Below are positions 1 through 64,000 of a stretch of 64,000 nucleotides of DNA, one piece after another. The DNA is from Lachnospiraceae bacterium. GTDB taxonomy: Bacteria; Bacillota; Clostridia; Lachnospirales; Anaerotignaceae. The notes under the pieces were generated by a model. It made no database searches and was not told the origin of the DNA. It worked only from the letters and a program-made list of their open reading frames with translations. The translations under genes were made by a program, and so were the position numbers. Where the stretch lies: positions 48,150 through 112,149 of the forward strand of contig CAVGZD010000001.1 in NCBI GenBank assembly GCA_963633805.1, written 5' to 3'. Numbering within the stretch: the stretch's first letter is position 1; the number at the start of each line of letters is the position of its first letter.

Positions 1-384
1 ATCCTCTATACCAAGGAGGAATTTGAGGGGATTTTGTTCACCAACCTGGTGGATACGGATATGATTTATGGTCACCGCAACGACGTAGAGGGCTATGCGG
101 GCGCACTGGAATATTTTGATGGCAAGCTGCCTGAGATCATCGCACAGATGAAGGAGGAGGACATTCTTTTCATCACTGCCGATCATGGCTGCGACCCCAC
201 AACGCCCAGCACGGATCATTCCCGCGAGTATGTGCCCCTGCTGGTTTACGGCAAGCATGTGAAGGCGGGCGTGGATTTGGGCGTGCGCAAGACCTTTGCC
301 GATCTGGCGCAGACAATCTCGGATTATCTGGGTCTGGACGGCAAATTTGAAACGGAGAGCTTTTTGCAGGATATTCTGGAATAA
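1..384 (+). CDS. deoB: Phosphopentomutase, C-terminal part (5' end outside window)
   Basis: Frame open from base 1; motifs [24 protein letters not shown] and [10 protein letters not shown] are typical of DeoB. Confidence 0.93.
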
Positions 385-429
385 AAACAGGCTTTTCAGC
401 CAAACTATTCTCAGAAGGAGTGGTGCGGC

Positions 430-612
430 GTGAAAATTTATAAATGCAATACCTGCGATTATCTCTATGATGAGGCGAAGGGCGAGCCGCAAAACGGCAT
501 CCCGGAGATGACTGAATGGGAGGATCTGCCCGCGGATTATCATTGCCCGGTTTGCGGGGTCAATAAGGAGGCCTTCGCGCTCTATAAGGAAACAACAACG
601 ATCAAGGCGTAA
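430..612 (+). CDS. Rubredoxin
   Basis: CxxC (CNTC)...YD..KG.P..GI...W.DLP..Y.CPVCG; GTG start after AAGGAG RBS. Confidence 0.93.
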   Translation: MKIYKCNTCDYLYDEAKGEPQNGIPEMTEWEDLPADYHCPVCGVNKEAFALYKETTTIKA

Positions 613-615
613 ACA

Positions 616-663
616 AAAGGGTCTGCCCGATGCATGCAGCTTGCATAGGGCAGGCTTTTTTTT
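616..663 (+). terminator. Rho-independent terminator after rubredoxin
   Basis: Stem GTCTGCCC-ATGCA / TGCAT-GGGCAGGC followed by a T8 run. Confidence 0.85.
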
Positions 664-920
664 GTGCGAAAATCACTCGTCGGACCCTTTCTGATAAATC
701 ATTTCCGTGATCCATTTTGCGCCTCCCTTATCCAGCAACCGCTCTGCGCTGCGATGTCTCTCTCGTTTTGGGAAATGCTTCGTAAGGCATTGAATCAAAC
801 GATTTTTGTAAAGGTATTTTGTACATCATTCAGTCGAATTGAAAAAAATTTAAAAAATTTGTGGGAGTTGAGGCAGATTTGTGTAGGTCAAAGGAGTTTT
901 ACAGAAAAATAGCTCAAAAT

Positions 921-1028
921 CGAGTTAATTCAGACTCATTGAGTCGAATGTGAATCAATTCGGTAAATTCAGCTAAATTTGAATCAATTCTATCAATATT
1001 CCATTTCGAACGAGTTTATTTTGACTCA
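921..1028 (+). promoter_or_regulatory. Four palindromic upstream activator sites (consensus TGAGTY-N6-GAMTCA) for a sigma54 enhancer-binding protein
   Basis: CGAGTT-N6-GACTCA 921-938, TGAGTC-N6-GAATCA 940-957, TCAGCT-N6-GAATCA 969-986 (degenerate), CGAGTT-N6-GACTCA 1011-1028; all upstream of the -24/-12 element. Confidence 0.7.
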
Positions 1029-1080
1029 ATCAGCTTACGAAAAAATCCCAAAATAGTCGTTTTTCTGCATTTTTTCCATT

Positions 1081-1096
1081 TGGCACGCTTCTTGCT
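1081..1096 (+). promoter_or_regulatory. Sigma54 (SigL/RpoN) -24/-12 promoter
   Basis: TGGCACG-CTTC-TTGCT matches the TGGCACG-N4-TTGCW consensus; bEBP gene nearby. Confidence 0.92.
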
Positions 1097-1149
1097 CTAT
1101 TGATAGACAGAAAACAAAAAGTGATGCAAATTGGAAAGGAGCATGATTT

Positions 1150-2346
1150 ATGAAACCGTTAACAGGAGTGAAGGTAGTCGATTTTACACAGGCGCATGCG
1201 GGCAGTCTGTGCACGATGCTGCTGGCAGACTTCGGCGCGGAGGTCATCAAAATTGAAAGACCCGGCGTGGGCGACCTTGCGAGATATTGGTCTCCCTTTA
1301 AGAATGGTTCCAGCGGCTACTATGCCTATCTGAACAGAGGGAAAAAGAGCATCGGCGTCAACGGTGGCACGGAGGAGGGCAGAAAAATTCTGCTGGATTT
1401 GATCAAGGATGCGGATGTGGTCACGGAAAACTTCAAATACGGCAGCATGGAGCGCATGGGCTTGAGCTATGAAAAAATCAAGGAGGTTAATCCCGAAATC
1501 ATCTATGCGTCCCTGAACGGCTACGGGCAGACAGGTCCGATGAAGCAGACCATCGGTCTGGATCTGCAGCTGCAGGCGGGCAGCGGGCTGATGGATCGTA
1601 CCGGCTTCCCGGACGGCGCACCCACGAAGGCAGGTCCGGCAATGGGCGACCAGCTGAGCGGCACCTACATGGCGACCGCCATCATACTGGCTCTGATCGC
1701 AAAAAAGAAAACGGGCAAGGGGCAGAAGATCGACATTGCGATTCTGGATTGCCTGTTTTCCATTCTGGAGGCAGCGCCGATTACATACTGTATGACGGGT
1801 AGCGTGCCTGAGAGAGTCGGCAACGCATACCCCTCCATTTCCCCTTACGATACCTTCAAGGCGAAGGACGGCTATGTTGCCATCGGTATTTCCACGGACA
1901 ATCAGTGGAAGAAATTCTGCGATGCGCTGGGCATGGACGATCTGAAGGCGGACGAGAGATATATGACGAATGAATCCCGCGGGGAGCATTATGAAAGCGG
2001 GCTGAAGCAGGCGATTGAAAAGGTGACCGGCACGATGTCCAAGTTTGAGATCGAAGAAAAGCTGCGGGCTGCCCGTCTGGCATGCGGCGCGGTCTACACC
2101 GTATCCGAAGCGATGGAAACGGAGCAGATCAAGGTCAGAAATATGCTGACAAAGGTTTACGATGAGGGCATCGGCGAGGAAATTCGCATTCCCGGCACGG
2201 TTATCAAAATGAGCGAGACGCCCGGCGGCTTCACCGAGGGCGCACCCAATCTGGGCAAGCACACCCGCTATTATCTGGAAAAGCTAGGCTATACAGAGGA
2301 CGAAATCAAGGCTCTGGCAGAGAAGAAAATCATCGAGATGGCATAA
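1150..2346 (+). CDS. Class III CoA-transferase (CaiB/BaiF family), first paralog
   Basis: PL.GVKVVDFT...AG..C...LADFGAEVIKIERPG.GD, LNRGKKS, ADVVTENF, probable catalytic Asp in AMGDQLSG. Confidence 0.95.
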   Translation: MKPLTGVKVVDFTQAHAGSLCTMLLADFGAEVIKIERPGVGDLARYWSPFKNGSSGYYAYLNRGKKSIGVNGGTEEGRKILLDLIKDADVVTENFKYGSMERMGLSYEKIKEVNPEIIYASLNGYGQTGPMKQTIGLDLQLQAGSGLMDRTGFPDGAPTKAGPAMGDQLSGTYMATAIILALIAKKKTGKGQKIDIAILDCLFSILEAAPITYCMTGSVPERVGNAYPSISPYDTFKAKDGYVAIGISTDNQWKKFCDALGMDDLKADERYMTNESRGEHYESGLKQAIEKVTGTMSKFEIEEKLRAARLACGAVYTVSEAMETEQIKVRNMLTKVYDEGIGEEIRIPGTVIKMSETPGGFTEGAPNLGKHTRYYLEKLGYTEDEIKALAEKKIIEMA

Positions 2347-2361
2347 GAAAGGAGATTTGAC

Positions 2362-3552
2362 ATGAAGGTTCTAGAAGGCGTTACGGTAATCGACTTTACA
2401 CAGGCATACAGCGGCCCTTTCTGTACCATGCAGCTGGCGGACTTCGGCGCAAGGGTCATCAAAATTGAAAGACGGGGCGTGGGCGATCAGTCCAGAGAAT
2501 GGACGCCCATCAATGAAAAGGGCCAAAGCGGCTATTATGCGGCAATCAACAGAGGGAAGGAAAGCGTTTCCCTTGACATCAATACACCGGAGGGCGCGGA
2601 GATCATCAAAAAAATGGTGAAGGATGCAGATATTGTGGTGGAAAACTTCAAGGTCGGCACGCTGGATAAGATGGGGCTGGGCTACGAGGAGCTGAAAAAG
2701 GTCAATCCGGAGATCATCTATGCATCCATCTCCGGCTACGGGCAGAATGGCCCTTGGAGCAGCCTTGCGGCATATGACAACGTAATTCAGGCGATGTGCG
2801 GCATGATGGAAATGACGGGCTTCGCGGATGATGTTCCGACGAAGGTTGGCCCGGCGATCGGGGACAACTTCACAGGTCTGACGATGGCGCTGGCGATCAC
2901 GATGGCTTACTACAATAAGCTGCAGACAGGCAAGGGTCAGCATCTGGATGTTGCCATGATGGACTGCCTGTTCGGCATTATGGAAAGTCCGATTATGTAT
3001 AAGGAGCTACTGAATGAGGAAATCACGCGCTGCGGCAACACAGACCCGACGCTGTTTCCCTATGACGTTTACCCCTGCAAGGACGGATATTTCTCCGTGG
3101 GCGTTGCGGCAGGCTCCTCCGCAGAATGGGAAAGATTCTGCAAGGCGATCGGGATGCCGGAGCTGCTGCAGGAGGAAAAATACAGCACAAATGAAGGGCG
3201 CGTTGCACTTTATGATGAGCTGACCCCCAAAATCCTGCCCTTCTTTGCTGCAAAAACAAAGGCAGAGCTGACCGAGGCATTCGCAGAAAGCAAGCTGCCC
3301 TGCTCGCCCGTTAATACCATTCCCGAGCTGATGCATCATCCGCAGCTGGAGGCAAGGGGTATGCTGATCCCGCTGGAGGATGAGGGCGTTGGGCATTACA
3401 CCGCAATGGGCAACCCCATGCTGCTGAGCGAAACGCCCGCCGTGATCGAAAAGGGCGCACCCGCGATGGGCAGGGATACCGATAAGGTGCTGAAGGAATT
3501 TGGCTTCAGCGGTGAACAGATCAAGACATTTTATGCAAATGAAATTGTATAA
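2362..3552 (+). CDS. Class III CoA-transferase (CaiB/BaiF family), second paralog
   Basis: LEGVTVIDFTQAYSGPFCT..LADFGARVIKIE, INRGKES, AAYD..IQA, probable catalytic Asp in AIGDNFTG. Confidence 0.95.
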   Translation: MKVLEGVTVIDFTQAYSGPFCTMQLADFGARVIKIERRGVGDQSREWTPINEKGQSGYYAAINRGKESVSLDINTPEGAEIIKKMVKDADIVVENFKVGTLDKMGLGYEELKKVNPEIIYASISGYGQNGPWSSLAAYDNVIQAMCGMMEMTGFADDVPTKVGPAIGDNFTGLTMALAITMAYYNKLQTGKGQHLDVAMMDCLFGIMESPIMYKELLNEEITRCGNTDPTLFPYDVYPCKDGYFSVGVAAGSSAEWERFCKAIGMPELLQEEKYSTNEGRVALYDELTPKILPFFAAKTKAELTEAFAESKLPCSPVNTIPELMHHPQLEARGMLIPLEDEGVGHYTAMGNPMLLSETPAVIEKGAPAMGRDTDKVLKEFGFSGEQIKTFYANEIV

Positions 3553-3674
3553 AATCCGCATTTCCTTTACGATAGAGAAAATATGAAGAATCTATGGCAT
3601 TCGCGCGGAGGACGCAGCTTCTACGCGGATACCATATCCATAGGAAGAAATTTTTGGAAGAAGGAGGAAAACGA

Positions 3675-5270
3675 ATGGATAAGAAGCCGTTATCTGAAAA
3701 ATATGAGGTTGGCTTGATGATCGCGAGCCTGTGTATCGTTGCCGTTATGGTAATCGGGCTTACGGTTTTTCCGGAGCAGGGGGTTGCGCTTTCGCATAAA
3801 ATCATGAATCTGCTGACGCATAGCTTTGGCTCTGTGATGCAGCTGATTGCGCTGGGTATTCTGCTTTTCCTGATCGTGCTTGCCCTCTCGAAATATGGGG
3901 ACATCCGCTTGGGAAAGGAAAAGCCAGAGTATTCTAATATGTCTTGGGTGGCGATGATGTTTTTCTGCGGCAATGGCGCAGGTACGGTATATTGGGCATT
4001 TCTGGAATGGGGCTATCATTTTAATGCTGCGCCGCAGCTGAACGGAGCAGAGATCAGCGAAGCATATAATTATGAGCAGTCTTTGGCATATTGCTTCTAC
4101 GACTGGGGACCGATTGCGTGGGCGATGCTCTGCGTATTCGTTCTGCCCTTTGCCTACCATTATTACATTAAAAAGGACAAGGAGCTGCGCTTTTCTCAGC
4201 TCTGCAAATATACCGTCGGGGAGAAGGCAGTGAAGGGCGTCTTTGGCAAGGTTGTGGATTTCCTGTTTATTTTCTCTGCGATTGGCTCTGTTGCGATCAC
4301 CGCGGGTACATCCGGTTCTACCATCGCCGCTACCATCTCCGATCTGATCGGTATCCCCAATTCCTTTGGGCTGACTGTCAGCGTGCTGCTGGGCGTGACC
4401 ATCATCTATACGCTGACATCCATGTCCGGTGCGGCAAAGGGGATGAAAAAGATTTCCGATGCAAATGTGTATGCCTGCTGTGCGTTGCTGCTGTTCATTT
4501 TCATCGTTGGGCCGACAAGATTTATCTGGGATGGCATCGTAAACGCTCTGGGCATGATGGCGACGAATTTCGTGCGCATGACGACTTGGACAGACCCCGT
4601 TGCGGCGACCGGCTATCCGCAGACCTGGACGGTATTTTATCTGATTTACTGGTTCGTATTTGGTCCGTTTACGGGTCTGTTTGTCGCAAAAATCTCCAGA
4701 GGCAGAAAAATCAAGGAGATCATTGCAAATATGCTGCTCTCCGGTTCTGCAGGGCTGATTTTCTTCTTCGGCATCATGGGCGGCTATCAGATGGATCTGC
4801 GCATCAGGGGCATTCTGGATATTCCTTATATGCTGGCAAATGGCTTATCCGAAAATATCGCGCTGGCAACGATGCATACCCTGCCCTTCAGCAAAATCGC
4901 GATGTGCGTTTATCTGTTTGTGATCGTGCTGTTTTTGGCAACAACGATGGACGCCATCACCCAGACGCTTTCCACCACCATTGCGAAGCATCTGGATGAA
5001 AAGGGCGAAGCGCCTAAGCCGCTGAAATTTGCATGGTGCCTGATTCTGTGCGCATTGCCCATCGCGATTTACTTTATCGGTACGGATATCGATACCATCA
5101 AATCCATCGTGCTGCTCTCCGGCTTCCCTCTGGTTATCCTCCTGTTTATCATCTACTACGGCTTACTGCGCGAGATGAAGAAGGATTTCGGCGGAAAGAC
5201 GAAGAAAGAGATTCTGCGGGAAGGAGCGGCGTTGCCTGCGGGAGAAGAAGCGGCGGATTCCCCCTCCTGA
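3675..5270 (+). CDS. BCCT-family (betaine/carnitine/choline) transporter
   Basis: SKYGDIRLG, SWVAMMF, DWG...W, WTVFY...GPF.GLFVAKISRGR; many hydrophobic segments; start moved to ATG 3675 behind AGGAGG. Confidence 0.93.
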   Translation: MDKKPLSEKYEVGLMIASLCIVAVMVIGLTVFPEQGVALSHKIMNLLTHSFGSVMQLIALGILLFLIVLALSKYGDIRLGKEKPEYSNMSWVAMMFFCGNGAGTVYWAFLEWGYHFNAAPQLNGAEISEAYNYEQSLAYCFYDWGPIAWAMLCVFVLPFAYHYYIKKDKELRFSQLCKYTVGEKAVKGVFGKVVDFLFIFSAIGSVAITAGTSGSTIAATISDLIGIPNSFGLTVSVLLGVTIIYTLTSMSGAAKGMKKISDANVYACCALLLFIFIVGPTRFIWDGIVNALGMMATNFVRMTTWTDPVAATGYPQTWTVFYLIYWFVFGPFTGLFVAKISRGRKIKEIIANMLLSGSAGLIFFFGIMGGYQMDLRIRGILDIPYMLANGLSENIALATMHTLPFSKIAMCVYLFVIVLFLATTMDAITQTLSTTIAKHLDEKGEAPKPLKFAWCLILCALPIAIYFIGTDIDTIKSIVLLSGFPLVILLFIIYYGLLREMKKDFGGKTKKEILREGAALPAGEEAADSPS

Positions 5271-5290
5271 TGCAGATGCATTGATTTTGT

Positions 5291-5342
5291 AAAATATCCA
5301 TGTGGCGCGCTGTACTTTATGCCATGTGGATATTTTATTTTT
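5291..5342 (+). terminator. Probable terminator of the CoA-transferase/BCCT operon
   Basis: AAAATATCCATGTGGC / GCCATGTGGATATTTT imperfect inverted repeat followed by a T-rich tract. Confidence 0.6.
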
Positions 5343-5393
5343 GCCCAAAAGCGTGTATGATAAAGGAAAACGGCGGCAGAAGGAGATGGGAAA

Positions 5394-6761
5394 ATGCTGT
5401 TAAAGGATGCGCTGAATTTCGAACAATTCCTGAAAATGATGGATCAATGCTATGATGAGCTGTGTATTTGGGATAAAAACGGGAAGATTCTCTATATCAA
5501 TGACCCTTGCTATCGGCATTACGGTCTGCGCCCGGAGGGCTTTCTCGGAAAAACCCTGCAGGAATGCACGGAGAACGAAAAGCTCTGGTCGCCAAGCTGC
5601 GTATCGATGACCTTTGACGAAAAAAGACCCATGATCCAGAAGCAGAAGACCTTTCTGGGGATCGATATTGTGACGATCTCCGTGCCGATCATGGATGAGC
5701 ATGGCGAGGTGGAGTATGTGCTGCAGAGCGTGCGGGATGGGGATGATACGCTCTATAAGGTGCTGTCCTCGCAGATGCTGCAGGAGGGCAGGGAAGAGGA
5801 AAACGAAACGAAAATCATCTACAAAAGCGCGGCGATGGGCGAAACCCTGCATATGGCAGATAAAATCGCAAAATCGAAAGCCACCGTCCTGATTTTGGGT
5901 GAAACGGGAACGGGCAAAAGCCTTTTGGCAAAATATATCCATGAGCACAGCGACCGAAGGGACAAGCCCTTCCTTAGCATCAACATCGCCAGCCTCAGCC
6001 CGTCCATCATCGAATCGGAGCTGTTCGGCTACAAGAAGGGGGCGTTTACCGGCGCGGAAAAGGGCGGGAGAATCGGACTTTTTGAAGCTGCAAACGGCGG
6101 GACGCTCTTTTTGGATGAGATTGGCGAATTGCCCTACGATCTGCAGGCGAAGTTTCTGCACGTTTTGCAGGAGGAAACCGTGATGCCCGTCGGCTCGCAT
6201 ACGCCGATCAAGCTGGATATCCGCGTGCTTTGTGCGACAAACTGCGATCTGCAGAAGATGATCGAAGCGGGAAAGTTCCGCGAGGATTTATATCACCGTA
6301 TCAATATATTTGATATGCTGATGCCGCCGCTGCGCAAACGGCGGGAGGACATCGAGCCGCTGGCTGTGTATTTCCTGAATTTTTTCAATACGAAATATGA
6401 GCGGAATGTGGAAATTTCGCAGCGCGTGATGGAGTTGCTCAAGCGATACCCTTGGAAAGGGAATATCCGGGAATTGTCCAATGTCATAGAAAGAGGAGTG
6501 CTGACGGCGGAGGAACACACGATCGAGATCAGCAATCTGCCGGAGAGCTTTTTCCATGTGGAGAATGAAAAGAAGGTGGGCTGTGCCGTGCTGGAGCAAA
6601 ATCTCTCCTTTGATGAAGCAGTCGAGGAATATGAAAAAAAGGTGATCCAAGAGGCGTATGCGAAATACGGAAGCAGCCGCAGGGTCGCGGAGCAGCTGAA
6701 AATGAGCCAGTCCAAGGCGAATCGGCTGATACAGAAATATGTGACGCATCGTGAAAAATAG
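5394..6761 (+). CDS. Sigma54-dependent enhancer-binding protein (PAS - AAA+ - HTH)
   Basis: GETGTGKS, ESELFG, GAFTGA, LFLDEIGE, FREDLYHR, WKGNIREL; N-terminal PAS-like region, C-terminal TyrR-type HTH. Confidence 0.95.
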   Translation: MLLKDALNFEQFLKMMDQCYDELCIWDKNGKILYINDPCYRHYGLRPEGFLGKTLQECTENEKLWSPSCVSMTFDEKRPMIQKQKTFLGIDIVTISVPIMDEHGEVEYVLQSVRDGDDTLYKVLSSQMLQEGREEENETKIIYKSAAMGETLHMADKIAKSKATVLILGETGTGKSLLAKYIHEHSDRRDKPFLSINIASLSPSIIESELFGYKKGAFTGAEKGGRIGLFEAANGGTLFLDEIGELPYDLQAKFLHVLQEETVMPVGSHTPIKLDIRVLCATNCDLQKMIEAGKFREDLYHRINIFDMLMPPLRKRREDIEPLAVYFLNFFNTKYERNVEISQRVMELLKRYPWKGNIRELSNVIERGVLTAEEHTIEISNLPESFFHVENEKKVGCAVLEQNLSFDEAVEEYEKKVIQEAYAKYGSSRRVAEQLKMSQSKANRLIQKYVTHREK

Positions 6762-6897
6762 TGTGGCGGTCGATGTGTTTTTATCAGGAAAGTGTTGCAG
6801 ATGCAGCGCTTTCCTATTTTATTGGCTGCAAAATTCCGCCAAGAAAGCCGGACAAGGCGCGGCGCATAGAATGAGAAAAAGGAAGGAGTTGAGGTAG

Positions 6898-7110
6898 ATG
6901 GGGCTGGCGATGGAATGCAGGTCGGGCAATACGAGGATACAGATCATGGACGATTATTGCAGCGCTCCGGATCAGGCGGAGTGGGATGCGGCGATCAGAA
7001 GGAGGGTGTACGCGCGGGCATTGGCAGCAATTCGTGCTGATCCTTCGCGATACGAAGCAGTGATGGCGGAGAAGGTGGCAGACGGGGAAGATGAGGAAAC
7101 GTCGGGATAA
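6898..7110 (+). CDS. Small hypothetical protein (70 aa)
   Basis: GGAAGGAG..GAGGT RBS before ATG, free intergenic position; no recognisable domain. Confidence 0.45.
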   Translation: MGLAMECRSGNTRIQIMDDYCSAPDQAEWDAAIRRRVYARALAAIRADPSRYEAVMAEKVADGEDEETSG

Positions 7111-7116
7111 AAAGGA

Positions 7117-7193
7117 TAGGCTTCCGATTTGGGATATCCTGCGGTCTTGCGCAAGGGAGCAATGAAAAACGTTGTTTTTTAAGCGGAGCCTGC
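7117..7193 (+). repeat. Degenerate short copy of the intergenic palindromic repeat family
   Basis: Right end TGAAAAACGTTGTTTTTTAAGCGGAGCCTGC matches 24016-24048; left end TAGGCTTCCGATTT is an imperfect inverted copy. Confidence 0.55.
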
Positions 7194-7432
7194 TATGGCG
7201 ATGCAGTCGGTTTGCGCAAGCGGCACAGGATTTCGGTGCAGGACACAATGCGGAATTGTGATGAAAGGCAAGGAAAGCGGCGGTAGAAATTTGTTTTTGG
7301 TCATCGCGCGGAGCCTGTTTCATGGGGTACGGATTTTTGCTATTACGGCAAGGCTCTGCGCCGGGTACGACACAAAACCATTTTTCGCAAAATCACTTTT
7401 TGGAAATCCTCTGAAATATGTCGGAAAAATGC

Positions 7433-7461
7433 TTGACTTTTTGATTTTGTGGTGATAAAAT
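7433..7461 (+). promoter_or_regulatory. SigA promoter of the str operon
   Basis: TTGACT-17 bp-TAAAAT with an extended -10 TG. Confidence 0.75.
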
Positions 7462-7567
7462 CTTCAAGTGTCTGTTTGCAGGCTTTTCTAAGCGAGCCTG
7501 AAAGCGGAAGACGATCAAGAGATATTGCAATTTGCAGATGTATTATTTTTATAAGGAGGTGCAGTTA

Positions 7568-7990
7568 ATGCCTACGTTTAACCAGTTAGTAAGAAAAGGC
7601 AGACAGACTGTTGAGAAAAAATCCACAGCACCCGCTTTGCAGAAGGGTCTGAATTCCCTGCAGAAAAAAGCAACTGACGTGTCCTCTCCTCAGAAAAGAG
7701 GCGTATGCACGGCAGTAAAGACCTCTACGCCGAAAAAGCCTAACTCCGCGCTGAGAAAAATCGCCAGAGTTCGTCTTTCCAACGGCATCGAGGTTACAGC
7801 TTATATCCCCGGTGAGGGTCACAACCTGCAGGAGCACTCCGTTGTTCTGATCAGAGGCGGCAGAGTAAAGGACCTTCCCGGTGTGCGTTATCACATCGTA
7901 AGAGGTACTCTGGATACAGCAGGCGTTGCAAACAGAATGCAGGCTCGTTCCAAATACGGCGCAAAGCGTCCCAAAGCAGCAAAGAAGTAA
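7568..7990 (+). CDS. rpsL: 30S ribosomal protein S12
   Basis: [35 protein letters not shown] 7568 after AAGGAGGT. Confidence 0.99.
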
Positions 7991-8152
7991 TCTTTGAAGC
8001 TGATTATCAAAGAAGAAATGCCTTATATGGATCAATACAATCTGCGATTGCTTAGACGAGATAGACGTTGAGAAAATAAGGCATGAAAACACGGCATTTT
8101 AGGGTCGTGAAGTACCGAGAATAGTTTTTTATTCATTAAGGAGGGAAGAATC

Positions 8153-8623
8153 GTGCCTAGAAAAGGACATGTAGCGAAAAGAGAGGTCTTGGCCGATCCT
8201 GTTTACAACAGCAAGCTGGTGACAAAGCTGATCAACAGCATCATGCTGGATGGTAAGAAGGGCGTAGCCGAAAAGATCGTTTATGGTGCGTTTGACAAGG
8301 TGGCGGAAAAGACAGGTAAGGATGCGCTGGAGGCTTTTGAGGAAGCTCTGGGCAACATCATGCCCGTTCTGGAGGTTAAGGCTCGTCGTGTGGGCGGTGC
8401 AACCTATCAGGTCCCCATGGAGATCAGACCTGAGAGAAGACAGACGCTGGGTCTGAGATGGATCACGCTGTATTCCAGAAAGCGCGGCGAGAAGACGATG
8501 GTTGACCGTCTTGCCGGCGAGATCATGGATGCGCTGAACAATGCGGGCGGCGCTTGCAAGAGAAAAGACGAAATGCACAAGATGGCAGAAGCCAACAAGG
8601 CATTCTCCCATTTCAAGTGGTAA
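8153..8623 (+). CDS. rpsG: 30S ribosomal protein S7
   Basis: [36 protein letters not shown] start. Confidence 0.99.
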
Positions 8624-8886
8624 GGAAGCTGTGATCAATTTCGGTGCGCAGAGCAGATTTTTCAGCACTTTTTGTCAGATAAGGCGAAAAATGCAGGAAT
8701 GGTGTATACTGAGGGTCGTATTTCCGAGGCTTTTTGTGAAGTCCGGCGGAAAATCGGTCGCTGGTGTGCGTGCCGGAAATGAAGTCAAAGCTTCCTGAGA
8801 ATAACGAATGGAAAACGCGGATTTTGGAAAGGCTTCTCAGAGGTCTTTCCGAAGATCCGATGATGACGTAAAAAGGAGGATTCAGC

Positions 8887-10968
8887 GTGGCAAACAGAGC
8901 ATACCCTCTGGAAAGAACCAGAAATATCGGTATCATGGCGCACATCGATGCCGGTAAAACCACTCTGACAGAACGCATTTTGTTCTATACAGGCCGCAAT
9001 TACAAGATCGGCGATACCCACGAAGGTACGGCGACGATGGACTGGATGGAACAGGAACAGGAAAGAGGTATTACGATCACATCCGCTGCCACAACGTGTC
9101 ACTGGAATGATAACAGAATCAACATCATCGATACACCCGGTCACGTTGACTTTACCGTAGAGGTAGAACGTTCTCTGCGTGTACTGGACGGCGCTGTTTG
9201 CGTATTGGATGCAAAGGGTGGCGTAGAGCCCCAGACAGAGACTGTTTGGAGACAGGCGGACAACTACAATGTACCTCGTATGATTTTCGTAAACAAAATG
9301 GATATCATGGGCGCAGACTTCTTCGGCTCCATGAAGTCCATCGTAGACAGACTGGGCTGCAACCCTGTAGCAGTAACGCTGCCCATCGGCGCAGAAAGCG
9401 ACTTCAAGGGCATCATCGACCTGATGAAGATGAAGGCGTACTACTATGAAAACGCAACCGGTACAGAGGTTGACGAGGAAGACATCCCCGCTGATTACAA
9501 GGATCAGGCGGATGAATACAGAGCGATCATGGTAGAAAAGATCGCAGAAACAGACGAAGAGCTGATGGAAAAATTCTTCGCTGAGGAAGAAATTTCCGAG
9601 GAAGAGCTGAAGACAGCTCTGCGTAAGGCTTGCATCAGATGCGAACTGATGCCCGTACTGTGCGGTTCCGCTTACAGAAACAAGGGCGTTCAGAAGTTGC
9701 TGGACGGCGTTGTGGAATATATGCCCGCGCCTACAGATATCCCCGCAATCAAGGGCGTTGACCCCGCAACAGGCGAGGAAATCGAAAGACATGCTTCCGA
9801 TGAAGAGCCTTTCTCCGCACTGGTATTCAAGGTAATGAATGACCCCTTCGTAGGGAAGCTGGCATTCTTCCGCGTGTACTCCGGTACGCTGGATTCCGGC
9901 ACATATGTTCATAACTCCACAAAGGATAAGAAGGAACGTGTTGGTCGTATCCTGCAGATGCATGCAAACCACAGAGAAGAGATCGATAAGGTTTACTCCG
10001 GCGATATCGCAGCGGCAGTAGGCTTCAAGATTTCCACAACAGGTGATACAATCTGTAATGAGGATCACGAGGTTGTTCTGGAATCCATGGTATTCCCTGA
10101 ACCCGTAATCTCTGTTGCGATTGAGCCTAAGACAAAGGCAGGCCGTGACAAGATGGGTATCGCGCTGGCGAAGCTGGCAGAGGAAGACCCCACCTTCAAG
10201 ACCTATACAGATGCTGAAACAGGTGACACTATCATCTCCGGTATGGGTGAGCTGCATCTGGAGATCATCGTTGACCGTCTGCTGAGAGAATTCAAGGTAG
10301 AGGCAAACGTTGGCGCACCTCAGGTAGCTTACAAAGAGACATTCCGTAAGGAAGTTGACGTGGAAGGTAAGTTCGTACGTCAGTCCGGTGGTCGTGGTCA
10401 GTATGGTCATTGTAAAGTACGTTTCTACCCTATCCCTACGGATGCGGAGAACAACTACGAATTTGTCAATGCAACAGTCGGCGGTTCTATTCCTAAGGAA
10501 TATATCCCCGCTATCGATAAAGGTATCCAGCAGGCAATGCAGAGCGGTATTCTGGGCGGCTATCCCGTACTGGGCGTAAAGGCTGAGGTTTACGATGGTT
10601 CCTACCATGACGTTGACTCCTCCGAGTCCGCTTACCAGATCGCAGGTTCCATGGCTTTCAAGGAAGCAATGAGAAAGGGCGACGCGGTTCTGCTTGAGCC
10701 TATCATGAAGGTAACTGTAACCGTGCCTGAGGACTACATGGGCGATGTTATCGGCGATATCAACTCCCGCCGTGGTCGTATCGAAGGTATGGAAGCAAGA
10801 AGCAATGCACAGGTAATTCATTCCTTCGTGCCTCTGGCTGAAATGTTCGGCTACTCCACAGACCTGCGTTCCAAGACACAGGGTCGCGGAAACTATGTAA
10901 TGGAAGTTGACCATTACGAGCCTTGCCCGAAGTCCGTTCAGGAGAAGGTTCTGGAGGGCAGAAAGTAA
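8887..10968 (+). CDS. fusA: Elongation factor G
   Basis: [45 protein letters not shown]. Confidence 0.99.
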
Positions 10969-11038
10969 TTTTTGTCCCCGATAGGGAGACTGGAATGGAA
11001 AAATGCTAAAAATGCTGTATATAAATGGATTTTTGGTA

Positions 11039-11067
11039 TTGCAAAAAGGGCGGAAGTCTAATATAAT
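11039..11067 (+). promoter_or_regulatory. Internal SigA promoter for tuf
   Basis: TTGCAA-17 bp-TATAAT in the fusA-tuf gap. Confidence 0.7.
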
Positions 11068-11154
11068 GAGAACTGATGGATACATCGCGTTTTCAGATGT
11101 ACCAAAGCCCATATAAAGGAAAACTCACAATTTTTACAAGGAGGATATTTGAAA

Positions 11155-12348
11155 ATGGCAAAGGCAAAATTTGAAAGAACCAAACCTCATATGAATATCG
11201 GTACGATCGGTCACGTTGACCACGGCAAAACAACTCTGACAGCAGCGATCACAAAGACACTGCATGACAGATACAACATTGGTGAGGCTGTTGCTTTCGA
11301 AAACATCGACAAGGCTCCCGAAGAAAGAGAACGTGGTATCACAATTTCTACAGCTCACGTTGAGTATGAAACACCCGCTAGACACTATGCACACGTTGAC
11401 TGCCCGGGTCACGCTGACTATGTTAAAAACATGATCACAGGTGCTGCTCAGATGGACGGTGCTATCCTGGTAGTAGCTGCAACAGACGGTCCTATGGCTC
11501 AGACAAGAGAGCACATCCTGCTGTCCAGACAGGTAGGCGTTCCCTACGTTGTAGTTTTCATGAACAAGTGCGACATGGTTGAAGACGAAGAACTGCTGGA
11601 TCTGGTTGAAATGGAGATCAGAGAACTGCTGAACGAGTATGAATTCCCCGGCGATGACACACCCATCATCCGTGGTTCCGCTTTCCAGGCTCTGCAGGAT
11701 CCCGCTGGTCCTTGGGGCGACAAGATTCTGGAACTGTTCGATGCAATCGAAGAGTATATCCCTACACCTGAACGTGCAACAGACAAGCCTTTCCTGATGC
11801 CCGTAGAGGACGTTTTCTCTATCACAGGTCGTGGTACAGTAGCTACAGGTAGAGTAGAATCCGGCGTAGTTAAGGTACAGGATGAAGTTGAAATCGTTGG
11901 TCTGACAGACGAAATCAGAAAAGTAGTTGTAACAGGCGTTGAGATGTTCCGTAAGCTGCTGGATCAGGCTGAAGCTGGTGACAACATCGGTGTTCTGCTG
12001 AGAGGCGTACAGAGAAACGAAATCGAAAGAGGTCAGGTTCTGGCTAAACCCGGTTCCATCACACCTCATACAAAATTCAAAGCTCAGGTTTACGTTCTGT
12101 CCAAAGAAGAGGGTGGTCGTCATACACCTTTCTTCAACAACTACAGACCTCAGTTCTACTTCAGAACAACAGACGTTACAGGCGTTATCAGCCTGCCCGA
12201 AGGTACAGAAATGTGCATGCCCGGCGACAACGTTGAAATGACAATCGAACTGATCACACCCGTAGCTATGAGCCAGGGTCTGCGTTTTGCTATCCGTGAA
12301 GGCGGCAGAACAGTAGGCGCAGGTTCCGTAGTAGAAGTTATCGAGTAA
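11155..12348 (+). CDS. tuf: Elongation factor Tu
   Basis: [41 protein letters not shown]. Confidence 0.99.
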
Positions 12349-12373
12349 TTCGAGCTTAAAACGGACAAATTTG

Positions 12374-12401
12374 AAAGGAGTGTCAAAAGACACTCCTTTT
12401 T
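12374..12401 (+). terminator. Terminator after tuf
   Basis: AAAGGAGTGTC-AAAA-GACACTCCTTTTT perfect hairpin. Confidence 0.9.
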
Positions 12402-12407
12402 GTGTAC

Positions 12408-12490
12408 AAAACAGATGTTTTCGTTAAAAACGCCGCAAACCCTTGTTTTGCAGGGATTTACGGCGTTTCGATGCTTTCTTATCTAGGCGC
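12408..12490 (-). repeat. Copy of the intergenic palindromic repeat family
   Basis: Minus strand GCGCCTAGATAAGAAAGCATCGAAACGCCGTAAATCCCTGCAAAACAAGGG...CGAAAACATCTGTTTT aligns with 23951-24032. Confidence 0.75.
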
Positions 12491-12536
12491 AGCTTATAAG
12501 GACGATCTTTTTTGTTCGTTATGCGAAAGCAGAAGA

Positions 12537-13166
12537 TTACTGTGTTTGCAGAATTTCCACAATATTTTGAATTACCTGCGCGGTAAAGCCCCAGATGATA
12601 CGTCCGTCATATTCATAGAAAAGCTGGGTCGTTTTGCCTTTGCTGAAGGGGTAATTCTTGCCGCCTTCGATTTTTTCGTAGGGGAAGTCCTCTGATTCTG
12701 CGACCTGCCAGACGGTGTCGTGCTTTTCCGGTTCAGTTTCCATAAAATAGCGCAGGGGAACGGTGAAAATTTCAGCGACCTCCAGTGTATTGGGGCGTAT
12801 TTTTCGATAAACTTCGGATGAAATATATCCGACAAAGGGCTGGATTATGCCGCGATAGATGGTCAACATAAAATCGCTTTTGCCAAGCAGCTGAATTTCC
12901 TCGCGGGAGATCCCAAGTTCCTCCTCGGTTTCGCGTAGGGCAGTTTCTTTCAGGGATTCGCCCTTTTCCTGATGCCCGCCGGGAAAGCAAATATCACCAG
13001 GCTGATTGACGCCAGCCGCCCGCTTATTCAAAACAAGATGCAATTCGCCATCAATTTCCGTCAGCAGAGCCAAAACGGCGAAATAACGCAGTTTCCAGAT
13101 GGGCTTTGCCTCATGCGTGGCAAAGATTGCGCGGACTTTATTCAAATCTTTGTGCATTTTGTTCAA
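12537..13166 (-). CDS. Nudix hydrolase, CoA pyrophosphatase-like
   Basis: Nudix box GG..E.GE....TALRETEEELG, QPGDICFPGG, IWGFTA; start overlaps the recombinase stop. Confidence 0.9.
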   Translation of the reverse strand: MNKMHKDLNKVRAIFATHEAKPIWKLRYFAVLALLTEIDGELHLVLNKRAAGVNQPGDICFPGGHQEKGESLKETALRETEEELGISREEIQLLGKSDFMLTIYRGIIQPFVGYISSEVYRKIRPNTLEVAEIFTVPLRYFMETEPEKHDTVWQVAESEDFPYEKIEGGKNYPFSKGKTTQLFYEYDGRIIWGFTAQVIQNIVEILQTQ

Positions 13167-14224
13167 TCCTTCCTTAGTTTGATATGGGTTGCTGCCATGC
13201 GGCGGCGGCTGTCCTCAATTTCTGCGTAATGCTTCCGCGTGGTGTTGACATCGGCGTGTCCCAGAACGTCAGCGACCAAATAAATATCCCCCGTTTCCTG
13301 ATACAAATTCGTGCCGAAGGTGCTCCTGAGCTTATGGGGAGTGATTTTTTTGAGGGTAACGCCGTTCGCATACTTTTTCACCATCTTTTGAACAGTACGA
13401 ACGTTCATTCTTCGTCCCTGGGAGGAAAGAAATAGTGCGTTCTCATTTTCCTCCTTGGGGATCATTTCCAAGCGTTCCTCCAGATAATCCTCCAGAGACT
13501 CGCGCACCTCATCGCCAAAATAGAGGAAAACCTCATTACCGCCCTTGCGCGTGACTTTTACGGCATTATTTTTGAAATCCAGATCCTTGATGTCGATGCC
13601 GATGCATTCTGAAACACGCATTCCCGTGCCGAGCAGGAGCGTCATCAGGGCGAGATCGCGTTTTTTGTTGCGTTCGTGATAGGGTTTTTCACGATCCGTC
13701 AGCTTTGCGCCGCTTTCGACTGCATCCAATAAATCGGCAGTTTCGTTTACATCCAAACGAATGATCGCCTTTTCGTGGATTTTCGGCGTATCCACCAGAG
13801 CAGCTGGATCGGCAGAGATGTATTTTTTCTTGTACAGATATTTGAACAGCATCCGCACCGCCGCCAGCTTGCGCGATTTCCCTTTTTCATCATTATGCAT
13901 TTCCTTGCCGCATTCTGGATGTTTACGATCTGTGCGGATGTAGTAGGAAAGATATTCCAAAAAGTTGTCGATATCCTCAGAGGAAACCTGATTGAGATGC
14001 TCCGCGGTCAGATTTTTTGCATCAATGCCGCCCAGCGAACCGTGTTCCTCATAGAGATAATGGAAAAAAACCCGCAGGTCATAGGCATATGCCAGCCGTG
14101 TTTTGGGTGAGGTCGTCTGAGCGATGCCGCTGAAAAAGGCGCGCGTGAAGGGGGGCAGCTCCCTCTGCAATTCGCGCAGCCGCTGCGTTTCCTTATTTTT
14201 TAATTCTTCATGGTATGTGGACAT
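13163..14224 (-). CDS. Tyrosine recombinase, XerC/XerD-like (chromosomal)
   Basis: Catalytic residues TGMRVSE (R), RKG (K), HKLR, LGH, TT..HY; N-terminal SAM-like core-binding region. Confidence 0.93.
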   Translation of the reverse strand: MSTYHEELKNKETQRLRELQRELPPFTRAFFSGIAQTTSPKTRLAYAYDLRVFFHYLYEEHGSLGGIDAKNLTAEHLNQVSSEDIDNFLEYLSYYIRTDRKHPECGKEMHNDEKGKSRKLAAVRMLFKYLYKKKYISADPAALVDTPKIHEKAIIRLDVNETADLLDAVESGAKLTDREKPYHERNKKRDLALMTLLLGTGMRVSECIGIDIKDLDFKNNAVKVTRKGGNEVFLYFGDEVRESLEDYLEERLEMIPKEENENALFLSSQGRRMNVRTVQKMVKKYANGVTLKKITPHKLRSTFGTNLYQETGDIYLVADVLGHADVNTTRKHYAEIEDSRRRMAATHIKLRKD

Positions 14225-14949
14225 GATTCTTCCTCCTGATGCCAGCCCTTGAGGGCGGAACGCTTGATCGCGCCAAAAACCTTCTCCTGCAAATGGTCAT
14301 AACGACCGGAAAGCTCGGCAAGCAGCTCCTTCGTCTCCTGACGCTTGGTATTCCCATCGGCAAGGCAGGGATTCTTCACGATATGCAAATCACTTCTGGC
14401 AACAAAATCCCTGCAATCGTCCTCCGGAACATACATCAGCGGACGGATGGAATAAATTTTTTTGCGATCCAGAAAGCTGACGGGCGCGAAGCAGTTCAGT
14501 CGACCTTCGTAAAAGAGGGACATGAAAAACGTCTCCACAACATCGTCCTTATTATGACCCAGAGCGACCTTATTGCAGCCCAATTTTTCCGCCATATCAT
14601 TCAGCGCACCCTTGCGCATTTTGGCGCAGAGCGAGCAGGGATTTTTTTCCTTGCGTTCCTCGAAAATGATCTTGCCGATGTCCGTTTCGACAACAGTATA
14701 ATGCACGCCGATGGAATCGCAGAGCGCCTGAATATCATCATACTTCGCGCCGGGCAGACCCAGCGAAACGGTGATCGCCTCGATCTCAAAATGCTTGGGA
14801 TAAAAACGCTGCAAATGCTTGAGCGCAATCAGCAGGCAAATGCTGTCCTTTCCGCCGGAAACGCCGATGGCGATGCGGTCGCCCTCATCGATCATATGGT
14901 AATCATCCACGGCGCGGCGAACGTAGCTAAGTAATCTTTGTAGCTTCAT
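14200..14949 (-). CDS. ttcA: tRNA 2-thiocytidine biosynthesis protein TtcA family
   Basis: PP-loop SGGKDS, CSLC..MRKG.L, LGH.KDD, IRPL; start set at ATG 14949 behind AGGAG. Confidence 0.92.
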   Translation of the reverse strand: MKLQRLLSYVRRAVDDYHMIDEGDRIAIGVSGGKDSICLLIALKHLQRFYPKHFEIEAITVSLGLPGAKYDDIQALCDSIGVHYTVVETDIGKIIFEERKEKNPCSLCAKMRKGALNDMAEKLGCNKVALGHNKDDVVETFFMSLFYEGRLNCFAPVSFLDRKKIYSIRPLMYVPEDDCRDFVARSDLHIVKNPCLADGNTKRQETKELLAELSGRYDHLQEKVFGAIKRSALKGWHQEEESCPHTMKN

Positions 14950-15110
14950 AGTTTTCTCCTTCATCTGTAAAATAGTACCCAGCACTAATTATACCTAAAT
15001 TGTAGGAAAAAGGGAAGGGATTCTTTCTGCGAAAATGGGATATACTTCCGAGGATGGATGCCCGTTATGACAGGCATAAGAGAAAATCAGAGCATACTCC
15101 AAAAACCATC

Positions 15111-15139
15111 TTGAAAATATACATTGGAGACAGTATAAT
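15111..15139 (+). promoter_or_regulatory. SigA promoter for the rel operon
   Basis: TTGAAA-17 bp-TATAAT. Confidence 0.65.
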
Positions 15140-15198
15140 ATTTTTTATAAACTTTTTTCGACATACGGAAGGGTAATTTTACGCAGTAGAAGGGGGCG

Positions 15199-17445
15199 AT
15201 GGATATGGGAGTGGAAGAACAACTGTATCAGGAGTTGATCGCAAAAATAAAAACCTATCATCCATCTGATGACTTTTCCATGATCGATCAGGCGTATCAT
15301 CTGGCGGTGAATGCGCATAAGGATCAAAAAAGAAAATCCGGCGAGCCGTATATTATACATCCGCTGAAGGTGGCGTATATTCTGGCGGAGCTGGAGCTGG
15401 ATATGGAATCTATCACGGCGGGCATTCTGCATGATGTGATCGAGGATACGGAATATACCTATGAGGATATTTGCCGACTTTTCGGCGAGGAGATCGCGCT
15501 TTTGGTGGATGGCGTAACCAAGCTGGGCAAGCTTTCTTATTCCACGAAGGAGGAGGCGCAGGCGGAAAATTACCGCAAAATGTTCCTGGCGATGGCGAAG
15601 GACATTCGCGTTATTTTGATTAAGCTGGCGGACAGACTGCATAATATGCGGACGCTGAATTACATGAAGCCTGAAAAACAGCGGGAAAAGGCGCAGGAAA
15701 CGCTGGATATTTATGCGCCGCTTGCGCACAGGCTGGGTATTTCTAAGATCCGCACGGAGATGGAGGATTTGTGCTTCAAATATCTGAATCCGGATGCCTA
15801 TTTCGATCTGGCGGCGAAAATTCAGAAGAAAAAGGAGGAACGCGACGCCTTCGTGCAGGGGATCGTGCAGGAGCTGCAGCAGAAAATGGTAGAAACCGGC
15901 ATTGAGGGCAAGGTCTACGGCAGAACGAAGCACTTTTTCAGCATTTACAAAAAAATGGTCAACCAAAACAAGACCTTGGATCAGATTTACGACCTCTTTG
16001 CCATCCGCGCGATTGTGGATAACGTAAAGGATTGCTATGGTGTGCTGGGATTGGTGCATACAATGTACACGCCGATGCCGGGGCGTTTCAAGGATTATAT
16101 CGCCATGCCGAAGCCGAATCTGTATCAATCGCTGCATAACACGCTGATCGGTCCGCATGGGCAGGTCTTCGAGGTGCAGATTCGGACCTGGGAGATGCAC
16201 CGCACCAGCGAATACGGTATCGCGGCGCACTGGAAATATAAGGAAGGCAAGGCGAACGATAAGGGGACGAAGGCAAGCAAGCGAGAGGAAGAAAAGCTGG
16301 CTTGGCTGCGCCAGATCATGGAATGGCAGCATGATGTGGTGGATAACAAAGAATATCTGGAAACGCTGAAGCAGGATTTCAATATTTTTTCCACGCAGGT
16401 CTATGCCTTTACGCCGCAGGGCGACGTGATCCAGCTGACGAAGGATTCTACGCCCATCGATTTTGCCTATATGATCCATTCCGCGGTCGGCAACAAAATG
16501 GTCGGTGCGCGGGTCAATAACCGCATCGTTCCGCTGGAATATAAGGTGCAGAACGGCGATATTGTGGAGATCATCACCTCGCAAAATTCCAAGGGACCGA
16601 ATCGGGATTGGCTGAATGTCGTCAAATCTGCGCAGGCGCGAACCAAAATCAAGCAATGGTTCAAGCGGGAGGAAAAGGAGGAGAATATCGTCCGCGGCAG
16701 GGAAATGATTCTGGCTGACATCCGGAAGAAGGGCTTTCAGCCGAGCGATCTGCTGCGCCCGGAATGGGAAGAGATCGTTATCCTCAAATATGATTTCAAG
16801 ACATGGGACGCGCTTCTGGCTGCCATCGGCTACGGCGGCATGAAGGAGGGGCAGGTCGTCAATCGCCTGCGGGACGAATATCTCAAGGAAAAGCGGAAAA
16901 CGCAGACGGCAGAGGATGCGCTGAAGGATTTTGAAAAAACCATCGACCAGAAGCCGATCAAGCAGCAAAAGAGCAAGAGCGGCATTATGGTAAAGGGGAT
17001 CGGCGATGTTGCGGTACGTTTTTCAAAATGCTGCAGCCCTGTGCCGGGGGATGAGATCATCGGCTTCGTGACGCGCGGGCGCGGCGTGACGATCCATCGG
17101 ACGGACTGCGTGAACGTGATCAATCTTTCCGATGAGGAACGCGGGCGATTGATTGAAGCGGAATGGGATGCGCAGTACGCGAAGGGCGATGCGAACGCCT
17201 CCTATCTGGCGGAGGTGCGCGTGACGGCGAACGACCGTGTGGGGCTGATCCTGGAGATCAGCCGCTTTTTGGCGGATGATGATATTTCCGTCAAGGGGCT
17301 GAATGTGCGCACGACGAAGGATATGCTGGCGATTTTCAATATTACGATTGAAATTAAGACGAAGGAACAGCTGGAGCGCGTCGTAAAGCGATTGCAGTCC
17401 CTGAAGGACGTTGTGAGCGTGGAGCGCGTTTCCGGGCTGGGTTAA
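15199..17445 (+). CDS. rel: Bifunctional (p)ppGpp synthetase/hydrolase (long RSH)
   Basis: RKSGEPYIIHP, LHDVIED, KLADRLHNMRT, RFKDYI, YQSLH, TGS, CC and ACT domains. Confidence 0.98.
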   Translation: MDMGVEEQLYQELIAKIKTYHPSDDFSMIDQAYHLAVNAHKDQKRKSGEPYIIHPLKVAYILAELELDMESITAGILHDVIEDTEYTYEDICRLFGEEIALLVDGVTKLGKLSYSTKEEAQAENYRKMFLAMAKDIRVILIKLADRLHNMRTLNYMKPEKQREKAQETLDIYAPLAHRLGISKIRTEMEDLCFKYLNPDAYFDLAAKIQKKKEERDAFVQGIVQELQQKMVETGIEGKVYGRTKHFFSIYKKMVNQNKTLDQIYDLFAIRAIVDNVKDCYGVLGLVHTMYTPMPGRFKDYIAMPKPNLYQSLHNTLIGPHGQVFEVQIRTWEMHRTSEYGIAAHWKYKEGKANDKGTKASKREEEKLAWLRQIMEWQHDVVDNKEYLETLKQDFNIFSTQVYAFTPQGDVIQLTKDSTPIDFAYMIHSAVGNKMVGARVNNRIVPLEYKVQNGDIVEIITSQNSKGPNRDWLNVVKSAQARTKIKQWFKREEKEENIVRGREMILADIRKKGFQPSDLLRPEWEEIVILKYDFKTWDALLAAIGYGGMKEGQVVNRLRDEYLKEKRKTQTAEDALKDFEKTIDQKPIKQQKSKSGIMVKGIGDVAVRFSKCCSPVPGDEIIGFVTRGRGVTIHRTDCVNVINLSDEERGRLIEAEWDAQYAKGDANASYLAEVRVTANDRVGLILEISRFLADDDISVKGLNVRTTKDMLAIFNITIEIKTKEQLERVVKRLQSLKDVVSVERVSGLG

Positions 17446-17459
17446 AATAGGAGGACGAG

Positions 17460-17912
17460 ATGAGAGCAGTATTGCAAAGAGTGACAGAAGCAAGCGTGAC
17501 GATTGATGGTCAGGTGGTCGGCGAGATCGGCAAGGGGATCATGGTGCTGTTTGGCATGCTGGGGACGGATACGGACAAAACCATTGATTATATGCTGGAT
17601 AAGGTCATCAATCTGCGCATTTTTGAGGATGAAAACGGCAAGATGAACCTCTCCCTGATGGATATTGCGGGGGAGCTGCTGATCGTGCCGAACTTCACGC
17701 TTTATGGCGATGCGAGAAAGGGCAGACGTCCCGGCTACAGCGGCGGTGCAGCGCCGGAGATCGCGAGCGAGCTTTTCGACAAGCTCTGTCAGAAGGCGCA
17801 GACGCTTGGCATCAAGAAGGTTGCGCAGGGGCAATTTCAGGCAGATATGAAGGTCGCGCTCATCAATGACGGTCCTGTGACGCTGCTTTTGGACAGCGAA
17901 AAGCTGTTTTGA
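17460..17912 (+). CDS. dtd: D-aminoacyl-tRNA deacylase
   Basis: MRAVLQRV, NLRIFEDENGKMN, NFTL, G.F.A.M.V...NDGPVT. Confidence 0.97.
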   Translation: MRAVLQRVTEASVTIDGQVVGEIGKGIMVLFGMLGTDTDKTIDYMLDKVINLRIFEDENGKMNLSLMDIAGELLIVPNFTLYGDARKGRRPGYSGGAAPEIASELFDKLCQKAQTLGIKKVAQGQFQADMKVALINDGPVTLLLDSEKLF

Positions 17913-19375
17913 TGGGCATGGATACAGTATATTATGTGCTGGACGGGCACGCGCTGCAAAATGACGTACAGACCATGATTCAGGTCTTTCTGCCGAACAG
18001 CCGCTATCAGCAGACGGAGACGGTGACGGACGGCGAGATCACGATCCGGAGCAAAATGGGGGATGGCATTGCGGCGGTGCTATATCGCCGCGGGGAGAGG
18101 ATTGCCGCGTGGTCGATGCCTTATGCTGCGGCAGGTCTGACGGAAAAGAAGCAAAAACGGCTCATCAAGCTGACGATCTACGCGCTTTTATCGCAGGAGA
18201 CGGGCATTCGTCCGCAATGGGGACTCCTGACGGGCGTGCGCCCCGCAAAGCTGGTCAGCGCGATGCTGGAAGAAGGCAAAAGCGAGGCTGATTGCATGGC
18301 GTATCTCACGGAGGACTACCTTGTTATGCGGCATAAGGCGCAGCTGGCATACAAGGTCGCGCTGGCGGAGCGGCGGATTTTGCAGGGCAATCGCCCGGAG
18401 GAAATTAGCCTGTATATCGGCATTCCGTTTTGTCCGACAAGATGTCTGTATTGCTCCTTCACGGCGTACCCGCTGGGGCAGTATCAAGATCGCGTGGATG
18501 CGTATCTGGATGCGATGTTTCGGGAGATGGATTGGCTGGCGGCATACAGCAGGCGTTTTGTGCTGAAAAATATCTATATCGGCGGCGGCACGCCGACCTC
18601 ACTGAATGAAGCGCAGTTGGAGAGATTATTGCGGAAGGTGGAAGAATTATTTCACCCTGACGACACGATGGAATACACCGTGGAAGCGGGGCGACCAGAC
18701 ACGATCACTGTGGAAAAGTTGCGCCTTCTGAAGCAATACGGCGTGAATCGCATCTCCATCAACCCGCAGACGATGAACGATAAAACGCTGCTGGCGGTTG
18801 GCAGGCGGCATACGGTGGAGGACATTCGCCGCGTATTCCGCGAAGCACGGGCGGCAGGGCATGAAAATATCAATATGGATCTGATCCTCGGTCTGCCGGG
18901 GGAGACTGCCGCAGATGTGTGCCATACGATGGAAGAGATCGAACGGCTGAATCCGGACAACGTGACGGTGCATACGCTGGCGGTCAAGCGGGCGTCCCGC
19001 CTGCGGGAAGAGCTGAGTCAGCACGATTTGACAACGGCGGAGGAATTGGAGGCTATGCTGGATATCGCCGCGGAATATGCCGCAAAAATGGGCATGGAGC
19101 CTTATTATATGTATCGCCAGAAAAACATGGTGGGGAATTTCGAAAACGTCGGCTACTGCCGCCCCGGCAAGGAAGGGGTCTACAACGTCCAGATCATGGA
19201 GGAAAAGCAGACCATACTTGCGGCTGGTGCGGGCGCGAGCACGAAAACGGTCGATCCTGCGACGGAGCGCATCGAGCGGGTGTTCAATGTCAAGAGCATT
19301 GAGGATTATATTGGTCGGATAGAGGAAATGATAGAGCGAAAACGGGCAGGGCTGCCCCAAGGAGGTTCGATATGA
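17912..19375 (+). CDS. hemZ: Radical SAM protein HemZ (coproporphyrinogen dehydrogenase-like)
   Basis: WG.LTGVRP, LYIGIPFCPTRCLYCSF, GGGTPT, EAGRPD, PYYMYRQK; TGATG coupling to dtd. Confidence 0.93.
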   Translation: MGMDTVYYVLDGHALQNDVQTMIQVFLPNSRYQQTETVTDGEITIRSKMGDGIAAVLYRRGERIAAWSMPYAAAGLTEKKQKRLIKLTIYALLSQETGIRPQWGLLTGVRPAKLVSAMLEEGKSEADCMAYLTEDYLVMRHKAQLAYKVALAERRILQGNRPEEISLYIGIPFCPTRCLYCSFTAYPLGQYQDRVDAYLDAMFREMDWLAAYSRRFVLKNIYIGGGTPTSLNEAQLERLLRKVEELFHPDDTMEYTVEAGRPDTITVEKLRLLKQYGVNRISINPQTMNDKTLLAVGRRHTVEDIRRVFREARAAGHENINMDLILGLPGETAADVCHTMEEIERLNPDNVTVHTLAVKRASRLREELSQHDLTTAEELEAMLDIAAEYAAKMGMEPYYMYRQKNMVGNFENVGYCRPGKEGVYNVQIMEEKQTILAAGAGASTKTVDPATERIERVFNVKSIEDYIGRIEEMIERKRAGLPQGGSI

Positions 19376-20622
19376 TTCAGTTGGTCAAGGGAACGAAGGA
19401 TATTTATGGCGCGGAGGTGCGCGCTTGGCAGGAGATCGAAGGGAAGATGAGAAGGATCTGCGAAACCTTCGGGATCGGCGAGATCCGCACGCCTGCGTTT
19501 GAGTTCACGGAGCTTTTTGCGCGGGGGGTCGGCGAGACGACAGATATCGTGCAGAAGGAAATGTACACCTTCACGGATGATGGCAACCGCAGCCTGACTC
19601 TGCGCCCGGAGGGCACGGCAGGCGTGGTGCGCGCATACATTGAGCATGGGATGCACAATCAGGCGCAGCCGACGAAGCTCTACTACATTTCTCCGACCTT
19701 CCGCTGCGAGAACACGCAGGCAGGCAGACAGAGACAGTTCCACCAATTCGGCATCGAAATGCTCGGCTCTTACAGCGCGGCGCAGGATGCCGAGGTTATC
19801 ACGGTGGCGATCACGCTTTTGGAGGAGCTGGGCGTAAAGGGTGTGGAGCTACGGCTGAACAGCCTTGGCTGCCCGCAGTGTCGCGCGAAGTATAATCAGG
19901 CGCTGAAGGACTTCATTGGGCAGAATCTGAATCAGCTTTGCCCGACCTGCCGGGATCGTTTCGAGCGCAATCCCCTGCGCGTGCTGGACTGCAAGGAGGA
20001 AAGCTGTCAGCGCATTGTGGCGAATGCGCCCTCTGTGCTGGATTGTCTGGATGAGGAATGTACAGCGCATTTCCAAAAGGTGCAGGATATCCTGACGGCG
20101 AACGGCATTGCCTTTACGATCGACCCGCGGATCGTGCGCGGCTTGGATTATTATACCAGAACCGTGTTTGAGTTCGTTTCGGGCGGGCTGACGGTCTGCG
20201 GCGGCGGCAGATATGATAATCTGGTTGAGGAGGTCGGCGGCAAGCCTACGGGCGCGGTCGGCTTCGGCTTGGGCATCGAGCGTCTGCTGATGATCTTGGA
20301 GGAACAAAACGGCGCGTTGGCGGAAACGGCGGAGCGCGATGTGTATATTGGCTCGATGGGCGAAGCGGGGCTTTTGAAGGCGCAGTCCATGACATACGAG
20401 CTGCGCAAGGCTGGCATCGAGGCGGACTGCGACACGGTGGAGCGCAGTGTGAAGGCGCAGATGAAATATGCCAATAAGCTGGGCGCGAAATATTCCGTGA
20501 TCCTGGGCGATTCCGAGATCGAAAGCGGAAAAGCGGAGTTGAAGGAGATGGAAAGCGGCGAGAAAACAGAGGTCGCTCTGTCGGAGCTGGTTGCGATGCT
20601 CAAGGAGAAATGCGCGAAATAA
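19372..20622 (+). CDS. hisS: Histidine--tRNA ligase
   Basis: LRPEGTA, GR.RQFHQ, RGLDYY, GGGRYD, GFGLGIER. Confidence 0.98.
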   Translation: MIQLVKGTKDIYGAEVRAWQEIEGKMRRICETFGIGEIRTPAFEFTELFARGVGETTDIVQKEMYTFTDDGNRSLTLRPEGTAGVVRAYIEHGMHNQAQPTKLYYISPTFRCENTQAGRQRQFHQFGIEMLGSYSAAQDAEVITVAITLLEELGVKGVELRLNSLGCPQCRAKYNQALKDFIGQNLNQLCPTCRDRFERNPLRVLDCKEESCQRIVANAPSVLDCLDEECTAHFQKVQDILTANGIAFTIDPRIVRGLDYYTRTVFEFVSGGLTVCGGGRYDNLVEEVGGKPTGAVGFGLGIERLLMILEEQNGALAETAERDVYIGSMGEAGLLKAQSMTYELRKAGIEADCDTVERSVKAQMKYANKLGAKYSVILGDSEIESGKAELKEMESGEKTEVALSELVAMLKEKCAK

Positions 20623-20817
20623 AATAGAGGAAGTCGGTAAGAATATGCCTTGCGGGAGCAGGGCTTATTTTGCGTCCGCGCGGAGATGGGAAGACTTGTA
20701 TTTTCCGCACGGAAGTGTTATCATGAATGGACATGTTATTTTTTCGTAAGGACTTATGGAGGATTTGCCGCAGGATGCAGGGATGCGGTCGCGGCTTCCG
20801 TATGAGGAGGACGAATC

Positions 20818-22176
20818 ATGAAGGTTGTAATCATAGGGGACGGGAAGGTCGGCAGCACCATCACGAACGATCTTTCCGGCGAGGGTCATGACATCGTTGT
20901 GATCGACCGTGATCAGGTGGTCTTGCAGAATGCGAGCAATACGATGGATATTATCAGCGTGCAGGGCAATGGCGCGAGCATCGCCGTGCAGAAACGGGCG
21001 GGCGTGCCGACGGCGGATCTTCTCATTGCGGCGACCTCTCTGGATGAGGTCAATATGCTGGCGTGCCTAGTCGGCAATAAGCTGGGCGTGGCGAATACGA
21101 TCGCGCGCGTACGCAACCCGGAATATTTTGAGCAGATCGATCTGCTGAAGGACGAGCTGGGGCTGAGCATGACGGTAAATCCAGAACACGCCGCCGCAGC
21201 GGAGATCCTGCGGCTTCTGCGTTTTCCCTCCGCGCTCAAGATTGAACTGTTCGCCCGCGGGCGCGTGGAGCTGGTCGAGATCAAGATCCCGCCGCATAGC
21301 GTGCTGGACGGGATGCCGCTTTGGGCGATCTATAAGGAATTTCAGGTAAAGGTACTGATCTGCGCGGTGCAGCGGGAGGGCAAGGTCTTTATCCCGAATG
21401 GTAATTTTGTGCTGCAGGCGGGGGATAAAATCAATCTGACCGCGCCGCATATCGAGATCGAGAACTTTTTCCGCACCATCGGCATTTTCCGCACGGGCGT
21501 GAAGTCCGTGATGATGATCGGCGGCGGCAGGCTGTCCTATTATCTGGCGAAATCCCTGCTGGAGATGCGCGTGCGGGTGAAGATCATCGAGAAGGATGAG
21601 GAGCGCTGCGATTATCTCTGCGAAATGCTGCCCGATGCCGTTATCATCCATGGCGATGGCACGGATCGCGAGATTTTGCAGGAGGAAGGACTGGAAAAAA
21701 CAGACGCGCTTGTCTGCCTGACGGGCATGGATGAGGAAAATATCATTGTGGCACTTTATGCCAAGGCGCGGAAAATATCCAAGGTCATTGCGAAAATCAA
21801 CCGCCTTTCCTTCGATGAAATTCTGGAGGATCTGGATATTGACGGCTTCATCTCCCCCAAAACGATTGCGGCGAACCATATCGTGCGCTATGTCCGCGCG
21901 ATGCAAAATTCCCTCGGCAGCAGTAATGTGGAAACGCTGCATAAGCTCATCGGCGAGCAGGTGGAGGCATTGGAATTTAAGGTCAAGGAAAAATCGCCCG
22001 TGGTAGGTATCCCGCTGAAGGATCTGAAAACGAAGGATGGGCTGCTGGTGGCGGCGATCATCCGCGGGATGCGCGTGATCATTCCGGGCGGTCATGATTC
22101 CATCGAACCGGGGGACAGCGTGATTATCGTGACGACGAATAAACGCCTGTCGGATTTGAAGGATATTTTGAAATAA
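20818..22176 (+). CDS. trkA: Trk potassium uptake NAD-binding subunit
   Basis: Two RCK modules (IIG.GKVG; IGGG...YLA), ARVRNPEY. Confidence 0.95.
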   Translation: MKVVIIGDGKVGSTITNDLSGEGHDIVVIDRDQVVLQNASNTMDIISVQGNGASIAVQKRAGVPTADLLIAATSLDEVNMLACLVGNKLGVANTIARVRNPEYFEQIDLLKDELGLSMTVNPEHAAAAEILRLLRFPSALKIELFARGRVELVEIKIPPHSVLDGMPLWAIYKEFQVKVLICAVQREGKVFIPNGNFVLQAGDKINLTAPHIEIENFFRTIGIFRTGVKSVMMIGGGRLSYYLAKSLLEMRVRVKIIEKDEERCDYLCEMLPDAVIIHGDGTDREILQEEGLEKTDALVCLTGMDEENIIVALYAKARKISKVIAKINRLSFDEILEDLDIDGFISPKTIAANHIVRYVRAMQNSLGSSNVETLHKLIGEQVEALEFKVKEKSPVVGIPLKDLKTKDGLLVAAIIRGMRVIIPGGHDSIEPGDSVIIVTTNKRLSDLKDILK

Positions 22177-22200
22177 CATCTGAAATGGGATGAAAAGAGT

Positions 22201-23652
22201 ATGAATTTTCAAATGATTGCCTATGTATTGGGCAGTATTTTGCGTCTGGAGGGGCTGCTGATGCTCGTGCCGACGGTGGTTGCCGTATATTATCAGGAGC
22301 AGACGCCGGCGGTCGCGCTGATTGCATCGGCGACGTTCTGTCTGATAGCTGGTACGGCGATCGGCTGCAAAGAGCCGAGCAATAAACGCATTTATGGCAG
22401 AGAGGGCTTTATCGTGGTGGCGCTTTCATGGATCATGATGTCCATATTCGGCGCATTTCCCTACTATCTGAGCAATTCCATAGAGGGCTATCTGAATTGC
22501 TTTTTTGAAACGGTCTCCGGGCTGACGACCACCGGCTCGACCGTCCTGCAGGGGATCGAGCATCTGCCGCGCAGCATTCTGTTCTGGCGTTGCTTTACGC
22601 ATTGGATCGGTGGCATGGGGATACTGGTGTTCATGCTGGCGATTATGCCGCTGGGGGATGAGCGCACGATGTATCTGATGAAGGCGGAGGCGCCGGGACC
22701 TGTGGTTTCCAAGCTGGTGCCGCGCGTCAAATCCACGGCGAAGATACTATACATGATTTATGTCGCGCTGACGCTGCTGGAGCTGTTTTTGCTGCGGCTG
22801 GGCGGGCTGCCGTGGTATGACAGCATCGTCCACGCGATCTCAACTGCGGGTACGGGCGGCTTTTCCATCTGGAATGACAGCATTGCCGCCTATAACAGCG
22901 ATTATGTGGAATATATCGTCACGCTTTTTATGCTGCTGTTCAGCGTCAACTTCAATCTGTATTATCTGCTGCTGATGCGGGATTTCAAAAACGTGTTCCA
23001 GAATGAGGAGCTGCGGTATTTTGTGGCAATCGTCTGCATCGCAACGCTGCTCATTGCGGTGAATATTTATCATTGCTATGGGACGATCGAGAGCGCGTTC
23101 CGTCATTCTGTCTTCCAAGTGGCGGCTGTGATGAGCACGACGGGCTTTGTAACGGCGGATTTCGATCACTGGCCGGAATTTTCCAAGACGATATTGTTCT
23201 GCCTGATGTATCTGGGGGCTTGCGGCGGCTCTACGGCGGGCGGTATCAAGATTTCCCGCTTTATTATCCTCCTGAAGATGATCAAGCGGGAGGTCAAGCG
23301 GATCGTGCATCCCCGCTCGGTGAATCTGATTAAGCTGGATGGCTGCCGCATTGAGGAGGATGCCGTGCGGAGCGTTTCGGGCTTTCTGGTGATGTATCTG
23401 CTGATCCTGCTCGGCTCGTTTTTGCTGATTTCGCTGAATGATTTCGATTTCGTCACGAATATGACGGCTGTTGTGACCTGTCTGAGCAATGTTGGACCGG
23501 GGCTTGAGATGGCAGGACCGACGGAGGCATTGGCGTTTTTCTCGCCCTTTTCCAAGCTGGTGCTCTGCATGGATATGCTGCTGGGCAGGCTGGAGATTTT
23601 CCCGATTATCATGCTTTTTGCCCCTTCCATCTGGCGCAGGAGCTATATGTAA
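22201..23652 (+). CDS. trkH: Trk potassium uptake membrane subunit
   Basis: FETVSGLTTTG, HWIGGMG, TGGFS, STTGF, GSTAGGIK, SNVGPG, GRLE. Confidence 0.96.
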   Translation: MNFQMIAYVLGSILRLEGLLMLVPTVVAVYYQEQTPAVALIASATFCLIAGTAIGCKEPSNKRIYGREGFIVVALSWIMMSIFGAFPYYLSNSIEGYLNCFFETVSGLTTTGSTVLQGIEHLPRSILFWRCFTHWIGGMGILVFMLAIMPLGDERTMYLMKAEAPGPVVSKLVPRVKSTAKILYMIYVALTLLELFLLRLGGLPWYDSIVHAISTAGTGGFSIWNDSIAAYNSDYVEYIVTLFMLLFSVNFNLYYLLLMRDFKNVFQNEELRYFVAIVCIATLLIAVNIYHCYGTIESAFRHSVFQVAAVMSTTGFVTADFDHWPEFSKTILFCLMYLGACGGSTAGGIKISRFIILLKMIKREVKRIVHPRSVNLIKLDGCRIEEDAVRSVSGFLVMYLLILLGSFLLISLNDFDFVTNMTAVVTCLSNVGPGLEMAGPTEALAFFSPFSKLVLCMDMLLGRLEIFPIIMLFAPSIWRRSYM

Positions 23653-23653
23653 A

Positions 23654-23826
23654 GAGAAAGAAGCGGCTGCGTAAGCAGCCGCTTCTTTGATAGAGGGAGG
23701 GTTATTACTATTTATATCATCCAAAAAATCGGATCATATCTGAATTATATTAGGAAGGGGTGCCTGCGGCGCTTCGGGGAAAGAAGCCGCAGGCGGGAAG
23801 TAAAAGGGGGCGTCCTTTTGACTTCT
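23654..23826 (-). ncRNA. Candidate trans-acting small RNA with C-rich motifs
   Basis: Minus-strand TATACT -10 at 23837-23832, GC-rich hairpins with C-rich loops, further CCCC/CCCUCCC tracts, ends in the terminator shared with trkH; no long ORF. Confidence 0.65.
23657..23688. terminator. Bidirectional terminator after trkH
   Basis: AAAGAAGCGGCTGC-GTAA-GCAGCCGCTTCTTT perfect 14-bp stem. Confidence 0.9.
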
Positions 23827-23943
23827 CGCTTAGTATATAAGATAAATGTGGCTATTCTGTGAACAAAAAATTAAGATTCTCTGATAATAAACGGAAAATT
23901 TGATTATAAAGCTCTCATTTTGCGATAATCGTTGAAATTTGCC

Positions 23944-24048
23944 GCAGGACGCGCCAAAATAAGAAAATATCGAAAAAGTGTAAATCCTTGTTTTGCAGGG
24001 ACTTGCGTTTTTTATTGAAAAATGTCTGTTTTCTTAAGCGGAGTCTGC
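23944..24048 (+). repeat. Full-length copy of the intergenic palindromic repeat family
   Basis: GCGCCAAAATAAGAAAA...GTAAATCCTTGTTTTGCAGGGACTTGC...TGAAAAATGTCTGTTTTCTTAAGCGGAGTCTGC. Confidence 0.75.
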
Positions 24049-24129
24049 GCGGGATGGGGGCTTCTTGGCTGTAGATTTTATATCACGGAAAACCTATCGA
24101 ATTTCTATCAATTATTTTGAAATTTACTC

Positions 24130-24158
24130 TTGCATACCGGAAGAAAGTTCGCTATAAT
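24130..24158 (+). promoter_or_regulatory. SigA promoter of the HD-domain gene
   Basis: TTGCAT-17 bp-TATAAT. Confidence 0.7.
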
Positions 24159-24206
24159 GTACAACAAAATAATGTACAACAAAAAATACGAAAGAAGGAA
24201 TGTACA

Positions 24207-24770
24207 ATGGGAAAGGTTTTGACAAGAGACGAAGCATGGGAACTGTTGCAGGAATACAACAAAGAGCCTTTTCATCTGCGCCATGGCGAGACGGTAGAGG
24301 GCGTAATGCGTTATTTGGCGCAGGAGCTCGGCTATGGCGATGAGGTGGATTTCTGGGGCAATGTCGGTCTGCTGCATGATCTGGATTTTGAGCTTTGGCC
24401 GGAGCAGCACTGCACCAAGGTACAGGAGATCATGAGAGAGAAGGGGCTGGACGAGAGATTGATCCATGCGGTTGCGAGCCACGGCTATGGCATCTGCTGC
24501 GATGTAGAGCCGGAGCATGAGATGGAAAAGGTGCTTTTTGCCGTGGATGAATTGACCGGGCTGATTGGCGCAACGGCATTGATGCGCCCCTCTAAGAGCG
24601 TGAAGGATATGGAAGTGAAGTCCGTGAAGAAAAAATTCAAAGATAAGGGCTTTGCGGCAGGCTGCAGCCGTGACATCATCCGCACAGGCGCAGAACGCCT
24701 TGGTTGGGACTTGGATCAGCTGATCGCATATACGCTGGATGGCATGAAGGCGGACGAGAGAAACGCATAA
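24207..24770 (+). CDS. HD-superfamily hydrolase
   Basis: H...VEGVMR, GLLHDLDFE, HAVASH, AVDELTG; start at ATG 24207 after AAGGA. Confidence 0.88.
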   Translation: MGKVLTRDEAWELLQEYNKEPFHLRHGETVEGVMRYLAQELGYGDEVDFWGNVGLLHDLDFELWPEQHCTKVQEIMREKGLDERLIHAVASHGYGICCDVEPEHEMEKVLFAVDELTGLIGATALMRPSKSVKDMEVKSVKKKFKDKGFAAGCSRDIIRTGAERLGWDLDQLIAYTLDGMKADERNA

Positions 24771-24830
24771 GTAAGATCGAAAAACTACATAAATCATGAA
24801 AAAACAGCTTATCCCTGCATCCGATGCGGT

Positions 24831-24919
24831 GCGCCCAAAGGAGAAAGCCTCGTAAATCCTTGCGGAACAGAGATTTACGAAGTCCGGAATGAAAAATGTC
24901 TGTATTCTTAGGCGGAATC
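24831..24919 (+). repeat. Copy of the repeat family inside a terminator loop
   Basis: GCGCCCAAAG..CGTAAATCCTTG...GATTTACG...TGAAAAATGTCTGTATTCTTAGGCGGAATC, flanked by the stem AAAAAACAGCTTATCCC / GGGACAAGCTGTTTTTT. Confidence 0.75.
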
Positions 24920-24947
24920 AATGTAGGGGACAAGCTGTTTTTTTCTG

Positions 24948-25277
24948 TCAAAAAACCATCTGCACCAGCACCATATACAAAACCGTGCCGCCGAAAATGC
25001 TCAGCATGGTATTCCTGCGCCAAAGATGCAGCAGGGCGGTCACAGCGGAGGCAAGCAGCATCGGCACGCAGCCAGCCGCATTGGCAAAGGAAATGCCCTT
25101 CAGGCAGTAGATGACGAGGGTCGCCATGATCGCCATGGGCAGCACGCGCCCCAGATAGCGGACGACCTCCGGCACATCTCTGCCGCGGAAGATCAGAAAG
25201 GGCAGGGCGCGTTCCGCAACGGTGCAGAGCGCACAGACCGCGATGATGAGTATGGATTGTGTCGTTGAAATTGCCAT
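24948..25277 (-). CDS. azlD: Branched-chain amino acid exporter small subunit
   Basis: RALPFLIF, YLGRVLPMA, HLWRRN...SI..GT..YM. Confidence 0.9.
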   Translation of the reverse strand: MAISTTQSILIIAVCALCTVAERALPFLIFRGRDVPEVVRYLGRVLPMAIMATLVIYCLKGISFANAAGCVPMLLASAVTALLHLWRRNTMLSIFGGTVLYMVLVQMVF

Positions 25278-25278
25278 A

Positions 25279-25983
25279 TCAGTCTTCCCCCTTTTCTTTC
25301 GCCTGCTCCGGTTCGATGCGCCCGCGCAGGATCGTCAGCAGAGCCACCGTGATCAGCAGCGAAGGCAGGATAAAGTTGCTCGGCCCGAACACGATCAGGC
25401 AGACGATGCTCGAGATAAACGCCAGAATCGCGGGCAGGCAATGCGACGCACCCTTAATCTGCTCGATCAGAATGACGATGAACAGCGCGGTCAGGGCGAA
25501 GTCGATCCCCGCGGTGTCAAAGGGGATCAATGTGCCGATGAGTGCGCCCAGAATGCTCAGGATGATCCAGTAGAATGTGGTCAATGCCGCCGTCAGGACA
25601 TATGCCCATTTTTTATTGATATCACTGTCAAAATCATGGGAGCAATGCAGGGAATAATTCTCGTCCGTCAGGGAATAGATCAGGAAATATTTCCATGCGC
25701 CGAAGGAGCGGAATTCCTCGATAAAGGACAGCCCATAGAAGATATGGCGGCTATTGAGCAGCAATGCCATGATCGCGACTGCCGCCAGCGAAACCCCGCC
25801 GGCAAAAAAGCTCACCATCAGATATTGCAAAGAGCCTGCAAACACAAACAGGCTGCATGCGCCCGTCCAGATGAAATTATAGCCAACGCTCTGCATCAGC
25901 ACGCCATAGGCAAGCGCCACAGGGATGTAGCTGATGAGAATCGGGAAGCTATGCCGGAGGGCATAGCGAAACGTTTTGTTCAT
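25279..25983 (-). CDS. azlC: Branched-chain amino acid exporter AzlC
   Basis: FAGSLQY, LLNSRHIFYG, LTDE.Y, GIDFALTALF. Confidence 0.92.
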   Translation of the reverse strand: MNKTFRYALRHSFPILISYIPVALAYGVLMQSVGYNFIWTGACSLFVFAGSLQYLMVSFFAGGVSLAAVAIMALLLNSRHIFYGLSFIEEFRSFGAWKYFLIYSLTDENYSLHCSHDFDSDINKKWAYVLTAALTTFYWIILSILGALIGTLIPFDTAGIDFALTALFIVILIEQIKGASHCLPAILAFISSIVCLIVFGPSNFILPSLLITVALLTILRGRIEPEQAKEKGED

Positions 25984-26002
25984 ATCCTATCACAGATCCT
26001 TT

Positions 26003-27769
26003 CTATTCCGTCCGCATCTGCTTCACCCGATTTTCGTCCGGGGTGATGTAGATAGTTTTGTTCGTCAGATAAATCACCATGCCGGGCTTTGCGCCGTTCG
26101 GCTTTTTCACGTTTTTGCGCTGCGTATAATCCACGGGAACCATGCTGCCGTCCTTCGCCTTGCTGTAGTAGGCGGCGAGATTGGCGGCTTCCTCCATGGT
26201 GGCTTCGGGCAGCTCACTCCTGCCGCCCGTGCGGATGATGACATGAGAGCCGGGGATGTCCTTGGTATGCATCCAGATGTCCGTTGGTTCGGCGGTGCGC
26301 AGGGTCAGCTCATCATTTTGCAGATTGCTCTTGCCGACCAGAATTTCATAGCCATCGGAGGAAATATAGCGCAGGGGCTTGGCTTTTTTCGGCTTCTGTG
26401 CGCCTTTTTTCTGCGGCTGCCTGCGGATGAAGCCGCTTTCGGCAAGCTCCGTACGAATCTCGCGCAGGTCGGCATCCTCCTTGCAATGCTCCAGCGCGTT
26501 GAGCACGCTCTCCAGATAGGCAAGCTCCTCCTCGTTCTGCTTTTCCTGAATTTCCAGCGCGGCGAGGGTGCGCTTTGCCTTGTTGTATTTTGCGAAATAT
26601 TTCTGCGCATTTTCTGCGGGAGTTTTTGCGGGATCAATGGCGATTTCGATTTCTGGCATAGCTTCCTCGTAATAATCAACGGTGCGGAAGGTCGTCACGC
26701 CCTGCGGCACGGCGTAGATATTCGCCGTCAAAAGCTCGCCTTTTTTCTTCCAAAGCTCCATGCCCTTGGTTTCCCGGCGGGTCTTCGCCTGAATCTCCTT
26801 TTTCTTGACGCAGCGCTCGATGTGATTCATCAGGAGCTTACGGATGTCGTACGCCTTCTGGCGCATTTGTGCGGTATTGTCCCGCTCCTGATAAAAGCCC
26901 TCCAAAAGCGTGGAAACACTGGGAAATTCCTTCTTTTCCAATGCGGCAAACTGCGTCATGCGCAGCACTGCGAAATCCACAACGCGATGCTCCTCCCCCT
27001 GATAATAAATAGCGGGGGCATAATCCTCTGCCTTTACCTCCTGCATCAGCGCGGCAAAGGCGGCATAAAGCGCCTCACCCTGCGCAAGGCTTGTCTCCTG
27101 GCAGGCATTGGAGGCATCCAGTCCCGCGCGGGAGCAGATTTCCCCCGCCATCATCGGGCTGATGCCGGTGTAGCTTTGATAGAGAAATTCCTGTAAGCGT
27201 CTGCCCTCCTGCATATGCAGGGAAAAGAGAAAATCAGCCTGCTCCGCGGTCAGGGGATTTTTTTTATCCTGCGCGGGCGGAAAAACGTAGTTTTTTCCGG
27301 GCAGAACCTCGCGGACGGAGCTTTTCTCATGCGTGATGCGCTTGATGGAATCCAGAATTTTGCCGTTTTCATCCGTCAGGATGAGATTGCTGTGCTTACC
27401 CATGATTTCCAGAATCAGATTTTTGCGCGTCAGATCGCCCATTTCGTTTGTTGCTTCGATGCGCAGGATGAGGATGCGCTCGAAATTGGGCTGCAAAATT
27501 TCCACGATCTTGCCCCCGGCGATATGCTTGCGCAGCACCATGCAGAAAAGCGGCGCAGTCATGGGATTTTCGCGGGTCGTTTCCGTCAGATGCATTCTGG
27601 GATGGCTGGAATTTGCCGAAGCCAGCACCCGCTTGACTCCGCCCGCCCCGCGCACGGTAAAACGGATCTCATCGGCTGTCGGCTGATGGATTTTATCGAT
27701 TCTTCCGCCCAAAAGGGCAGCTTTCAGTTCGGCTGCAATGGCAGAAACCGTAATGCCGTCCAATGCCAT
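26003..27769 (-). CDS. rqcH: Ribosome quality control protein RqcH (FbpA/NFACT)
   Basis: MALDG, GRIDKIHQP, ILEIMGKHSNLIL, ENAQKYF.KY.K, VGK.N.QND.LT, IPGSHV, KPG.V.Y. Confidence 0.95.
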   Translation of the reverse strand: MALDGITVSAIAAELKAALLGGRIDKIHQPTADEIRFTVRGAGGVKRVLASANSSHPRMHLTETTRENPMTAPLFCMVLRKHIAGGKIVEILQPNFERILILRIEATNEMGDLTRKNLILEIMGKHSNLILTDENGKILDSIKRITHEKSSVREVLPGKNYVFPPAQDKKNPLTAEQADFLFSLHMQEGRRLQEFLYQSYTGISPMMAGEICSRAGLDASNACQETSLAQGEALYAAFAALMQEVKAEDYAPAIYYQGEEHRVVDFAVLRMTQFAALEKKEFPSVSTLLEGFYQERDNTAQMRQKAYDIRKLLMNHIERCVKKKEIQAKTRRETKGMELWKKKGELLTANIYAVPQGVTTFRTVDYYEEAMPEIEIAIDPAKTPAENAQKYFAKYNKAKRTLAALEIQEKQNEEELAYLESVLNALEHCKEDADLREIRTELAESGFIRRQPQKKGAQKPKKAKPLRYISSDGYEILVGKSNLQNDELTLRTAEPTDIWMHTKDIPGSHVIIRTGGRSELPEATMEEAANLAAYYSKAKDGSMVPVDYTQRKNVKKPNGAKPGMVIYLTNKTIYITPDENRVKQMRTE

Positions 27770-27933
27770 GCAAAGCACCTCCTATTCGTTCGTTAGATGT
27801 TTCTGATTCACTAATATAGCATACTTTGGGCGAAAACACACGCTTTTTTGAACAAAAATACGGTACTATTTGCCGCCATATGCTGAAAAATTAAAATTTG
27901 ATTAGAAATAATGGATACAATCGACGGTTTTCC

Positions 27934-27962
27934 TTGCACTTTCCTTCCGGCTTCTGTATAAT
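27934..27962 (+). promoter_or_regulatory. SigA promoter of yloC-gmk-rpoZ
   Basis: TTGCAC-17 bp-TATAAT. Confidence 0.7.
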
Positions 27963-28006
27963 AAAGCAGCTATTTTGTTTGAATCAGATGAGGAAGGACG
28001 AAGATC

Positions 28007-28894
28007 ATGAGTGCAACGATCAGAAGCATGACCGGCTACGGTCGCGGTGAGCATATCACGCAGGAGCGTAAATTCACCGTGGAGATGCGTGCGGTCAATC
28101 ATCGCTATAATGACATGACGATTAAGCTGCCGCGCAGCCTGGCGGGCTTGGAGGATAAAATTAAAAAGAGAATCATGCAGGATGTGTTCCGCGGCAAAAC
28201 GGATGTTTACGTCAGCTTTGAGAGCTTTTCCGCAGAGGATGTAGAGGTCAGGCTGAATGAAGCCTTGGCGGCGGAATATCTGGAACGGCTGTATTTGCTG
28301 GAGAAGACATTTGCCCTGCGGGGGGCGGATAAGCTGGCACTGGTGGCAAAATTTCCCGATGTGATTACGGTGGAAAAGGCGCAGCAGGAGGAGGAGCTGA
28401 TCTGGGATGCGCTTTCTCCCGCGCTGGATGAGGCTGTGGAGAAATTCGTTGCCATGCGCACGCAGGAGGGCGAAAATCTGAAAAACGACATCCTCAGCAA
28501 GGGGGAGCATATCCGCGAGCTGCTGACGGTGGTCAAGGAGCGCTCACCGCTGGTGGTGCAGGAATATCAGGAAAAGCTGAATAATCGCCTGAAGGAGCTT
28601 TTGGGCGGCGTGGAGATCGATCCGCAGCGTCTGGCGACGGAGGTTGCGGTATTTGCGGATCGCGGCTGCGTGGATGAGGAAATGACTCGTCTGGAAAGCC
28701 ATCTGGGGCAGCTGAGGACGATACTCGAGGGCGGCGGTCAGGTCGGCAGAAAGCTGGATTTTCTGGTGCAGGAGATGAATCGGGAAACCAACACCATCGC
28801 ATCGAAGGCAAATGACCTGACCATCGTGCAGACGACCATCGAAATGAAAAGCGAGATCGAAAAAATCAGAGAACAGGTGCAGAATCTGGAATAA
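28007..28894 (+). CDS. yloC: YicC/YloC family endoribonuclease
   Basis: SMTGYG, VNHRY, GRKLDFL.QEMNRE.NT.ASK, REQVQNLE. Confidence 0.95.
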   Translation: MSATIRSMTGYGRGEHITQERKFTVEMRAVNHRYNDMTIKLPRSLAGLEDKIKKRIMQDVFRGKTDVYVSFESFSAEDVEVRLNEALAAEYLERLYLLEKTFALRGADKLALVAKFPDVITVEKAQQEEELIWDALSPALDEAVEKFVAMRTQEGENLKNDILSKGEHIRELLTVVKERSPLVVQEYQEKLNNRLKELLGGVEIDPQRLATEVAVFADRGCVDEEMTRLESHLGQLRTILEGGGQVGRKLDFLVQEMNRETNTIASKANDLTIVQTTIEMKSEIEKIREQVQNLE

Positions 28895-28924
28895 GTGCCA
28901 GCGGGAAAGAGAAGGGGACAGAAC

Positions 28925-29533
28925 ATGAAAAAACAAGGCATATTATTGATTATTTCCGGGCCATCCGGCTCCGGTAAGGGTACCATCGTGGGAGAGCTTT
29001 GCAAAAACGACGATTTCTCCCTCTCCATTTCCGCAACGACCAGAAGCCCGCGGGAATATGAGAAGGACGGCGTGCATTATTTCTTCCATACGCGGGAAGA
29101 ATTTGAGCAGATGAAGAAACGCGGGGAGCTGCTGGAATGCGCGGAATTTTGCGGAAATTATTACGGCACGCCGCGCAAATATGTTGTGGAGCAGCTTGCG
29201 GCAGGGCGCAATGTCATTTTGGAGATCGAGGTGCAGGGCGCATTGCAGGTCAAGGAAATTTATCCGGACGGCGTTCTGGTGTTTTTGATGCCGCCGAATC
29301 TGGAGGAGCTGGGCAACCGCCTGACCAAGCGCGGAACGGAGGATAAGGAGACGATCAATCGCCGTCTGCGTCGCGCCTTGGAGGAGATGGAGCTGGTGGA
29401 AAAATACGACTATGTTGTTGTGAATGATACGATCGAACAGGCAACGGCGGACATCCTGACCATCGTGCAGGCGGAAAGAATGAAATGCAGCCGGAATAAA
29501 AATATCAAAAAGATTTTCAAAGGAGAGATATAA
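28925..29533 (+). CDS. gmk: Guanylate kinase
   Basis: SGPSGSGKGT, SISATTR.PR, YYGTP, LEIEVQGA. Confidence 0.97.
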   Translation: MKKQGILLIISGPSGSGKGTIVGELCKNDDFSLSISATTRSPREYEKDGVHYFFHTREEFEQMKKRGELLECAEFCGNYYGTPRKYVVEQLAAGRNVILEIEVQGALQVKEIYPDGVLVFLMPPNLEELGNRLTKRGTEDKETINRRLRRALEEMELVEKYDYVVVNDTIEQATADILTIVQAERMKCSRNKNIKKIFKGEI

Positions 29534-29535
29534 TT

Positions 29536-29829
29536 ATGCTGAGACCTTCTTATACGGATTTATTGGATGTTATCACGCAGGATTCCGATGATATTACGAT
29601 CGGCAGCAGATATGCCATCGTCATCGCGGCGGCAAAGCGCGCCAGAGAGCTGGTTGACCACGCAGAGCCGATGGTTCGTACGGCACGGGTGGATAAGCCC
29701 GTTTCCATTGCGGTGCAGGAATTGTACGAGGGGAAGATCAAGGTGCGTCAGGGGCAGCCTGCGCAGGAGGAAGCACCGGATGAGGAAGTGATCCTCTGCG
29801 ACAGCACGGAGGGCATGACAGGGTTCTAA
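29536..29829 (+). CDS. rpoZ: RNA polymerase omega subunit
   Basis: MLRPS, SRY..V..AAKRAR, KPVSIA..EL; follows gmk. Confidence 0.93.
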   Translation: MLRPSYTDLLDVITQDSDDITIGSRYAIVIAAAKRARELVDHAEPMVRTARVDKPVSIAVQELYEGKIKVRQGQPAQEEAPDEEVILCDSTEGMTGF

Positions 29830-29919
29830 GTCGCGCGGTGGCTCTATAGGAAAGATGTTTTAGTCCGTTTTACAAACGGACTTTCTTTTTCGCGGAGAAT
29901 GCGGCGGGGGAGAGTGAAA

Positions 29920-32370
29920 ATGAAGATCGCAAAGGTAATCATCGGGCAGAATCGCCCGGAAATAGACCGCTGCTTTGATTATCGCGTGCCGGAGGGGATG
30001 GCATCCTCCATCGCGGCGGGAACGCGGGTGATCGTGCCCTTCGGCGGCAGAAATGCCAAAACGGAGGGTTGCGTCCTCTCTCTTGCGGAGGATACGGCGG
30101 TTTCTGCGGAGCGGCTCAAGGATATCGCGGAGGTTCTGGATGAGGGCAGACCCGCCTTCACGCCGCAGCTGCTGGCGCTGGCGCAGTGGATGCGGGAGCG
30201 GTATTTCTGTACGCTGAATCAGTGCTTGCAGGCGATCTTGCCCGCGGGCATCCGCAGCAGAAGCAGCTGGATCGTCCGCGCAAAGCAGACAAGCGATGCG
30301 GCAGGGCTTACGCCGAAGGAAAGGGCAGTGCTGCAATTTCTGGCAGACGGCGAGACGCATCCTTTGGAGGAGATCGAAGGGGAATTTCGCGGGAATATGA
30401 TGGAATATCTGCGGAAAATGCAGGATAAGGGGCTGCTGGAGCTGCGGCAGGAGCTGCACCACAGCAACTATCGGCGGGAGCGGCGGTATTATTCTCTGGA
30501 TCTGGCGCATCCGCAGCTGGAAGCGGTCTGGGCGAAGGCGGCGAAGGAGAAGCGGCTGGAGGGACAGCGGCTTTTGCTGGATGCCCTGCGCAACGGGGAG
30601 GAAAAGACCGCCGAGGAACTGAAGGAAGCCCTTGGCATCAGCGATTCTCCCATACAAACGCTGCGGAAAAAAGGCATTTTGATCGAGCACATCCGGACGG
30701 AGCGACGAAGCGTTGTAGATGTGCAGCGCATAGAGCCGATGCAGCCTCTCCCGCCGACGGCAGAACAGGCAAGCGCACTGGTGGCTATCCGTGCGGAGCG
30801 GCAAAAAGACGAAAAACGCCCGATTCTCCTGCATGGCGTAACGGGCAGCGGCAAAACAGAGGTTTATCTGCAAATCATTGCGGATGTTCTGCGGGAGGGC
30901 AGACAGGCGATCGTACTTGTGCCGGAAATTTCGCTCACGCCGCTTCTGGTGGAACGTTTTGCGGCACGCTTTGGCGATGTAGTCAGCGTGACGCACAGCC
31001 ATCTTTCTATGGGTGAACGGGTCGACCAATGGAAACGGGCGCGAGATGGCGAGATTTCAGTCATGATCGGACCGCGCTCCGCGCTGTTTACGCCCTTTCG
31101 GAACATCGGCGCGATCATCATGGACGAGGCGCACGAAAACAGCTATTTTTCGGATATTACGCCGAAATATGATACGAAGGAGGTCGCGGAGGAAGCGGCA
31201 AGGCTCTGCGGCGCACTCTTTCTGATGGGGACGGCGACCCCTGATTTTACGAGCTATCATAAGGCGATGACGGGGCAGTATCTCCTGCTGGAGCTGCGGG
31301 AGCGCACGGGCGGCGGCGCATTGCCGGAGGTTTCCGTGGTGGATTTACGGCGGGAGCTGCAGGATGGGAACCGTTCGCCCTTCAGCCGCGCCCTGCGGGG
31401 GGCGATACGGGAGGCGCTGGCGCGGGGCGAGCAGGCGATGCTTTTCCTGAATCGGCGCGGCACGGCGACTTTCGTTTCCTGCCGAAGCTGCGGCACGGCG
31501 ATGACCTGCCCGCACTGTGATATTGCCTATACCTACCACGGCAGGGAACATGCGCTGGTTTGCCATTACTGCGGCAGACGGGCGGCAGTGCCGCAGGTTT
31601 GTCCTGCCTGCGGCTCAAAATATATCCGCTATTTCGGCACGGGTACGCAGAAAATCGAGGAGGAGGCAAGGCGACTGTTCCCGCAGGCGCGTATCCTGCG
31701 CATGGATCTGGATACGACCGGGACGAAGCACAGCCACGAGAGGATTTTGGAAACCTTTGGCAGGGGCGAAGCGGATATCCTGATCGGGACGCAGATGATC
31801 GCCAAGGGGCACGATTTCCCGCGGGTGACAGTAGTTGGCATCATGGCGGCGGATGCGCTGCTTTTTGCGGGCAGCTACACTGCGGCAGAGACTGGCTTTC
31901 GCCTGATGCTGCAGGTGGCGGGACGCGCGGGACGCGCCGAGCTGCCGGGGCATGTCTTTTTGCAGACCTATCAGCCGAAGCATTATGCCGTGCGCTATGC
32001 GGCGGCGCATGATTTCAAGGGCTTTTATGCGGAGGAAAGCGTACTGCGGCGCATGATGGGCTATCCGCCATTTGCCGCGCTGCTGGGGATTCTGTTGGTC
32101 GGCGAGGAAAAGGAAGCAGTTGCGGCGGAAGCGGAGGAGCTTGCGGCGGCTCTGGAAAAACGCAACACGAGCCAAGCCGTGTCCATATTCGGTCCAACAC
32201 CCGCCGCGCTCGCCAGATTTCGCGGAGAATATCGCTATCAGATCCTATTGAAAGCGGAAAATGAGCAAATCCTGCGGGAGCTGCTGCTGCCTGAGCTTGC
32301 AAGCAGGGGGCAGAATCGGCGGGGAAAGGTGCGCTTACAGGTGGTAATCAATCCGGAGAATATTGTGTAG
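29920..32370 (+). CDS. priA: Primosomal protein N' (replication restart helicase)
   Basis: GVTGSGKTEVY, VPEISLT, LNRRG, four CxxC zinc motifs, GTQMIAKG.DF, QVAGRAGR. Confidence 0.97.
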   Translation: MKIAKVIIGQNRPEIDRCFDYRVPEGMASSIAAGTRVIVPFGGRNAKTEGCVLSLAEDTAVSAERLKDIAEVLDEGRPAFTPQLLALAQWMRERYFCTLNQCLQAILPAGIRSRSSWIVRAKQTSDAAGLTPKERAVLQFLADGETHPLEEIEGEFRGNMMEYLRKMQDKGLLELRQELHHSNYRRERRYYSLDLAHPQLEAVWAKAAKEKRLEGQRLLLDALRNGEEKTAEELKEALGISDSPIQTLRKKGILIEHIRTERRSVVDVQRIEPMQPLPPTAEQASALVAIRAERQKDEKRPILLHGVTGSGKTEVYLQIIADVLREGRQAIVLVPEISLTPLLVERFAARFGDVVSVTHSHLSMGERVDQWKRARDGEISVMIGPRSALFTPFRNIGAIIMDEAHENSYFSDITPKYDTKEVAEEAARLCGALFLMGTATPDFTSYHKAMTGQYLLLELRERTGGGALPEVSVVDLRRELQDGNRSPFSRALRGAIREALARGEQAMLFLNRRGTATFVSCRSCGTAMTCPHCDIAYTYHGREHALVCHYCGRRAAVPQVCPACGSKYIRYFGTGTQKIEEEARRLFPQARILRMDLDTTGTKHSHERILETFGRGEADILIGTQMIAKGHDFPRVTVVGIMAADALLFAGSYTAAETGFRLMLQVAGRAGRAELPGHVFLQTYQPKHYAVRYAAAHDFKGFYAEESVLRRMMGYPPFAALLGILLVGEEKEAVAAEAEELAAALEKRNTSQAVSIFGPTPAALARFRGEYRYQILLKAENEQILRELLLPELASRGQNRRGKVRLQVVINPENIV

Positions 32371-32496
32371 CGCGTGATTTTGTGATATAATTTTCGCGGT
32401 GTGTGCTGTTCTTTTGCGCCACAGCGATTTTACGATAAATTTACAATTTGTTTCGTGTTTGTTCAATTTTTGGAGATAATATAGGAGGAAAGAGCG

Positions 32497-32946
32497 ATGG
32501 CGATTCGGAATATTCGATTGAGTACGGATGAGGTTTTGAGGAAAAAATGCAAGCCGGTCAAGGAGATCACCCCGAATCTCCTGACGCTGCTGGATGATAT
32601 GGCTGACACGATGTATGAAGCCAACGGCGTCGGCTTGGCTGCGCCGCAGGTCGGCATATTGAAGCGGGCGGTGGTAATCGATATTGGCGAGGGTCTGGTG
32701 GAGCTGATCAACCCTGTCATTCTGGAGACAAGCGGCTCGCAGATTGATGACGAGGGCTGCCTGAGCCTGCCGGGGAAATCCGCTCCCGTGGAGCGCCCGA
32801 ATTACGTCAAGGTGCAGGCGATTGATCGGGACGGCAACGAATGCATCATCGAAGGGGAAGAGCTGATGGCGCGCGCGCTTTGCCATGAGATCGACCATCT
32901 GGACGGCATTTTGTATATCGATAAGGCGCTGCCTGAGGAGGAATAA
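32497..32946 (+). CDS. def: Peptide deformylase
   Basis: [23 protein letters not shown]. Confidence 0.98.
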
Positions 32947-32958
32947 GGAGGAAATCCA

Positions 32959-33888
32959 ATGAAAGTGATATTTATGGGTACGCCGGATTTTGCGGTGTAT
33001 TCTTTGAAGGCACTGCTGACGAAGCATGAGGTGGTCGCTGTCGTGACGCAGCCGGATAAGCCCAAGGGCAGAGGGAAAAAATTGCAGCCTACGCCCGTCA
33101 AGGAGCTGGCGATGGAGCATGGCATTGAGGTTTTGCAGCCTGTCAAGGTGCGCGAGGCGGAGGTCATCGAGAAGCTGCGCAGCTACGGTGCGGATCTGAT
33201 TGCCGTGACCGCCTTCGGGCAGATTTTACCGGAGGATATCCTGAATCTGCCGAAATACGGCTGCATCAACGTGCATGGCTCTTTGCTGCCGAAATATCGC
33301 GGCGCAGCGCCCATGCAGCGGGCGATCATCGACGGCGAGACGGTGACGGGCATCACGACGATGTTCATGGCGAAGGGCATGGACACGGGCGATATGCTGC
33401 TCAAGCGTGAGGTGGAAATTCTGCCGACAGATAATTTTGAGGATTTGTACTACAAAATGGCGGAAGCGGGCGCGGAGCTCCTACTGGAAACGATCGACGG
33501 CTTGGAGGCGGGCACGATCGCGCGCATCCCGCAGGACGAGAGCCAAGCGACCTATGCGCCCATGATCTACAAGGAAACGGGGCATATTGACTGGAGCAAG
33601 CCGGGGCGGCAGATCATCGACCTGATGCGGGGGATGTATCCCGGGCACGGCGCGTATGCCGTTTTGGAGGATGAACCTCTGAAGCTATTCTGGGCGGAGC
33701 AGCAGGCGGGTGAGTACCCCGATGCCGCCTATGGCGAGATCGTTGAGGTATCCAAGGCGGATTTTGCGGTCAAATGCGGCGATGGTGCTTTGCGCATCAA
33801 GGAGGTGCAGGCGCGGGGCGGCAAAAAAATGCCGACCGACGCTTATCTGCGGGGACACCGCATGGAAACGGGCATCCGTTTTTCGTAA
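32959..33888 (+). CDS. fmt: Methionyl-tRNA formyltransferase
   Basis: FMGTPDFA, TQPD.P.GRG, NVHGSLLPKYRGAAP, MDTGD. Confidence 0.98.
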   Translation: MKVIFMGTPDFAVYSLKALLTKHEVVAVVTQPDKPKGRGKKLQPTPVKELAMEHGIEVLQPVKVREAEVIEKLRSYGADLIAVTAFGQILPEDILNLPKYGCINVHGSLLPKYRGAAPMQRAIIDGETVTGITTMFMAKGMDTGDMLLKREVEILPTDNFEDLYYKMAEAGAELLLETIDGLEAGTIARIPQDESQATYAPMIYKETGHIDWSKPGRQIIDLMRGMYPGHGAYAVLEDEPLKLFWAEQQAGEYPDAAYGEIVEVSKADFAVKCGDGALRIKEVQARGGKKMPTDAYLRGHRMETGIRFS

Positions 33889-33911
33889 GATAGCATAAGG
33901 AGGAATCCAAT

Positions 33912-34592
33912 ATGTATTTATTAGTAATAATTGCGTTTTTGTTCTCCATGTACGCACAGCTGCAGATCAGCAGCACCTATAATAAATACTCCCGCGTGGC
34001 GAATCGCCGCGGCTATACGGGAGCGCAGGTGGCAACGCTGATGCTGCAAAATGCGGGCATTTATGATGTAAAGGTGCAGCGGATCGCGGGGCAGCTGACG
34101 GATCATTATGACCCCCGTACAAAGACACTGCGGCTGTCGCAGGGCGTGTATGACAGTACGTCTGTTGCGGCGCTGGGCGTTGCCGCGCATGAAACAGGTC
34201 ATGCCATCCAGGATGATGTTTCCTACGCGCCTTTGGTGCTGCGCAGCCTGTTTGTGCCGATCGCAAATTTTGGCTCGAAGCTCTCCTGGCCGCTGATCGT
34301 GATCGGTCTGCTTTTTAACGGGCATACGGGGACGACGCTGCTAATGCTGGGCGTGCTGTTCTTCTCTCTGTCCGTGGTGTTTACGCTGATTACGCTGCCG
34401 GTGGAGTTTGACGCATCCTCGCGGGCGATCACGCTGCTGGTTGACCAGAATTTTCTGGACAGCGATGAGATCGGCGGCGCGAAAAAGGTGTTGCGGGCAG
34501 CCGCGATGACCTATGTGGCGGCGGCTTTTGCGGCAATCGCACAGCTTTTGCGACTGCTGGCGATCATCGGCTTCAGACGGGGCAATGATTAA
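33912..34592 (+). CDS. Membrane zinc metallopeptidase (YugP-like)
   Basis: LTDHYDP, AAHETGHA.Q, TLPVEFDAS.RA, AAAMTYVA. Confidence 0.92.
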   Translation: MYLLVIIAFLFSMYAQLQISSTYNKYSRVANRRGYTGAQVATLMLQNAGIYDVKVQRIAGQLTDHYDPRTKTLRLSQGVYDSTSVAALGVAAHETGHAIQDDVSYAPLVLRSLFVPIANFGSKLSWPLIVIGLLFNGHTGTTLLMLGVLFFSLSVVFTLITLPVEFDASSRAITLLVDQNFLDSDEIGGAKKVLRAAAMTYVAAAFAAIAQLLRLLAIIGFRRGND

Positions 34593-34733
34593 ATAGAAGG
34601 AAAAAGGGCTGATTCCCGAAAATGATTTGGGAATTGGCCTTTTCGTCGTTTTATATCGACGGGCGCGGAATGAGGGATTTTGGCGAAAAATGTGCGCTTT
34701 TGCGCCGTGCATCGGCAGAAATCAGAATTTTCC

Positions 34734-34762
34734 TTGAACAATCGCCTATTCTATCGTATAAT
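34734..34762 (+). promoter_or_regulatory. SigA promoter upstream of rsmB
   Basis: TTGAAC-17 bp-TATAAT. Confidence 0.6.
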
Positions 34763-34880
34763 AATAATTTGATGATACCCCGATCGGGGTCTGGTTTAGG
34801 CGCTTTGGTGCAAAATTCCGACAAATTTCGTGGTTCTGTGTGCATCCGAAGCGGAAAGAAAAACGGAAGGAATTGAAACG

Positions 34881-36224
34881 ATGATTCAAATCAATCCCAG
34901 AGAAATTGCGGCGGAAGCCCTCATGGAGATCATGACGGACGAAGCCTATAATACCATGACGCTGCGCCGCCTGCTGCGGCAAAACGGCGCGATGAGTCGT
35001 CAGGATCGTGCCTTCGTGACGGAGATGGTCAACGGGACACTGCGCAACCTGCTGTATATCGATCATGCACTGAATGTTTTCGCGCGGGGGACGAGCACGG
35101 AGAAAATGAAGCCGTGGATATTGGCGTTGCTGCGGACGGCAGTTTATCAGATGTATTTTATGGAGATTCCCGCGCATGCGGCGATCGATGAGGCAGTGAA
35201 GCTGACGAAGCAGCGGGGCTATACTGCCCTGAAGGGCTTTGTCAACGGCATTTTGCGCACGGCGGCGAAGGAGCGGGACAATATCCCTTTGCCCGATGCG
35301 GGGACGGCGGAATATCTCTCCCTGCGCTATTCCCACCCGCTCTGGCTGGTGCGGATGTGGATTGCTTACTATGGCTACGCGGATACGGAGCAGCTTTGCG
35401 CCTATGATAATCAGCCGCCCGATGTGACGATTCGCGTCAATACACTGAAAACGGACGTGCAGACGCTGCGGGAGCGGCTGGAGCAGGCGGGCGTGGAGGT
35501 CGGCGCGGGGCGCATCTGCAAAAATGCCCTGCATCTGAGCAAAACCGCTGATTTGAGCCGTTTGGATCTGTTTCGGGAGGGCTTGTTTCATGTGCAGGAT
35601 GAAAGCTCCCAGCTTGCGGTGGAGATTCTGGGCCCGCAAAAGGGCGAGCAGATCCTTGATCTTTGCGCTGCGCCCGGCGGCAAGAGCTTTACGGCGGCGG
35701 AGAAAATGGAAAATGACGGGAAATTGCTTTCCTGCGATATATATGAGCATAAGCTGGAACTATTGGAGGAGGGCGCAGAGCGGCTCGGTATTCGTTGCAT
35801 GGAATGCGCCCTGTGCGATGCGGCTGAGGAGCAGAGCGGCGAGCTGTTCGACCGCGTGCTGGTGGATGTGCCCTGCTCCGGCTTGGGCTTGATGCGGAAA
35901 AAGCCGGATATTCGCCTAAAGAAAAACGGCGATGAAATCGACAGCCTGATTCCGCTTCAGCGCAGGATATTGGACAATGCGGCGGGCTATGTGAAGCTGG
36001 GCGGCGTGCTGGTATACAGCACCTGCACCATCTGCCGCAAGGAGAATGAAAAAAATCTGGAATGGTTTTTGCAGCAGCATCCCGAATTTGAAGCGGAGGA
36101 TATCACGCCCTTTTTGCCGCAGGATTGGGATGCGGAAACGGCGCGGCAGGGCTATCTGACCCTTCTGCCCCACAAAACCGGGACGGACGGCTTTTTTGTC
36201 TCCCGCATGAGAAGGAAGGGTTGA
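34881..36224 (+). CDS. rsmB: 16S rRNA m5C967 methyltransferase
   Basis: NusB-like N-terminus, QDESS, DLCAAPGGK, DVPCSGLG, VYSTCT, DGFF. Confidence 0.96.
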   Translation: MIQINPREIAAEALMEIMTDEAYNTMTLRRLLRQNGAMSRQDRAFVTEMVNGTLRNLLYIDHALNVFARGTSTEKMKPWILALLRTAVYQMYFMEIPAHAAIDEAVKLTKQRGYTALKGFVNGILRTAAKERDNIPLPDAGTAEYLSLRYSHPLWLVRMWIAYYGYADTEQLCAYDNQPPDVTIRVNTLKTDVQTLRERLEQAGVEVGAGRICKNALHLSKTADLSRLDLFREGLFHVQDESSQLAVEILGPQKGEQILDLCAAPGGKSFTAAEKMENDGKLLSCDIYEHKLELLEEGAERLGIRCMECALCDAAEEQSGELFDRVLVDVPCSGLGLMRKKPDIRLKKNGDEIDSLIPLQRRILDNAAGYVKLGGVLVYSTCTICRKENEKNLEWFLQQHPEFEAEDITPFLPQDWDAETARQGYLTLLPHKTGTDGFFVSRMRRKG

Positions 36225-36226
36225 GC

Positions 36227-37276
36227 ATGGGAAAAACGGATTTGAAATCGATGAATCTGCAGGAGATGGAGGCATTTCTGGTCGGGCTGGGCGAGCCGAA
36301 ATTCCGCGCAAAGCAGCTCTTTGACTGGGTTCATGCCAAGCAGGTGGACAGCTTCGCAGAAATGACGAATCTTTCCAAGGCGCTGCGGGAAAAGCTGGAG
36401 CGGGAAGCGAGGCTCGGTGGCGTGGAGATCGTCAGGCGGTTGGTCTCGCAGGAGGACGGCACGAGAAAGTACCTCTTTGCGTTGGAAAACGGCTCGGTAA
36501 TCGAAAGCGTGCTGATGAAATATGAGCATGGCAACACGGTTTGCATCTCCACGCAGGCGGGTTGTCGCATGGGCTGCAAATTCTGCGCCTCGACGCTGGA
36601 TGGCGTGGAGCGCAGCCTGACGGCGGGTGAAATGCTCTCGCAGGTTTATGCCATACAGAAGGATTGCGGGGAGCGCGTCCACGGCGTTGTGCTGATGGGC
36701 AGCGGCGAACCGCTGGATAATTATGAAAATGTACTGAAATTTTTGCGCTTGATCAACGACCCCAAGGGGCAGAACATGGGACAGCGGCATATCACGCTTT
36801 CGACCTGTGGACTTGTGGATAAAATATACGATCTGGCGGAGGAGGGGCTGCAAATCACGCTGGCTGTCTCCCTCCATGCGCCAAATGATGAGATCCGCGC
36901 GCAGACCATGCCGATCGCCAAGGCATACGACATGGATAGCCTGCTGGCGGCTTGCCGTGCCTATGCGGAGCGGACGAAGCGGCGCATCACCTTTGAATAT
37001 GCCATGATCCATGGGCTGAATGACAGCGACGAGAACGCGCGGGAGCTGGCGGGTAGGCTGCGCCATAGCCTTTGCCACGTCAATCTGATTCCCGTCAATC
37101 CCGTCAAGGAGCGGGCATATGAGAGAAGCGGCGAGGATCGGATCCGGCGCTTTGCGGATATATTGGAGAAAAACGGGATAGAAACGACCGTCAGGCGGCG
37201 GCTGGGCAGCGATATTGCTGCAGCCTGCGGGCAGCTCAGAAGAAGCCATAGACAGGAAATGACGGAAAAGGCTTGA
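36227..37276 (+). CDS. rlmN: Dual-specificity RNA m2A methyltransferase (radical SAM)
   Basis: CISTQAGCRMGCKFCAS, MGSGEP, SLHA, DIAAACGQL. Confidence 0.97.
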   Translation: MGKTDLKSMNLQEMEAFLVGLGEPKFRAKQLFDWVHAKQVDSFAEMTNLSKALREKLEREARLGGVEIVRRLVSQEDGTRKYLFALENGSVIESVLMKYEHGNTVCISTQAGCRMGCKFCASTLDGVERSLTAGEMLSQVYAIQKDCGERVHGVVLMGSGEPLDNYENVLKFLRLINDPKGQNMGQRHITLSTCGLVDKIYDLAEEGLQITLAVSLHAPNDEIRAQTMPIAKAYDMDSLLAACRAYAERTKRRITFEYAMIHGLNDSDENARELAGRLRHSLCHVNLIPVNPVKERAYERSGEDRIRRFADILEKNGIETTVRRRLGSDIAAACGQLRRSHRQEMTEKA

Positions 37277-37324
37277 GAAATGGTTTGTTTGGTTTGTGCA
37301 GTGCAATGAAGGAGGTGGCGCTGC

Positions 37325-38056
37325 TTGAAAGCAGTCGGAATGAGCGACATTGGAAAATGCCGCACGAATAATGAGGATGCTTATTATATCTCAGCCGGGG
37401 ATGACCCTGCGGAGAATCTATATCTGGTGGCGGACGGCATGGGCGGCTGTAATGCCGGGGAGGTTGCGAGCAGCTCCGCCATTGAAGCCTTCCTTGCGTA
37501 TTTCTGGAAGGAAATGAAGCATGCGGAAAATGACGATATGCTGGATCTTCTGACCGGAGCGATCGGCGCGGCAAATCATGCGGTCTATGAAAAATCCAAC
37601 TCCGCGAGGGAATATGCGGAGATGGGGACGACCATCGTTGCGGCGGCGGTGCGGGAGAATAAGCTCTATGTTGCCCATGTGGGGGACAGCCGGGCGTATC
37701 TTTGCCGCAAAAAGGAGCTGACGCTGCTGACGATGGATCATTCCTATGTGATGGAGCTGGTCAAGCTCGGCTCAATTACGCGGGATGAGGCGGCGACGCA
37801 TCCCAAGCGCAATGTGATCACACGGGCGATCGGCATCCGGGATGAGGTGGAGGCAGATACGACGATCCATGCGGTGAAGCCGGGCGATTTGCTGCTGCTT
37901 TGCAGCGATGGGCTTTCGGGTATGCTCAAGGATGAGGAGATCGGAAAAATCCTGGGCAGGTGCAGCCCCTTGGAGCAAAAGGCGGGCCTTTTGATTGAGG
38001 AGGCGAATCGGCGCGGCGGTCATGATAATATTTCTCTGATTTTGGTTGAGATATAA
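37325..38056 (+). CDS. prpC: PP2C-type Ser/Thr phosphatase
   Basis: R..NED, VADGMGG, MGTT, HVGDSR, LCSDGL, GG.DN; TTG start after AGGAGG. Confidence 0.95.
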   Translation: MKAVGMSDIGKCRTNNEDAYYISAGDDPAENLYLVADGMGGCNAGEVASSSAIEAFLAYFWKEMKHAENDDMLDLLTGAIGAANHAVYEKSNSAREYAEMGTTIVAAAVRENKLYVAHVGDSRAYLCRKKELTLLTMDHSYVMELVKLGSITRDEAATHPKRNVITRAIGIRDEVEADTTIHAVKPGDLLLLCSDGLSGMLKDEEIGKILGRCSPLEQKAGLLIEEANRRGGHDNISLILVEI

Positions 38057-38075
38057 AATGGGAGGTTACAAGCTG

Positions 38076-40469
38076 ATGTTATTGAATCCGGGTACTGTCC
38101 TGAGCGGCAGGTACGAAATCACAGAAAAAATCGGCTCCGGCGGCATGGCGGTCGTCTATCGCGGGAAGGATAAAAAGCTCGATCGCTATGTGACGATCAA
38201 GGTTCTGCGGGAGGAATTTATCGGGGATGAGGATTTTATCGGGCGTTTCCGTTCGGAGGCCTGTTCGGCGGCGCGGCTGTCCCATCCGAATATCGTGCGC
38301 GCCTATGATGTGGGCGATGACGGGAATATCCACTATATCGTTATGGAATATATCCATGGGGATACGTTGAAAAAAGCCATCAAGGAGAAGGCTCCCTTCG
38401 ATTCCCGCTCGACCATCAATGTGGCGATCCAGATTGCCTCGGCACTGTCTCAGGCGCACAAAAGCCACATCATACATAGAGACATCAAGCCCCAGAACAT
38501 ACTGGTGGGGACGGACGGCGTGGTAAAGGTGACGGATTTCGGCATTGCCAGAGCTGCGACCGCTTCTACCATGACTACAACCGCAAATGCCGCAGGCTCT
38601 GTGCATTATTTTTCACCGGAGCAGGCACGCGGCGGCTATGTGGATGAAAAGAGCGACATTTATTCCCTCGGGATCACGATGTTTGAGATGATCACGGGCG
38701 TTCTGCCCTTTCAGGGGAACAATTCCGTTTCTATCGCGCTCAAGCATATCAACGAGGAGCTGCCAGATATTCGCCAGTATAATCCGAACTGCTCCCGCTC
38801 GCTGGAGGGCATCATCAAGAAGGCGACCATGAAAAAGGCGGACGAACGCTATGCCAGTATCGATCTGCTTCTGGCGGATCTGATCCGCGCCAGAGCGGAC
38901 ATCGCAACGGCAACACCCGCACCCCCTGCCGTGCGCCCCAGACGGGCGGCGGCGCAGGCGGCAGCCCAGCAGGAGAAGCCCTTGGCGGATGCATCCAAGG
39001 TGAAGCTGCCGGAGTATCTGCCGGAGGATAACGTGCGCCAGTCCAGACGGGCAGAAGCGGAGGCTCAGCTCAGAGCCTTGCAGGAGAAGCACAAGGTGGA
39101 GACGCAGGGCGATGCGGCAAAAACGGCGCAGCCCAAAATCGAGGAAACCAAGGCGGCAGACCCCAAGGAGCTGGACTATATCCGCGGCAGACGGGCGGCG
39201 GAGGTCGGCGCGGCGAAGGAGCCCTTGGCGAGTCTTGAGAAACACAGCAAAAAGCTCTCGCTCTCCAAGGAGGATGAGTATGAGAAGGAATATGTGAAAT
39301 CCGATCCGGTCAAGACCAGTAAGCGTCCCGAAAAGCCCCGCAAAAATCCCAGAGATGATGCGGAATATGACAGCGATACGGACAGAAAGGCGGAACGCAA
39401 GGTTGTTATCGCGGCAGTGGTGACGGCATTGGTGCTGATCGGCATTATCTCCGTGTTCGGTATGCGGTATATGGGAGGTCATTTCAGCGGCATCGTTGCT
39501 TCTGAGGATAATACCATCGAGGTGCCGATGCTCATTGGCGTGCCCTACGAAGAAGCACTCAAAACGGCGGAGAATCTGGGTATCGTTCTGGTCGAAGAAG
39601 GGCAGGATTACAATAACTACTACGATGCCGGCTATATCATCTATCAATCTGCGAGCGAAGGCACGATGGTTGCGAAGGACGCGCGGATCGGCGTGAAGGT
39701 CAGTCTGGGGCTGAATACGGAGAAAATGCCGAATGTGGTCGGCATGGATGAGCAGGAAGCCATTGATGCCATCACGAAGCTGGTCGGCAATGTTGTGAAA
39801 TATGAATATGTCCATGATGATACGGTCGAGGTAGAGAAGGTCGTTGAGCAGGAGCCGGCGGCAGGCGCGGATATCACGGCAAAGAGCGAGATTCGCCTGA
39901 AAATCAGCAAGGGCGAGGAAAACAGCGAGGTCGTTGTGCCCAGCGTGGTTGGCTCTACGGAGGAGCAGGCAAGACGCGATCTGACCGCAGTGGGCTTGAC
40001 GGTAGGCAGCGTCAGCTATGCGAACAGCGCGACGGTCGCAGAGGGGAAGGTCATCACGCAGACGATCTCCGCAAATCAGAAGGTAGCATCCGGCAGCGTG
40101 GTGAATCTGGTCGTCAGCAAAGGCGCGGAGGAGACGAAGCCGGAGGAAACGACTCCCCCCGCAGCAGAAACGCCGACTGAGACGACACCACCGCCGACCG
40201 ATACGACGACGCCATTCGTAAGCCAGACTCCTGCCGAAACAACGGGTACGAAATACTTTACGATCGAGCTGCCGAGCGATGTGCGGGGCAGTGCATATGT
40301 GCGGGTTGTGAAAAATGATGCGGATGGCGCGTACCCCGTTGTGGATGAATACCGCGATGCGTCGGAATTCCCCTATAGCGTTTCCATAACGGGCAGGGGC
40401 AGCGGCAGCGTGACCTGCTATATCAATGATGTGCAGCAGTGGTCGCAGAATGTAAATTTCTCAGAGTGA
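38076..40469 (+). CDS. prkC: PASTA-domain Ser/Thr kinase
   Basis: IGSGGMA.VY, HRDIKPQN, DFGIA, SPEQARG; TM helix, three PASTA-like repeats, Pro/Thr-rich linker. Confidence 0.95.
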   Translation: MLLNPGTVLSGRYEITEKIGSGGMAVVYRGKDKKLDRYVTIKVLREEFIGDEDFIGRFRSEACSAARLSHPNIVRAYDVGDDGNIHYIVMEYIHGDTLKKAIKEKAPFDSRSTINVAIQIASALSQAHKSHIIHRDIKPQNILVGTDGVVKVTDFGIARAATASTMTTTANAAGSVHYFSPEQARGGYVDEKSDIYSLGITMFEMITGVLPFQGNNSVSIALKHINEELPDIRQYNPNCSRSLEGIIKKATMKKADERYASIDLLLADLIRARADIATATPAPPAVRPRRAAAQAAAQQEKPLADASKVKLPEYLPEDNVRQSRRAEAEAQLRALQEKHKVETQGDAAKTAQPKIEETKAADPKELDYIRGRRAAEVGAAKEPLASLEKHSKKLSLSKEDEYEKEYVKSDPVKTSKRPEKPRKNPRDDAEYDSDTDRKAERKVVIAAVVTALVLIGIISVFGMRYMGGHFSGIVASEDNTIEVPMLIGVPYEEALKTAENLGIVLVEEGQDYNNYYDAGYIIYQSASEGTMVAKDARIGVKVSLGLNTEKMPNVVGMDEQEAIDAITKLVGNVVKYEYVHDDTVEVEKVVEQEPAAGADITAKSEIRLKISKGEENSEVVVPSVVGSTEEQARRDLTAVGLTVGSVSYANSATVAEGKVITQTISANQKVASGSVVNLVVSKGAEETKPEETTPPAAETPTETTPPPTDTTTPFVSQTPAETTGTKYFTIELPSDVRGSAYVRVVKNDADGAYPVVDEYRDASEFPYSVSITGRGSGSVTCYINDVQQWSQNVNFSE

Positions 40470-40487
40470 TAAGGACAAGGTGAACGA

Positions 40488-41369
40488 ATGCTGGAAGGCG
40501 TGATCTTGAAAGGAATCGGCGGTTTTTATTATATCGCCGCGGAAAATGGGGTTTATGAATGCCGCGCGCGGGGCATCTTCCGCAAGGAGGGGATTCGCCC
40601 GACGGTGGGCGATGCCGTGCGGATCTCCGTGCTGGATGAGGAAAAGAAGAAGGGCAGTCTGGATGAGATTCTGCCCAGAAGGAACGAGCTGATTCGCCCG
40701 CGGGTCGCCAATGTGGATCAGGCGGTGATCGTTTTTGCGGCGAAAAGTCCGAATATGAATCTCGATTTGCTCGATCGATTTTTGCTTTTGGCAGAGGAAC
40801 AGGCGCTGGATATTGTGATTGTGATCAATAAGATCGATCTGGACAAAAAGGAACGCTATGCAGAGGCGGCAGAGCGCTATCGTGGGGCGGGCTATCCCGT
40901 GATCTGCACAAGCGTGGAAAAGGGCGAAGGGATCGCGGAGCTGCGGCAGGCATTGGAGCACAAAATTTCCGTATTTGCCGGACCGTCCGGTGTGGGGAAA
41001 AGCAGTCTGCTCAATGCCGCCTTTCCCGCGCTGGAGCTGAATACCGGCGCAATCAGCGAGAAGATACAGCGCGGCAAGCATACTACCCGCCATGCGGAGC
41101 TGATCCAAGTGGCGGAGGATGGCTATATTGTGGATTCGCCGGGCTTTACCTCCCTGCTTCTGAGCCATATCCCCTCGGAAAAGCTGCAATATTATTTCCG
41201 CGAATTTGAGCCGTTCCGACAGGATTGCTATTACAACGGCTGTATGCATATCAATGAGCCGGACTGCGCGGTCAAGGCGGCAGTGGAGAAGGAAATCTCC
41301 CCCGACCGCTACGCGCGCTATGTTTCGCTGTATCAGGAATTGAAGGAAGACGAGGAAAGGAGACGCTGA
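40488..41369 (+). CDS. rsgA: Ribosome small subunit-dependent GTPase
   Basis: NKID, GPSGVGKS, RGKHTT, DSPGF, C..C.H..EP.C zinc site. Confidence 0.97.
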   Translation: MLEGVILKGIGGFYYIAAENGVYECRARGIFRKEGIRPTVGDAVRISVLDEEKKKGSLDEILPRRNELIRPRVANVDQAVIVFAAKSPNMNLDLLDRFLLLAEEQALDIVIVINKIDLDKKERYAEAAERYRGAGYPVICTSVEKGEGIAELRQALEHKISVFAGPSGVGKSSLLNAAFPALELNTGAISEKIQRGKHTTRHAELIQVAEDGYIVDSPGFTSLLLSHIPSEKLQYYFREFEPFRQDCYYNGCMHINEPDCAVKAAVEKEISPDRYARYVSLYQELKEDEERRR

Positions 41370-41371
41370 AT

Positions 41372-42040
41372 ATGAACTATCATCTTGCGCCCTCCGCGCT
41401 TTCTGCCGATTTTGGCAGGGCTGCGGAGCAGCTGGATTTATTGGAACGTGCCGGGGTGACGTATCTGCATCTGGATGTGATGGACGGGATGTTTGTGCCG
41501 AATATTTCCTTCGGCATGCCCGTGATCGCGAGCCTGCGCAAATGCAGCAAAATGCTTTTTGATGTGCATTTGATGATCGTCGAACCGGAGCGATATATTG
41601 CGGATTTTCGCAAGGCTGGGGCAGACTTCATCTGCTTCCATCTGGAGGCGACGAAGGATCCTGCCGCTGTGCTTGCGCAGATCGAGGAAACAGGCGCGAA
41701 GGCGGCAATCGCCATCAAGCCGAAAACGCCCGTGGAGGCGGTCAAGCCGTATCTTGCGGATGCGGATATGATACTGGTGATGACGGTCGAGCCTGGCTTC
41801 GGCGGGCAGAAATTTATGCAGGATATGATGCCGAAGGTGCGTCAGCTTGCGACATGGCGGGAGGAGCTTGGGCTTTCCTATGATATTGAGGTGGACGGCG
41901 GCATTGCGATGGATACCGTGCGCACGGCGATGGATGCGGGCGCGAATGTGCTTGTGGCAGGCTCGGCAGTGTTCGGCAAGGCGGACATTGCGGCGGCGGC
42001 AGAGGAATATCTGAAAATTTTTGAGGAGTATGCAAAATGA
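41372..42040 (+). CDS. rpe: Ribulose-phosphate 3-epimerase
   Basis: HLDVMDG.FVPN, DVHLM, MTVEPGFGGQ, VDGG, VAGS. Confidence 0.97.
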   Translation: MNYHLAPSALSADFGRAAEQLDLLERAGVTYLHLDVMDGMFVPNISFGMPVIASLRKCSKMLFDVHLMIVEPERYIADFRKAGADFICFHLEATKDPAAVLAQIEETGAKAAIAIKPKTPVEAVKPYLADADMILVMTVEPGFGGQKFMQDMMPKVRQLATWREELGLSYDIEVDGGIAMDTVRTAMDAGANVLVAGSAVFGKADIAAAAEEYLKIFEEYAK

Positions 42041-42675
42041 AAGTGATACTTTTTGCGGGAGCGAAGATCGAAAATTATGACTTTTGCAGGGAATACCTGA
42101 CGGGCGCGGACGCGATTATCTGCTGTGATGCGGGGATGCAGCATACAAAGGCGCTGGGTGTTGACCCGGACTATATCGTGGGGGATTTTGACTCCGTTCG
42201 CCCGGAGGTTCTGGAGGAATATCGGCAAAAAAATATCCCTTTTCGTCAGTTCCCGACCAGAAAAAATGAAACGGATATGGAGCTTGGCATATTCCTTGCG
42301 CTGGAATTGGGCGCGGATGATCTGATCCTCTTTGGCGGTATTGGCGACCGTTTCGACCATACCCTTGCCAATGCGCATTATCTGCTTTCGCTCTTGAAAA
42401 AGGGCGTGCGTGCGCGGCTGGTGAATGAGAAAAACTGCGTGGAGCTGATTGATCGGCACTTGACGATTCGTGGCAAGGTGGGCGAAATTATTTCGACCAT
42501 TCCGCTCTCCATGGAGGTCAAAGGGATTACGCTGCGGGGCTTTTCCTATCCGCTGACGGATTTTGATCTGGCGCTGGATGATGATTATATCGCCGTCAGC
42601 AATGTGCTGGCTGAGGAAACGGCGGAAATCGATATCCGGGAGGGCTATCTGTTCGTGATCCGCGCGAAGGATTGA
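42037..42675 (+). CDS. thiN: Thiamine diphosphokinase
   Basis: CDAG, GDFDS, K.ETD, G.R.DH.LAN, SN; follows rpe as in other Firmicutes. Confidence 0.93.
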   Translation: MKVILFAGAKIENYDFCREYLTGADAIICCDAGMQHTKALGVDPDYIVGDFDSVRPEVLEEYRQKNIPFRQFPTRKNETDMELGIFLALELGADDLILFGGIGDRFDHTLANAHYLLSLLKKGVRARLVNEKNCVELIDRHLTIRGKVGEIISTIPLSMEVKGITLRGFSYPLTDFDLALDDDYIAVSNVLAEETAEIDIREGYLFVIRAKD

Positions 42676-42802
42676 GGCAGATTTTACGGGCAGGACTGTT
42701 GGATTGGATGGTTCTGCCTGTTTTTTTGACTTATTTTTGACTTATGGGGCAGGGATGTGATAAAATAGGTCGGAACGGACGAAAAATGGCAGGAGGAGCA
42801 CT

Positions 42803-44614
<1,812 letters not shown>

Positions 44615-44706
44615 GGCGCATTCAGGATGTATGTTTAGGGCGCATATCTGACTCTGTTTCGATTTGATTTCGGGCGAGGGGGCTTGCCCGTCGGAGCGGC
44701 AAAATG

Positions 44707-44750
44707 AAAAGAGGACGGGCTCCCGTAAGAATCGGGAACTCGTCCTTTTT
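44707..44750. terminator. Terminator between lepA and the convergent GNAT gene
   Basis: AAAAGAGGACGGG.TCCCG / CGGGA.CTCGTCCTTTTT. Confidence 0.75.
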
Positions 44751-44826
44751 GGCATTCAGATGGGAGAAAACATGACTTTTTGTGCATGCTGCATCACAAA
44801 ACGCAGGCGGAGCAGTGCGAAAAAAA

Positions 44827-45282
44827 TCATTTTTCGGAGCTGTCCCGGCAATTTTTCACCAGAATATGCGCGTTGATCCGAAATCTGTATTTTTCATAGA
44901 GATGGATGTCGGCATTTCCATCAACGACCTTGACCTCAATGCGATGCACGTCGCGACGGTCAAATGTCTGCATCGCCCAATCCATCAGGGCACGCCCAAA
45001 GCCCATCCCCCTGTATCCCTCCTGCACCACAAGATAGTCCAATTTGCCGTTGGTATCGCAGAAATCGACTTTGCAGAAGCCAACAACGCGCTCCCCATCC
45101 TCCGCAACGGCGATGAGAGAGCTTTTCCGCGCGAGGGCATCCGCAAAAAGCTGCAGGGTTTCCTCATAGGGGCGGCTGGGATATTCCTCCTTGAAATGGG
45201 TGGAAACAGCGTTATGATATTTGGCTAAGGTGCGCAGGCACGCGTCCAATTTTTGCACTTCCCCTGTCGTGATCTCTCGCAT
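44827..45282 (-). CDS. GNAT family acetyltransferase
   Basis: Acetyl-CoA motif V...YRGMGFGRALM and N..A..LYEK; GGAGG RBS. Confidence 0.88.
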   Translation of the reverse strand: MREITTGEVQKLDACLRTLAKYHNAVSTHFKEEYPSRPYEETLQLFADALARKSSLIAVAEDGERVVGFCKVDFCDTNGKLDYLVVQEGYRGMGFGRALMDWAMQTFDRRDVHRIEVKVVDGNADIHLYEKYRFRINAHILVKNCRDSSEK

Positions 45283-45312
45283 ATTGCACCTCCGATACAG
45301 ACACCCTGCGGC

Positions 45313-45633
45313 TTACTCAATGGGTTTCTCCTTGTTCTTCTTTTTGAGAAAATTTGCCGCAGCCCAGATGCCCCAGCCAATGCCGCACATTAGCAGCATC
45401 AGTCCGGTGAAAATGCCGAAAAGGGCGTAGCCGAGACTGTCCCAGCCGGTGTGTGCGGCAACCTGTGCGACAAAAAACAGCGTTGCTGCGCAAAGCAGAG
45501 TCACGGGCAGAAGGCGAAACAAGCGCCTTTTTGCCTTGAAGCAGAGCAAAAGCTGGATTGGCAAAAAGATCAAAATGGAAAGCCACAAAACAAGGTTTGT
45601 CAACTCGATATCGCCTGTCCATGCATCAAACAT
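45313..45633 (-). CDS. Small membrane hypothetical protein
   Basis: Three hydrophobic segments, GWDSLGY motif, GAAGGGG RBS. Confidence 0.7.
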   Translation of the reverse strand: MFDAWTGDIELTNLVLWLSILIFLPIQLLLCFKAKRRLFRLLPVTLLCAATLFFVAQVAAHTGWDSLGYALFGIFTGLMLLMCGIGWGIWAAANFLKKKNKEKPIE

Positions 45634-45766
45634 ATCTTCATCCCCTTCATACCATTTCGATTTTACAGCACGATGAAAAAGGCGAGCTTCTCAGCACAGA
45701 GAATATGTATTTATCAAAAGCATCTCTTATCATGCTTTCAATTTGATGCTATATCGCGCAGAGGAA

Positions 45767-46003
45767 TCAAGTGGATGAGCTCTGTAGCTTTTCTTCAAGT
45801 TCCTTTACCTTCTTTTCCAGATGCTCTATTCGTTCTTCCTGCGTGATAAACGCATAGGCTACCACTGAAATGATGAATGCACAGGCGGCAGTGGCAATAA
45901 AGTAGTGTTTATTGAAATCAAAAAGTCTCCATCCGCCGCAGAATAAAAAGATGTAGCATAGTATCAAAATGATTGTATACATTTTTATGAATTTTATTTT
46001 CAC
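45767..46003 (-). CDS. Small membrane hypothetical protein with C-terminal coiled coil
   Basis: GGAGG RBS, GTG start, two hydrophobic helices then ERIEHLEKKVKELEEK; AT-rich. Confidence 0.7.
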   Translation of the reverse strand: MKIKFIKMYTIILILCYIFLFCGGWRLFDFNKHYFIATAACAFIISVVAYAFITQEERIEHLEKKVKELEEKLQSSST

Positions 46004-46060
46004 TTATGATCCTCCATAAATTCTCATTTTGCCATGCTCTGCCAAGGCGCCGGGCGGCAT

Positions 46061-46297
46061 TTATGCCTTGTTGATGTTATTCGTATACATAGACGCATCT
46101 ACGATGATCCGCTTGCATTTCGGGCAGCAATCACTCTCTATGTGATGCGGGGAAAGCATCGCCTGGTTCAGATGCAGAGCATAGCTCTCGTCCGTCCCCG
46201 GCACTAATGTCAGCGTATGTTTTTTCGTACTCCACAGGGTCATCCCGCAATTCAGATAGCCATGTATCATTTCGATCTCACAATAAGGACACTTCAT
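46061..46297 (-). CDS. Small zinc-ribbon protein (MKCPYC...CPKCKRI type)
   Basis: CPYC and CPKC pairs; own TTGACT-16-TATAAT promoter at 46358-46331. Confidence 0.75.
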   Translation of the reverse strand: MKCPYCEIEMIHGYLNCGMTLWSTKKHTLTLVPGTDESYALHLNQAMLSPHHIESDCCPKCKRIIVDASMYTNNINKA

Positions 46298-46504
46298 GTT
46301 GACACCTACGTAAATTTCAGTATTGGTTTCATTATATCGCATTTTCCGCGGCAGTCAAAGTGGAATTTTGAAAGACGCTTGTATTTCACCATGTCGTGTG
46401 ATACCATTGGCATATACCCTCGATGAAAAAGGGCGCAGGCGGATCACAACGCGTCTGCCGAGCCGCTTTGGGGAATGGATTTTATGAGCAAGGGGGAGTT
46501 TGGG

Positions 46505-46783
46505 ATGGAAATAAATAAGGCATTTGAATGGATCGCGATTTTGTTGGCGTTGGGCTTTTTCATTGCATCATACTATGTTTTGGAAACAAAGGCGCCGTCC
46601 ATCACTGAACTGAGTGAGGCGCGGAATATGCTGTATTGGTATCGCGTTTCGCTGAAGCTGCGCTTTGTTGGGGGAATCTTGCTGCTTGCGTTTGGGTCAT
46701 ACAGATTGTATTTTTCCCTTCGGGGCAAGAATATGCTTTCCGGTGCTTCGAATGCATCTGATCGAAAGCATACAGATCAATAA
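46505..46783 (+). CDS. Small membrane hypothetical protein
   Basis: AGGGGGAG RBS, two hydrophobic segments, followed by a terminator-like hairpin at 46796-46836. Confidence 0.55.
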   Translation: MEINKAFEWIAILLALGFFIASYYVLETKAPSITELSEARNMLYWYRVSLKLRFVGGILLLAFGSYRLYFSLRGKNMLSGASNASDRKHTDQ

Positions 46784-46987
46784 AGCGAATTTTTGCTCCG
46801 TCAGACCCCTTTTTGGAAGGGGCGGCGGAGTTTTTCTGCAAAGCTGCCGCATTTCTGCCCGACGGTCGGCGCGATCGAAAATTCAGAAAAAATTAAGAAA
46901 TGGAAGTGTAGCATTTCGCTATGTTTTATGGTAAAATCTGCGAAACAGGATTGTATCGTTAGTCATACAAGGGAAAGGGTGAAGGCT

Positions 46988-47797
46988 ATGAAGAAAAGAT
47001 GAATTGGGTACGGGATGGCGCTGCTTATGCTTTGCGCATCCAGCATCCCCGCACTGGCGCAGGATTATGTCAAAAACGCAGGCGCAACGCTGCGCCCGGA
47101 TTACAAAATCGTCATTGATGGACAAAGCATGAATTTTAAGCGTTACGATGGCTCGCCGGCGTTTGCGCTGGTCTATGAGGATGCGACCTATCTGCCCCTG
47201 CGCGCGATTGGGGAAACGCTGGGCAGAAACGTAAACTGGGACGAAAAGACGAAAACCATCACGCTGGCGGGGGAGAGAACGACATCGACAAGCTCCGGCA
47301 GCGCGGCGACAGGCAGGAAGCAGGAGGTCACGGTGCAGGTGCGCCCGGATTTCAATATCGTCATCGACGGCACGGAGCGGCAGTTTACGACATCCTCCGG
47401 AAAAAGCATCTATCCGCTGCTCTATGATGGCTCGACCTATCTGCCTCTACGCGCGATCGGGCAGATTATGAACAAGACTGTTGCGTGGAACCAGAACAAC
47501 AAAACGATCACGCTGACGAGCGGTTCTTCCTCTACGGTGACGGATGCGGACAGCTTCACGGATGCAAGCCAGCAGCCGTCTGCGGGCGATATCGGCGCGG
47601 AGAAGGCAAAGCAGATCGCGCTGAATCATGCCGGGCTGGCGGAATCTCAGGTGTATGCGCTCAAGACGGATATGGATTGGGATAATGGTCGGAAGGAGTA
47701 TGAGGTGGAATTCAAAGCAGGCGGCATGGAATACGATTACGAGATCGATGCCGCAAACGGCACGATCCTGAAAGCTGACAAGGAGTACGATGGTTAA
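46988..47797 (+). pseudogene. Secreted protein with two copper-amine-oxidase-like stalk repeats and C-terminal PepSY; in-frame TGA at codon 5
   Basis: ATG AAG AAA AGA TGA ATT GGG TAC GGG ATG...; two Y..TYLPLRAIG...V.W.....TITL repeats; I.AEKAK.IAL...YEVEF...EY.YEIDA..G.I PepSY motif. Confidence 0.7.
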
Positions 47798-48022
47798 GAT
47801 ATAGTGATTTGGTGCAATGTGCCCATTTTGCGGGATAGGGGAATCTATCGGCAGGATGGGCTTTTTTCGTCTCTGAAAAGGCATTCCCGCGTTCCGCGAT
47901 TTCGTTTTATGCAGGATCTCTTCTGTGATCGATCGGCATGACTGCGCCGCGTCCCTCTATTTTGGCGCAAATTCTCTTCAAAATGTATCCTTCGGAGATG
48001 CTTAGCCATTCCGACCGAAAGC

Positions 48023-48051
48023 TTGACAGAAATTCCGATTCAAAATATACT
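48023..48051 (+). promoter_or_regulatory. SigA promoter of the spoIID-queA-rarA operon
   Basis: TTGACA-17 bp-TATACT. Confidence 0.75.
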
Positions 48052-48100
48052 GAAGGAAGCGTATTTGGAAAAAATCGCTGACGGAACAGGGGGAATAAAA

Positions 48101-49687
48101 TTGAAACGAAAAATAGGAATTTTGCTTGCACTGGCTTTTGCGCTGGCAATGCCGCTGCAGGCGATGGCATATACAGTCCCGGAGACGGTGCGCGTGGGCT
48201 TGGAGTCGGTCTGCAAGAATGCTGCTTCCGCGAGCATCGGTGCGGGCGAGGTCTTGATCGGCACGGAGAAAAGCGGACGCTTTGAGGAGGGCGGCGCGAC
48301 TTCCTCGGATGCGGGCTTCACCGTCCGTGCGGCAAGTGGCTCTTATATCGCGATGGATGAGGAAATGAGCTGCCGGGAAGCATTGCGCACGGCAGAGGAG
48401 CTTTCCGATGCGGGTCTGGATGCCTATGCGGCTTATCTGGGCGGGGAGGACTGGACGGTTTACACGGCAAATTCCTCTGTGGAGGAAGTGGAGCGGCAGA
48501 TAGGTGCGTCCGCATCCCGCGTGAGCAGCTTCACGGGCTATCAGCTTTCGGGCGAGGATGCCTTGCTTGTGCCGCAGGACGCGGTATTGATGGGGACGGG
48601 CAAGGAGGATACCATCAATCTGAACGGCAAGCGTTATCGCGGCATGCTGACCTTCGCAGTCGCGGGGAACAGCCTGACGGCAATCAATATCATCGGTCTG
48701 GAGGAATATCTCTATGGCGTTGTGCCTGCGGAAATGCCGCAGACCTATGAGAGGGAGGCGCTGAAGGCACAGGCAGTCGCCGCCCGTACCTACGCCATGA
48801 CGAAACTGGGCGCACATACGGGCAGCGGCTATCAGCTCTGCGATACGACGGCTTGTCAGGTTTATAACGGCTACAGCGGCGAAGCGGCTTCTGCGACCTC
48901 TGCCGTGGATGCAACGGCGGGGGAGATCGCCTGCTACAACGGTCAGCCGATCGAAGCGGTATTTTCTGCGTCCTCCGGTGGCTATACGGAAAATAGCGAG
49001 AATGTTTGGAGCAATGTCGTGCCTTATCTGCGGGCTGTACCGGAAATTGCGGAATACGGGGATAATACTTGGACGAGAACGCTGACTCTCTCCGAGCTGG
49101 ACGCGCTTCTCGCCAAAAAGGGCGAAAATATCGGCAGTGCGGAGGATATCGTGATTACGAAGCTCTCCGGCAGCGGGCGCGTGCAGGAATTGCAGATCAT
49201 CGGCTCGAAGGGCAAAAAAACGCTGACGAAGGAAGAGATTCGGACGTATTTTTCGGCGGCATGCGGCAGTCTGCCGGGGAAGATGTTTACTATAAACGGC
49301 AAGGGCGGCGATATTGGCACATACGGCGATACCACATCCGCGCGGCAGACACAGACCGCGACGGCGGGGACGCTGCTTGCGGCGGCGCAGAAAAACGGTA
49401 TCCGCGCAAGGACGGAGGGCGATTTATCCGCGATGAACGGCAGAATGCTGGAGATCGACTTGGCGCAGGGGACAGGCAAAACGACGGTTTCCACCAATTC
49501 TACGGGCAGTGTGATTTCCTCCGTGTCTATCAGCACGATCAGCGGAAATAAATTCGTGTTCGAGGGCATCGGCATCGGGCATGGCGTGGGCTTGAGCCAG
49601 AACGGCGCACAGGCGATGGCACAGCGCGGCTATGACTACGAGGAAATTCTGCATCATTATTACACCGATATTACGATCGAGGGCTAG
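48101..49687 (+). CDS. SpoIID/LytB-domain peptidoglycan lytic transglycosylase
   Basis: Signal peptide; LEEYLYGVVPAEM, EALKAQAVAART, CQVY, GHGVGLSQ.GA, IL.HYY; TTG start. Confidence 0.92.
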   Translation: MKRKIGILLALAFALAMPLQAMAYTVPETVRVGLESVCKNAASASIGAGEVLIGTEKSGRFEEGGATSSDAGFTVRAASGSYIAMDEEMSCREALRTAEELSDAGLDAYAAYLGGEDWTVYTANSSVEEVERQIGASASRVSSFTGYQLSGEDALLVPQDAVLMGTGKEDTINLNGKRYRGMLTFAVAGNSLTAINIIGLEEYLYGVVPAEMPQTYEREALKAQAVAARTYAMTKLGAHTGSGYQLCDTTACQVYNGYSGEAASATSAVDATAGEIACYNGQPIEAVFSASSGGYTENSENVWSNVVPYLRAVPEIAEYGDNTWTRTLTLSELDALLAKKGENIGSAEDIVITKLSGSGRVQELQIIGSKGKKTLTKEEIRTYFSAACGSLPGKMFTINGKGGDIGTYGDTTSARQTQTATAGTLLAAAQKNGIRARTEGDLSAMNGRMLEIDLAQGTGKTTVSTNSTGSVISSVSISTISGNKFVFEGIGIGHGVGLSQNGAQAMAQRGYDYEEILHHYYTDITIEG

Positions 49688-49690
49688 AAA

Positions 49691-49951
49691 ATGAGGACAT
49701 TTCGGGATTTTCTGCTTGCCGCGGCGGGCTGGCAGGATGAAAAGGGAAATACAGTCGTTTTCTCCGAAACGGACTTGCTCGGAAGAAGGCGGGATGGCGA
49801 AATATGGCTGTTTCTGGACGAGGGCTTGCGCTGCGGCGGCATGAATCGCCAGCTTGAGCCAGAGCCGAGGGCGGTTCGCGAGGCACTTCTGGGCGTGGAC
49901 AAGACCGCGCTCTGGGAGGCTATCGCGGCGGATTGGAAAAAGGAGGAATGA
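49691..49951 (+). CDS. Hypothetical protein (86 aa)
   Basis: Tightly packed between spoIID and the next ORF, same strand. Confidence 0.65.
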   Translation: MRTFRDFLLAAAGWQDEKGNTVVFSETDLLGRRRDGEIWLFLDEGLRCGGMNRQLEPEPRAVREALLGVDKTALWEAIAADWKKEE

Positions 49952-49954
49952 GGG

Positions 49955-50257
49955 ATGTTTTTTGAAAAGCTGACGGAGGAGCAGATTCGGGAGGTCATGA
50001 ACGTTATTTCGGATGACGGCGAGCTGACGATTCTGAAAATCCGCACCTATGACAATAGCTTTGACGATGCTGTGGCGGTGTCCAATGTGCCGGAGGTGAC
50101 GGCGAAATTTCAGGAGGATATCGAGACGTACCAGCTTTATGATTATCACATCCGCGGGAAGAATCGCGCGGGCGCGGGATCGGATTATGTCTACCGCAAG
50201 CTGATGTACGGCTGGTTTGGGGATGCATATGCCATCCAATATCTGATGGAATACTAA
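49955..50257 (+). CDS. Hypothetical protein, paralog A
   Basis: AGGAGG RBS; sequence similarity to the next ORF. Confidence 0.8.
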   Translation: MFFEKLTEEQIREVMNVISDDGELTILKIRTYDNSFDDAVAVSNVPEVTAKFQEDIETYQLYDYHIRGKNRAGAGSDYVYRKLMYGWFGDAYAIQYLMEY

Positions 50258-50270
50258 GGAGGGCTTGGAG

Positions 50271-50546
50271 ATGTATGCAAAAAAATTGAAGGATGCGGAG
50301 ATTTTGCAGGTCATGCGTGCGATTTCCGACCCGGACTGCGAGATCGTGGATATTTTCCGCAAGGTGACTGATCCGGAGGTCATCATCAATTCGCAGGATA
50401 TGCAGGAGCATTATGTGCTGCATGATTATGATATTGAGGGCTTCGATTATCTGCCGGAGGATTCCACGCGGATTTATCGCAGGGAGATGTTGAAAATTTT
50501 TGGCGCAAAATACGCAGAAGACTATATGTTTAGAGGAACGAGATGA
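50271..50546 (+). CDS. Hypothetical protein, paralog B
   Basis: AAGGAGG RBS (alternative TTG start at 50265); stop overlaps the queA ATG; similar to paralog A. Confidence 0.8.
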
Positions 50547-51595
50547 AAACGAGCGATTTTTATTTTGAATTACCCGAGGAATTGATTGCGCAGGAGCCGC
50601 TGGCTGACCGCGCCGCAAGCCGCCTGATGGTGGTGCATCAAAACGGTAGGCGGGAGCATCGGCATTTTCGGGATATCAAGGAATATTTGCGGGCGGGGGA
50701 CTGCCTTGTGCTCAATGACACAAAGGTTCTGCCCGCTAGATTATACGGTGAGCGCGTCGGCACGGGCGCGGCAATGGAGATTCTGCTTTTGGTGCGCCGC
50801 GATCTGGATACATGGGAGGTTCTGGTGCGCCCCGGCAAAAAGGCGAAGCCCGGCGACCGCATTTCCTTCCATGATGGCAGATTGGTCGCGGAGGTGCTTG
50901 AGGTCATTGAGGGCGGCAACCGCATTGTGAAATTTGAATATGACGGCGTGTTTGAGGAAATTCTGGATGAGCTGGGCGAAATGCCCCTGCCGCCCTATAT
51001 CACCCATAAGCTGGAGGATAAAAACCGCTATCAGACGGTTTATGCGCGCTGCGAAGGCTCTGCGGCTGCGCCCACGGCGGGGCTGCATTTTACGCCGGAG
51101 CTTTTGCGGGAGATTGAAGAGATGGGGGTCAAAATCGCCCATGTGACGCTGCATGTTGGGCTGGGGACGTTTCGCCCCGTGAAGGTGGAGAACGTGCTCG
51201 ATCATGAGATGCATTCGGAATTTTATGTGGTAGAGCCGGAGCAGGCGGCGATCATCAACGAGGCGAAGCAAAGCGGCGGACGCGTTATCGCCGTGGGGAC
51301 GACCAGCACCCGCACGCTGGAATCGGTCGCGGATGAAAACGGGCGCATACAGGCGGGCAGCGGCTGGACGAAAATTTTCATCTACCCCGGCTATCACTTC
51401 CGCGCGGTGGATTGCTTGGTGACGAATTTCCATCTGCCGGAATCGACGCTGATTATGCTCGTTTCGGCATTGATGGGGAAGGAATTGGTGATGGAATCCT
51501 ATCGGGAGGCGGTGGAGCAGGGCTACCGCTTCTTCAGCTTCGGGGACGCCTGCCTGTTTTTGACGGAGAAGGTGCAGGAAAATGGATCTGTTTGA
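50543..51595 (+). CDS. queA: S-adenosylmethionine:tRNA ribosyltransferase-isomerase
   Basis: [50 protein letters not shown]. Confidence 0.98.
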
Positions 51596-52898
51596 ATATA
51601 ACCGCAGCCTGCAGGGCGGCAAGGAAGCCCCGCTTGCGGCGCGGATGCGCCCGACGAGCTTGGAGGAATTTGTTGGGCAGGCGCATATCGTCGGGAAGGG
51701 AAAGCTGCTTTATCGCGCGATCCAGAGCGATCGGCTCAGCTCCGTTATTTTCTACGGTCCGCCCGGCACGGGAAAAACGACGCTGGCGAAGATCATCGCC
51801 AATACGACCAAGGGCGCATTTCGCCAACTGAATGCGACAACGGCTGGCGTGAAGGATATCAAGGATACGGTCGCGGATGCGAAGGCTGAGCTGGGAATGT
51901 ACGGCAGGAAAACCATTCTTTTTATCGATGAGATTCACCGCTTCAATAAAAGCCAGCAGGACGCGCTTTTGCCCCATGTGGAGGACGGTACGGTCATTCT
52001 GATCGGCGCGACCACGGAAAATCCCTATTTTGAGGTCAATAAGGCGTTGGTGTCGCGATCCATCATTTTTGAGCTGCATCCCTTAGAGGAAAAGGACATT
52101 CGTGCGCTGCTGGAACGCGCATTGACAGATATTGAACGAGGCATGGGTGCGTATCATGCCAAGATGGATGAGGACGCACTGGTCTTTCTTGCCAATACGG
52201 CAAATGGGGATGCCCGTGTTGCGCTCAATGCGCTGGAATTGGCTGTTTTGACGACAGAGCCGGAGTGCGGCAGGCTGCATATTACGCTGAAAATTGCGGA
52301 GGACTGCATCCAGAAGCGCGCGCTGAATTATGATAAGGATGGGGATAATCATTATGATACGATCTCCGCCTTTATCAAGAGTATGCGCGGCTCAGACCCG
52401 GATGCCGCCCTGTATTATCTGGCGAAGATGATCTATGCCGGGGAGGACCCGCGCTTTATCGCCAGAAGAGTGGTCATTTGCGCTTCGGAGGATGTCGGCA
52501 ATGCCGATCCGCACGCCTTGCAGGTGGCAGTGGCGGCGATGGAGGCAGTGAACTTTGTCGGTATGCCGGAGGGACAGATTCCCCTGGCGCAGGCCGTGTC
52601 CTATATCGCCTGTGCGCCCAAGAGCAATGCGGCTTATATGGGGCTGGAAAAGGCGCTCTCCGATGTGCAGACGAAGCGCATCAAGACCGTCCCCCCGCAT
52701 TTGAAGGACGCGCATTACGGCGGCTCGCAGGAGCTGGGGCACGGCATCGGCTATAAATATGCGCATGACTACCCCGGGCATTATGTCAAGCAGCAATATC
52801 TGCCGGATGAGCTGGTGGGGACGGTGTATTATGAGCCAACGGAAAATGGCGTGGAACGCCGCATCGGGGAGCATCTGCGCAGACTGAGAGGGGAGTGA
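51582..52898 (+). CDS. rarA: Replication-associated recombination protein A (MgsA)
   Basis: [50 protein letters not shown]. Confidence 0.96.
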
Positions 52899-52901
52899 AT
52901 A

Positions 52902-53204
52902 ATGCAGAAGAAGCTGTACAGACTGTTAGATGAGAATGGCAGGGAATATCTGTCGGAACAAAAGGGAACGCTGGGAGGAAATGGCAAGGCGAAAATCTAT
53001 GGAAGATTGGATTGTCCTGCTGCGCTGAGGGCGATCAGTTGTCCGACAAAGGCCGTGTATATAGAAAGCAGAGTATTTTTTTCAGATGAAAAAACCGCAT
53101 TTGCTGCAGGATATCGCCCCTGCGGAACTTGCATGAGGGAACATTATAAACTGTGGAAGGAAGGAAAACTCGCCGCATTTCTTTGTACACAGGATACAGA
53201 ATGA
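52902..53204 (+). CDS. Stand-alone Ada metal-binding-domain-like protein
   Basis: KIYGRLDC...RVFF..E..A..AGYRPCGTC. Confidence 0.8.
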   Translation: MQKKLYRLLDENGREYLSEQKGTLGGNGKAKIYGRLDCPAALRAISCPTKAVYIESRVFFSDEKTAFAAGYRPCGTCMREHYKLWKEGKLAAFLCTQDTE

Positions 53205-53284
53205 GATGCTGTTCCTGGCTTTCTTCGCGGAAGAAAAACCTTGACTTTCCGCTGGGCTATGATAGAATATAGACATTGAGATTT

Positions 53285-53535
53285 TGCAAACGACTGTGAA
53301 GATGAAAAGTACGCAGACAAGCTGCGATAGAGAGAGGGCTTTCGGGTATCCGAGCTGCAAGAGCCCTTCGTATGCGAAGCTGAGGAAGTTCCCATCGGAG
53401 TCGGCTGCCTGAACAGACAAGAAAGAGAGTAGGGCAGTCCGTTTCATGCACGTTACGCATCAGAGAGCCTGTGTTTGCAGGAATTTGGGTGGTACCGCGA
53501 GTCTTCGTCCCTTTGTGGAGGAAGGCTTTTTTTGT
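53285..53535 (+). promoter_or_regulatory. T-box riboswitch (Phe) upstream of pheST
   Basis: AGTA and AGAGA/GCTG stem I motifs, specifier TTC at about 53389-53391, T-box AATTTGGGTGGTACCGCG 53482-53499, terminator with T run; promoter TTGACT..TAGAAT 53241-53268. Confidence 0.93.
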
Positions 53536-53576
53536 TCACGTTTGTTTGCGGAAAGGATCAAAAGGAGAGGAGAAAA

Positions 53577-54599
53577 ATGATGAAGGACAAGCTGAAATCA
53601 ATTCATGATGCCGCGCTTGCAGCATTCAAGGAAGCGGATAAAATCAAGGCTCTGGACGAGCTGAAGGTAAAATATTTGGGCAAGAAGGGCGAACTGACGG
53701 CGATTTTGAAGGAGATGGGCAAGCTCTCCCCAGAGGAACGCCCCATCATCGGTCAGCTGGCGAATGACGTCAGAGCGGACATCGAGAAAATGCTGGAGGC
53801 AAGCAAAAAACGTCTGGAGGCGGCTGAGCTGGCTAGACAGCTGGAGACGGAGAAGATCGATGTGACCATGCCCGGCAAGGAAAGACCCGAGGGGCATAAG
53901 CACCCCATGAGCATCGTCATTGATGAGATTTGCAATATTTTCATGGGCATGGGCTACGAGGTTGCGGACGGCCCGGAGGTCGAGAAGGATTACTACAATT
54001 TTGAAGCGCTGAATATCCCCGCAAACCATCCCGCGAAGGACGAGCAGGACACCTTCTATATCAACGGCGATATCCTGCTGCGGACGCAGACCTCTCCCGT
54101 GCAGGTGCGCACAATGGAGAAGGGCAAGCTGCCGATCCGCATGGTCTGCCCCGGCGCGGTATATCGTTCCGATGAGGTGGATGCAACGCATTCGCCCGTG
54201 TTCCATCAGCTTGAGGGCATGGTGATTGATGAGGGCGTTACGATGGGCGATCTGAAGGGCGCGCTGGCGGTTTTCGCGAAGGAGCTGTTCGGCGAGGATA
54301 CGAAGGTTCGTTTCCGTCCGCACCATTTCCCCTTCACAGAACCCAGCGCGGAGATGGACGTTACCTGCTTTGCCTGCGGCGGGGAAGGCTGCCGCGTCTG
54401 CAAGGGCGAGGGCTATATCGAGCTTTTGGGCTGCGGCATGGTGCATCCGAAGGTATTGAAGATGAGCGGCATCGATCCGGAGAAATACAGCGGTTTTGCT
54501 TTCGGCATGGGCTTGGAGCGCGTGGCGATGCAGCGTTACGGCATCACGGACCTGCGTTTGCTATTTGAAAATGATATGAAGTTCCTGAAGCAGTTCTAA
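53577..54599 (+). CDS. pheS: Phenylalanine--tRNA ligase alpha subunit
   Basis: HPA.D.QDTFY, LRTQTSP, FHQ.EG, FPFTEPS, GFAFG.G.ER. Confidence 0.98.
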   Translation: MMKDKLKSIHDAALAAFKEADKIKALDELKVKYLGKKGELTAILKEMGKLSPEERPIIGQLANDVRADIEKMLEASKKRLEAAELARQLETEKIDVTMPGKERPEGHKHPMSIVIDEICNIFMGMGYEVADGPEVEKDYYNFEALNIPANHPAKDEQDTFYINGDILLRTQTSPVQVRTMEKGKLPIRMVCPGAVYRSDEVDATHSPVFHQLEGMVIDEGVTMGDLKGALAVFAKELFGEDTKVRFRPHHFPFTEPSAEMDVTCFACGGEGCRVCKGEGYIELLGCGMVHPKVLKMSGIDPEKYSGFAFGMGLERVAMQRYGITDLRLLFENDMKFLKQF

Positions 54600-54805
54600 G
54601 ACCGCTAAGACCGTGGGGCTTTGCCCCGCCGCCCCACAAGGGGATTCTCCCCTTGACCCGACTGCCGGAAAGCTGCGCGATGTGTGGGGAAATGGGGAAT
54701 TTGAGCGATAAACAGGTGTTTGATTGCAATAGATAATGCAAAAGAGATTGCTTTTGCAAGCGTTTGAGGACGCTGTTCTCGAAAAAAGAAAGGAGAGTTA
54801 ATTTC

Positions 54806-57205
54806 ATGGACGTACCTATGTCTTGGATGAAGGAATATGCGCCCGTTACGGCGGATATTAAGGATTTTATTGAAGATATTACGCTGACAGGCTCGAAGGT
54901 TGAGGGATATACCACCGTTGCGGGGGAGATCAAGAACGTCGTGACGGGCTGCATCAAGGCGATCGAGAAGCATCCGCATGCGGATAAGCTGGTGGTCTGC
55001 ACGATCGATGCGGGTCAGGGCAAGGATTTGACGATCGTTACCGGTGCACCCAATGTGCGGGTAGGGGACTATGTGCCCGTTGCACTGGACGGTGCAGTGA
55101 TCGCAGGCGGCAAGGAGATCCACACCGGCGATCTGCGCGGCGTTACCTCCGAGGGCATGCTCTGCTCCATCGAGGAATTGGGCTGTGACAGACATGATTT
55201 CCCCGAAGCGCCCGAATACGGCATTTATATTTTCTCTGCGCCCGTGGAGTTGGGCAAGGATATCGTAGAGGTGCTGGATCTGCGCGATGAGGTCGTGGAA
55301 TATGAGATCACATCCAACAGACCCGACTGCTTCTCCGTTTTGGGTATCGCAAGAGAAGCGGCGGCAACCTATGACATCCCCTTCCGTTATCCCGAGATCG
55401 CGGTGAAGGAGGAAGCGGCAGGTAAAGCCGAGGATTACGTAAAGGTTACGATCGAAAATGCCACGCTTTGCCCCAGATATGCGGCAAGGGTCATCAAGGA
55501 TGTCAAAATCGAGCCTTCGCCCCGCTGGATGCGCAAAAGACTGCGTACGGCGGGCGTGCGTCCCATCAATAATATTGTTGATATTACAAACTATGTGATG
55601 CTGGAAATGGGGCAGCCGATGCATGCCTTCTCTATCGAGACCATCAAGGACAGCCACATCATCGTCAGAAATGCGCATGAGGGCGAGACGATCACGACGC
55701 TGGATGGACAGCTTCGTCAGCTGGATCCGTCCATGCTGGTGATTGCCGACCCCGAAAAGGCGGTTGCGATTGCTGGCGTAATGGGCGGCGAAAATTCCAT
55801 GATCGTAGAGGGTTCTCAGGCGGTTTTGTTTGAATCCGCAAATTTTGACGGTCCCAATGTGCGTATCACAGCGAAGAAGGTCGGTCTGCGCACGGATGCG
55901 TCCAGTAAATTTGAAAAGGGGCTCGACCCCAATCTGGCACTGGAGGCGGTCAATCGCGCGGCGCAGCTGGTGGAGCTTTTGGGTGCGGGCAAGGTTGTTT
56001 CCGGCGTTGTGGATGAATATCCCAACAAAAGAACGCCTTGGGAGTTGACATACGATCCCGCTTGGATCAACAAATTCATCGGCATCCATATTTCCGAGGA
56101 GGAAATGCAGAGAATTTTTGAAAAGATCGAGCTGAAGGTCGATCCTGCGCGCCATGTGGTGATGGTTCCGACATTCCGTCCCGACTTGGAATCGCAGGCG
56201 GATCTGGCAGAGGAAATCGCGCGTTTCTACGGTTACAACAAAATTGAAGCAACGCTGGCGAGCGGTACGCCCACGGTCGGCAAAAAGACCTATGAGCAGA
56301 ATATCACGGCGTTGGTGAAGGATACGGCGATCGCGGACGGTCTTTGCGAAGCGATGACCTACAGCTTCGAAAGCCCGAAGGTATTCGATAAGCTGCTGAT
56401 CCCCGCGGACAGCAAGCTGCGCGAAGCCATCACGATCTCCAACCCCTTGGGCGAGGATTTCTCCATCATGAGAACGGTTTCCTTCAACGGCATCCTAAAT
56501 TCTCTGGCGACCAATTACAACAGAAGAAACGAAAGTGCGGGCTTATTCGAGATTGCGAAGGTATATATCCCGAAGGCACTGCCCTTGGTGGAGCTGCCGC
56601 ATGAAATCCCCACGCTGACCATCGGCATGTACGGCAATATGGATTTCTATGACCTGAAGGGTATCATTGAGCATCTGACGCATGTTCTGGGTATGGGCGA
56701 TATTGTGGAATATGTGACCGAAAAGACACTGCCTTGGATGCACCCCGGCAGAACGGCTTCCGTTCTGGCGAAGGGCGAGAGCATCGGCTATCTGGGTGAG
56801 CTGCATCCTACGGTTGCAAAAAATTACGGCATCGGCACGAAGGCATATCTTGCCGTGCTGGATATGGAAAAGCTGGCGGCAAATGCAAACCGCGATGTGA
56901 TCTACCGTGCATTGCCGAAATTCCCTGCGATCACGAGAGATATCGCTATGCTGGTGGACGAGGACGTTACCGTTAAGGAAATTGCGGACTGCATCAAGAA
57001 AAACGGCGGCGCATATCTGGAGGAGGCTAAGCTCTTCGACGTATATCAGGGCGCACAGGTCGGCGCAGGCAAGAAATCCGTGGCATACTCCATTACCTTC
57101 CGCAGCGCAGACAAAACGCTGTCGGATGCGGATATTGCGGATGCGATGGATGCGATCTTGGGCGCGCTGTCCAAGGAGCTGGGCGCACAGCTGAGAGATA
57201 AATAA
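54806..57205 (+). CDS. pheT: Phenylalanine--tRNA ligase beta subunit
   Basis: HPHADKL, NRPDC, INNIVDITNY, FEKG.D, HPGRTA, FDVY.G. Confidence 0.98.
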   Translation: MDVPMSWMKEYAPVTADIKDFIEDITLTGSKVEGYTTVAGEIKNVVTGCIKAIEKHPHADKLVVCTIDAGQGKDLTIVTGAPNVRVGDYVPVALDGAVIAGGKEIHTGDLRGVTSEGMLCSIEELGCDRHDFPEAPEYGIYIFSAPVELGKDIVEVLDLRDEVVEYEITSNRPDCFSVLGIAREAAATYDIPFRYPEIAVKEEAAGKAEDYVKVTIENATLCPRYAARVIKDVKIEPSPRWMRKRLRTAGVRPINNIVDITNYVMLEMGQPMHAFSIETIKDSHIIVRNAHEGETITTLDGQLRQLDPSMLVIADPEKAVAIAGVMGGENSMIVEGSQAVLFESANFDGPNVRITAKKVGLRTDASSKFEKGLDPNLALEAVNRAAQLVELLGAGKVVSGVVDEYPNKRTPWELTYDPAWINKFIGIHISEEEMQRIFEKIELKVDPARHVVMVPTFRPDLESQADLAEEIARFYGYNKIEATLASGTPTVGKKTYEQNITALVKDTAIADGLCEAMTYSFESPKVFDKLLIPADSKLREAITISNPLGEDFSIMRTVSFNGILNSLATNYNRRNESAGLFEIAKVYIPKALPLVELPHEIPTLTIGMYGNMDFYDLKGIIEHLTHVLGMGDIVEYVTEKTLPWMHPGRTASVLAKGESIGYLGELHPTVAKNYGIGTKAYLAVLDMEKLAANANRDVIYRALPKFPAITRDIAMLVDEDVTVKEIADCIKKNGGAYLEEAKLFDVYQGAQVGAGKKSVAYSITFRSADKTLSDADIADAMDAILGALSKELGAQLRDK

Positions 57206-57243
57206 AAATCCGTTTGGCGAAATAAAAAAAGGTAAAATTCTAA

Positions 57244-57408
57244 GCAGGCTCCGCTTAAGGAACCATTGTGTTTGCATTTGTTGATCTCTTAAGCGGAACT
57301 GCGAGCGACGATCCAAATAAGAAAACAAATATTTTTCAAGGGAAATGCCGTAAGCCATTGCAAAACAAGGCTTTACGGCATTTCAATGTTTTCTTGTTTG
57401 GACGCGCC
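57244..57408 (-). repeat. Composite copy of the repeat family inside a bidirectional terminator
   Basis: GCAGGCTCCGCTTAAG..CTTAAGCGGAACTGC unit plus TCCAAATAAGAAAACA..central hairpin..TGTTTTCTTGTTTGGA unit, flanked by GGTAAAATTCTAA / TTAGAATTTTACC. Confidence 0.8.
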
Positions 57409-57428
57409 TTAGAATTTTACCCTTTTTC

Positions 57429-58297
57429 TTATCCGTCCTCCAGCATTTTTTTCAGAAATGCCTCCGCTGCCTTGGAAAACATTGCGTAGCGTTTCCAGAT
57501 CAGCGCGTAGTGGATTTCCAGCGGCGGCTCAAGCGGTCGAAAGCAGACGCTTTGCTCCAGCACGGAGGGCAGAAGATCCTCCGTCGTCAGATAATAGCCC
57601 AGACCGCTTTTGACGAAGCGTTCCGGTGAGCCGCTGATGACATTATAGGTGGCGGCGATATCTAGCTTGCCGATGTCCGTTTTCGCCCAATGGGAGATCA
57701 GATGCTGCAAGGCGGTTCTGCGATGAAAGACCAGCGGCATTGCGGACAGGTCGGCTCTCCGCACACTGTTTTTCTCTGCAAGTGTGCAGTCTGTGGGCAT
57801 CAGCACGCCCCAACGGGAGGAATCCGGCAGGGAAAGATATTCAATTTCGCGCTGTCGATCGGCTCTAGCACGATGGCAAAGTCCAAGCTGCCATGCTCTA
57901 AGCGTTCCAATACGTCGATTGCATCGCTGCCATAGAATTGAAAGCGGATATCGGGCTGCTCGCTGCGGATGGCGGCAGCGGCATGGAGTATGGTGGTAGT
58001 TGCCGTGCCGCCGATGGCGACCTCGCCGACGATACTTGCAGCATCTGCGCACAGCTCCCGTTCCGTCCGTTCCATCAGCGTGACGATCTCCTCCGCGCAC
58101 TTGCGCAGCAAAACGCCGTCCTCTGTCAGCGTGACCTTCCGCTTGCCGCGGATCAGAAGCTGCTTCCCAAGCTCCTGCTCCAGCTCCATCAGCTGCGTGG
58201 AGAGGGAAGGCTGGGAAATATGCAGGCTTTCCGCGGCTCTTGTGATATTTTCCTCTCTTGCGACCGCAAGAAAATAGCGAAGCAGTCGAATTTCCAT
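57429..58297 (-). pseudogene. LysR-family regulator with a 1-bp frameshift
   Basis: N-terminal LRYF..VA.E..ITRAA..LHISQP.LS HTH (58297-57845) continues in another frame as EYLSLP...WGVLM; one base missing at about 57843-57844. Confidence 0.88.
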
Positions 58298-58450
58298 TTT
58301 TTCACCTCAAGGTCAGTATAGCCGTCGCTATCATTCCTGTCAACTATGGTAATTCATTCTGCATGGGTATTTGATATTGCTTTAGGGAGGTTTTATACTG
58401 TCCGAGAGGAAGATGAAAAAAGTTGAAAAAATGGAGAAGGAAGAAGTAAA

Positions 58451-59836
58451 ATGGAAATGACAAGAAGAAAACGGCAGCTTGATATGTTACATGGCCCGAT
58501 TTGGAACAAGCTGCCTCAATTTGCGCTCCCCGTTGCGGCGACGGCAATCTTGGAGCAGCTTTTCAATGCATCGGATATCGCCATTGTCGGCAATTTTACG
58601 GGCGCGGGCAAAACCATCGCTGTTGCGGCGGTCGGGGCGAATAGCTCGATTATTGCGCTGATCGTCAATCTCTTTGTCGGCGTCGCGCTGGGGGCAAATG
58701 TCGTCATTGCGAACGCCATCGGGCGGGAGGATCAGGAGGGTGTGCAAAAGGCGGTGCATACCGCCATCGTGCTGGGTTTTTTCGGCGGCATTCTGGTGAC
58801 TATACTGGGGGAGCTTGTGGCAGGACCGCTACTGCGCTCGCTGCATGTGCCGGATGATGTATTCCCACAGGCTTTGCTCTATCTGCGGATCTATCTGCTG
58901 GGCATGCCCGTGATTTTGCTCTATAATTTCGAGGCTGCCATTTTTCGCAGCATCGGGGATACGAAAATTCCGCTGATCGCGCTGGCGATCTCTGGTGTGC
59001 TGAATGTGCTGCTGAATCTGTTTTTTGTCACCGTGCTGCATATGACGGTAAATGGCGTTGCGATTGCCACGGTGCTTGCCAATGCGGTCAGCTCTATGCT
59101 GCTGCTGCGCCACCTGCTCAATACGCAGGAGCGTATTCGCGTGGAGTGGTGCTTGCTGTGGATCGACAAAAAGGCATTTCTGCGCATCATCAAAATCGGT
59201 CTGCCGGCAGGGATTCAGGGCGCGGTGTTCGCAGTGTCCAATATCGTGATCCAGTCGGCGATCAACAGCCTTGGCACGGTCGTTATGGCGGCGTCCAGTG
59301 CGGCATATAATATCGAAATTTTTGCTTATGATGTGATGAATTCCTTCAGTCAGGCATGCACAACCTTTGTCGGACAAAACTTTGGCGCGGGGCAGATAAA
59401 ACGCTGCCGCAAGACGCTTGCGCTTTGTCTTGTGGAGGATTTTATCGCTTCTGTGGCGGCGATTGGGCTGGTTTTGCTCATCGGTAAGCAGCTGCTGGCG
59501 ATTTTCAATAACGACCCAGAGGTCGTTGCGATCGGCTATACGCGGCTTGTAATGGTATTTTCCGCATATATTTTCAGTATGTGCTATGAGGTGATGAGCG
59601 GCTATCTGCGCGGCTTCGGCATTTCGCTTGTGCCCGCGATCCTGACGACCGTTGGCGTTTGCGGCATTCGTATTACATGGATTCATTTTGTGTTCCCGCA
59701 GAGCAGCACCTTCCGGACGATCATGACGGTTTATCCCGTCAGCCTGTCCGCAACGGCAGGGCTGATTCTGATTGCGCTTTTGTGCTATCATCCCTCGCGC
59801 CGCTTTGCCTATCTGCAAAAGCCGGAGGAAACGTAA
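58451..59836 (+). CDS. MATE family efflux transporter
   Basis: FALP...LEQLFN.SD..IVG, R..GD.K.PL, N..LN.FF, GVAIAT, GQN.GA. Confidence 0.94.
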   Translation: MEMTRRKRQLDMLHGPIWNKLPQFALPVAATAILEQLFNASDIAIVGNFTGAGKTIAVAAVGANSSIIALIVNLFVGVALGANVVIANAIGREDQEGVQKAVHTAIVLGFFGGILVTILGELVAGPLLRSLHVPDDVFPQALLYLRIYLLGMPVILLYNFEAAIFRSIGDTKIPLIALAISGVLNVLLNLFFVTVLHMTVNGVAIATVLANAVSSMLLLRHLLNTQERIRVEWCLLWIDKKAFLRIIKIGLPAGIQGAVFAVSNIVIQSAINSLGTVVMAASSAAYNIEIFAYDVMNSFSQACTTFVGQNFGAGQIKRCRKTLALCLVEDFIASVAAIGLVLLIGKQLLAIFNNDPEVVAIGYTRLVMVFSAYIFSMCYEVMSGYLRGFGISLVPAILTTVGVCGIRITWIHFVFPQSSTFRTIMTVYPVSLSATAGLILIALLCYHPSRRFAYLQKPEET

Positions 59837-59843
59837 TTTCATG

Positions 59844-59885
59844 GAAGAAGGGCTGTCGCGGCTATTTGCCGGGCAGCCTTTTTTT
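59844..59885 (+). terminator. Terminator after MATE
   Basis: GGGCTGTC.CGGC / GCCG.GCAGCC followed by a T7 run. Confidence 0.7.
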
Positions 59886-59906
59886 GTAGAAATTTCGAGG
59901 GAATAC

Positions 59907-59961
59907 TTGACATCCGCATGAATTCGAGTAGAATATAACAGTGTGATATAACAATGTTATA
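59907..59961 (+). promoter_or_regulatory. TetR gene promoter with tandem palindromic operators
   Basis: TTGACA-16-TAGAAT, then ATAACAGTGTGAT (59935-59947) and ATAACAATGTTAT (59948-59960). Confidence 0.7.
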
Positions 59962-59971
59962 AGAGGTGGCT

Positions 59972-60589
59972 ATGGGAGAGACGGAGAAAAATACACATGA
60001 GCTCATATTGGATGCAGCCAAGGCGGAATTTCTGGAAAAGGGCTTTCAGAATGCGTCCCTGCGCAGCATCGTCAAGGCGGCAGGAGTGACGACAGGTGCG
60101 CTCTACGGCTATTATGGCAGCAAGGAGGCGCTTTTTGATGCCTTGGTGCAGGAATGCTATGAGCATTTTATGTCTACCTATCAGGCTGCGCTGGATACCT
60201 TTGCGCAGCTGCCTCCGGAGGAACAGCCGGAGCATATGGGCGAGATCAGCAGCGCTTGCATGCGGGATTTGCTGCACTATATGTACGCGCATCGGGACGC
60301 ATTTCATCTATTGCTGCTGCATTCGGCGGGCACACGCTATGCGGCTATGGTTGATGAAATCGTTGCGCTGGAGGTTACGGCAACGCATCGTTATTATGCT
60401 GTGCTGGCGCGATTGGGGCTGGCTGCGCCGCAGATCGACAGCCGCTTGGAGCATATCCTGGTGACGGGGCTGATGAATGCCTATTTTGAAATGATCATCC
60501 ATGATATGCCGCAGGAGGATGCGCAGCTTTATCTGCGGGAGCTACACGAGTTTTATACGGCGGGCTGGACGAAAATTATGGGGCAGTGA
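59972..60589 (+). CDS. TetR/AcrR family regulator
   Basis: ILDAAK.EF.EKGF..ASLR.I...AGVTTGALY.YY.SKE.LF. Confidence 0.94.
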   Translation: MGETEKNTHELILDAAKAEFLEKGFQNASLRSIVKAAGVTTGALYGYYGSKEALFDALVQECYEHFMSTYQAALDTFAQLPPEEQPEHMGEISSACMRDLLHYMYAHRDAFHLLLLHSAGTRYAAMVDEIVALEVTATHRYYAVLARLGLAAPQIDSRLEHILVTGLMNAYFEMIIHDMPQEDAQLYLRELHEFYTAGWTKIMGQ

Positions 60590-60610
60590 CGCTCCATATT
60601 TTTGGAGGCA

Positions 60611-60664
60611 CAGTTAGTTTTATCTAACTGATTCTGCTCCGCATGATGGTTAGCGAAAGCTAAC
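60611..60664. promoter_or_regulatory. Two GTTAG-N6-CTAAC palindromes upstream of the ABC pair
   Basis: CAGTTAGTTTTATCTAACTG 60611-60630 and GTTAGCGAAAGCTAAC 60649-60664. Confidence 0.55.
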
Positions 60665-60830
60665 AAATGTGCGCTGCATCGAAAAGTATTGCACGATCGT
60701 TGAATTTTTTTGTAGGCATTGCGCAGGCTTTCCTTTTCGGCGCATCTACTCCAAAATCTCCCCAAGCAGCCCTTGTGGGATACAGCACCTCAAAGCATTC
60801 ATACACCAAAGCAAAAAAGGAGGGATTCTC

Positions 60831-62603
60831 TTGAAAAAGCAATCAAATTTTGCGCGTCTGATGGATTATGCCGGCAGCCATCGGACGCTGACCTATCTTT
60901 CGTGGATTTTTTCCGCCGTCAGCGCGTTTCTGGCGCTTGTACCGTTCTGGTATATCTGGCGGATATTAGAGGAGGTCATTGCGGTCGTGCCGCAATACGA
61001 AAGGGCGGTGCATATCACGCATTATGGCTGGATGGCGGTGCTTTTTGCCGTCGTTTCCGTGCTGATCTACATTACGGGGCTGATGTGTTCGCATCTGTCA
61101 GCCTTCCGCGTAGCAACAAACCTGCGGCTGGCTATGATGAAGCATATCGCCACACTGCCGCTGGGGACGATCGAACAATTCGGCAGCGGCAAGCTGCGCC
61201 GCACGATCTCAGAAACCGCAGGGGCAACGGAAACCTATCTCGCGCATCGGCTGCCGGACAAGGCAAAGGCGATGGCGACCATCGTTGGGCTGCTTGCGCT
61301 GCTTCTGGCATTCGATTGGCGGCTGGGGCTTTTGAGCCTTGTCCCCGTTGCGCTGGGCTTTGCCGCCATGACGCGCATGACGGGAAAGGGCTTGCAGGAA
61401 AAAATGACGCAGTATCAGAATGCGCTGGCGGATATGTCCAATGAAGCGGTGGAATATGTGCGCGGCATCCCTGTTGTAAAAACCTTCGGGCAGACGGTGT
61501 TTTCCTTCAAAAAATTCAAGGCGACCATTGATAATTACGAGCGCTGGACGATCGCCTACACGAAGGAAATGCGCGGACCGATGTGCCTGTATACATTGGC
61601 GGTCAACAGCGTGTTCGTGTTCCTGATTCTTGGCGGCTTTTGGTTTTCGAAGGGGACGATCGAGCCAAAGCTGCTGCTGAATCTACTGTTTTACATCATT
61701 CTTACGCCTGTCATTTCGCTGACGCTGAGCAAGCTGATGTTTATGAGCGAAAACGGCATGATTGTGCAGGATGCGCTTGCCCGGATCGACAACGTGCTGG
61801 ACGCACCATCGCTTAGCCGGAGCGAAAAGCCGCGGCATCCCGAGGATAACGCGGTCAAGCTGGAGCATGTGACCTTCAGCTATGATGGGGAGAAAAATGC
61901 CTTGGAGGATGTTTCTCTTGCCATCGGCGCAGGGCGGATGGTGGCGTTCGTCGGTCCTTCGGGCGGCGGGAAATCGACGCTGGCAAGTCTGATCGCACGG
62001 TTTTTCGATCCGCAGGAGGGCAGCATTTCCATCGGCGGCGTGGATGTCAAGCAGATCGACAAAAAGGAACTGATGGACACAGTATCCTTTGTTTTCCAGA
62101 ATAGCCATCTGATTAAGGGCAGTATTTTGGATAACGTGCGCATGGGCAAGCCGAATGCCACGGAGGTGGAGGTTCTTGCCGCGCTCAAGGCGGCGCAGTG
62201 CATGGATATCATCGAAAAATTCCCGCAGGGCGTACATACCGTCATCGGCTCGCAGGGGATCTATCTCTCAGGCGGCGAGATGCAGCGCCTTGCCATTGCC
62301 CGCGCCATGCTGAAAAATGCGCCGATATTGATTTTGGATGAAGCCACCGCCTTTGCTGACCCAGATAACGAAACGAAGGTGCAGGCGGCATTTAACGAGC
62401 TGGCGAAGGGGCGTACGGTCATTCTGATCGCGCACCGTCTTTCCACCGTTGTCCATGCGGATCGCATTTTCGTTTTGCGGGAAGGGCGCATCGCGGAGAG
62501 CGGCACATTTGAAGAGCTGTCCGCGCAAAACGGTAGCCTGTTCGGCGAGATGTGGCGCGAATATCAGCAGTCTGTTCAATGGAAAGTGGCAAAGGAGGCG
62601 TGA
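60831..62603 (+). CDS. ABC transporter fused permease/ATPase (heterodimer subunit 1)
   Basis: TM domain plus GPSGGGKS, LSGGE.QR, LDEATA, IAHRL; TTG start after GGAGG. Confidence 0.95.
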   Translation: MKKQSNFARLMDYAGSHRTLTYLSWIFSAVSAFLALVPFWYIWRILEEVIAVVPQYERAVHITHYGWMAVLFAVVSVLIYITGLMCSHLSAFRVATNLRLAMMKHIATLPLGTIEQFGSGKLRRTISETAGATETYLAHRLPDKAKAMATIVGLLALLLAFDWRLGLLSLVPVALGFAAMTRMTGKGLQEKMTQYQNALADMSNEAVEYVRGIPVVKTFGQTVFSFKKFKATIDNYERWTIAYTKEMRGPMCLYTLAVNSVFVFLILGGFWFSKGTIEPKLLLNLLFYIILTPVISLTLSKLMFMSENGMIVQDALARIDNVLDAPSLSRSEKPRHPEDNAVKLEHVTFSYDGEKNALEDVSLAIGAGRMVAFVGPSGGGKSTLASLIARFFDPQEGSISIGGVDVKQIDKKELMDTVSFVFQNSHLIKGSILDNVRMGKPNATEVEVLAALKAAQCMDIIEKFPQGVHTVIGSQGIYLSGGEMQRLAIARAMLKNAPILILDEATAFADPDNETKVQAAFNELAKGRTVILIAHRLSTVVHADRIFVLREGRIAESGTFEELSAQNGSLFGEMWREYQQSVQWKVAKEA

Positions 62604-62606
62604 AAA

Positions 62607-64000
62607 ATGATTTCATATTTACAAAGACGTTTTGCGCTCTCGCATAAGGGCGCGGTCGATGCAGTCAAGGGCATCCTCTGCTGCGCACTGCAGAATATTT
62701 CCTTCATGCTGCCCGTTGGGCTGCTCTATCAGCTTGTGCGGGAACTGCTGGACGGCACGCTGAGTGCGGAGCGCATCCCGTTTTATATCATCGGCTGCAT
62801 TGCGGCGGCGGCATTGATCCTTGTCTGCACAAGGCTGCAATATGACGGCACCTTCCTGACGACCTATGTGGAAACGGGCGTGCGGCGGGTGAGCCTTGCG
62901 GAAAAGCTGCGGCGCATCCCGCTGTCCTTCTTCGGCAAGCGCGATCTGGCGGACCTGACTTCCTCCATCATGAATGACTGCGCCGTTCTGGAGCAGAGCC
63001 AATCCCATTTCGTCGGACCGCTGTTCGGGGCGATCCTTTCGACAACGCTGATTGCCGTCTCGACGCTGTTTTTCCATTGGAAGATGGCGCTGGCTGTGAT
63101 CTGGCCGCTGCCGATTGCCTTCGCTATCGTTGCGCTGGCATCCGATGTGCAGAAAAGGCTCTCGCGTCGGTCGATGGCGGCGAAGCTGGCATGTGAGGAC
63201 GGCATACAGGAATGCATGGAAAGCATGGCGGATCTGCGCGCCAACAACGCCGAGACGGAATATCTCTCCGGATTGGAGAAAAAAATCCGCGCGGTCGAGG
63301 GACGGGCAATCAAAAGCGAGCTGGGCACGGCGGCATTTGTGGTATCGGCGGGGCTGGTGCTGCGGCTGGGCATTGCGACGACGGCATTGGTCGGTGCGGC
63401 GCTGCTGGTTAAGGGTGAGCTGGACGTTCTGACCTTTTTCCTCTTTCTGCTGCTGGCTTCCCGCCTGTATGATCCGCTGGAAGGCTCTTTGCAGAATCTG
63501 GCGGGCATTATTGCGACGAATAGTAATATCGAGCGTATGAATGAGATTCTGGATTGCCCGATACAGACGGGCGAGGAAACGCTGAGTAATCAGGGCTGCG
63601 ATATTGTGTTCGACCATGTGGGCTTTTCGTATCAGGATGGCGAAACGGTGCTGAAGGACGTTTCCTTTACGGCGAAGCAGGGGCAGGTGACGGCGCTGGT
63701 CGGCCCTTCGGGCGGCGGCAAGACGACCGTTTCCCGTTTGGCGGCGCGTTTCTGGGATATCGACCGCGGGAAGATCAGCGTTGGCGGCATGGATATCTCC
63801 AAAATTGACCCGGAAAGGCTGATGAGCCTGTATTCCATCGTTTTTCAAGATGTTACGCTGTTTGGCAACTCCATTTTGGAGAACATCCGCATCGGTCGCA
63901 AGGATGCCACCGATGAAGAGGTCATTGCGGCGGCAAGGCTGGCGAATGTGGATCATTTTGCGGAGAAGCTGCCGGATGGCTGGCATGCCAATATCGGCGA
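62607..64000 (+). CDS. ABC transporter fused permease/ATPase (heterodimer subunit 2), runs off window
   Basis: AAGGAGG RBS, MISYLQRRFALS..., Walker A GPSGGGKT near 63701; absent from the ORF track because no stop falls inside the window. Confidence 0.93.
   Translation, partial: MISYLQRRFALSHKGAVDAVKGILCCALQNISFMLPVGLLYQLVRELLDGTLSAERIPFYIIGCIAAAALILVCTRLQYDGTFLTTYVETGVRRVSLAEKLRRIPLSFFGKRDLADLTSSIMNDCAVLEQSQSHFVGPLFGAILSTTLIAVSTLFFHWKMALAVIWPLPIAFAIVALASDVQKRLSRRSMAAKLACEDGIQECMESMADLRANNAETEYLSGLEKKIRAVEGRAIKSELGTAAFVVSAGLVLRLGIATTALVGAALLVKGELDVLTFFLFLLLASRLYDPLEGSLQNLAGIIATNSNIERMNEILDCPIQTGEETLSNQGCDIVFDHVGFSYQDGETVLKDVSFTAKQGQVTALVGPSGGGKTTVSRLAARFWDIDRGKISVGGMDISKIDPERLMSLYSIVFQDVTLFGNSILENIRIGRKDATDEEVIAAARLANVDHFAEKLPDGWHANIG

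Follow-up and report, generated by a model that had tools for sequence, protein, structure and literature searches.

A sigma54-controlled CoA-transferase and BCCT transporter unit of Anaerotignum and other Clostridia, possibly for the catabolism of 3-onium-propionates

We analysed a 64,000-nt stretch of DNA (the window) from an Anaerotignum assembly (GCA_963633805.1, contig CAVGZD010000001.1, forward-strand positions 48,150-112,149; all coordinates below follow window numbering) and found a small, self-regulated gene set whose carriers are gut and marine anaerobic bacteria. It comprises tandem genes for two CoA-transferase subunits (CT1 and CT2), a BCCT transporter and a sigma54 activator (Table 1). 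Judging from sequence, we tentatively favour, at somewhat short of an even chance, a catabolic operon that its substrate induces, the substrate being a 3-onium-propionate such as beta-alanine betaine (trimethylammonio-propionate) or DMSP. The compound would be activated with CoA and would lose its amine or sulfide to yield acrylyl-CoA, en route to propionate.

Table 1. Features of the unit, in window coordinates
Feature	Position	Strand	Remarks
Putative activator palindrome 1	921..938		Consensus TGAGTY-N6-RACTCA
Putative activator palindrome 2	940..957		One mismatch to consensus
Putative activator palindrome 3	1011..1028		Top score in assembly; matrix partly trained on these sites
Sigma54 -24/-12 promoter	1081..1096	+	Motif scan
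CT1, class III CoA-transferase subunit, 398 aa	1150..2346	+	PF02515; H16, L137, D167 (catalytic column)
CT2, class III CoA-transferase subunit, 396 aa	2362..3552	+	PF02515; Y16, Y138, D168 as in Act
Predicted intergenic hairpin ahead of transporter gene	3593..3636	+	Predicted
BCCT transporter, 531 aa, DddT/YeaV-like branch	3675..5270	+	PF02028; box W144, Y325, W326, F329
19-bp hairpin and T-rich tail, probable terminator	5289..5338	+	Between BCCT and activator genes
PAS-AAA+-HTH sigma54 activator, 455 aa	5394..6761	+	PAS, Sigma54_activat and HTH domains
Terminator-like hairpin 3' of activator gene	6786..6815	+	Predicted

The promoter, tandem CaiB-family genes, BCCT gene, terminator and GAFTGA activator of a preliminary description of this DNA all lie where it placed them, and its statement that the unit contains no lyase or dehydrogenase gene was correct. 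The BCCT gene most likely starts at 3675, where there is a ribosome site, rather than at 3594. The probable terminator was absent from the output of a consensus terminator scanner. The -24/-12 site was the sole match in the window, and 7 of 100 shuffled sequences also had one. Of 27 upstream regions (the window and 26 orthologous loci), 25 contain a similar sigma54 site, and the palindromic activator motif occurs in 23 of the 24 upstream regions examined. With GAFTGA at residue 216 of the activator, putative activator sites upstream of the promoter and rpoN on host contig C6, the unit has the elements of a sigma54-activated operon. When the whole assembly was scanned, the activator motif scored highly only at the CT1-CT2-BCCT promoter. 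The preliminary suggestion that the pair relies on an enzyme encoded elsewhere but under common control thus found no support, as there is no activator site at acl, the host's unlinked lyase gene. Another sigma54 unit, on contig C10, was ruled out as a partner because it lacks the motif.

The neighbourhood survey called for in the preliminary description found the tandem CT pair in all 27 orthologous loci and an Acl/Kal-like lyase gene in none of these 27 BCCT-lineage loci. By name, many carriers are MAGs from guts or digesters, where DMSP is no obvious food, which counts against our reading. In its favour, Chakrabartyella piscis, which has four CT-CT-BCCT copies, comes from a seaweed-eating fish (PMC11333855). 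Cultured carriers include Anaerotignum sp. MB30-C6, C. piscis BP5G and Dethiosulfatibacter aminovorans DSM 17477. A tblastn search of plasmids gave only generic matches of at most 41% among the 40 listed.

CT1 and CT2 are 45% identical, and both qualify as class III CoA-transferases by a full-length PF02515 domain and an Asp (D167 and D168, respectively) aligned with D169 of E. coli Frc and CaiB. The preliminary description was right that both keep a catalytic Asp, but the Asp of the GLD and AYD motifs to which it drew attention is not catalytic; the Leu of the CT1 GLD stands at the position of Frc Y139. The catalytic Asp is kept in 26/26 CT1 and 26/26 CT2 orthologs, whereas in the lyase-linked or fused clade only six of 15 first subunits have it; in three of four clusters with a keto-acid cleavage enzyme, it is found solely in the CT1-type subunit. 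The CT1 Asp is often lost where a separate lyase is present, and the CT2 Asp is lost where a keto-acid cleavage enzyme supplies the substrate. Against our reading, a lyase-less unit can do without a live CT1 site, since in a sister CT-CT-BCCT module (transporter 63-66% identical), mostly without a linked lyase, Glu replaces the Asp of the first subunit. Since 14/15 lyase-linked first subunits likewise have His at the Q17 column, this residue is no marker of a built-in lyase.

Among characterised enzymes, Act, the beta-alanine CoA-transferase, comes closest, at 44-47% identity to CT1 and 41-46% to CT2 (10 sequences; Act and Acl2 sequences were recognised by eye using the gene starts listed by PMC13067684, supplement file 3). 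In FastTree and IQ-TREE phylogenies, the sister clades of both CT1 and CT2 are pairs adjoining genes for Acl/Kal-like (beta-aminoacyl-CoA) lyases (SH-aLRT 97 on the CT2 side and 90 on the CT1 side in the IQ-TREE quick tree). The three best longer matches were CT1-CT2-like fusions of 799-853 aa (50-51% identity); the other 117 listed were at most 40% identical, and none was named DddD. These mirror clades, the fixed gene order and the natural fusions make it likely that CT1 and CT2 form a heterodimer, as had been surmised.

The best solved match of the transporter is DddT of Psychrobacter (322 bits, versus 197 for CaiT and 168 for BetP). The DddT box W140/W320/W321/Y324 reads W/Y/W/F here, with all four positions aromatic; the carboxylate contacts S204/G101 are T/G; and five entry residues are the same as those named for DddT (PMC13270143, section 10). 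The transporter is thus compatible with the onium substrate proposed in the preliminary description. Against our reading, the position of DddT W320, whose loss harms transport (PMC13270143), is Tyr. Two tested DddT homologues failed to carry DMSP (PMC13270143, section 14), which also counts against our reading, and sequence likeness among these carriers does not settle the substrate (PMC13270143).

A C3 outcome fits the host, which has the acrylate pathway (lcd-pct) and two intact acyl-CoA dehydrogenase-etfB pairs. Since we found no crotonase over the cut-off, thiolase or MttB in the 89.75% complete assembly, a C3 enoyl-CoA would be a product that the host can use at once. Hbd was not found in this assembly either. 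Against our reading, etfA was not found in it, and the host dehydrogenases score below the NCBIfam cut-off for acryloyl-CoA reductase (452 and 531 versus 640). The C18-type dehydrogenase (at least 66%) occurs in 18/27 carriers, compared to 24 of 251 Anaerovoracaceae genomes; it also lies beside crotonase and thiolase and is not diagnostic for acrylyl-CoA. Three candidate partners were rejected: a frameshifted divergent acyl-CoA dehydrogenase on contig C38, present in 2/57 genomes, one of them a carrier; an enolase-family gene with a close ortholog in seven of 28 genomes, the host not among them; and lactoyl-CoA dehydratase, matched at 70% or more in only 11/27 carriers. A glycine-reductase search gave no match, and its control was likewise silent.

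In our favoured reading, the PAS activator would sense the compound or its product, bind the three palindromes and fire the sigma54 promoter. The BCCT transporter would bring in the zwitterion, and the CT1-CT2 heterodimer would transfer CoA to it from propionyl- or acetyl-CoA. TMA or DMS, each a good leaving group, could then be lost from the thioester to give acrylyl-CoA, either spontaneously or at a second active site (CT1 D167). A host acyl-CoA dehydrogenase with ETF may reduce acrylyl-CoA to propionyl-CoA, regenerating the CoA donor. A more specific two-site version, in which CT2 loads CoA on beta-alanine betaine or DMSP and CT1 eliminates TMA or DMS, is rather unlikely in our estimation.

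The same C3 route could also be run with the pair as a transferase only, for beta-alanine, unmodified or carrying an N-methyl or other N-substituent, and with the unlinked hotdog lyase Acl removing the amine; we give this a modest probability, well below that of our favoured reading. No act adjoins the host's beta-alanyl-CoA ammonia-lyase gene acl (contig C36), and this host has no class III transferases other than CT1/CT2, whereas in six genomes of the same genus acl and act are neighbours. Y16, Y138 and D168 are common to CT2 and Act, and the aromatic box, smaller than that of DddT and with D143 beside W144, could suit a protonated amine. An Acl-like gene (at least 52%) lies elsewhere in 18/26 carrier genomes, so that an outside lyase is available, which counts against our reading. 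However, only a Kal-level match (45-50%) was obtained in five of the 26, which include two complete genomes, and three MAGs have none. Acl also lacks the activator site, and one 99%-complete relative holds acl but lacks class III transferases altogether. Because an Act-level gene is present in 15/15 genomes of a related genus and the CT1-CT2-BCCT module in 5/15, the module is no simple substitute for Act.

A longer onium acid as substrate, either delta-valerobetaine or 3-trimethylammonio-butyrate, is less probable; here an acyl-CoA dehydrogenase and ETF would desaturate the CoA ester or reduce the enoyl-CoA after TMA loss. An acyl-CoA dehydrogenase gene with etf genes does lie immediately downstream in 4/27 loci, which also suits our favoured reading, and in one of these, M8S5, it is a second copy, separate from that after crotonase. 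Thiolase upstream of two loci and Hbd at one mean that a C4 or C5 chain would fit too. Yet crotonase, Hbd and thiolase are those undetected in the host, and the dehydrogenase adjoining the unit groups together with dehydrogenases from Acl-linked clusters. Slightly less probable still is a pair that serves simply as a CoA shuttle for betainyl-CoA or carnitinyl-CoA. The closest paralogs may have this role in beta-keto acid cleavage clusters (carnitine to glycine betaine and acetoacetate): CT1 is 49-63% identical to the first subunits of cleavage-enzyme and enolase-family clusters, and retention of the Asp by the CT1-type subunit alone in most cleavage-enzyme clusters agrees with it. But the transporter of those clusters is different, CaiT-like and 32-33% identical, and the host assembly gave no match to a cleavage enzyme or an ApbA-like reductase; as crotonase and MttB are missing as well, there is no known use for betainyl- or carnitinyl-CoA. 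A metagenome scan for cleavage-enzyme clusters (80 loci) gave only distant relatives (33-49%).

Least probable is a known system (caiTB, or BbuB/C whose bbuA lies elsewhere) or a transferase acting on a non-onium acid. The bbu (gbu) cluster likewise pairs two tandem class III genes with a BCCT gene, according to an excerpt of bioRxiv 2021.01.25.428109, and both BbuB and BbuC are needed. However, the transferases and BCCT are 32-39% and 30-32% identical, respectively, to those of six bbu-architecture clusters, which branch apart from the CT1 and CT2 clades. At the catalytic column, all six first Bbu subunits carry Glu and CT1 carries Asp, and the unit has neither ferredoxin nor thioesterase genes. 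The scenario of BbuB/C orthologs with bbuA elsewhere, raised in the preliminary description, did not hold, as a BbuA-type gene was found in 0/28 carrier genomes compared to 2/2 controls (best host match 31%; the query was taken from a cluster that has the gene set as published rather than from the E. timonensis record). The cai system shares a CaiB-family enzyme and a BCCT, but identities are 27-29% to CaiB and 25% to CaiT, CaiA and CaiD are missing, no crotonase scored over the cut-off, and cai profiles score below cut-off (NF002914, 179 bits versus 413; NF002887, 302 versus 541). Finally, the distribution of lactoyl-CoA dehydratase argues that a 2-hydroxy-acid route is not common to the carriers. 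Identity with bbu or cai is thus largely refuted, in keeping with the preliminary view of an uncharacterised catabolic module. Of that view, the module, the likely heterodimer, onium compatibility and the C3 outcome were supported and the co-regulated enzyme was not; it had not named Act.

Among known pathways, the Act-Acl pathway of Anaerotignum (Clostridium) propionicum, from the same host group, shares a neighbouring-clade class III transferase (41-47%) and the likely product, acrylyl-CoA. Unlike the single Act subunit, CT1 and CT2 are distinct and form separate clades; their unit lacks acl (27/27 loci) and has a BCCT and a sigma54 activator, whereas the neighbour of Act is MerR-like. The module is found alongside Act in most carriers checked. 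DddD and DddX, with DddT, activate an onium acid with CoA beside a BCCT, as our unit may do. DddD, compared by description, has two CaiB-like units, which are separate genes here and fused in some relatives. However, DddD forms 3-HP-CoA, DddX is an ATP-dependent ligase, and our unit has no dddA/B/C-like genes and no DddD model among its NCBIfam matches. DddX nonetheless provides a precedent for cleavage of DMSP-CoA to acrylyl-CoA, according to an excerpt of PMC8163506. This favours our reading, as does a 1962 report of DMSP degradation by a Clostridium (cited in PMC4815253). BbsEF is also a two-subunit class III enzyme, but BbsE/F score 100-160 bits, compared to 240-265 for Frc-type enzymes, and both CT subunits keep the Asp. 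Our literature search found no paper linking alanine betaine with acrylate, and for family III heterodimers it turned up only unrelated work.

If the two-site version is correct, the pair would be a clostridial onium-lyase derived from amine-lyase-coupled transferases that dropped the separate lyase. It would also supply a candidate gene set for the DMSP fermentation of a Clostridium reported in 1962 and a gut TMA source overlooked by cutC, cntA and bbuA screens. As the activator, its motif and the promoter are all defined, the substrate should be findable by a simple reporter screen. If our favoured reading is correct, a four-gene, single-promoter unit of at least 27 Clostridia species would strip an onium propionate of TMA or DMS and feed the acrylate pathway, extending the short list of known anaerobic routes that form TMA or DMS. 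It would also reveal how class III heterodimers divide labour between two sites, and would allow a gene-level test of the old DMSP fermentation observation.

All parts of the unit listed in the preliminary description were located: a sigma54 site, two class III CoA-transferases (CT1 and CT2), a BCCT transporter, a hairpin and an activator (table below). The CT1-CT2-BCCT operon is real and conserved, and no description of it was found in the literature searched, which excludes most subscription journals. It lies on contig C1 of the host assembly, an Anaerotignum (2.23 Mb, 89.75% complete), flanked on one side by the rpsL-tuf operon and on the other by a rubredoxin-like gene that has a terminator of its own. 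By tblastn, CT1 and CT2 are the only class III transferases in this assembly, which holds one BCCT and two GAFTGA activators. CT1 is 98% identical to its counterpart in the nearest named record, Anaerotignum sp. The labels rubredoxin, MerR-like, lcd and pct are presumptive.

Features of the unit, the host genome (G000) and related loci
Feature	Location	Remarks
Rubredoxin-like gene, short	window 430-612	strong terminator after it; separate from unit
Candidate activator palindromes (three)	window 921-938, 940-957, 1011-1028	upstream of CT1
Sigma54 -24/-12 site	window 1081-1096	5′ of CT1
CT1	window 1150-2346	class III CoA-transferase
CT2	window 2362-3552	class III CoA-transferase
BCCT transporter	window 3675-5270	
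19-bp hairpin	window about 5289-5338	between BCCT and activator
PAS-AAA+-HTH activator	window 5394-6761	
acl without act	G000:C36:10494-10952	after sarcosine-oxidase-like, DapA-like, aldehyde dehydrogenase cluster
Divergent acyl-CoA dehydrogenase	G000:C38:19241-20500	pieces in several frames; close relatives in 2/57 genomes
Other host sigma54 unit	G000:C10:24616-28018	activator and 427-aa gene, presumably cysteine desulfidase-like
Glycyl radical enzyme (790 aa) and activating enzyme	G000:C2:10672-14343	best NCBIfam model CutC, 725 bits, under 1050 cut-off
Second sigma54 unit	L183:11766-17799 (G064:C1, about 4336700-4342800)	same activator motif; also L228, L229, L230
Three tandem CT-CT-BCCT modules	L185, L239 (G319:C1:253563-271300)	Chakrabartyella piscis; own activators

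A scan of the genome collection returned 58 loci, 27 of which (L023-L049, CT1 at least 64%) form the module set. CT2 follows CT1 in all 27, and a BCCT gene follows the pair in 23; three loci end at contig edges and one has a sodium:solute symporter in its place. An activator is nearby in 17/27. The unit had been described as lacking a lyase, and this holds for its orthologs, as an Acl-like gene (Acl is the ammonia-lyase that acts on beta-alanyl-CoA) occurs in 0/27 loci. By record names, carriers belong to Anaerotignaceae, Anaerovoracaceae, Oscillospiraceae, Acutalibacteraceae, Wukongibacter and Dethiosulfatibacter. The last two genera are of marine origin. The spread is patchy, with the module in 5/15 genomes of the genus of Anaerotignum sp. 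MB30-C6 and, at 64% or more, in 4/251 Anaerovoracaceae genomes. Chakrabartyella piscis has four CT-CT-BCCT copies; one of its tandem modules includes an enolase-family gene, and the fourth copy lies elsewhere in the genome.

Of the 27 upstream regions, 25 hold a -24/-12 site ahead of CT1, and one of those without it is a truncated contig. Half-sites of the new motif number 55 in these regions, versus a mean of 8.3 and a maximum of 16 in 100 shuffles, and the full palindrome TGAGTY-N6-RACTCA is present in 23/24. With one mismatch allowed, the palindrome alone is not enriched in the window (4 matches versus 3.65 expected), so the motif draws its weight from clustering and conservation, not from single matches. 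In the host, a matrix partly trained on the unit's own sites scores high only at the unit's promoter (21.5 and 20.1; next, 13.7). This suggests that the host regulon of the candidate motif is the operon alone, and lends no support to the earlier idea of an unlinked enzyme in the same regulon. Among the strict sigma54 sites of MB30-C6 (12) and another compared genome, M8S5 (21), a single one has the motif. Under its control are an enolase-family gene, a BCCT and a pair of UxaA/SAF-like genes, and a second activator adjoins. Units of the L183 type combine an activator, an enolase-superfamily gene (best solved match 3SJN, 590 bits) and a YeaV-like BCCT, with a SAF and UxaA-like dehydratase pair in 3/4 loci; perhaps they break down a hydroxylated onium acid by way of a racemase and a lyase.

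No NCBIfam equivalog cut-off was reached. Among solved structures, CT1 and CT2 match Frc-type enzymes best (240-265 bits); BbsE/F give 100-160 bits and CaiB 105-128 bits. For comparison we used six clusters (L114-L119) that have the gene set given for the gamma-butyrobetaine (bbu) cluster in bioRxiv 2021.01.25.428109. Each holds a dehydrogenase, a pair of transferases, a ferredoxin and a BCCT, and those on long enough contigs a thioesterase too. Their transferases are 32-39% identical to CT1/CT2 and their BCCT 30-32% to ours, and a BbuA-type gene was found in 0/28 carrier genomes (controls, 2/2). CT1 and CT2 are thus not plain BbuB/C with bbuA elsewhere, and by sequence the unit belongs neither to bbu nor to cai. 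In L117 (G218:C29), of bbu architecture, the two transferases are fused in a single 793-aa ORF.

The nearest characterised enzyme is the beta-alanine CoA-transferase Act (41-47%). The comparison was made by eye with supplement file 3 of PMC13067684, where single transferases adjoining acl match the start of A. propionicum act and the host C36 gene matches acl2. In a 158-row FastTree and a 45-row IQ-TREE quick tree with rows picked to represent clades, CT1 and CT2 form two mirror clades. The sister of each is the matching subunit of transferase pairs adjoining Acl/Kal-like hotdog lyase genes (SH-aLRT 90 and 97, IQ-TREE); neither tree resolved deeper branching, including placement of Bbu and Act. 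Natural CT1-CT2-type fusions (799-853 aa, 50-51% to CT2) occur, one with an Acl-like gene upstream. Fixed gene order, mirror clades and fusions make the heterodimer hinted at earlier likely. Further sigma54-driven class III pairs (L054, L102-L112, L101) adjoin divergent Acl/Kal-like hotdog genes and amino-acid or polyamine-type transporters; some have a PatB-like and a saccharopine-dehydrogenase-like gene, and one pair is fused (844 aa). They are candidates for acting on N-substituted beta-alanines from polyamines.

The catalytic Asp (the D169 column of Frc and CaiB) is kept in 26/26 CT1 and 26/26 CT2 orthologs. The lyase-linked or fused clade has it in 6/15 first and 15/15 second subunits. 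In four clusters (L050, L052, L053, L322), a beta-keto acid cleavage enzyme is combined with a CaiT-like BCCT, an ApbA-like reductase and a CT1/CT2-type pair. The second subunit is degenerate in 3/4, without Asp and CoA-binding motifs, which the CT1-type subunit retains; there the CoA ester would arrive ready-made. These clusters may encode an anaerobic route that cleaves carnitine or homocarnitine and includes an unrecognised dehydrogenase. As Asp loss falls on different subunits, each site is the live one in certain relatives, and in the unit the two sites both appear live. On one reading, CT2 transfers and CT1 eliminates; however, the first subunit of the sister CT-CT-BCCT module, mostly without a linked lyase, has Glu at this column (3/3 in one alignment, three more in another). 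Another reading is two transfer sites differing in taste. The sister module (L081, L085, L100, L113, L323-L325) has a BCCT 63-66% identical but transferases only 39-46%, and in G032 lies tail to tail with the CT1-CT2 module.

The transporter's best solved match is the DMSP carrier DddT of Psychrobacter (322 bits; CaiT 197, BetP 168). Of the residues in section 10 of PMC13270143, the unit's BCCT shares W140, W321, W105, Y112, W313, F316, Y317 and G101. It has Tyr for W320, Phe for Y324 and Thr for S204, and in most of the BCCT clade Asp replaces a neighboring His. A cation box is retained in sequence, although likeness to DddT gives no substrate (PMC13270143, section 14). In L234 and L235, acl lies next to a BCCT from a different branch (30-31% identical), and L234 has an Act-like gene between the two. 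This makes a second link of beta-alanine-type chemistry with BCCT carriers.

The unit most likely imports a propionate that has a C3 leaving group and activates it with CoA. Its relatives would process beta-amino acids via a separate amine lyase; its own lineage would have gained the cation-box transporter and lost that lyase. Such a loss would be expected if a quaternary ammonium or sulfonium group leaves easily, as general chemistry suggests. Candidate betaines occur in the diet. We tentatively favor, at somewhat below an even chance, an onium (betaine- or DMSP-type) propionate handled without an outside lyase. The unit would work like DddD/DddX or Act-Acl but, by the tests run, is assigned to neither. 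The DMSP-degrading strain of Wagner and Stadtman was reportedly assigned to C. propionicum. Their 1962 work is the source that PMC4815253 gives for a Clostridium degrading DMSP, and according to PMC8163506 DddX splits DMSP-CoA by means of a catalytic base, yielding acrylyl-CoA.

An amine propionate, with Acl as the lyase, is less likely. In its favor, the host has acl without act, which adjoins acl in the majority of acl-bearing genomes of the genus. A C4 or C5 onium acid is improbable. For it, acyl-CoA dehydrogenase lies 3′ of the module in 4/27 loci, and thiolase (2/27) or Hbd (1/27) lies 5′; against it, the host assembly yielded no crotonase above cut-off, thiolase or Hbd. Slightly more doubtful is a CoA shuttle for betaine or carnitine; cleavage enzyme and MttB were not found in that assembly. 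Nor did it yield a 4-hydroxybutyryl-CoA dehydratase. A known system, or a non-onium acid, is the least probable.

The favored onium propionate would yield acrylyl-CoA. Two intact acyl-CoA dehydrogenase-etfB pairs lie on host contigs C18 and C28, both of which stop there; no etfA was found in the assembly at its 89.75% completeness. Both dehydrogenases fall below the NCBIfam AcrC cut-off, which one MB30-C6 gene exceeds. The C18 type lies 3′ of acl-act in one genome and 3′ of the module in Anaerovorax, and elsewhere adjoins crotonase and thiolase. From the presence of lcd-pct on C89, we infer that the host may reduce acrylyl-CoA.

Follow-up and report, generated by a model that had tools for sequence, protein, structure and literature searches.

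When a stretch of DNA between two annotated genes carries a promoter, hairpins and a terminator, the question is whether it yields an RNA of its own, what would switch that RNA on and what it could do. Such a stretch lies within the window analysed here (64,000 nucleotides of a Lachnospiraceae genome), where an earlier note, made from the letters alone, had proposed an unannotated RNA convergent with trkH, with four seed regions for pairing with ribosome-binding sites. Here we follow this proposal through the surrounding family of genomes. The earlier reading missed two things, a regulator box that the RNA has in common with htrA and a form of the RNA in deeper genera that bears an open reading frame (ORF).

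A predicted RNA with C-rich stretches beside trkH

All the elements that had been listed for the RNA (the -10, hairpins 1 and 2, ACCCCUUCC, the AU-rich stem, ACCCUCCC and the terminator) are found on the minus strand, from 23837 down to 23651 (Table 1). What holds up of the proposal is an unannotated RNA that is conserved, terminates independently, exposes several C-rich stretches and matches no Rfam family. The AU-rich stem is not supported as a functional element, being private to this genome; the spacer between seeds 3 and 4 in which it sits ranges from 23 to 119 nt, is 74% AU and mostly folds weakly. The RNA folds better than expected, with z = -8.1 for the 191 nt that include the terminator and z = -6.0 for the 135 nt without it, none of 200 shuffles being as good in either case. 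All four C-rich stretches are predicted to be exposed (the C runs are unpaired with p 0.86–1.0), with the exception that two of the five Cs in seed 1 take part in the stem. The RNA is single-copy, the next match in the genome having an E-value of 0.03, and paralogues with the same promoter, which the earlier note had thought worth looking for, are absent from this genome. Its statement that there is no ORF of 60 aa or more was incorrect: a 294-codon TTG-initiated frame runs from 23724 antisense through trkH and overlaps the 3′ end of the RNA, and we read it as a shadow frame.

Table 1 Features of the RNA locus and related features of the window.
Feature	Position	Strand	Remarks
rel (RelA/SpoT)	15205..17445	+	Pfam; seed 1 duplex ranks 2 of 1757
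trkH, potassium uptake gene	22201..23652	+	Convergent neighbour; NCBIfam TIGR00933, 314 bits against a cut-off of 331
Predicted RNA	23651..23826	-	About 175 nt; start placed from the -10 (±2), end from the terminator
Intrinsic terminator hairpin	23651..23688 (stem 23688-23657)		Flanked by A-run and U-run in homologues
Seed 4, single-stranded ACCCUCCC	23692..23702	-	C-run present in 46/54 ORF-less loci
AU-rich spacer	23703..23752	-	Not conserved; deeper genera have the small ORF here
AU-rich stem	about 23741-23714	-	Inside the spacer; this genome only
Seed 3, single-stranded ACCCCUUCC	23753..23761	-	Predicted unpaired; from the alignment
Hairpin 2, CCCC loop = seed 2	23762..23794	-	Covarying stem
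Hairpin 1, loop ACGCCC = seed 1	23797..23825	-	Near-invariant sequence in ORF-less copies
-10 hexamer TATACT	23832..23837	-	9 bp from the last repeat; invariant in 24/24 loci
Regulator box	23847..23886	-	Four direct-repeat units, 11-bp period; two distal TTAAG-like, two proximal TTCAYA-like

The RNA faces the convergent pair trkA-trkH; upstream, on the opposite strand, is an HD-type gene. Its terminator, the U-tail of which touches the trkH stop codon (23652), is probably bidirectional and common to both. A special link with trkH is not supported, the neighbour being a different one in genera g10 and g12. Some 19 kb (23900-42800 of the window), holding the HD gene, azlCD, rqcH, yicC and gmk-, rpoZ- and priA-like genes, lie between the RNA and lepA, which adjoins the RNA in most relatives. 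A generic promoter and terminator scan picked up neither the RNA promoter nor the RNA terminator, because the former has no canonical -35 and the latter a short U-tail.

Distribution and conservation within the family

BLAST located the element in 21 of the 22 other genomes of the same genus and in two more genera. Across the 113 genomes of the Anaerotignum-like family that made up our set, a covariance model built from 19 sequences detected one strong copy each in 55, namely in the genome itself, g1 (21/22), g10 (15/15), g12 (2/2), g43 (15/15) and g42 (1/1), with no match in the other 18 genera of the family. A broader RNA model added g44 (10/10) and g9 (4/4) and missed g2, g11 and g45; its matches are sequence-only, because the model lost all base pairs. 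An exact pattern occurred at 48 loci of a species-level genome set, 26 under Anaerotignum titles and four under other names, most of the remaining ones being titled Clostridia, Lachnospiraceae or Bacillota.

The C-rich loops to which the earlier note had drawn attention are conserved, both C-loop hairpins being kept in the covariance model and the alignments. Over 38 sequences, 94.2% of cells were paired, with 80 two-sided changes as against 22.7 in shuffled and 7–18 in slid controls, counts that are inflated by the relatedness of the sequences. Ten of the 11 pairs of hairpin 2 show two-sided changes in this set. None of the 11 pairs of hairpin 1 does, because its sequence hardly varies (five pairs never vary, and 97.6% of cells are paired). 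Among individual copies, that of G092 (L086) has neither seed 3 nor an obvious terminator, and in three g1 copies (L027-L029) seed 4 is missing and the 3′ end differs. The Rfam check proposed for the locus gave no known family: neither the window region nor any of 14 homologue or analogue loci and six class-level loci scored close to a gathering threshold. The RsaE/RoxS, RNAIII and 6C covariance models gave no match, the best hits in Rfam reaching 25–26 bits, far below gathering scores.

A promoter box common to the RNA and htrA

Direct repeats at an 11-bp period in place of a -35 are the usual form of an OmpR-family activator site. About 60 bp upstream of the RNA align gap-free (in 24 loci, and likewise in 55), and four such repeats replace the -35. 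A matrix made from the RNA promoters alone scored 45.6 bits at its own site, 22.5 at the htrA promoter and 2.5 at the next site in the genome; the second site precedes the gene for HtrA (Trypsin_2 plus PDZ), with the same spacing to the -10 as at the RNA. A joint pattern matched in 104 of the 113 family genomes, at 216 sites versus 6 for the reversed control; it was written from both promoter sets, RNA and htrA, so that only the specificity of the pattern and the RNA-only matrix scan are independent. The 55 genomes of g1, g10, g12 and g43 hold 98 box sites (two in each of 43 genomes and a single one in the other 12, as against 0 in the control), 97 of which fall at the RNA or htrA when their coordinates are counted by hand. 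This points to htrA and the RNA as a two-gene regulon in these four ORF-less genera.

In deeper genera the box stands before further genes. In g44 (L158, L161) it drives an ORF of about 40 codons, basic with a hydrophobic end and followed by a terminator, a second small protein of the regulon. Other box-bearing genes there (L157, L160, L159, L167, L171, L172, L178, L182, L186, L190, L192) have products such as an M23/PcsB-type peptidoglycan hydrolase (Pfam) and an ABC ATPase operon as well as, named by eye, a surface protein and a carboxypeptidase-like gene.

The form of the box and its distribution make it very probable that one OmpR-family response regulator activates the RNA and htrA together. 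The genome has 10 OmpR-type domains, and a LisR-like regulator on contig C54, as we take it to be, is not the syntenic candidate. That candidate comes from other families, where the order mutS2, response regulator, histidine kinase, box, htrA is found in four of six long regions; the response regulators of mutS2-htrA regions are 62–70% identical to a protein on contig C109, versus 46–49% for the next ones of the genome. The C109 gene follows a gene that we call mutS2-like by likeness; it is not adjacent to htrA in its own genome, and in four family genomes its orthologue stands some 1.6 kb ahead of htrA. Orthologues occur in 108 of the 113 family genomes, including those without an exact box. 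Going by guilt by association, the regulator of the RNA and htrA is probably this response regulator. In L320, a pspA-like gene (named by eye) stands inside the mutS2-regulator-kinase-htrA cluster. In other Firmicutes, passages of PMC12826053 assign the control of HtrA to CiaRH, CssRS or LisRK.

ORF-bearing relatives and the ancestry of the RNA

The additional box sites in genera that the first covariance model had missed proved to mark the same element, in a layout comprising the same promoter, two C-loop hairpins, a C-run, an ORF of 45–85 codons, further C-rich tracts and a terminator. In the small proteins a common acidic-hydrophobic motif at the N terminus is followed by a basic middle part, and the end is hydrophobic or amphipathic. 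Differences by codon position number 401/216/784, and pN/pS in a 14-codon core is 0.24 (16 sequences), a figure biased low as the core was picked by motif. These values suggest that the RNA of the deeper genera encodes a conserved small protein, translation itself being putative. The protein family is new: no Pfam family is common to 11 members, the 29 database matches are all uncharacterised or hypothetical, and the Atlas matches, below 0.9, are leads only.

An ORF profile matched in g42, g2, g11 and g45 (1/1 each), g9 (4/4) and g44 (8/10), and in none of the genomes of g1 (0/22), g10 (0/15) and g12 (0/2); the one hit in g43 (1/15) is a marginal unrelated match on another contig (E 0.006). 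The genome of the window gave no match to the profile at E up to 10, and no conserved small ORF was seen at the ORF-less loci among the rows listed. Single loci deviate from the common layout: the hairpins are missing from G109, where ORF and promoter are present, the 5′ part of G023 is altered, and L168 (G103) carries an insertion of about 150 nt between the hairpins and an intact small ORF. In g44, L152 (G096) and the copy of G094 keep the hairpins and 3′ tracts, the ORF being degenerate (L152) or missed by the profile, and a second, independent loss of the ORF is possibly under way in these two genomes.

In ORF-bearing and ORF-less forms alike the locus is linked with lepA or spoIIP-lepA, g9 and most g10 loci excepted; in the genome of the window lepA, 19 kb upstream, keeps the same divergent orientation. 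In an HtrA tree of 45 chosen genomes (a single gene, midpoint-rooted), the 24 that belong to ORF-less genera fall together on one 100/100 branch, flanked on both deeper sides by ORF-bearing genera. With the ORF-less copies nested as one clade, the AU-rich spacer takes up the former place of the ORF. Judged from these alignments and the tree, it is quite likely that the ancestral transcript additionally coded for a small basic/hydrophobic protein, which disappeared once, in the ancestor of the four genera. The loss of sgrT from Yersinia SgrS, described in passages of PMC4021124 and PMC12612679, is a precedent for such an ORF loss.

Box-driven units outside the family

Across the order, the joint pattern was found in 57 of 151 genomes, versus 8 control hits. 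Beyond the family, the box stands in front of htrA, ABC ATPases, small lipoprotein-like ORFs and efflux-like genes (19 + 20 loci, among them several further sites that we read as chance). At five loci from three other families of the same order (L300, L310, L315, L318, L326) it is followed by a short ORF-less unit with C-rich tracts and a terminator-like hairpin, and at a sixth, from one more family (L363), by a shorter unit; the six are possible analogous small RNAs (sRNAs). In genus g139 of another order, a distinct ORF-less RNA of about 130 nt stands behind the same box, after a nagB-like gene, in five of seven genomes (L364-L368), and has C-rich sequence in a hairpin loop, a single strand and the terminator loop, an LhrC-like layout. 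In three g139 genomes htrA follows a kinase, with a degenerate box that scores above all 200 shuffles; the site in G381 is weak. The box-driven units outside the family have no Rfam match. Class-wide, a pattern with a required C-run occurred in 10 of 401 genomes, which shows existence and not enrichment because the pattern selects for the C-run. In one distant genome the box stands before a clpB-like gene (L372, named by eye).

Proposed function and alternative explanations

All four exposed stretches show complementarity to G-rich Shine-Dalgarno sequences, and GGGG occurs in 350 of 1757 predicted gene starts. The target prediction that had been suggested was run on these starts with home-made gene calls and duplex energies without accessibility, and turned out unspecific. 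Envelope-like proteins were 11–12 of the top 40 targets versus a base rate of 20.5%, the best of eight tests giving p = 0.014 uncorrected, so that the predicted targets show no significant envelope enrichment among the 1757 starts. Within these, htrA ranked 964–1551 and the C109 regulator 240–595. For rel, pairing with seed 1 reached -20 to -26.6 kcal/mol in 8/8 g1 genomes, -10 to -20 in g10 and -14 to -16 in g43, and needs hairpin 1 (-9.3) to be opened; we regard rel as a weak candidate target of seed 1, in g1 only. Sporulation-like genes of G000 (spoIIAB, spmA/B, spoIIIAB and yabP, named by eye) have G-rich ribosome-binding sites and high seed ranks. A CAU, which could serve as an anti-start codon of the kind that csRNAs combine with an unpaired anti-Shine-Dalgarno stretch, stands 4–10 nt ahead of seed 4 in 15 of the 42 spacers that are distinct (shuffle mean 4.7, maximum 12; kin are not independent) and is absent from the window copy.

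We consider the RNA to be a single-copy trans-acting sRNA of an envelope or secretion-stress response, of anti-Shine-Dalgarno type and derived from a coding transcript, a reading to which we give a probability of about 64%. Under envelope stress, an OmpR-family regulator would switch on the RNA and htrA together. The redundant C-rich seeds would then pair with G-rich ribosome-binding sites and lower translation, probably without Hfq, which leaves fewer new proteins to handle while HtrA clears misfolded ones; that the RNA covers such sites in this way is likely. The ancestral transcript would have held a small ORF between 5′ and 3′ C-rich regions, and with the single loss of the ORF the sRNA would have been left.

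The best-surviving alternative accepts the RNA and its coregulation with htrA but has it bind a protein or sponge another RNA, with no pairing to mRNA starts. The sequence of hairpin 1 is kept in both stem strands, as in a protein site, the duplex prediction offers no convincing conserved mRNA target, and Hfq was not found in the genome, which is 89.75% complete. Set against this are the complementarity of all four exposed stretches to Shine-Dalgarno sequences, the unrelated RNAs that this box precedes in other families, which also end in C-rich tracts and a terminator, and the Hfq-free function of LhrC described in part of PMC4132741. On balance we think this alternative unlikely.

Another regulator or signal, for example PhoP-type phosphate starvation or potassium, is more doubtful still. 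The TTCACA-like units recall what we take to be Pho boxes, and trkAH adjoins the RNA. The RNA neighbour differs in g10 and g12, however, the box outside the family stands mostly before htrA and other envelope or export genes, and the promoter of a pstS-like operon scores -6.5 bits with the RNA-promoter matrix, as compared with 22.5 for htrA. The Pho-box idea was ruled out on this score. We give marginally less credit to the hairpins being remnants of the cis-acting 5′ leader of a lost small-protein gene, with no role in trans. They are indeed the 5′ leader of the ORF in the deeper genera, yet after its loss hairpins, seed 4, terminator and promoter were kept across four genera while the spacer drifts, and hairpin 1 is better conserved in ORF-less than in ORF-bearing copies. 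That the element is a cis-antisense RNA or the mere terminator region of trkH, with which it is convergent and has the terminator in common in g1 and g43, is very improbable, as the overlap is the terminator only, other neighbours are found in g10, g12, g9 and g44, and the RNA has its own conserved promoter.

Novelty and significance

The RNA appears to be a new family of a known kind, unusual in its traceable coding ancestor and its two-gene regulon. A literature search found no description of this RNA or regulon; an earlier computational listing in the alignments of PMC8040213 is possible. The table of that human-microbiome catalogue of structured RNAs has two Anaerotignum rows, with unrelated gene contexts, and PMC13750123 contains no passage with Lachnospira terms. 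According to passages of PMC12612679, deciding which of the two functions is older, or which one disappeared, calls for sequence data on further dual-function RNAs. The ORF-bearing and ORF-less forms at an orthologous locus, the latter in a nested clade, bear on which function was lost; if our reading is true, the tree would show which way the change between the coding and the non-coding form went. For envelope stress in gut Clostridia, the locus further provides a precisely defined regulator box, a candidate two-component system and a regulon of very few genes. Going by record titles, the RNA occurs in cultured Anaerotignum species, and the proposal is therefore testable.

Comparison with known systems

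The closest parallels are the csRNAs of streptococci and LhrC of Listeria. Passages of PMC3091779 and PMC12826053 describe csRNAs as driven by the OmpR-family system CiaRH, which also drives htrA, from a direct repeat close to the -10, and as having unpaired anti-Shine-Dalgarno stretches, the pairing of which with ribosome-binding sites is proposed (PMC3091779). The distal box units of many homologues of our RNA are likewise TTAAG with an 11-bp period. The CiaR box as given there, however, is NTTAAG-N5-TTTAAG 10 bp before the -10, whereas here a TTCAYA-type pair stands next to the -10 and the TTAAG-like units 22 bp further upstream; the CiaR recognition helix (PMC3091779) also differs, by eye, from those of the C109 candidate and the other OmpR proteins of the genome that were compared. 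Where csRNAs come in 2–6 copies, the RNA here is single-copy, with four repeats, four seeds, ORF-bearing relatives and no Rfam match, and no csRNA nonamer is conserved in its alignments. LhrC, in the account of PMC4132741, is induced by envelope stress via a two-component system linked to htrA, has redundant CU-rich sites, is Hfq-independent and has been shown to act on ribosome-binding sites. Redundant C-rich sites in loop and single strand are found here too, but the terminator loop of LhrC1-5 (LisRK regulon) is CU-rich in that account and the one here is not C-rich, and LhrC is multicopy, in contrast to a single-copy RNA with two seed hairpins and no sequence or Rfam match.

For the ancestral form, the parallels are SgrS/SgrT, RNAIII and VR-RNA, in which a small ORF and putative pairing regions share one transcript and the ORF is lost in some lineages. 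Here, by contrast, C-rich regions flank the ORF on its 5′ and 3′ sides and the protein family is new; and compared with the loss of sgrT in Yersinia, the loss maps to one branch that covers four genera. The window copy is not dual-function, as judged from its sequence, while its deeper relatives may be. The two-component control of htrA by CssRS in Bacillus subtilis is similar, and the CssR box TTTTCACA (PMC6749698) resembles the proximal unit of the box here; the regulon as set out in passages of PMC6749698 includes no small RNA, and here there is one. 6C RNA and RsaE/RoxS also use C-rich loops or motifs on mRNAs, and differ in phylum or regulator as well as in the lack of an Rfam match here.

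The widest interpretation would make this an undescribed clostridial counterpart of CiaR and the csRNAs, in which one box couples htrA to unrelated C-rich anti-Shine-Dalgarno RNAs across orders and, in this family, a dual-function ancestor had its membrane protein deleted once, which left a pure four-seed sRNA in a two-gene regulon; we advance it tentatively, at slightly under even odds. For the RNA itself, the best reading is that it would work like csRNAs and LhrC while belonging to neither family.
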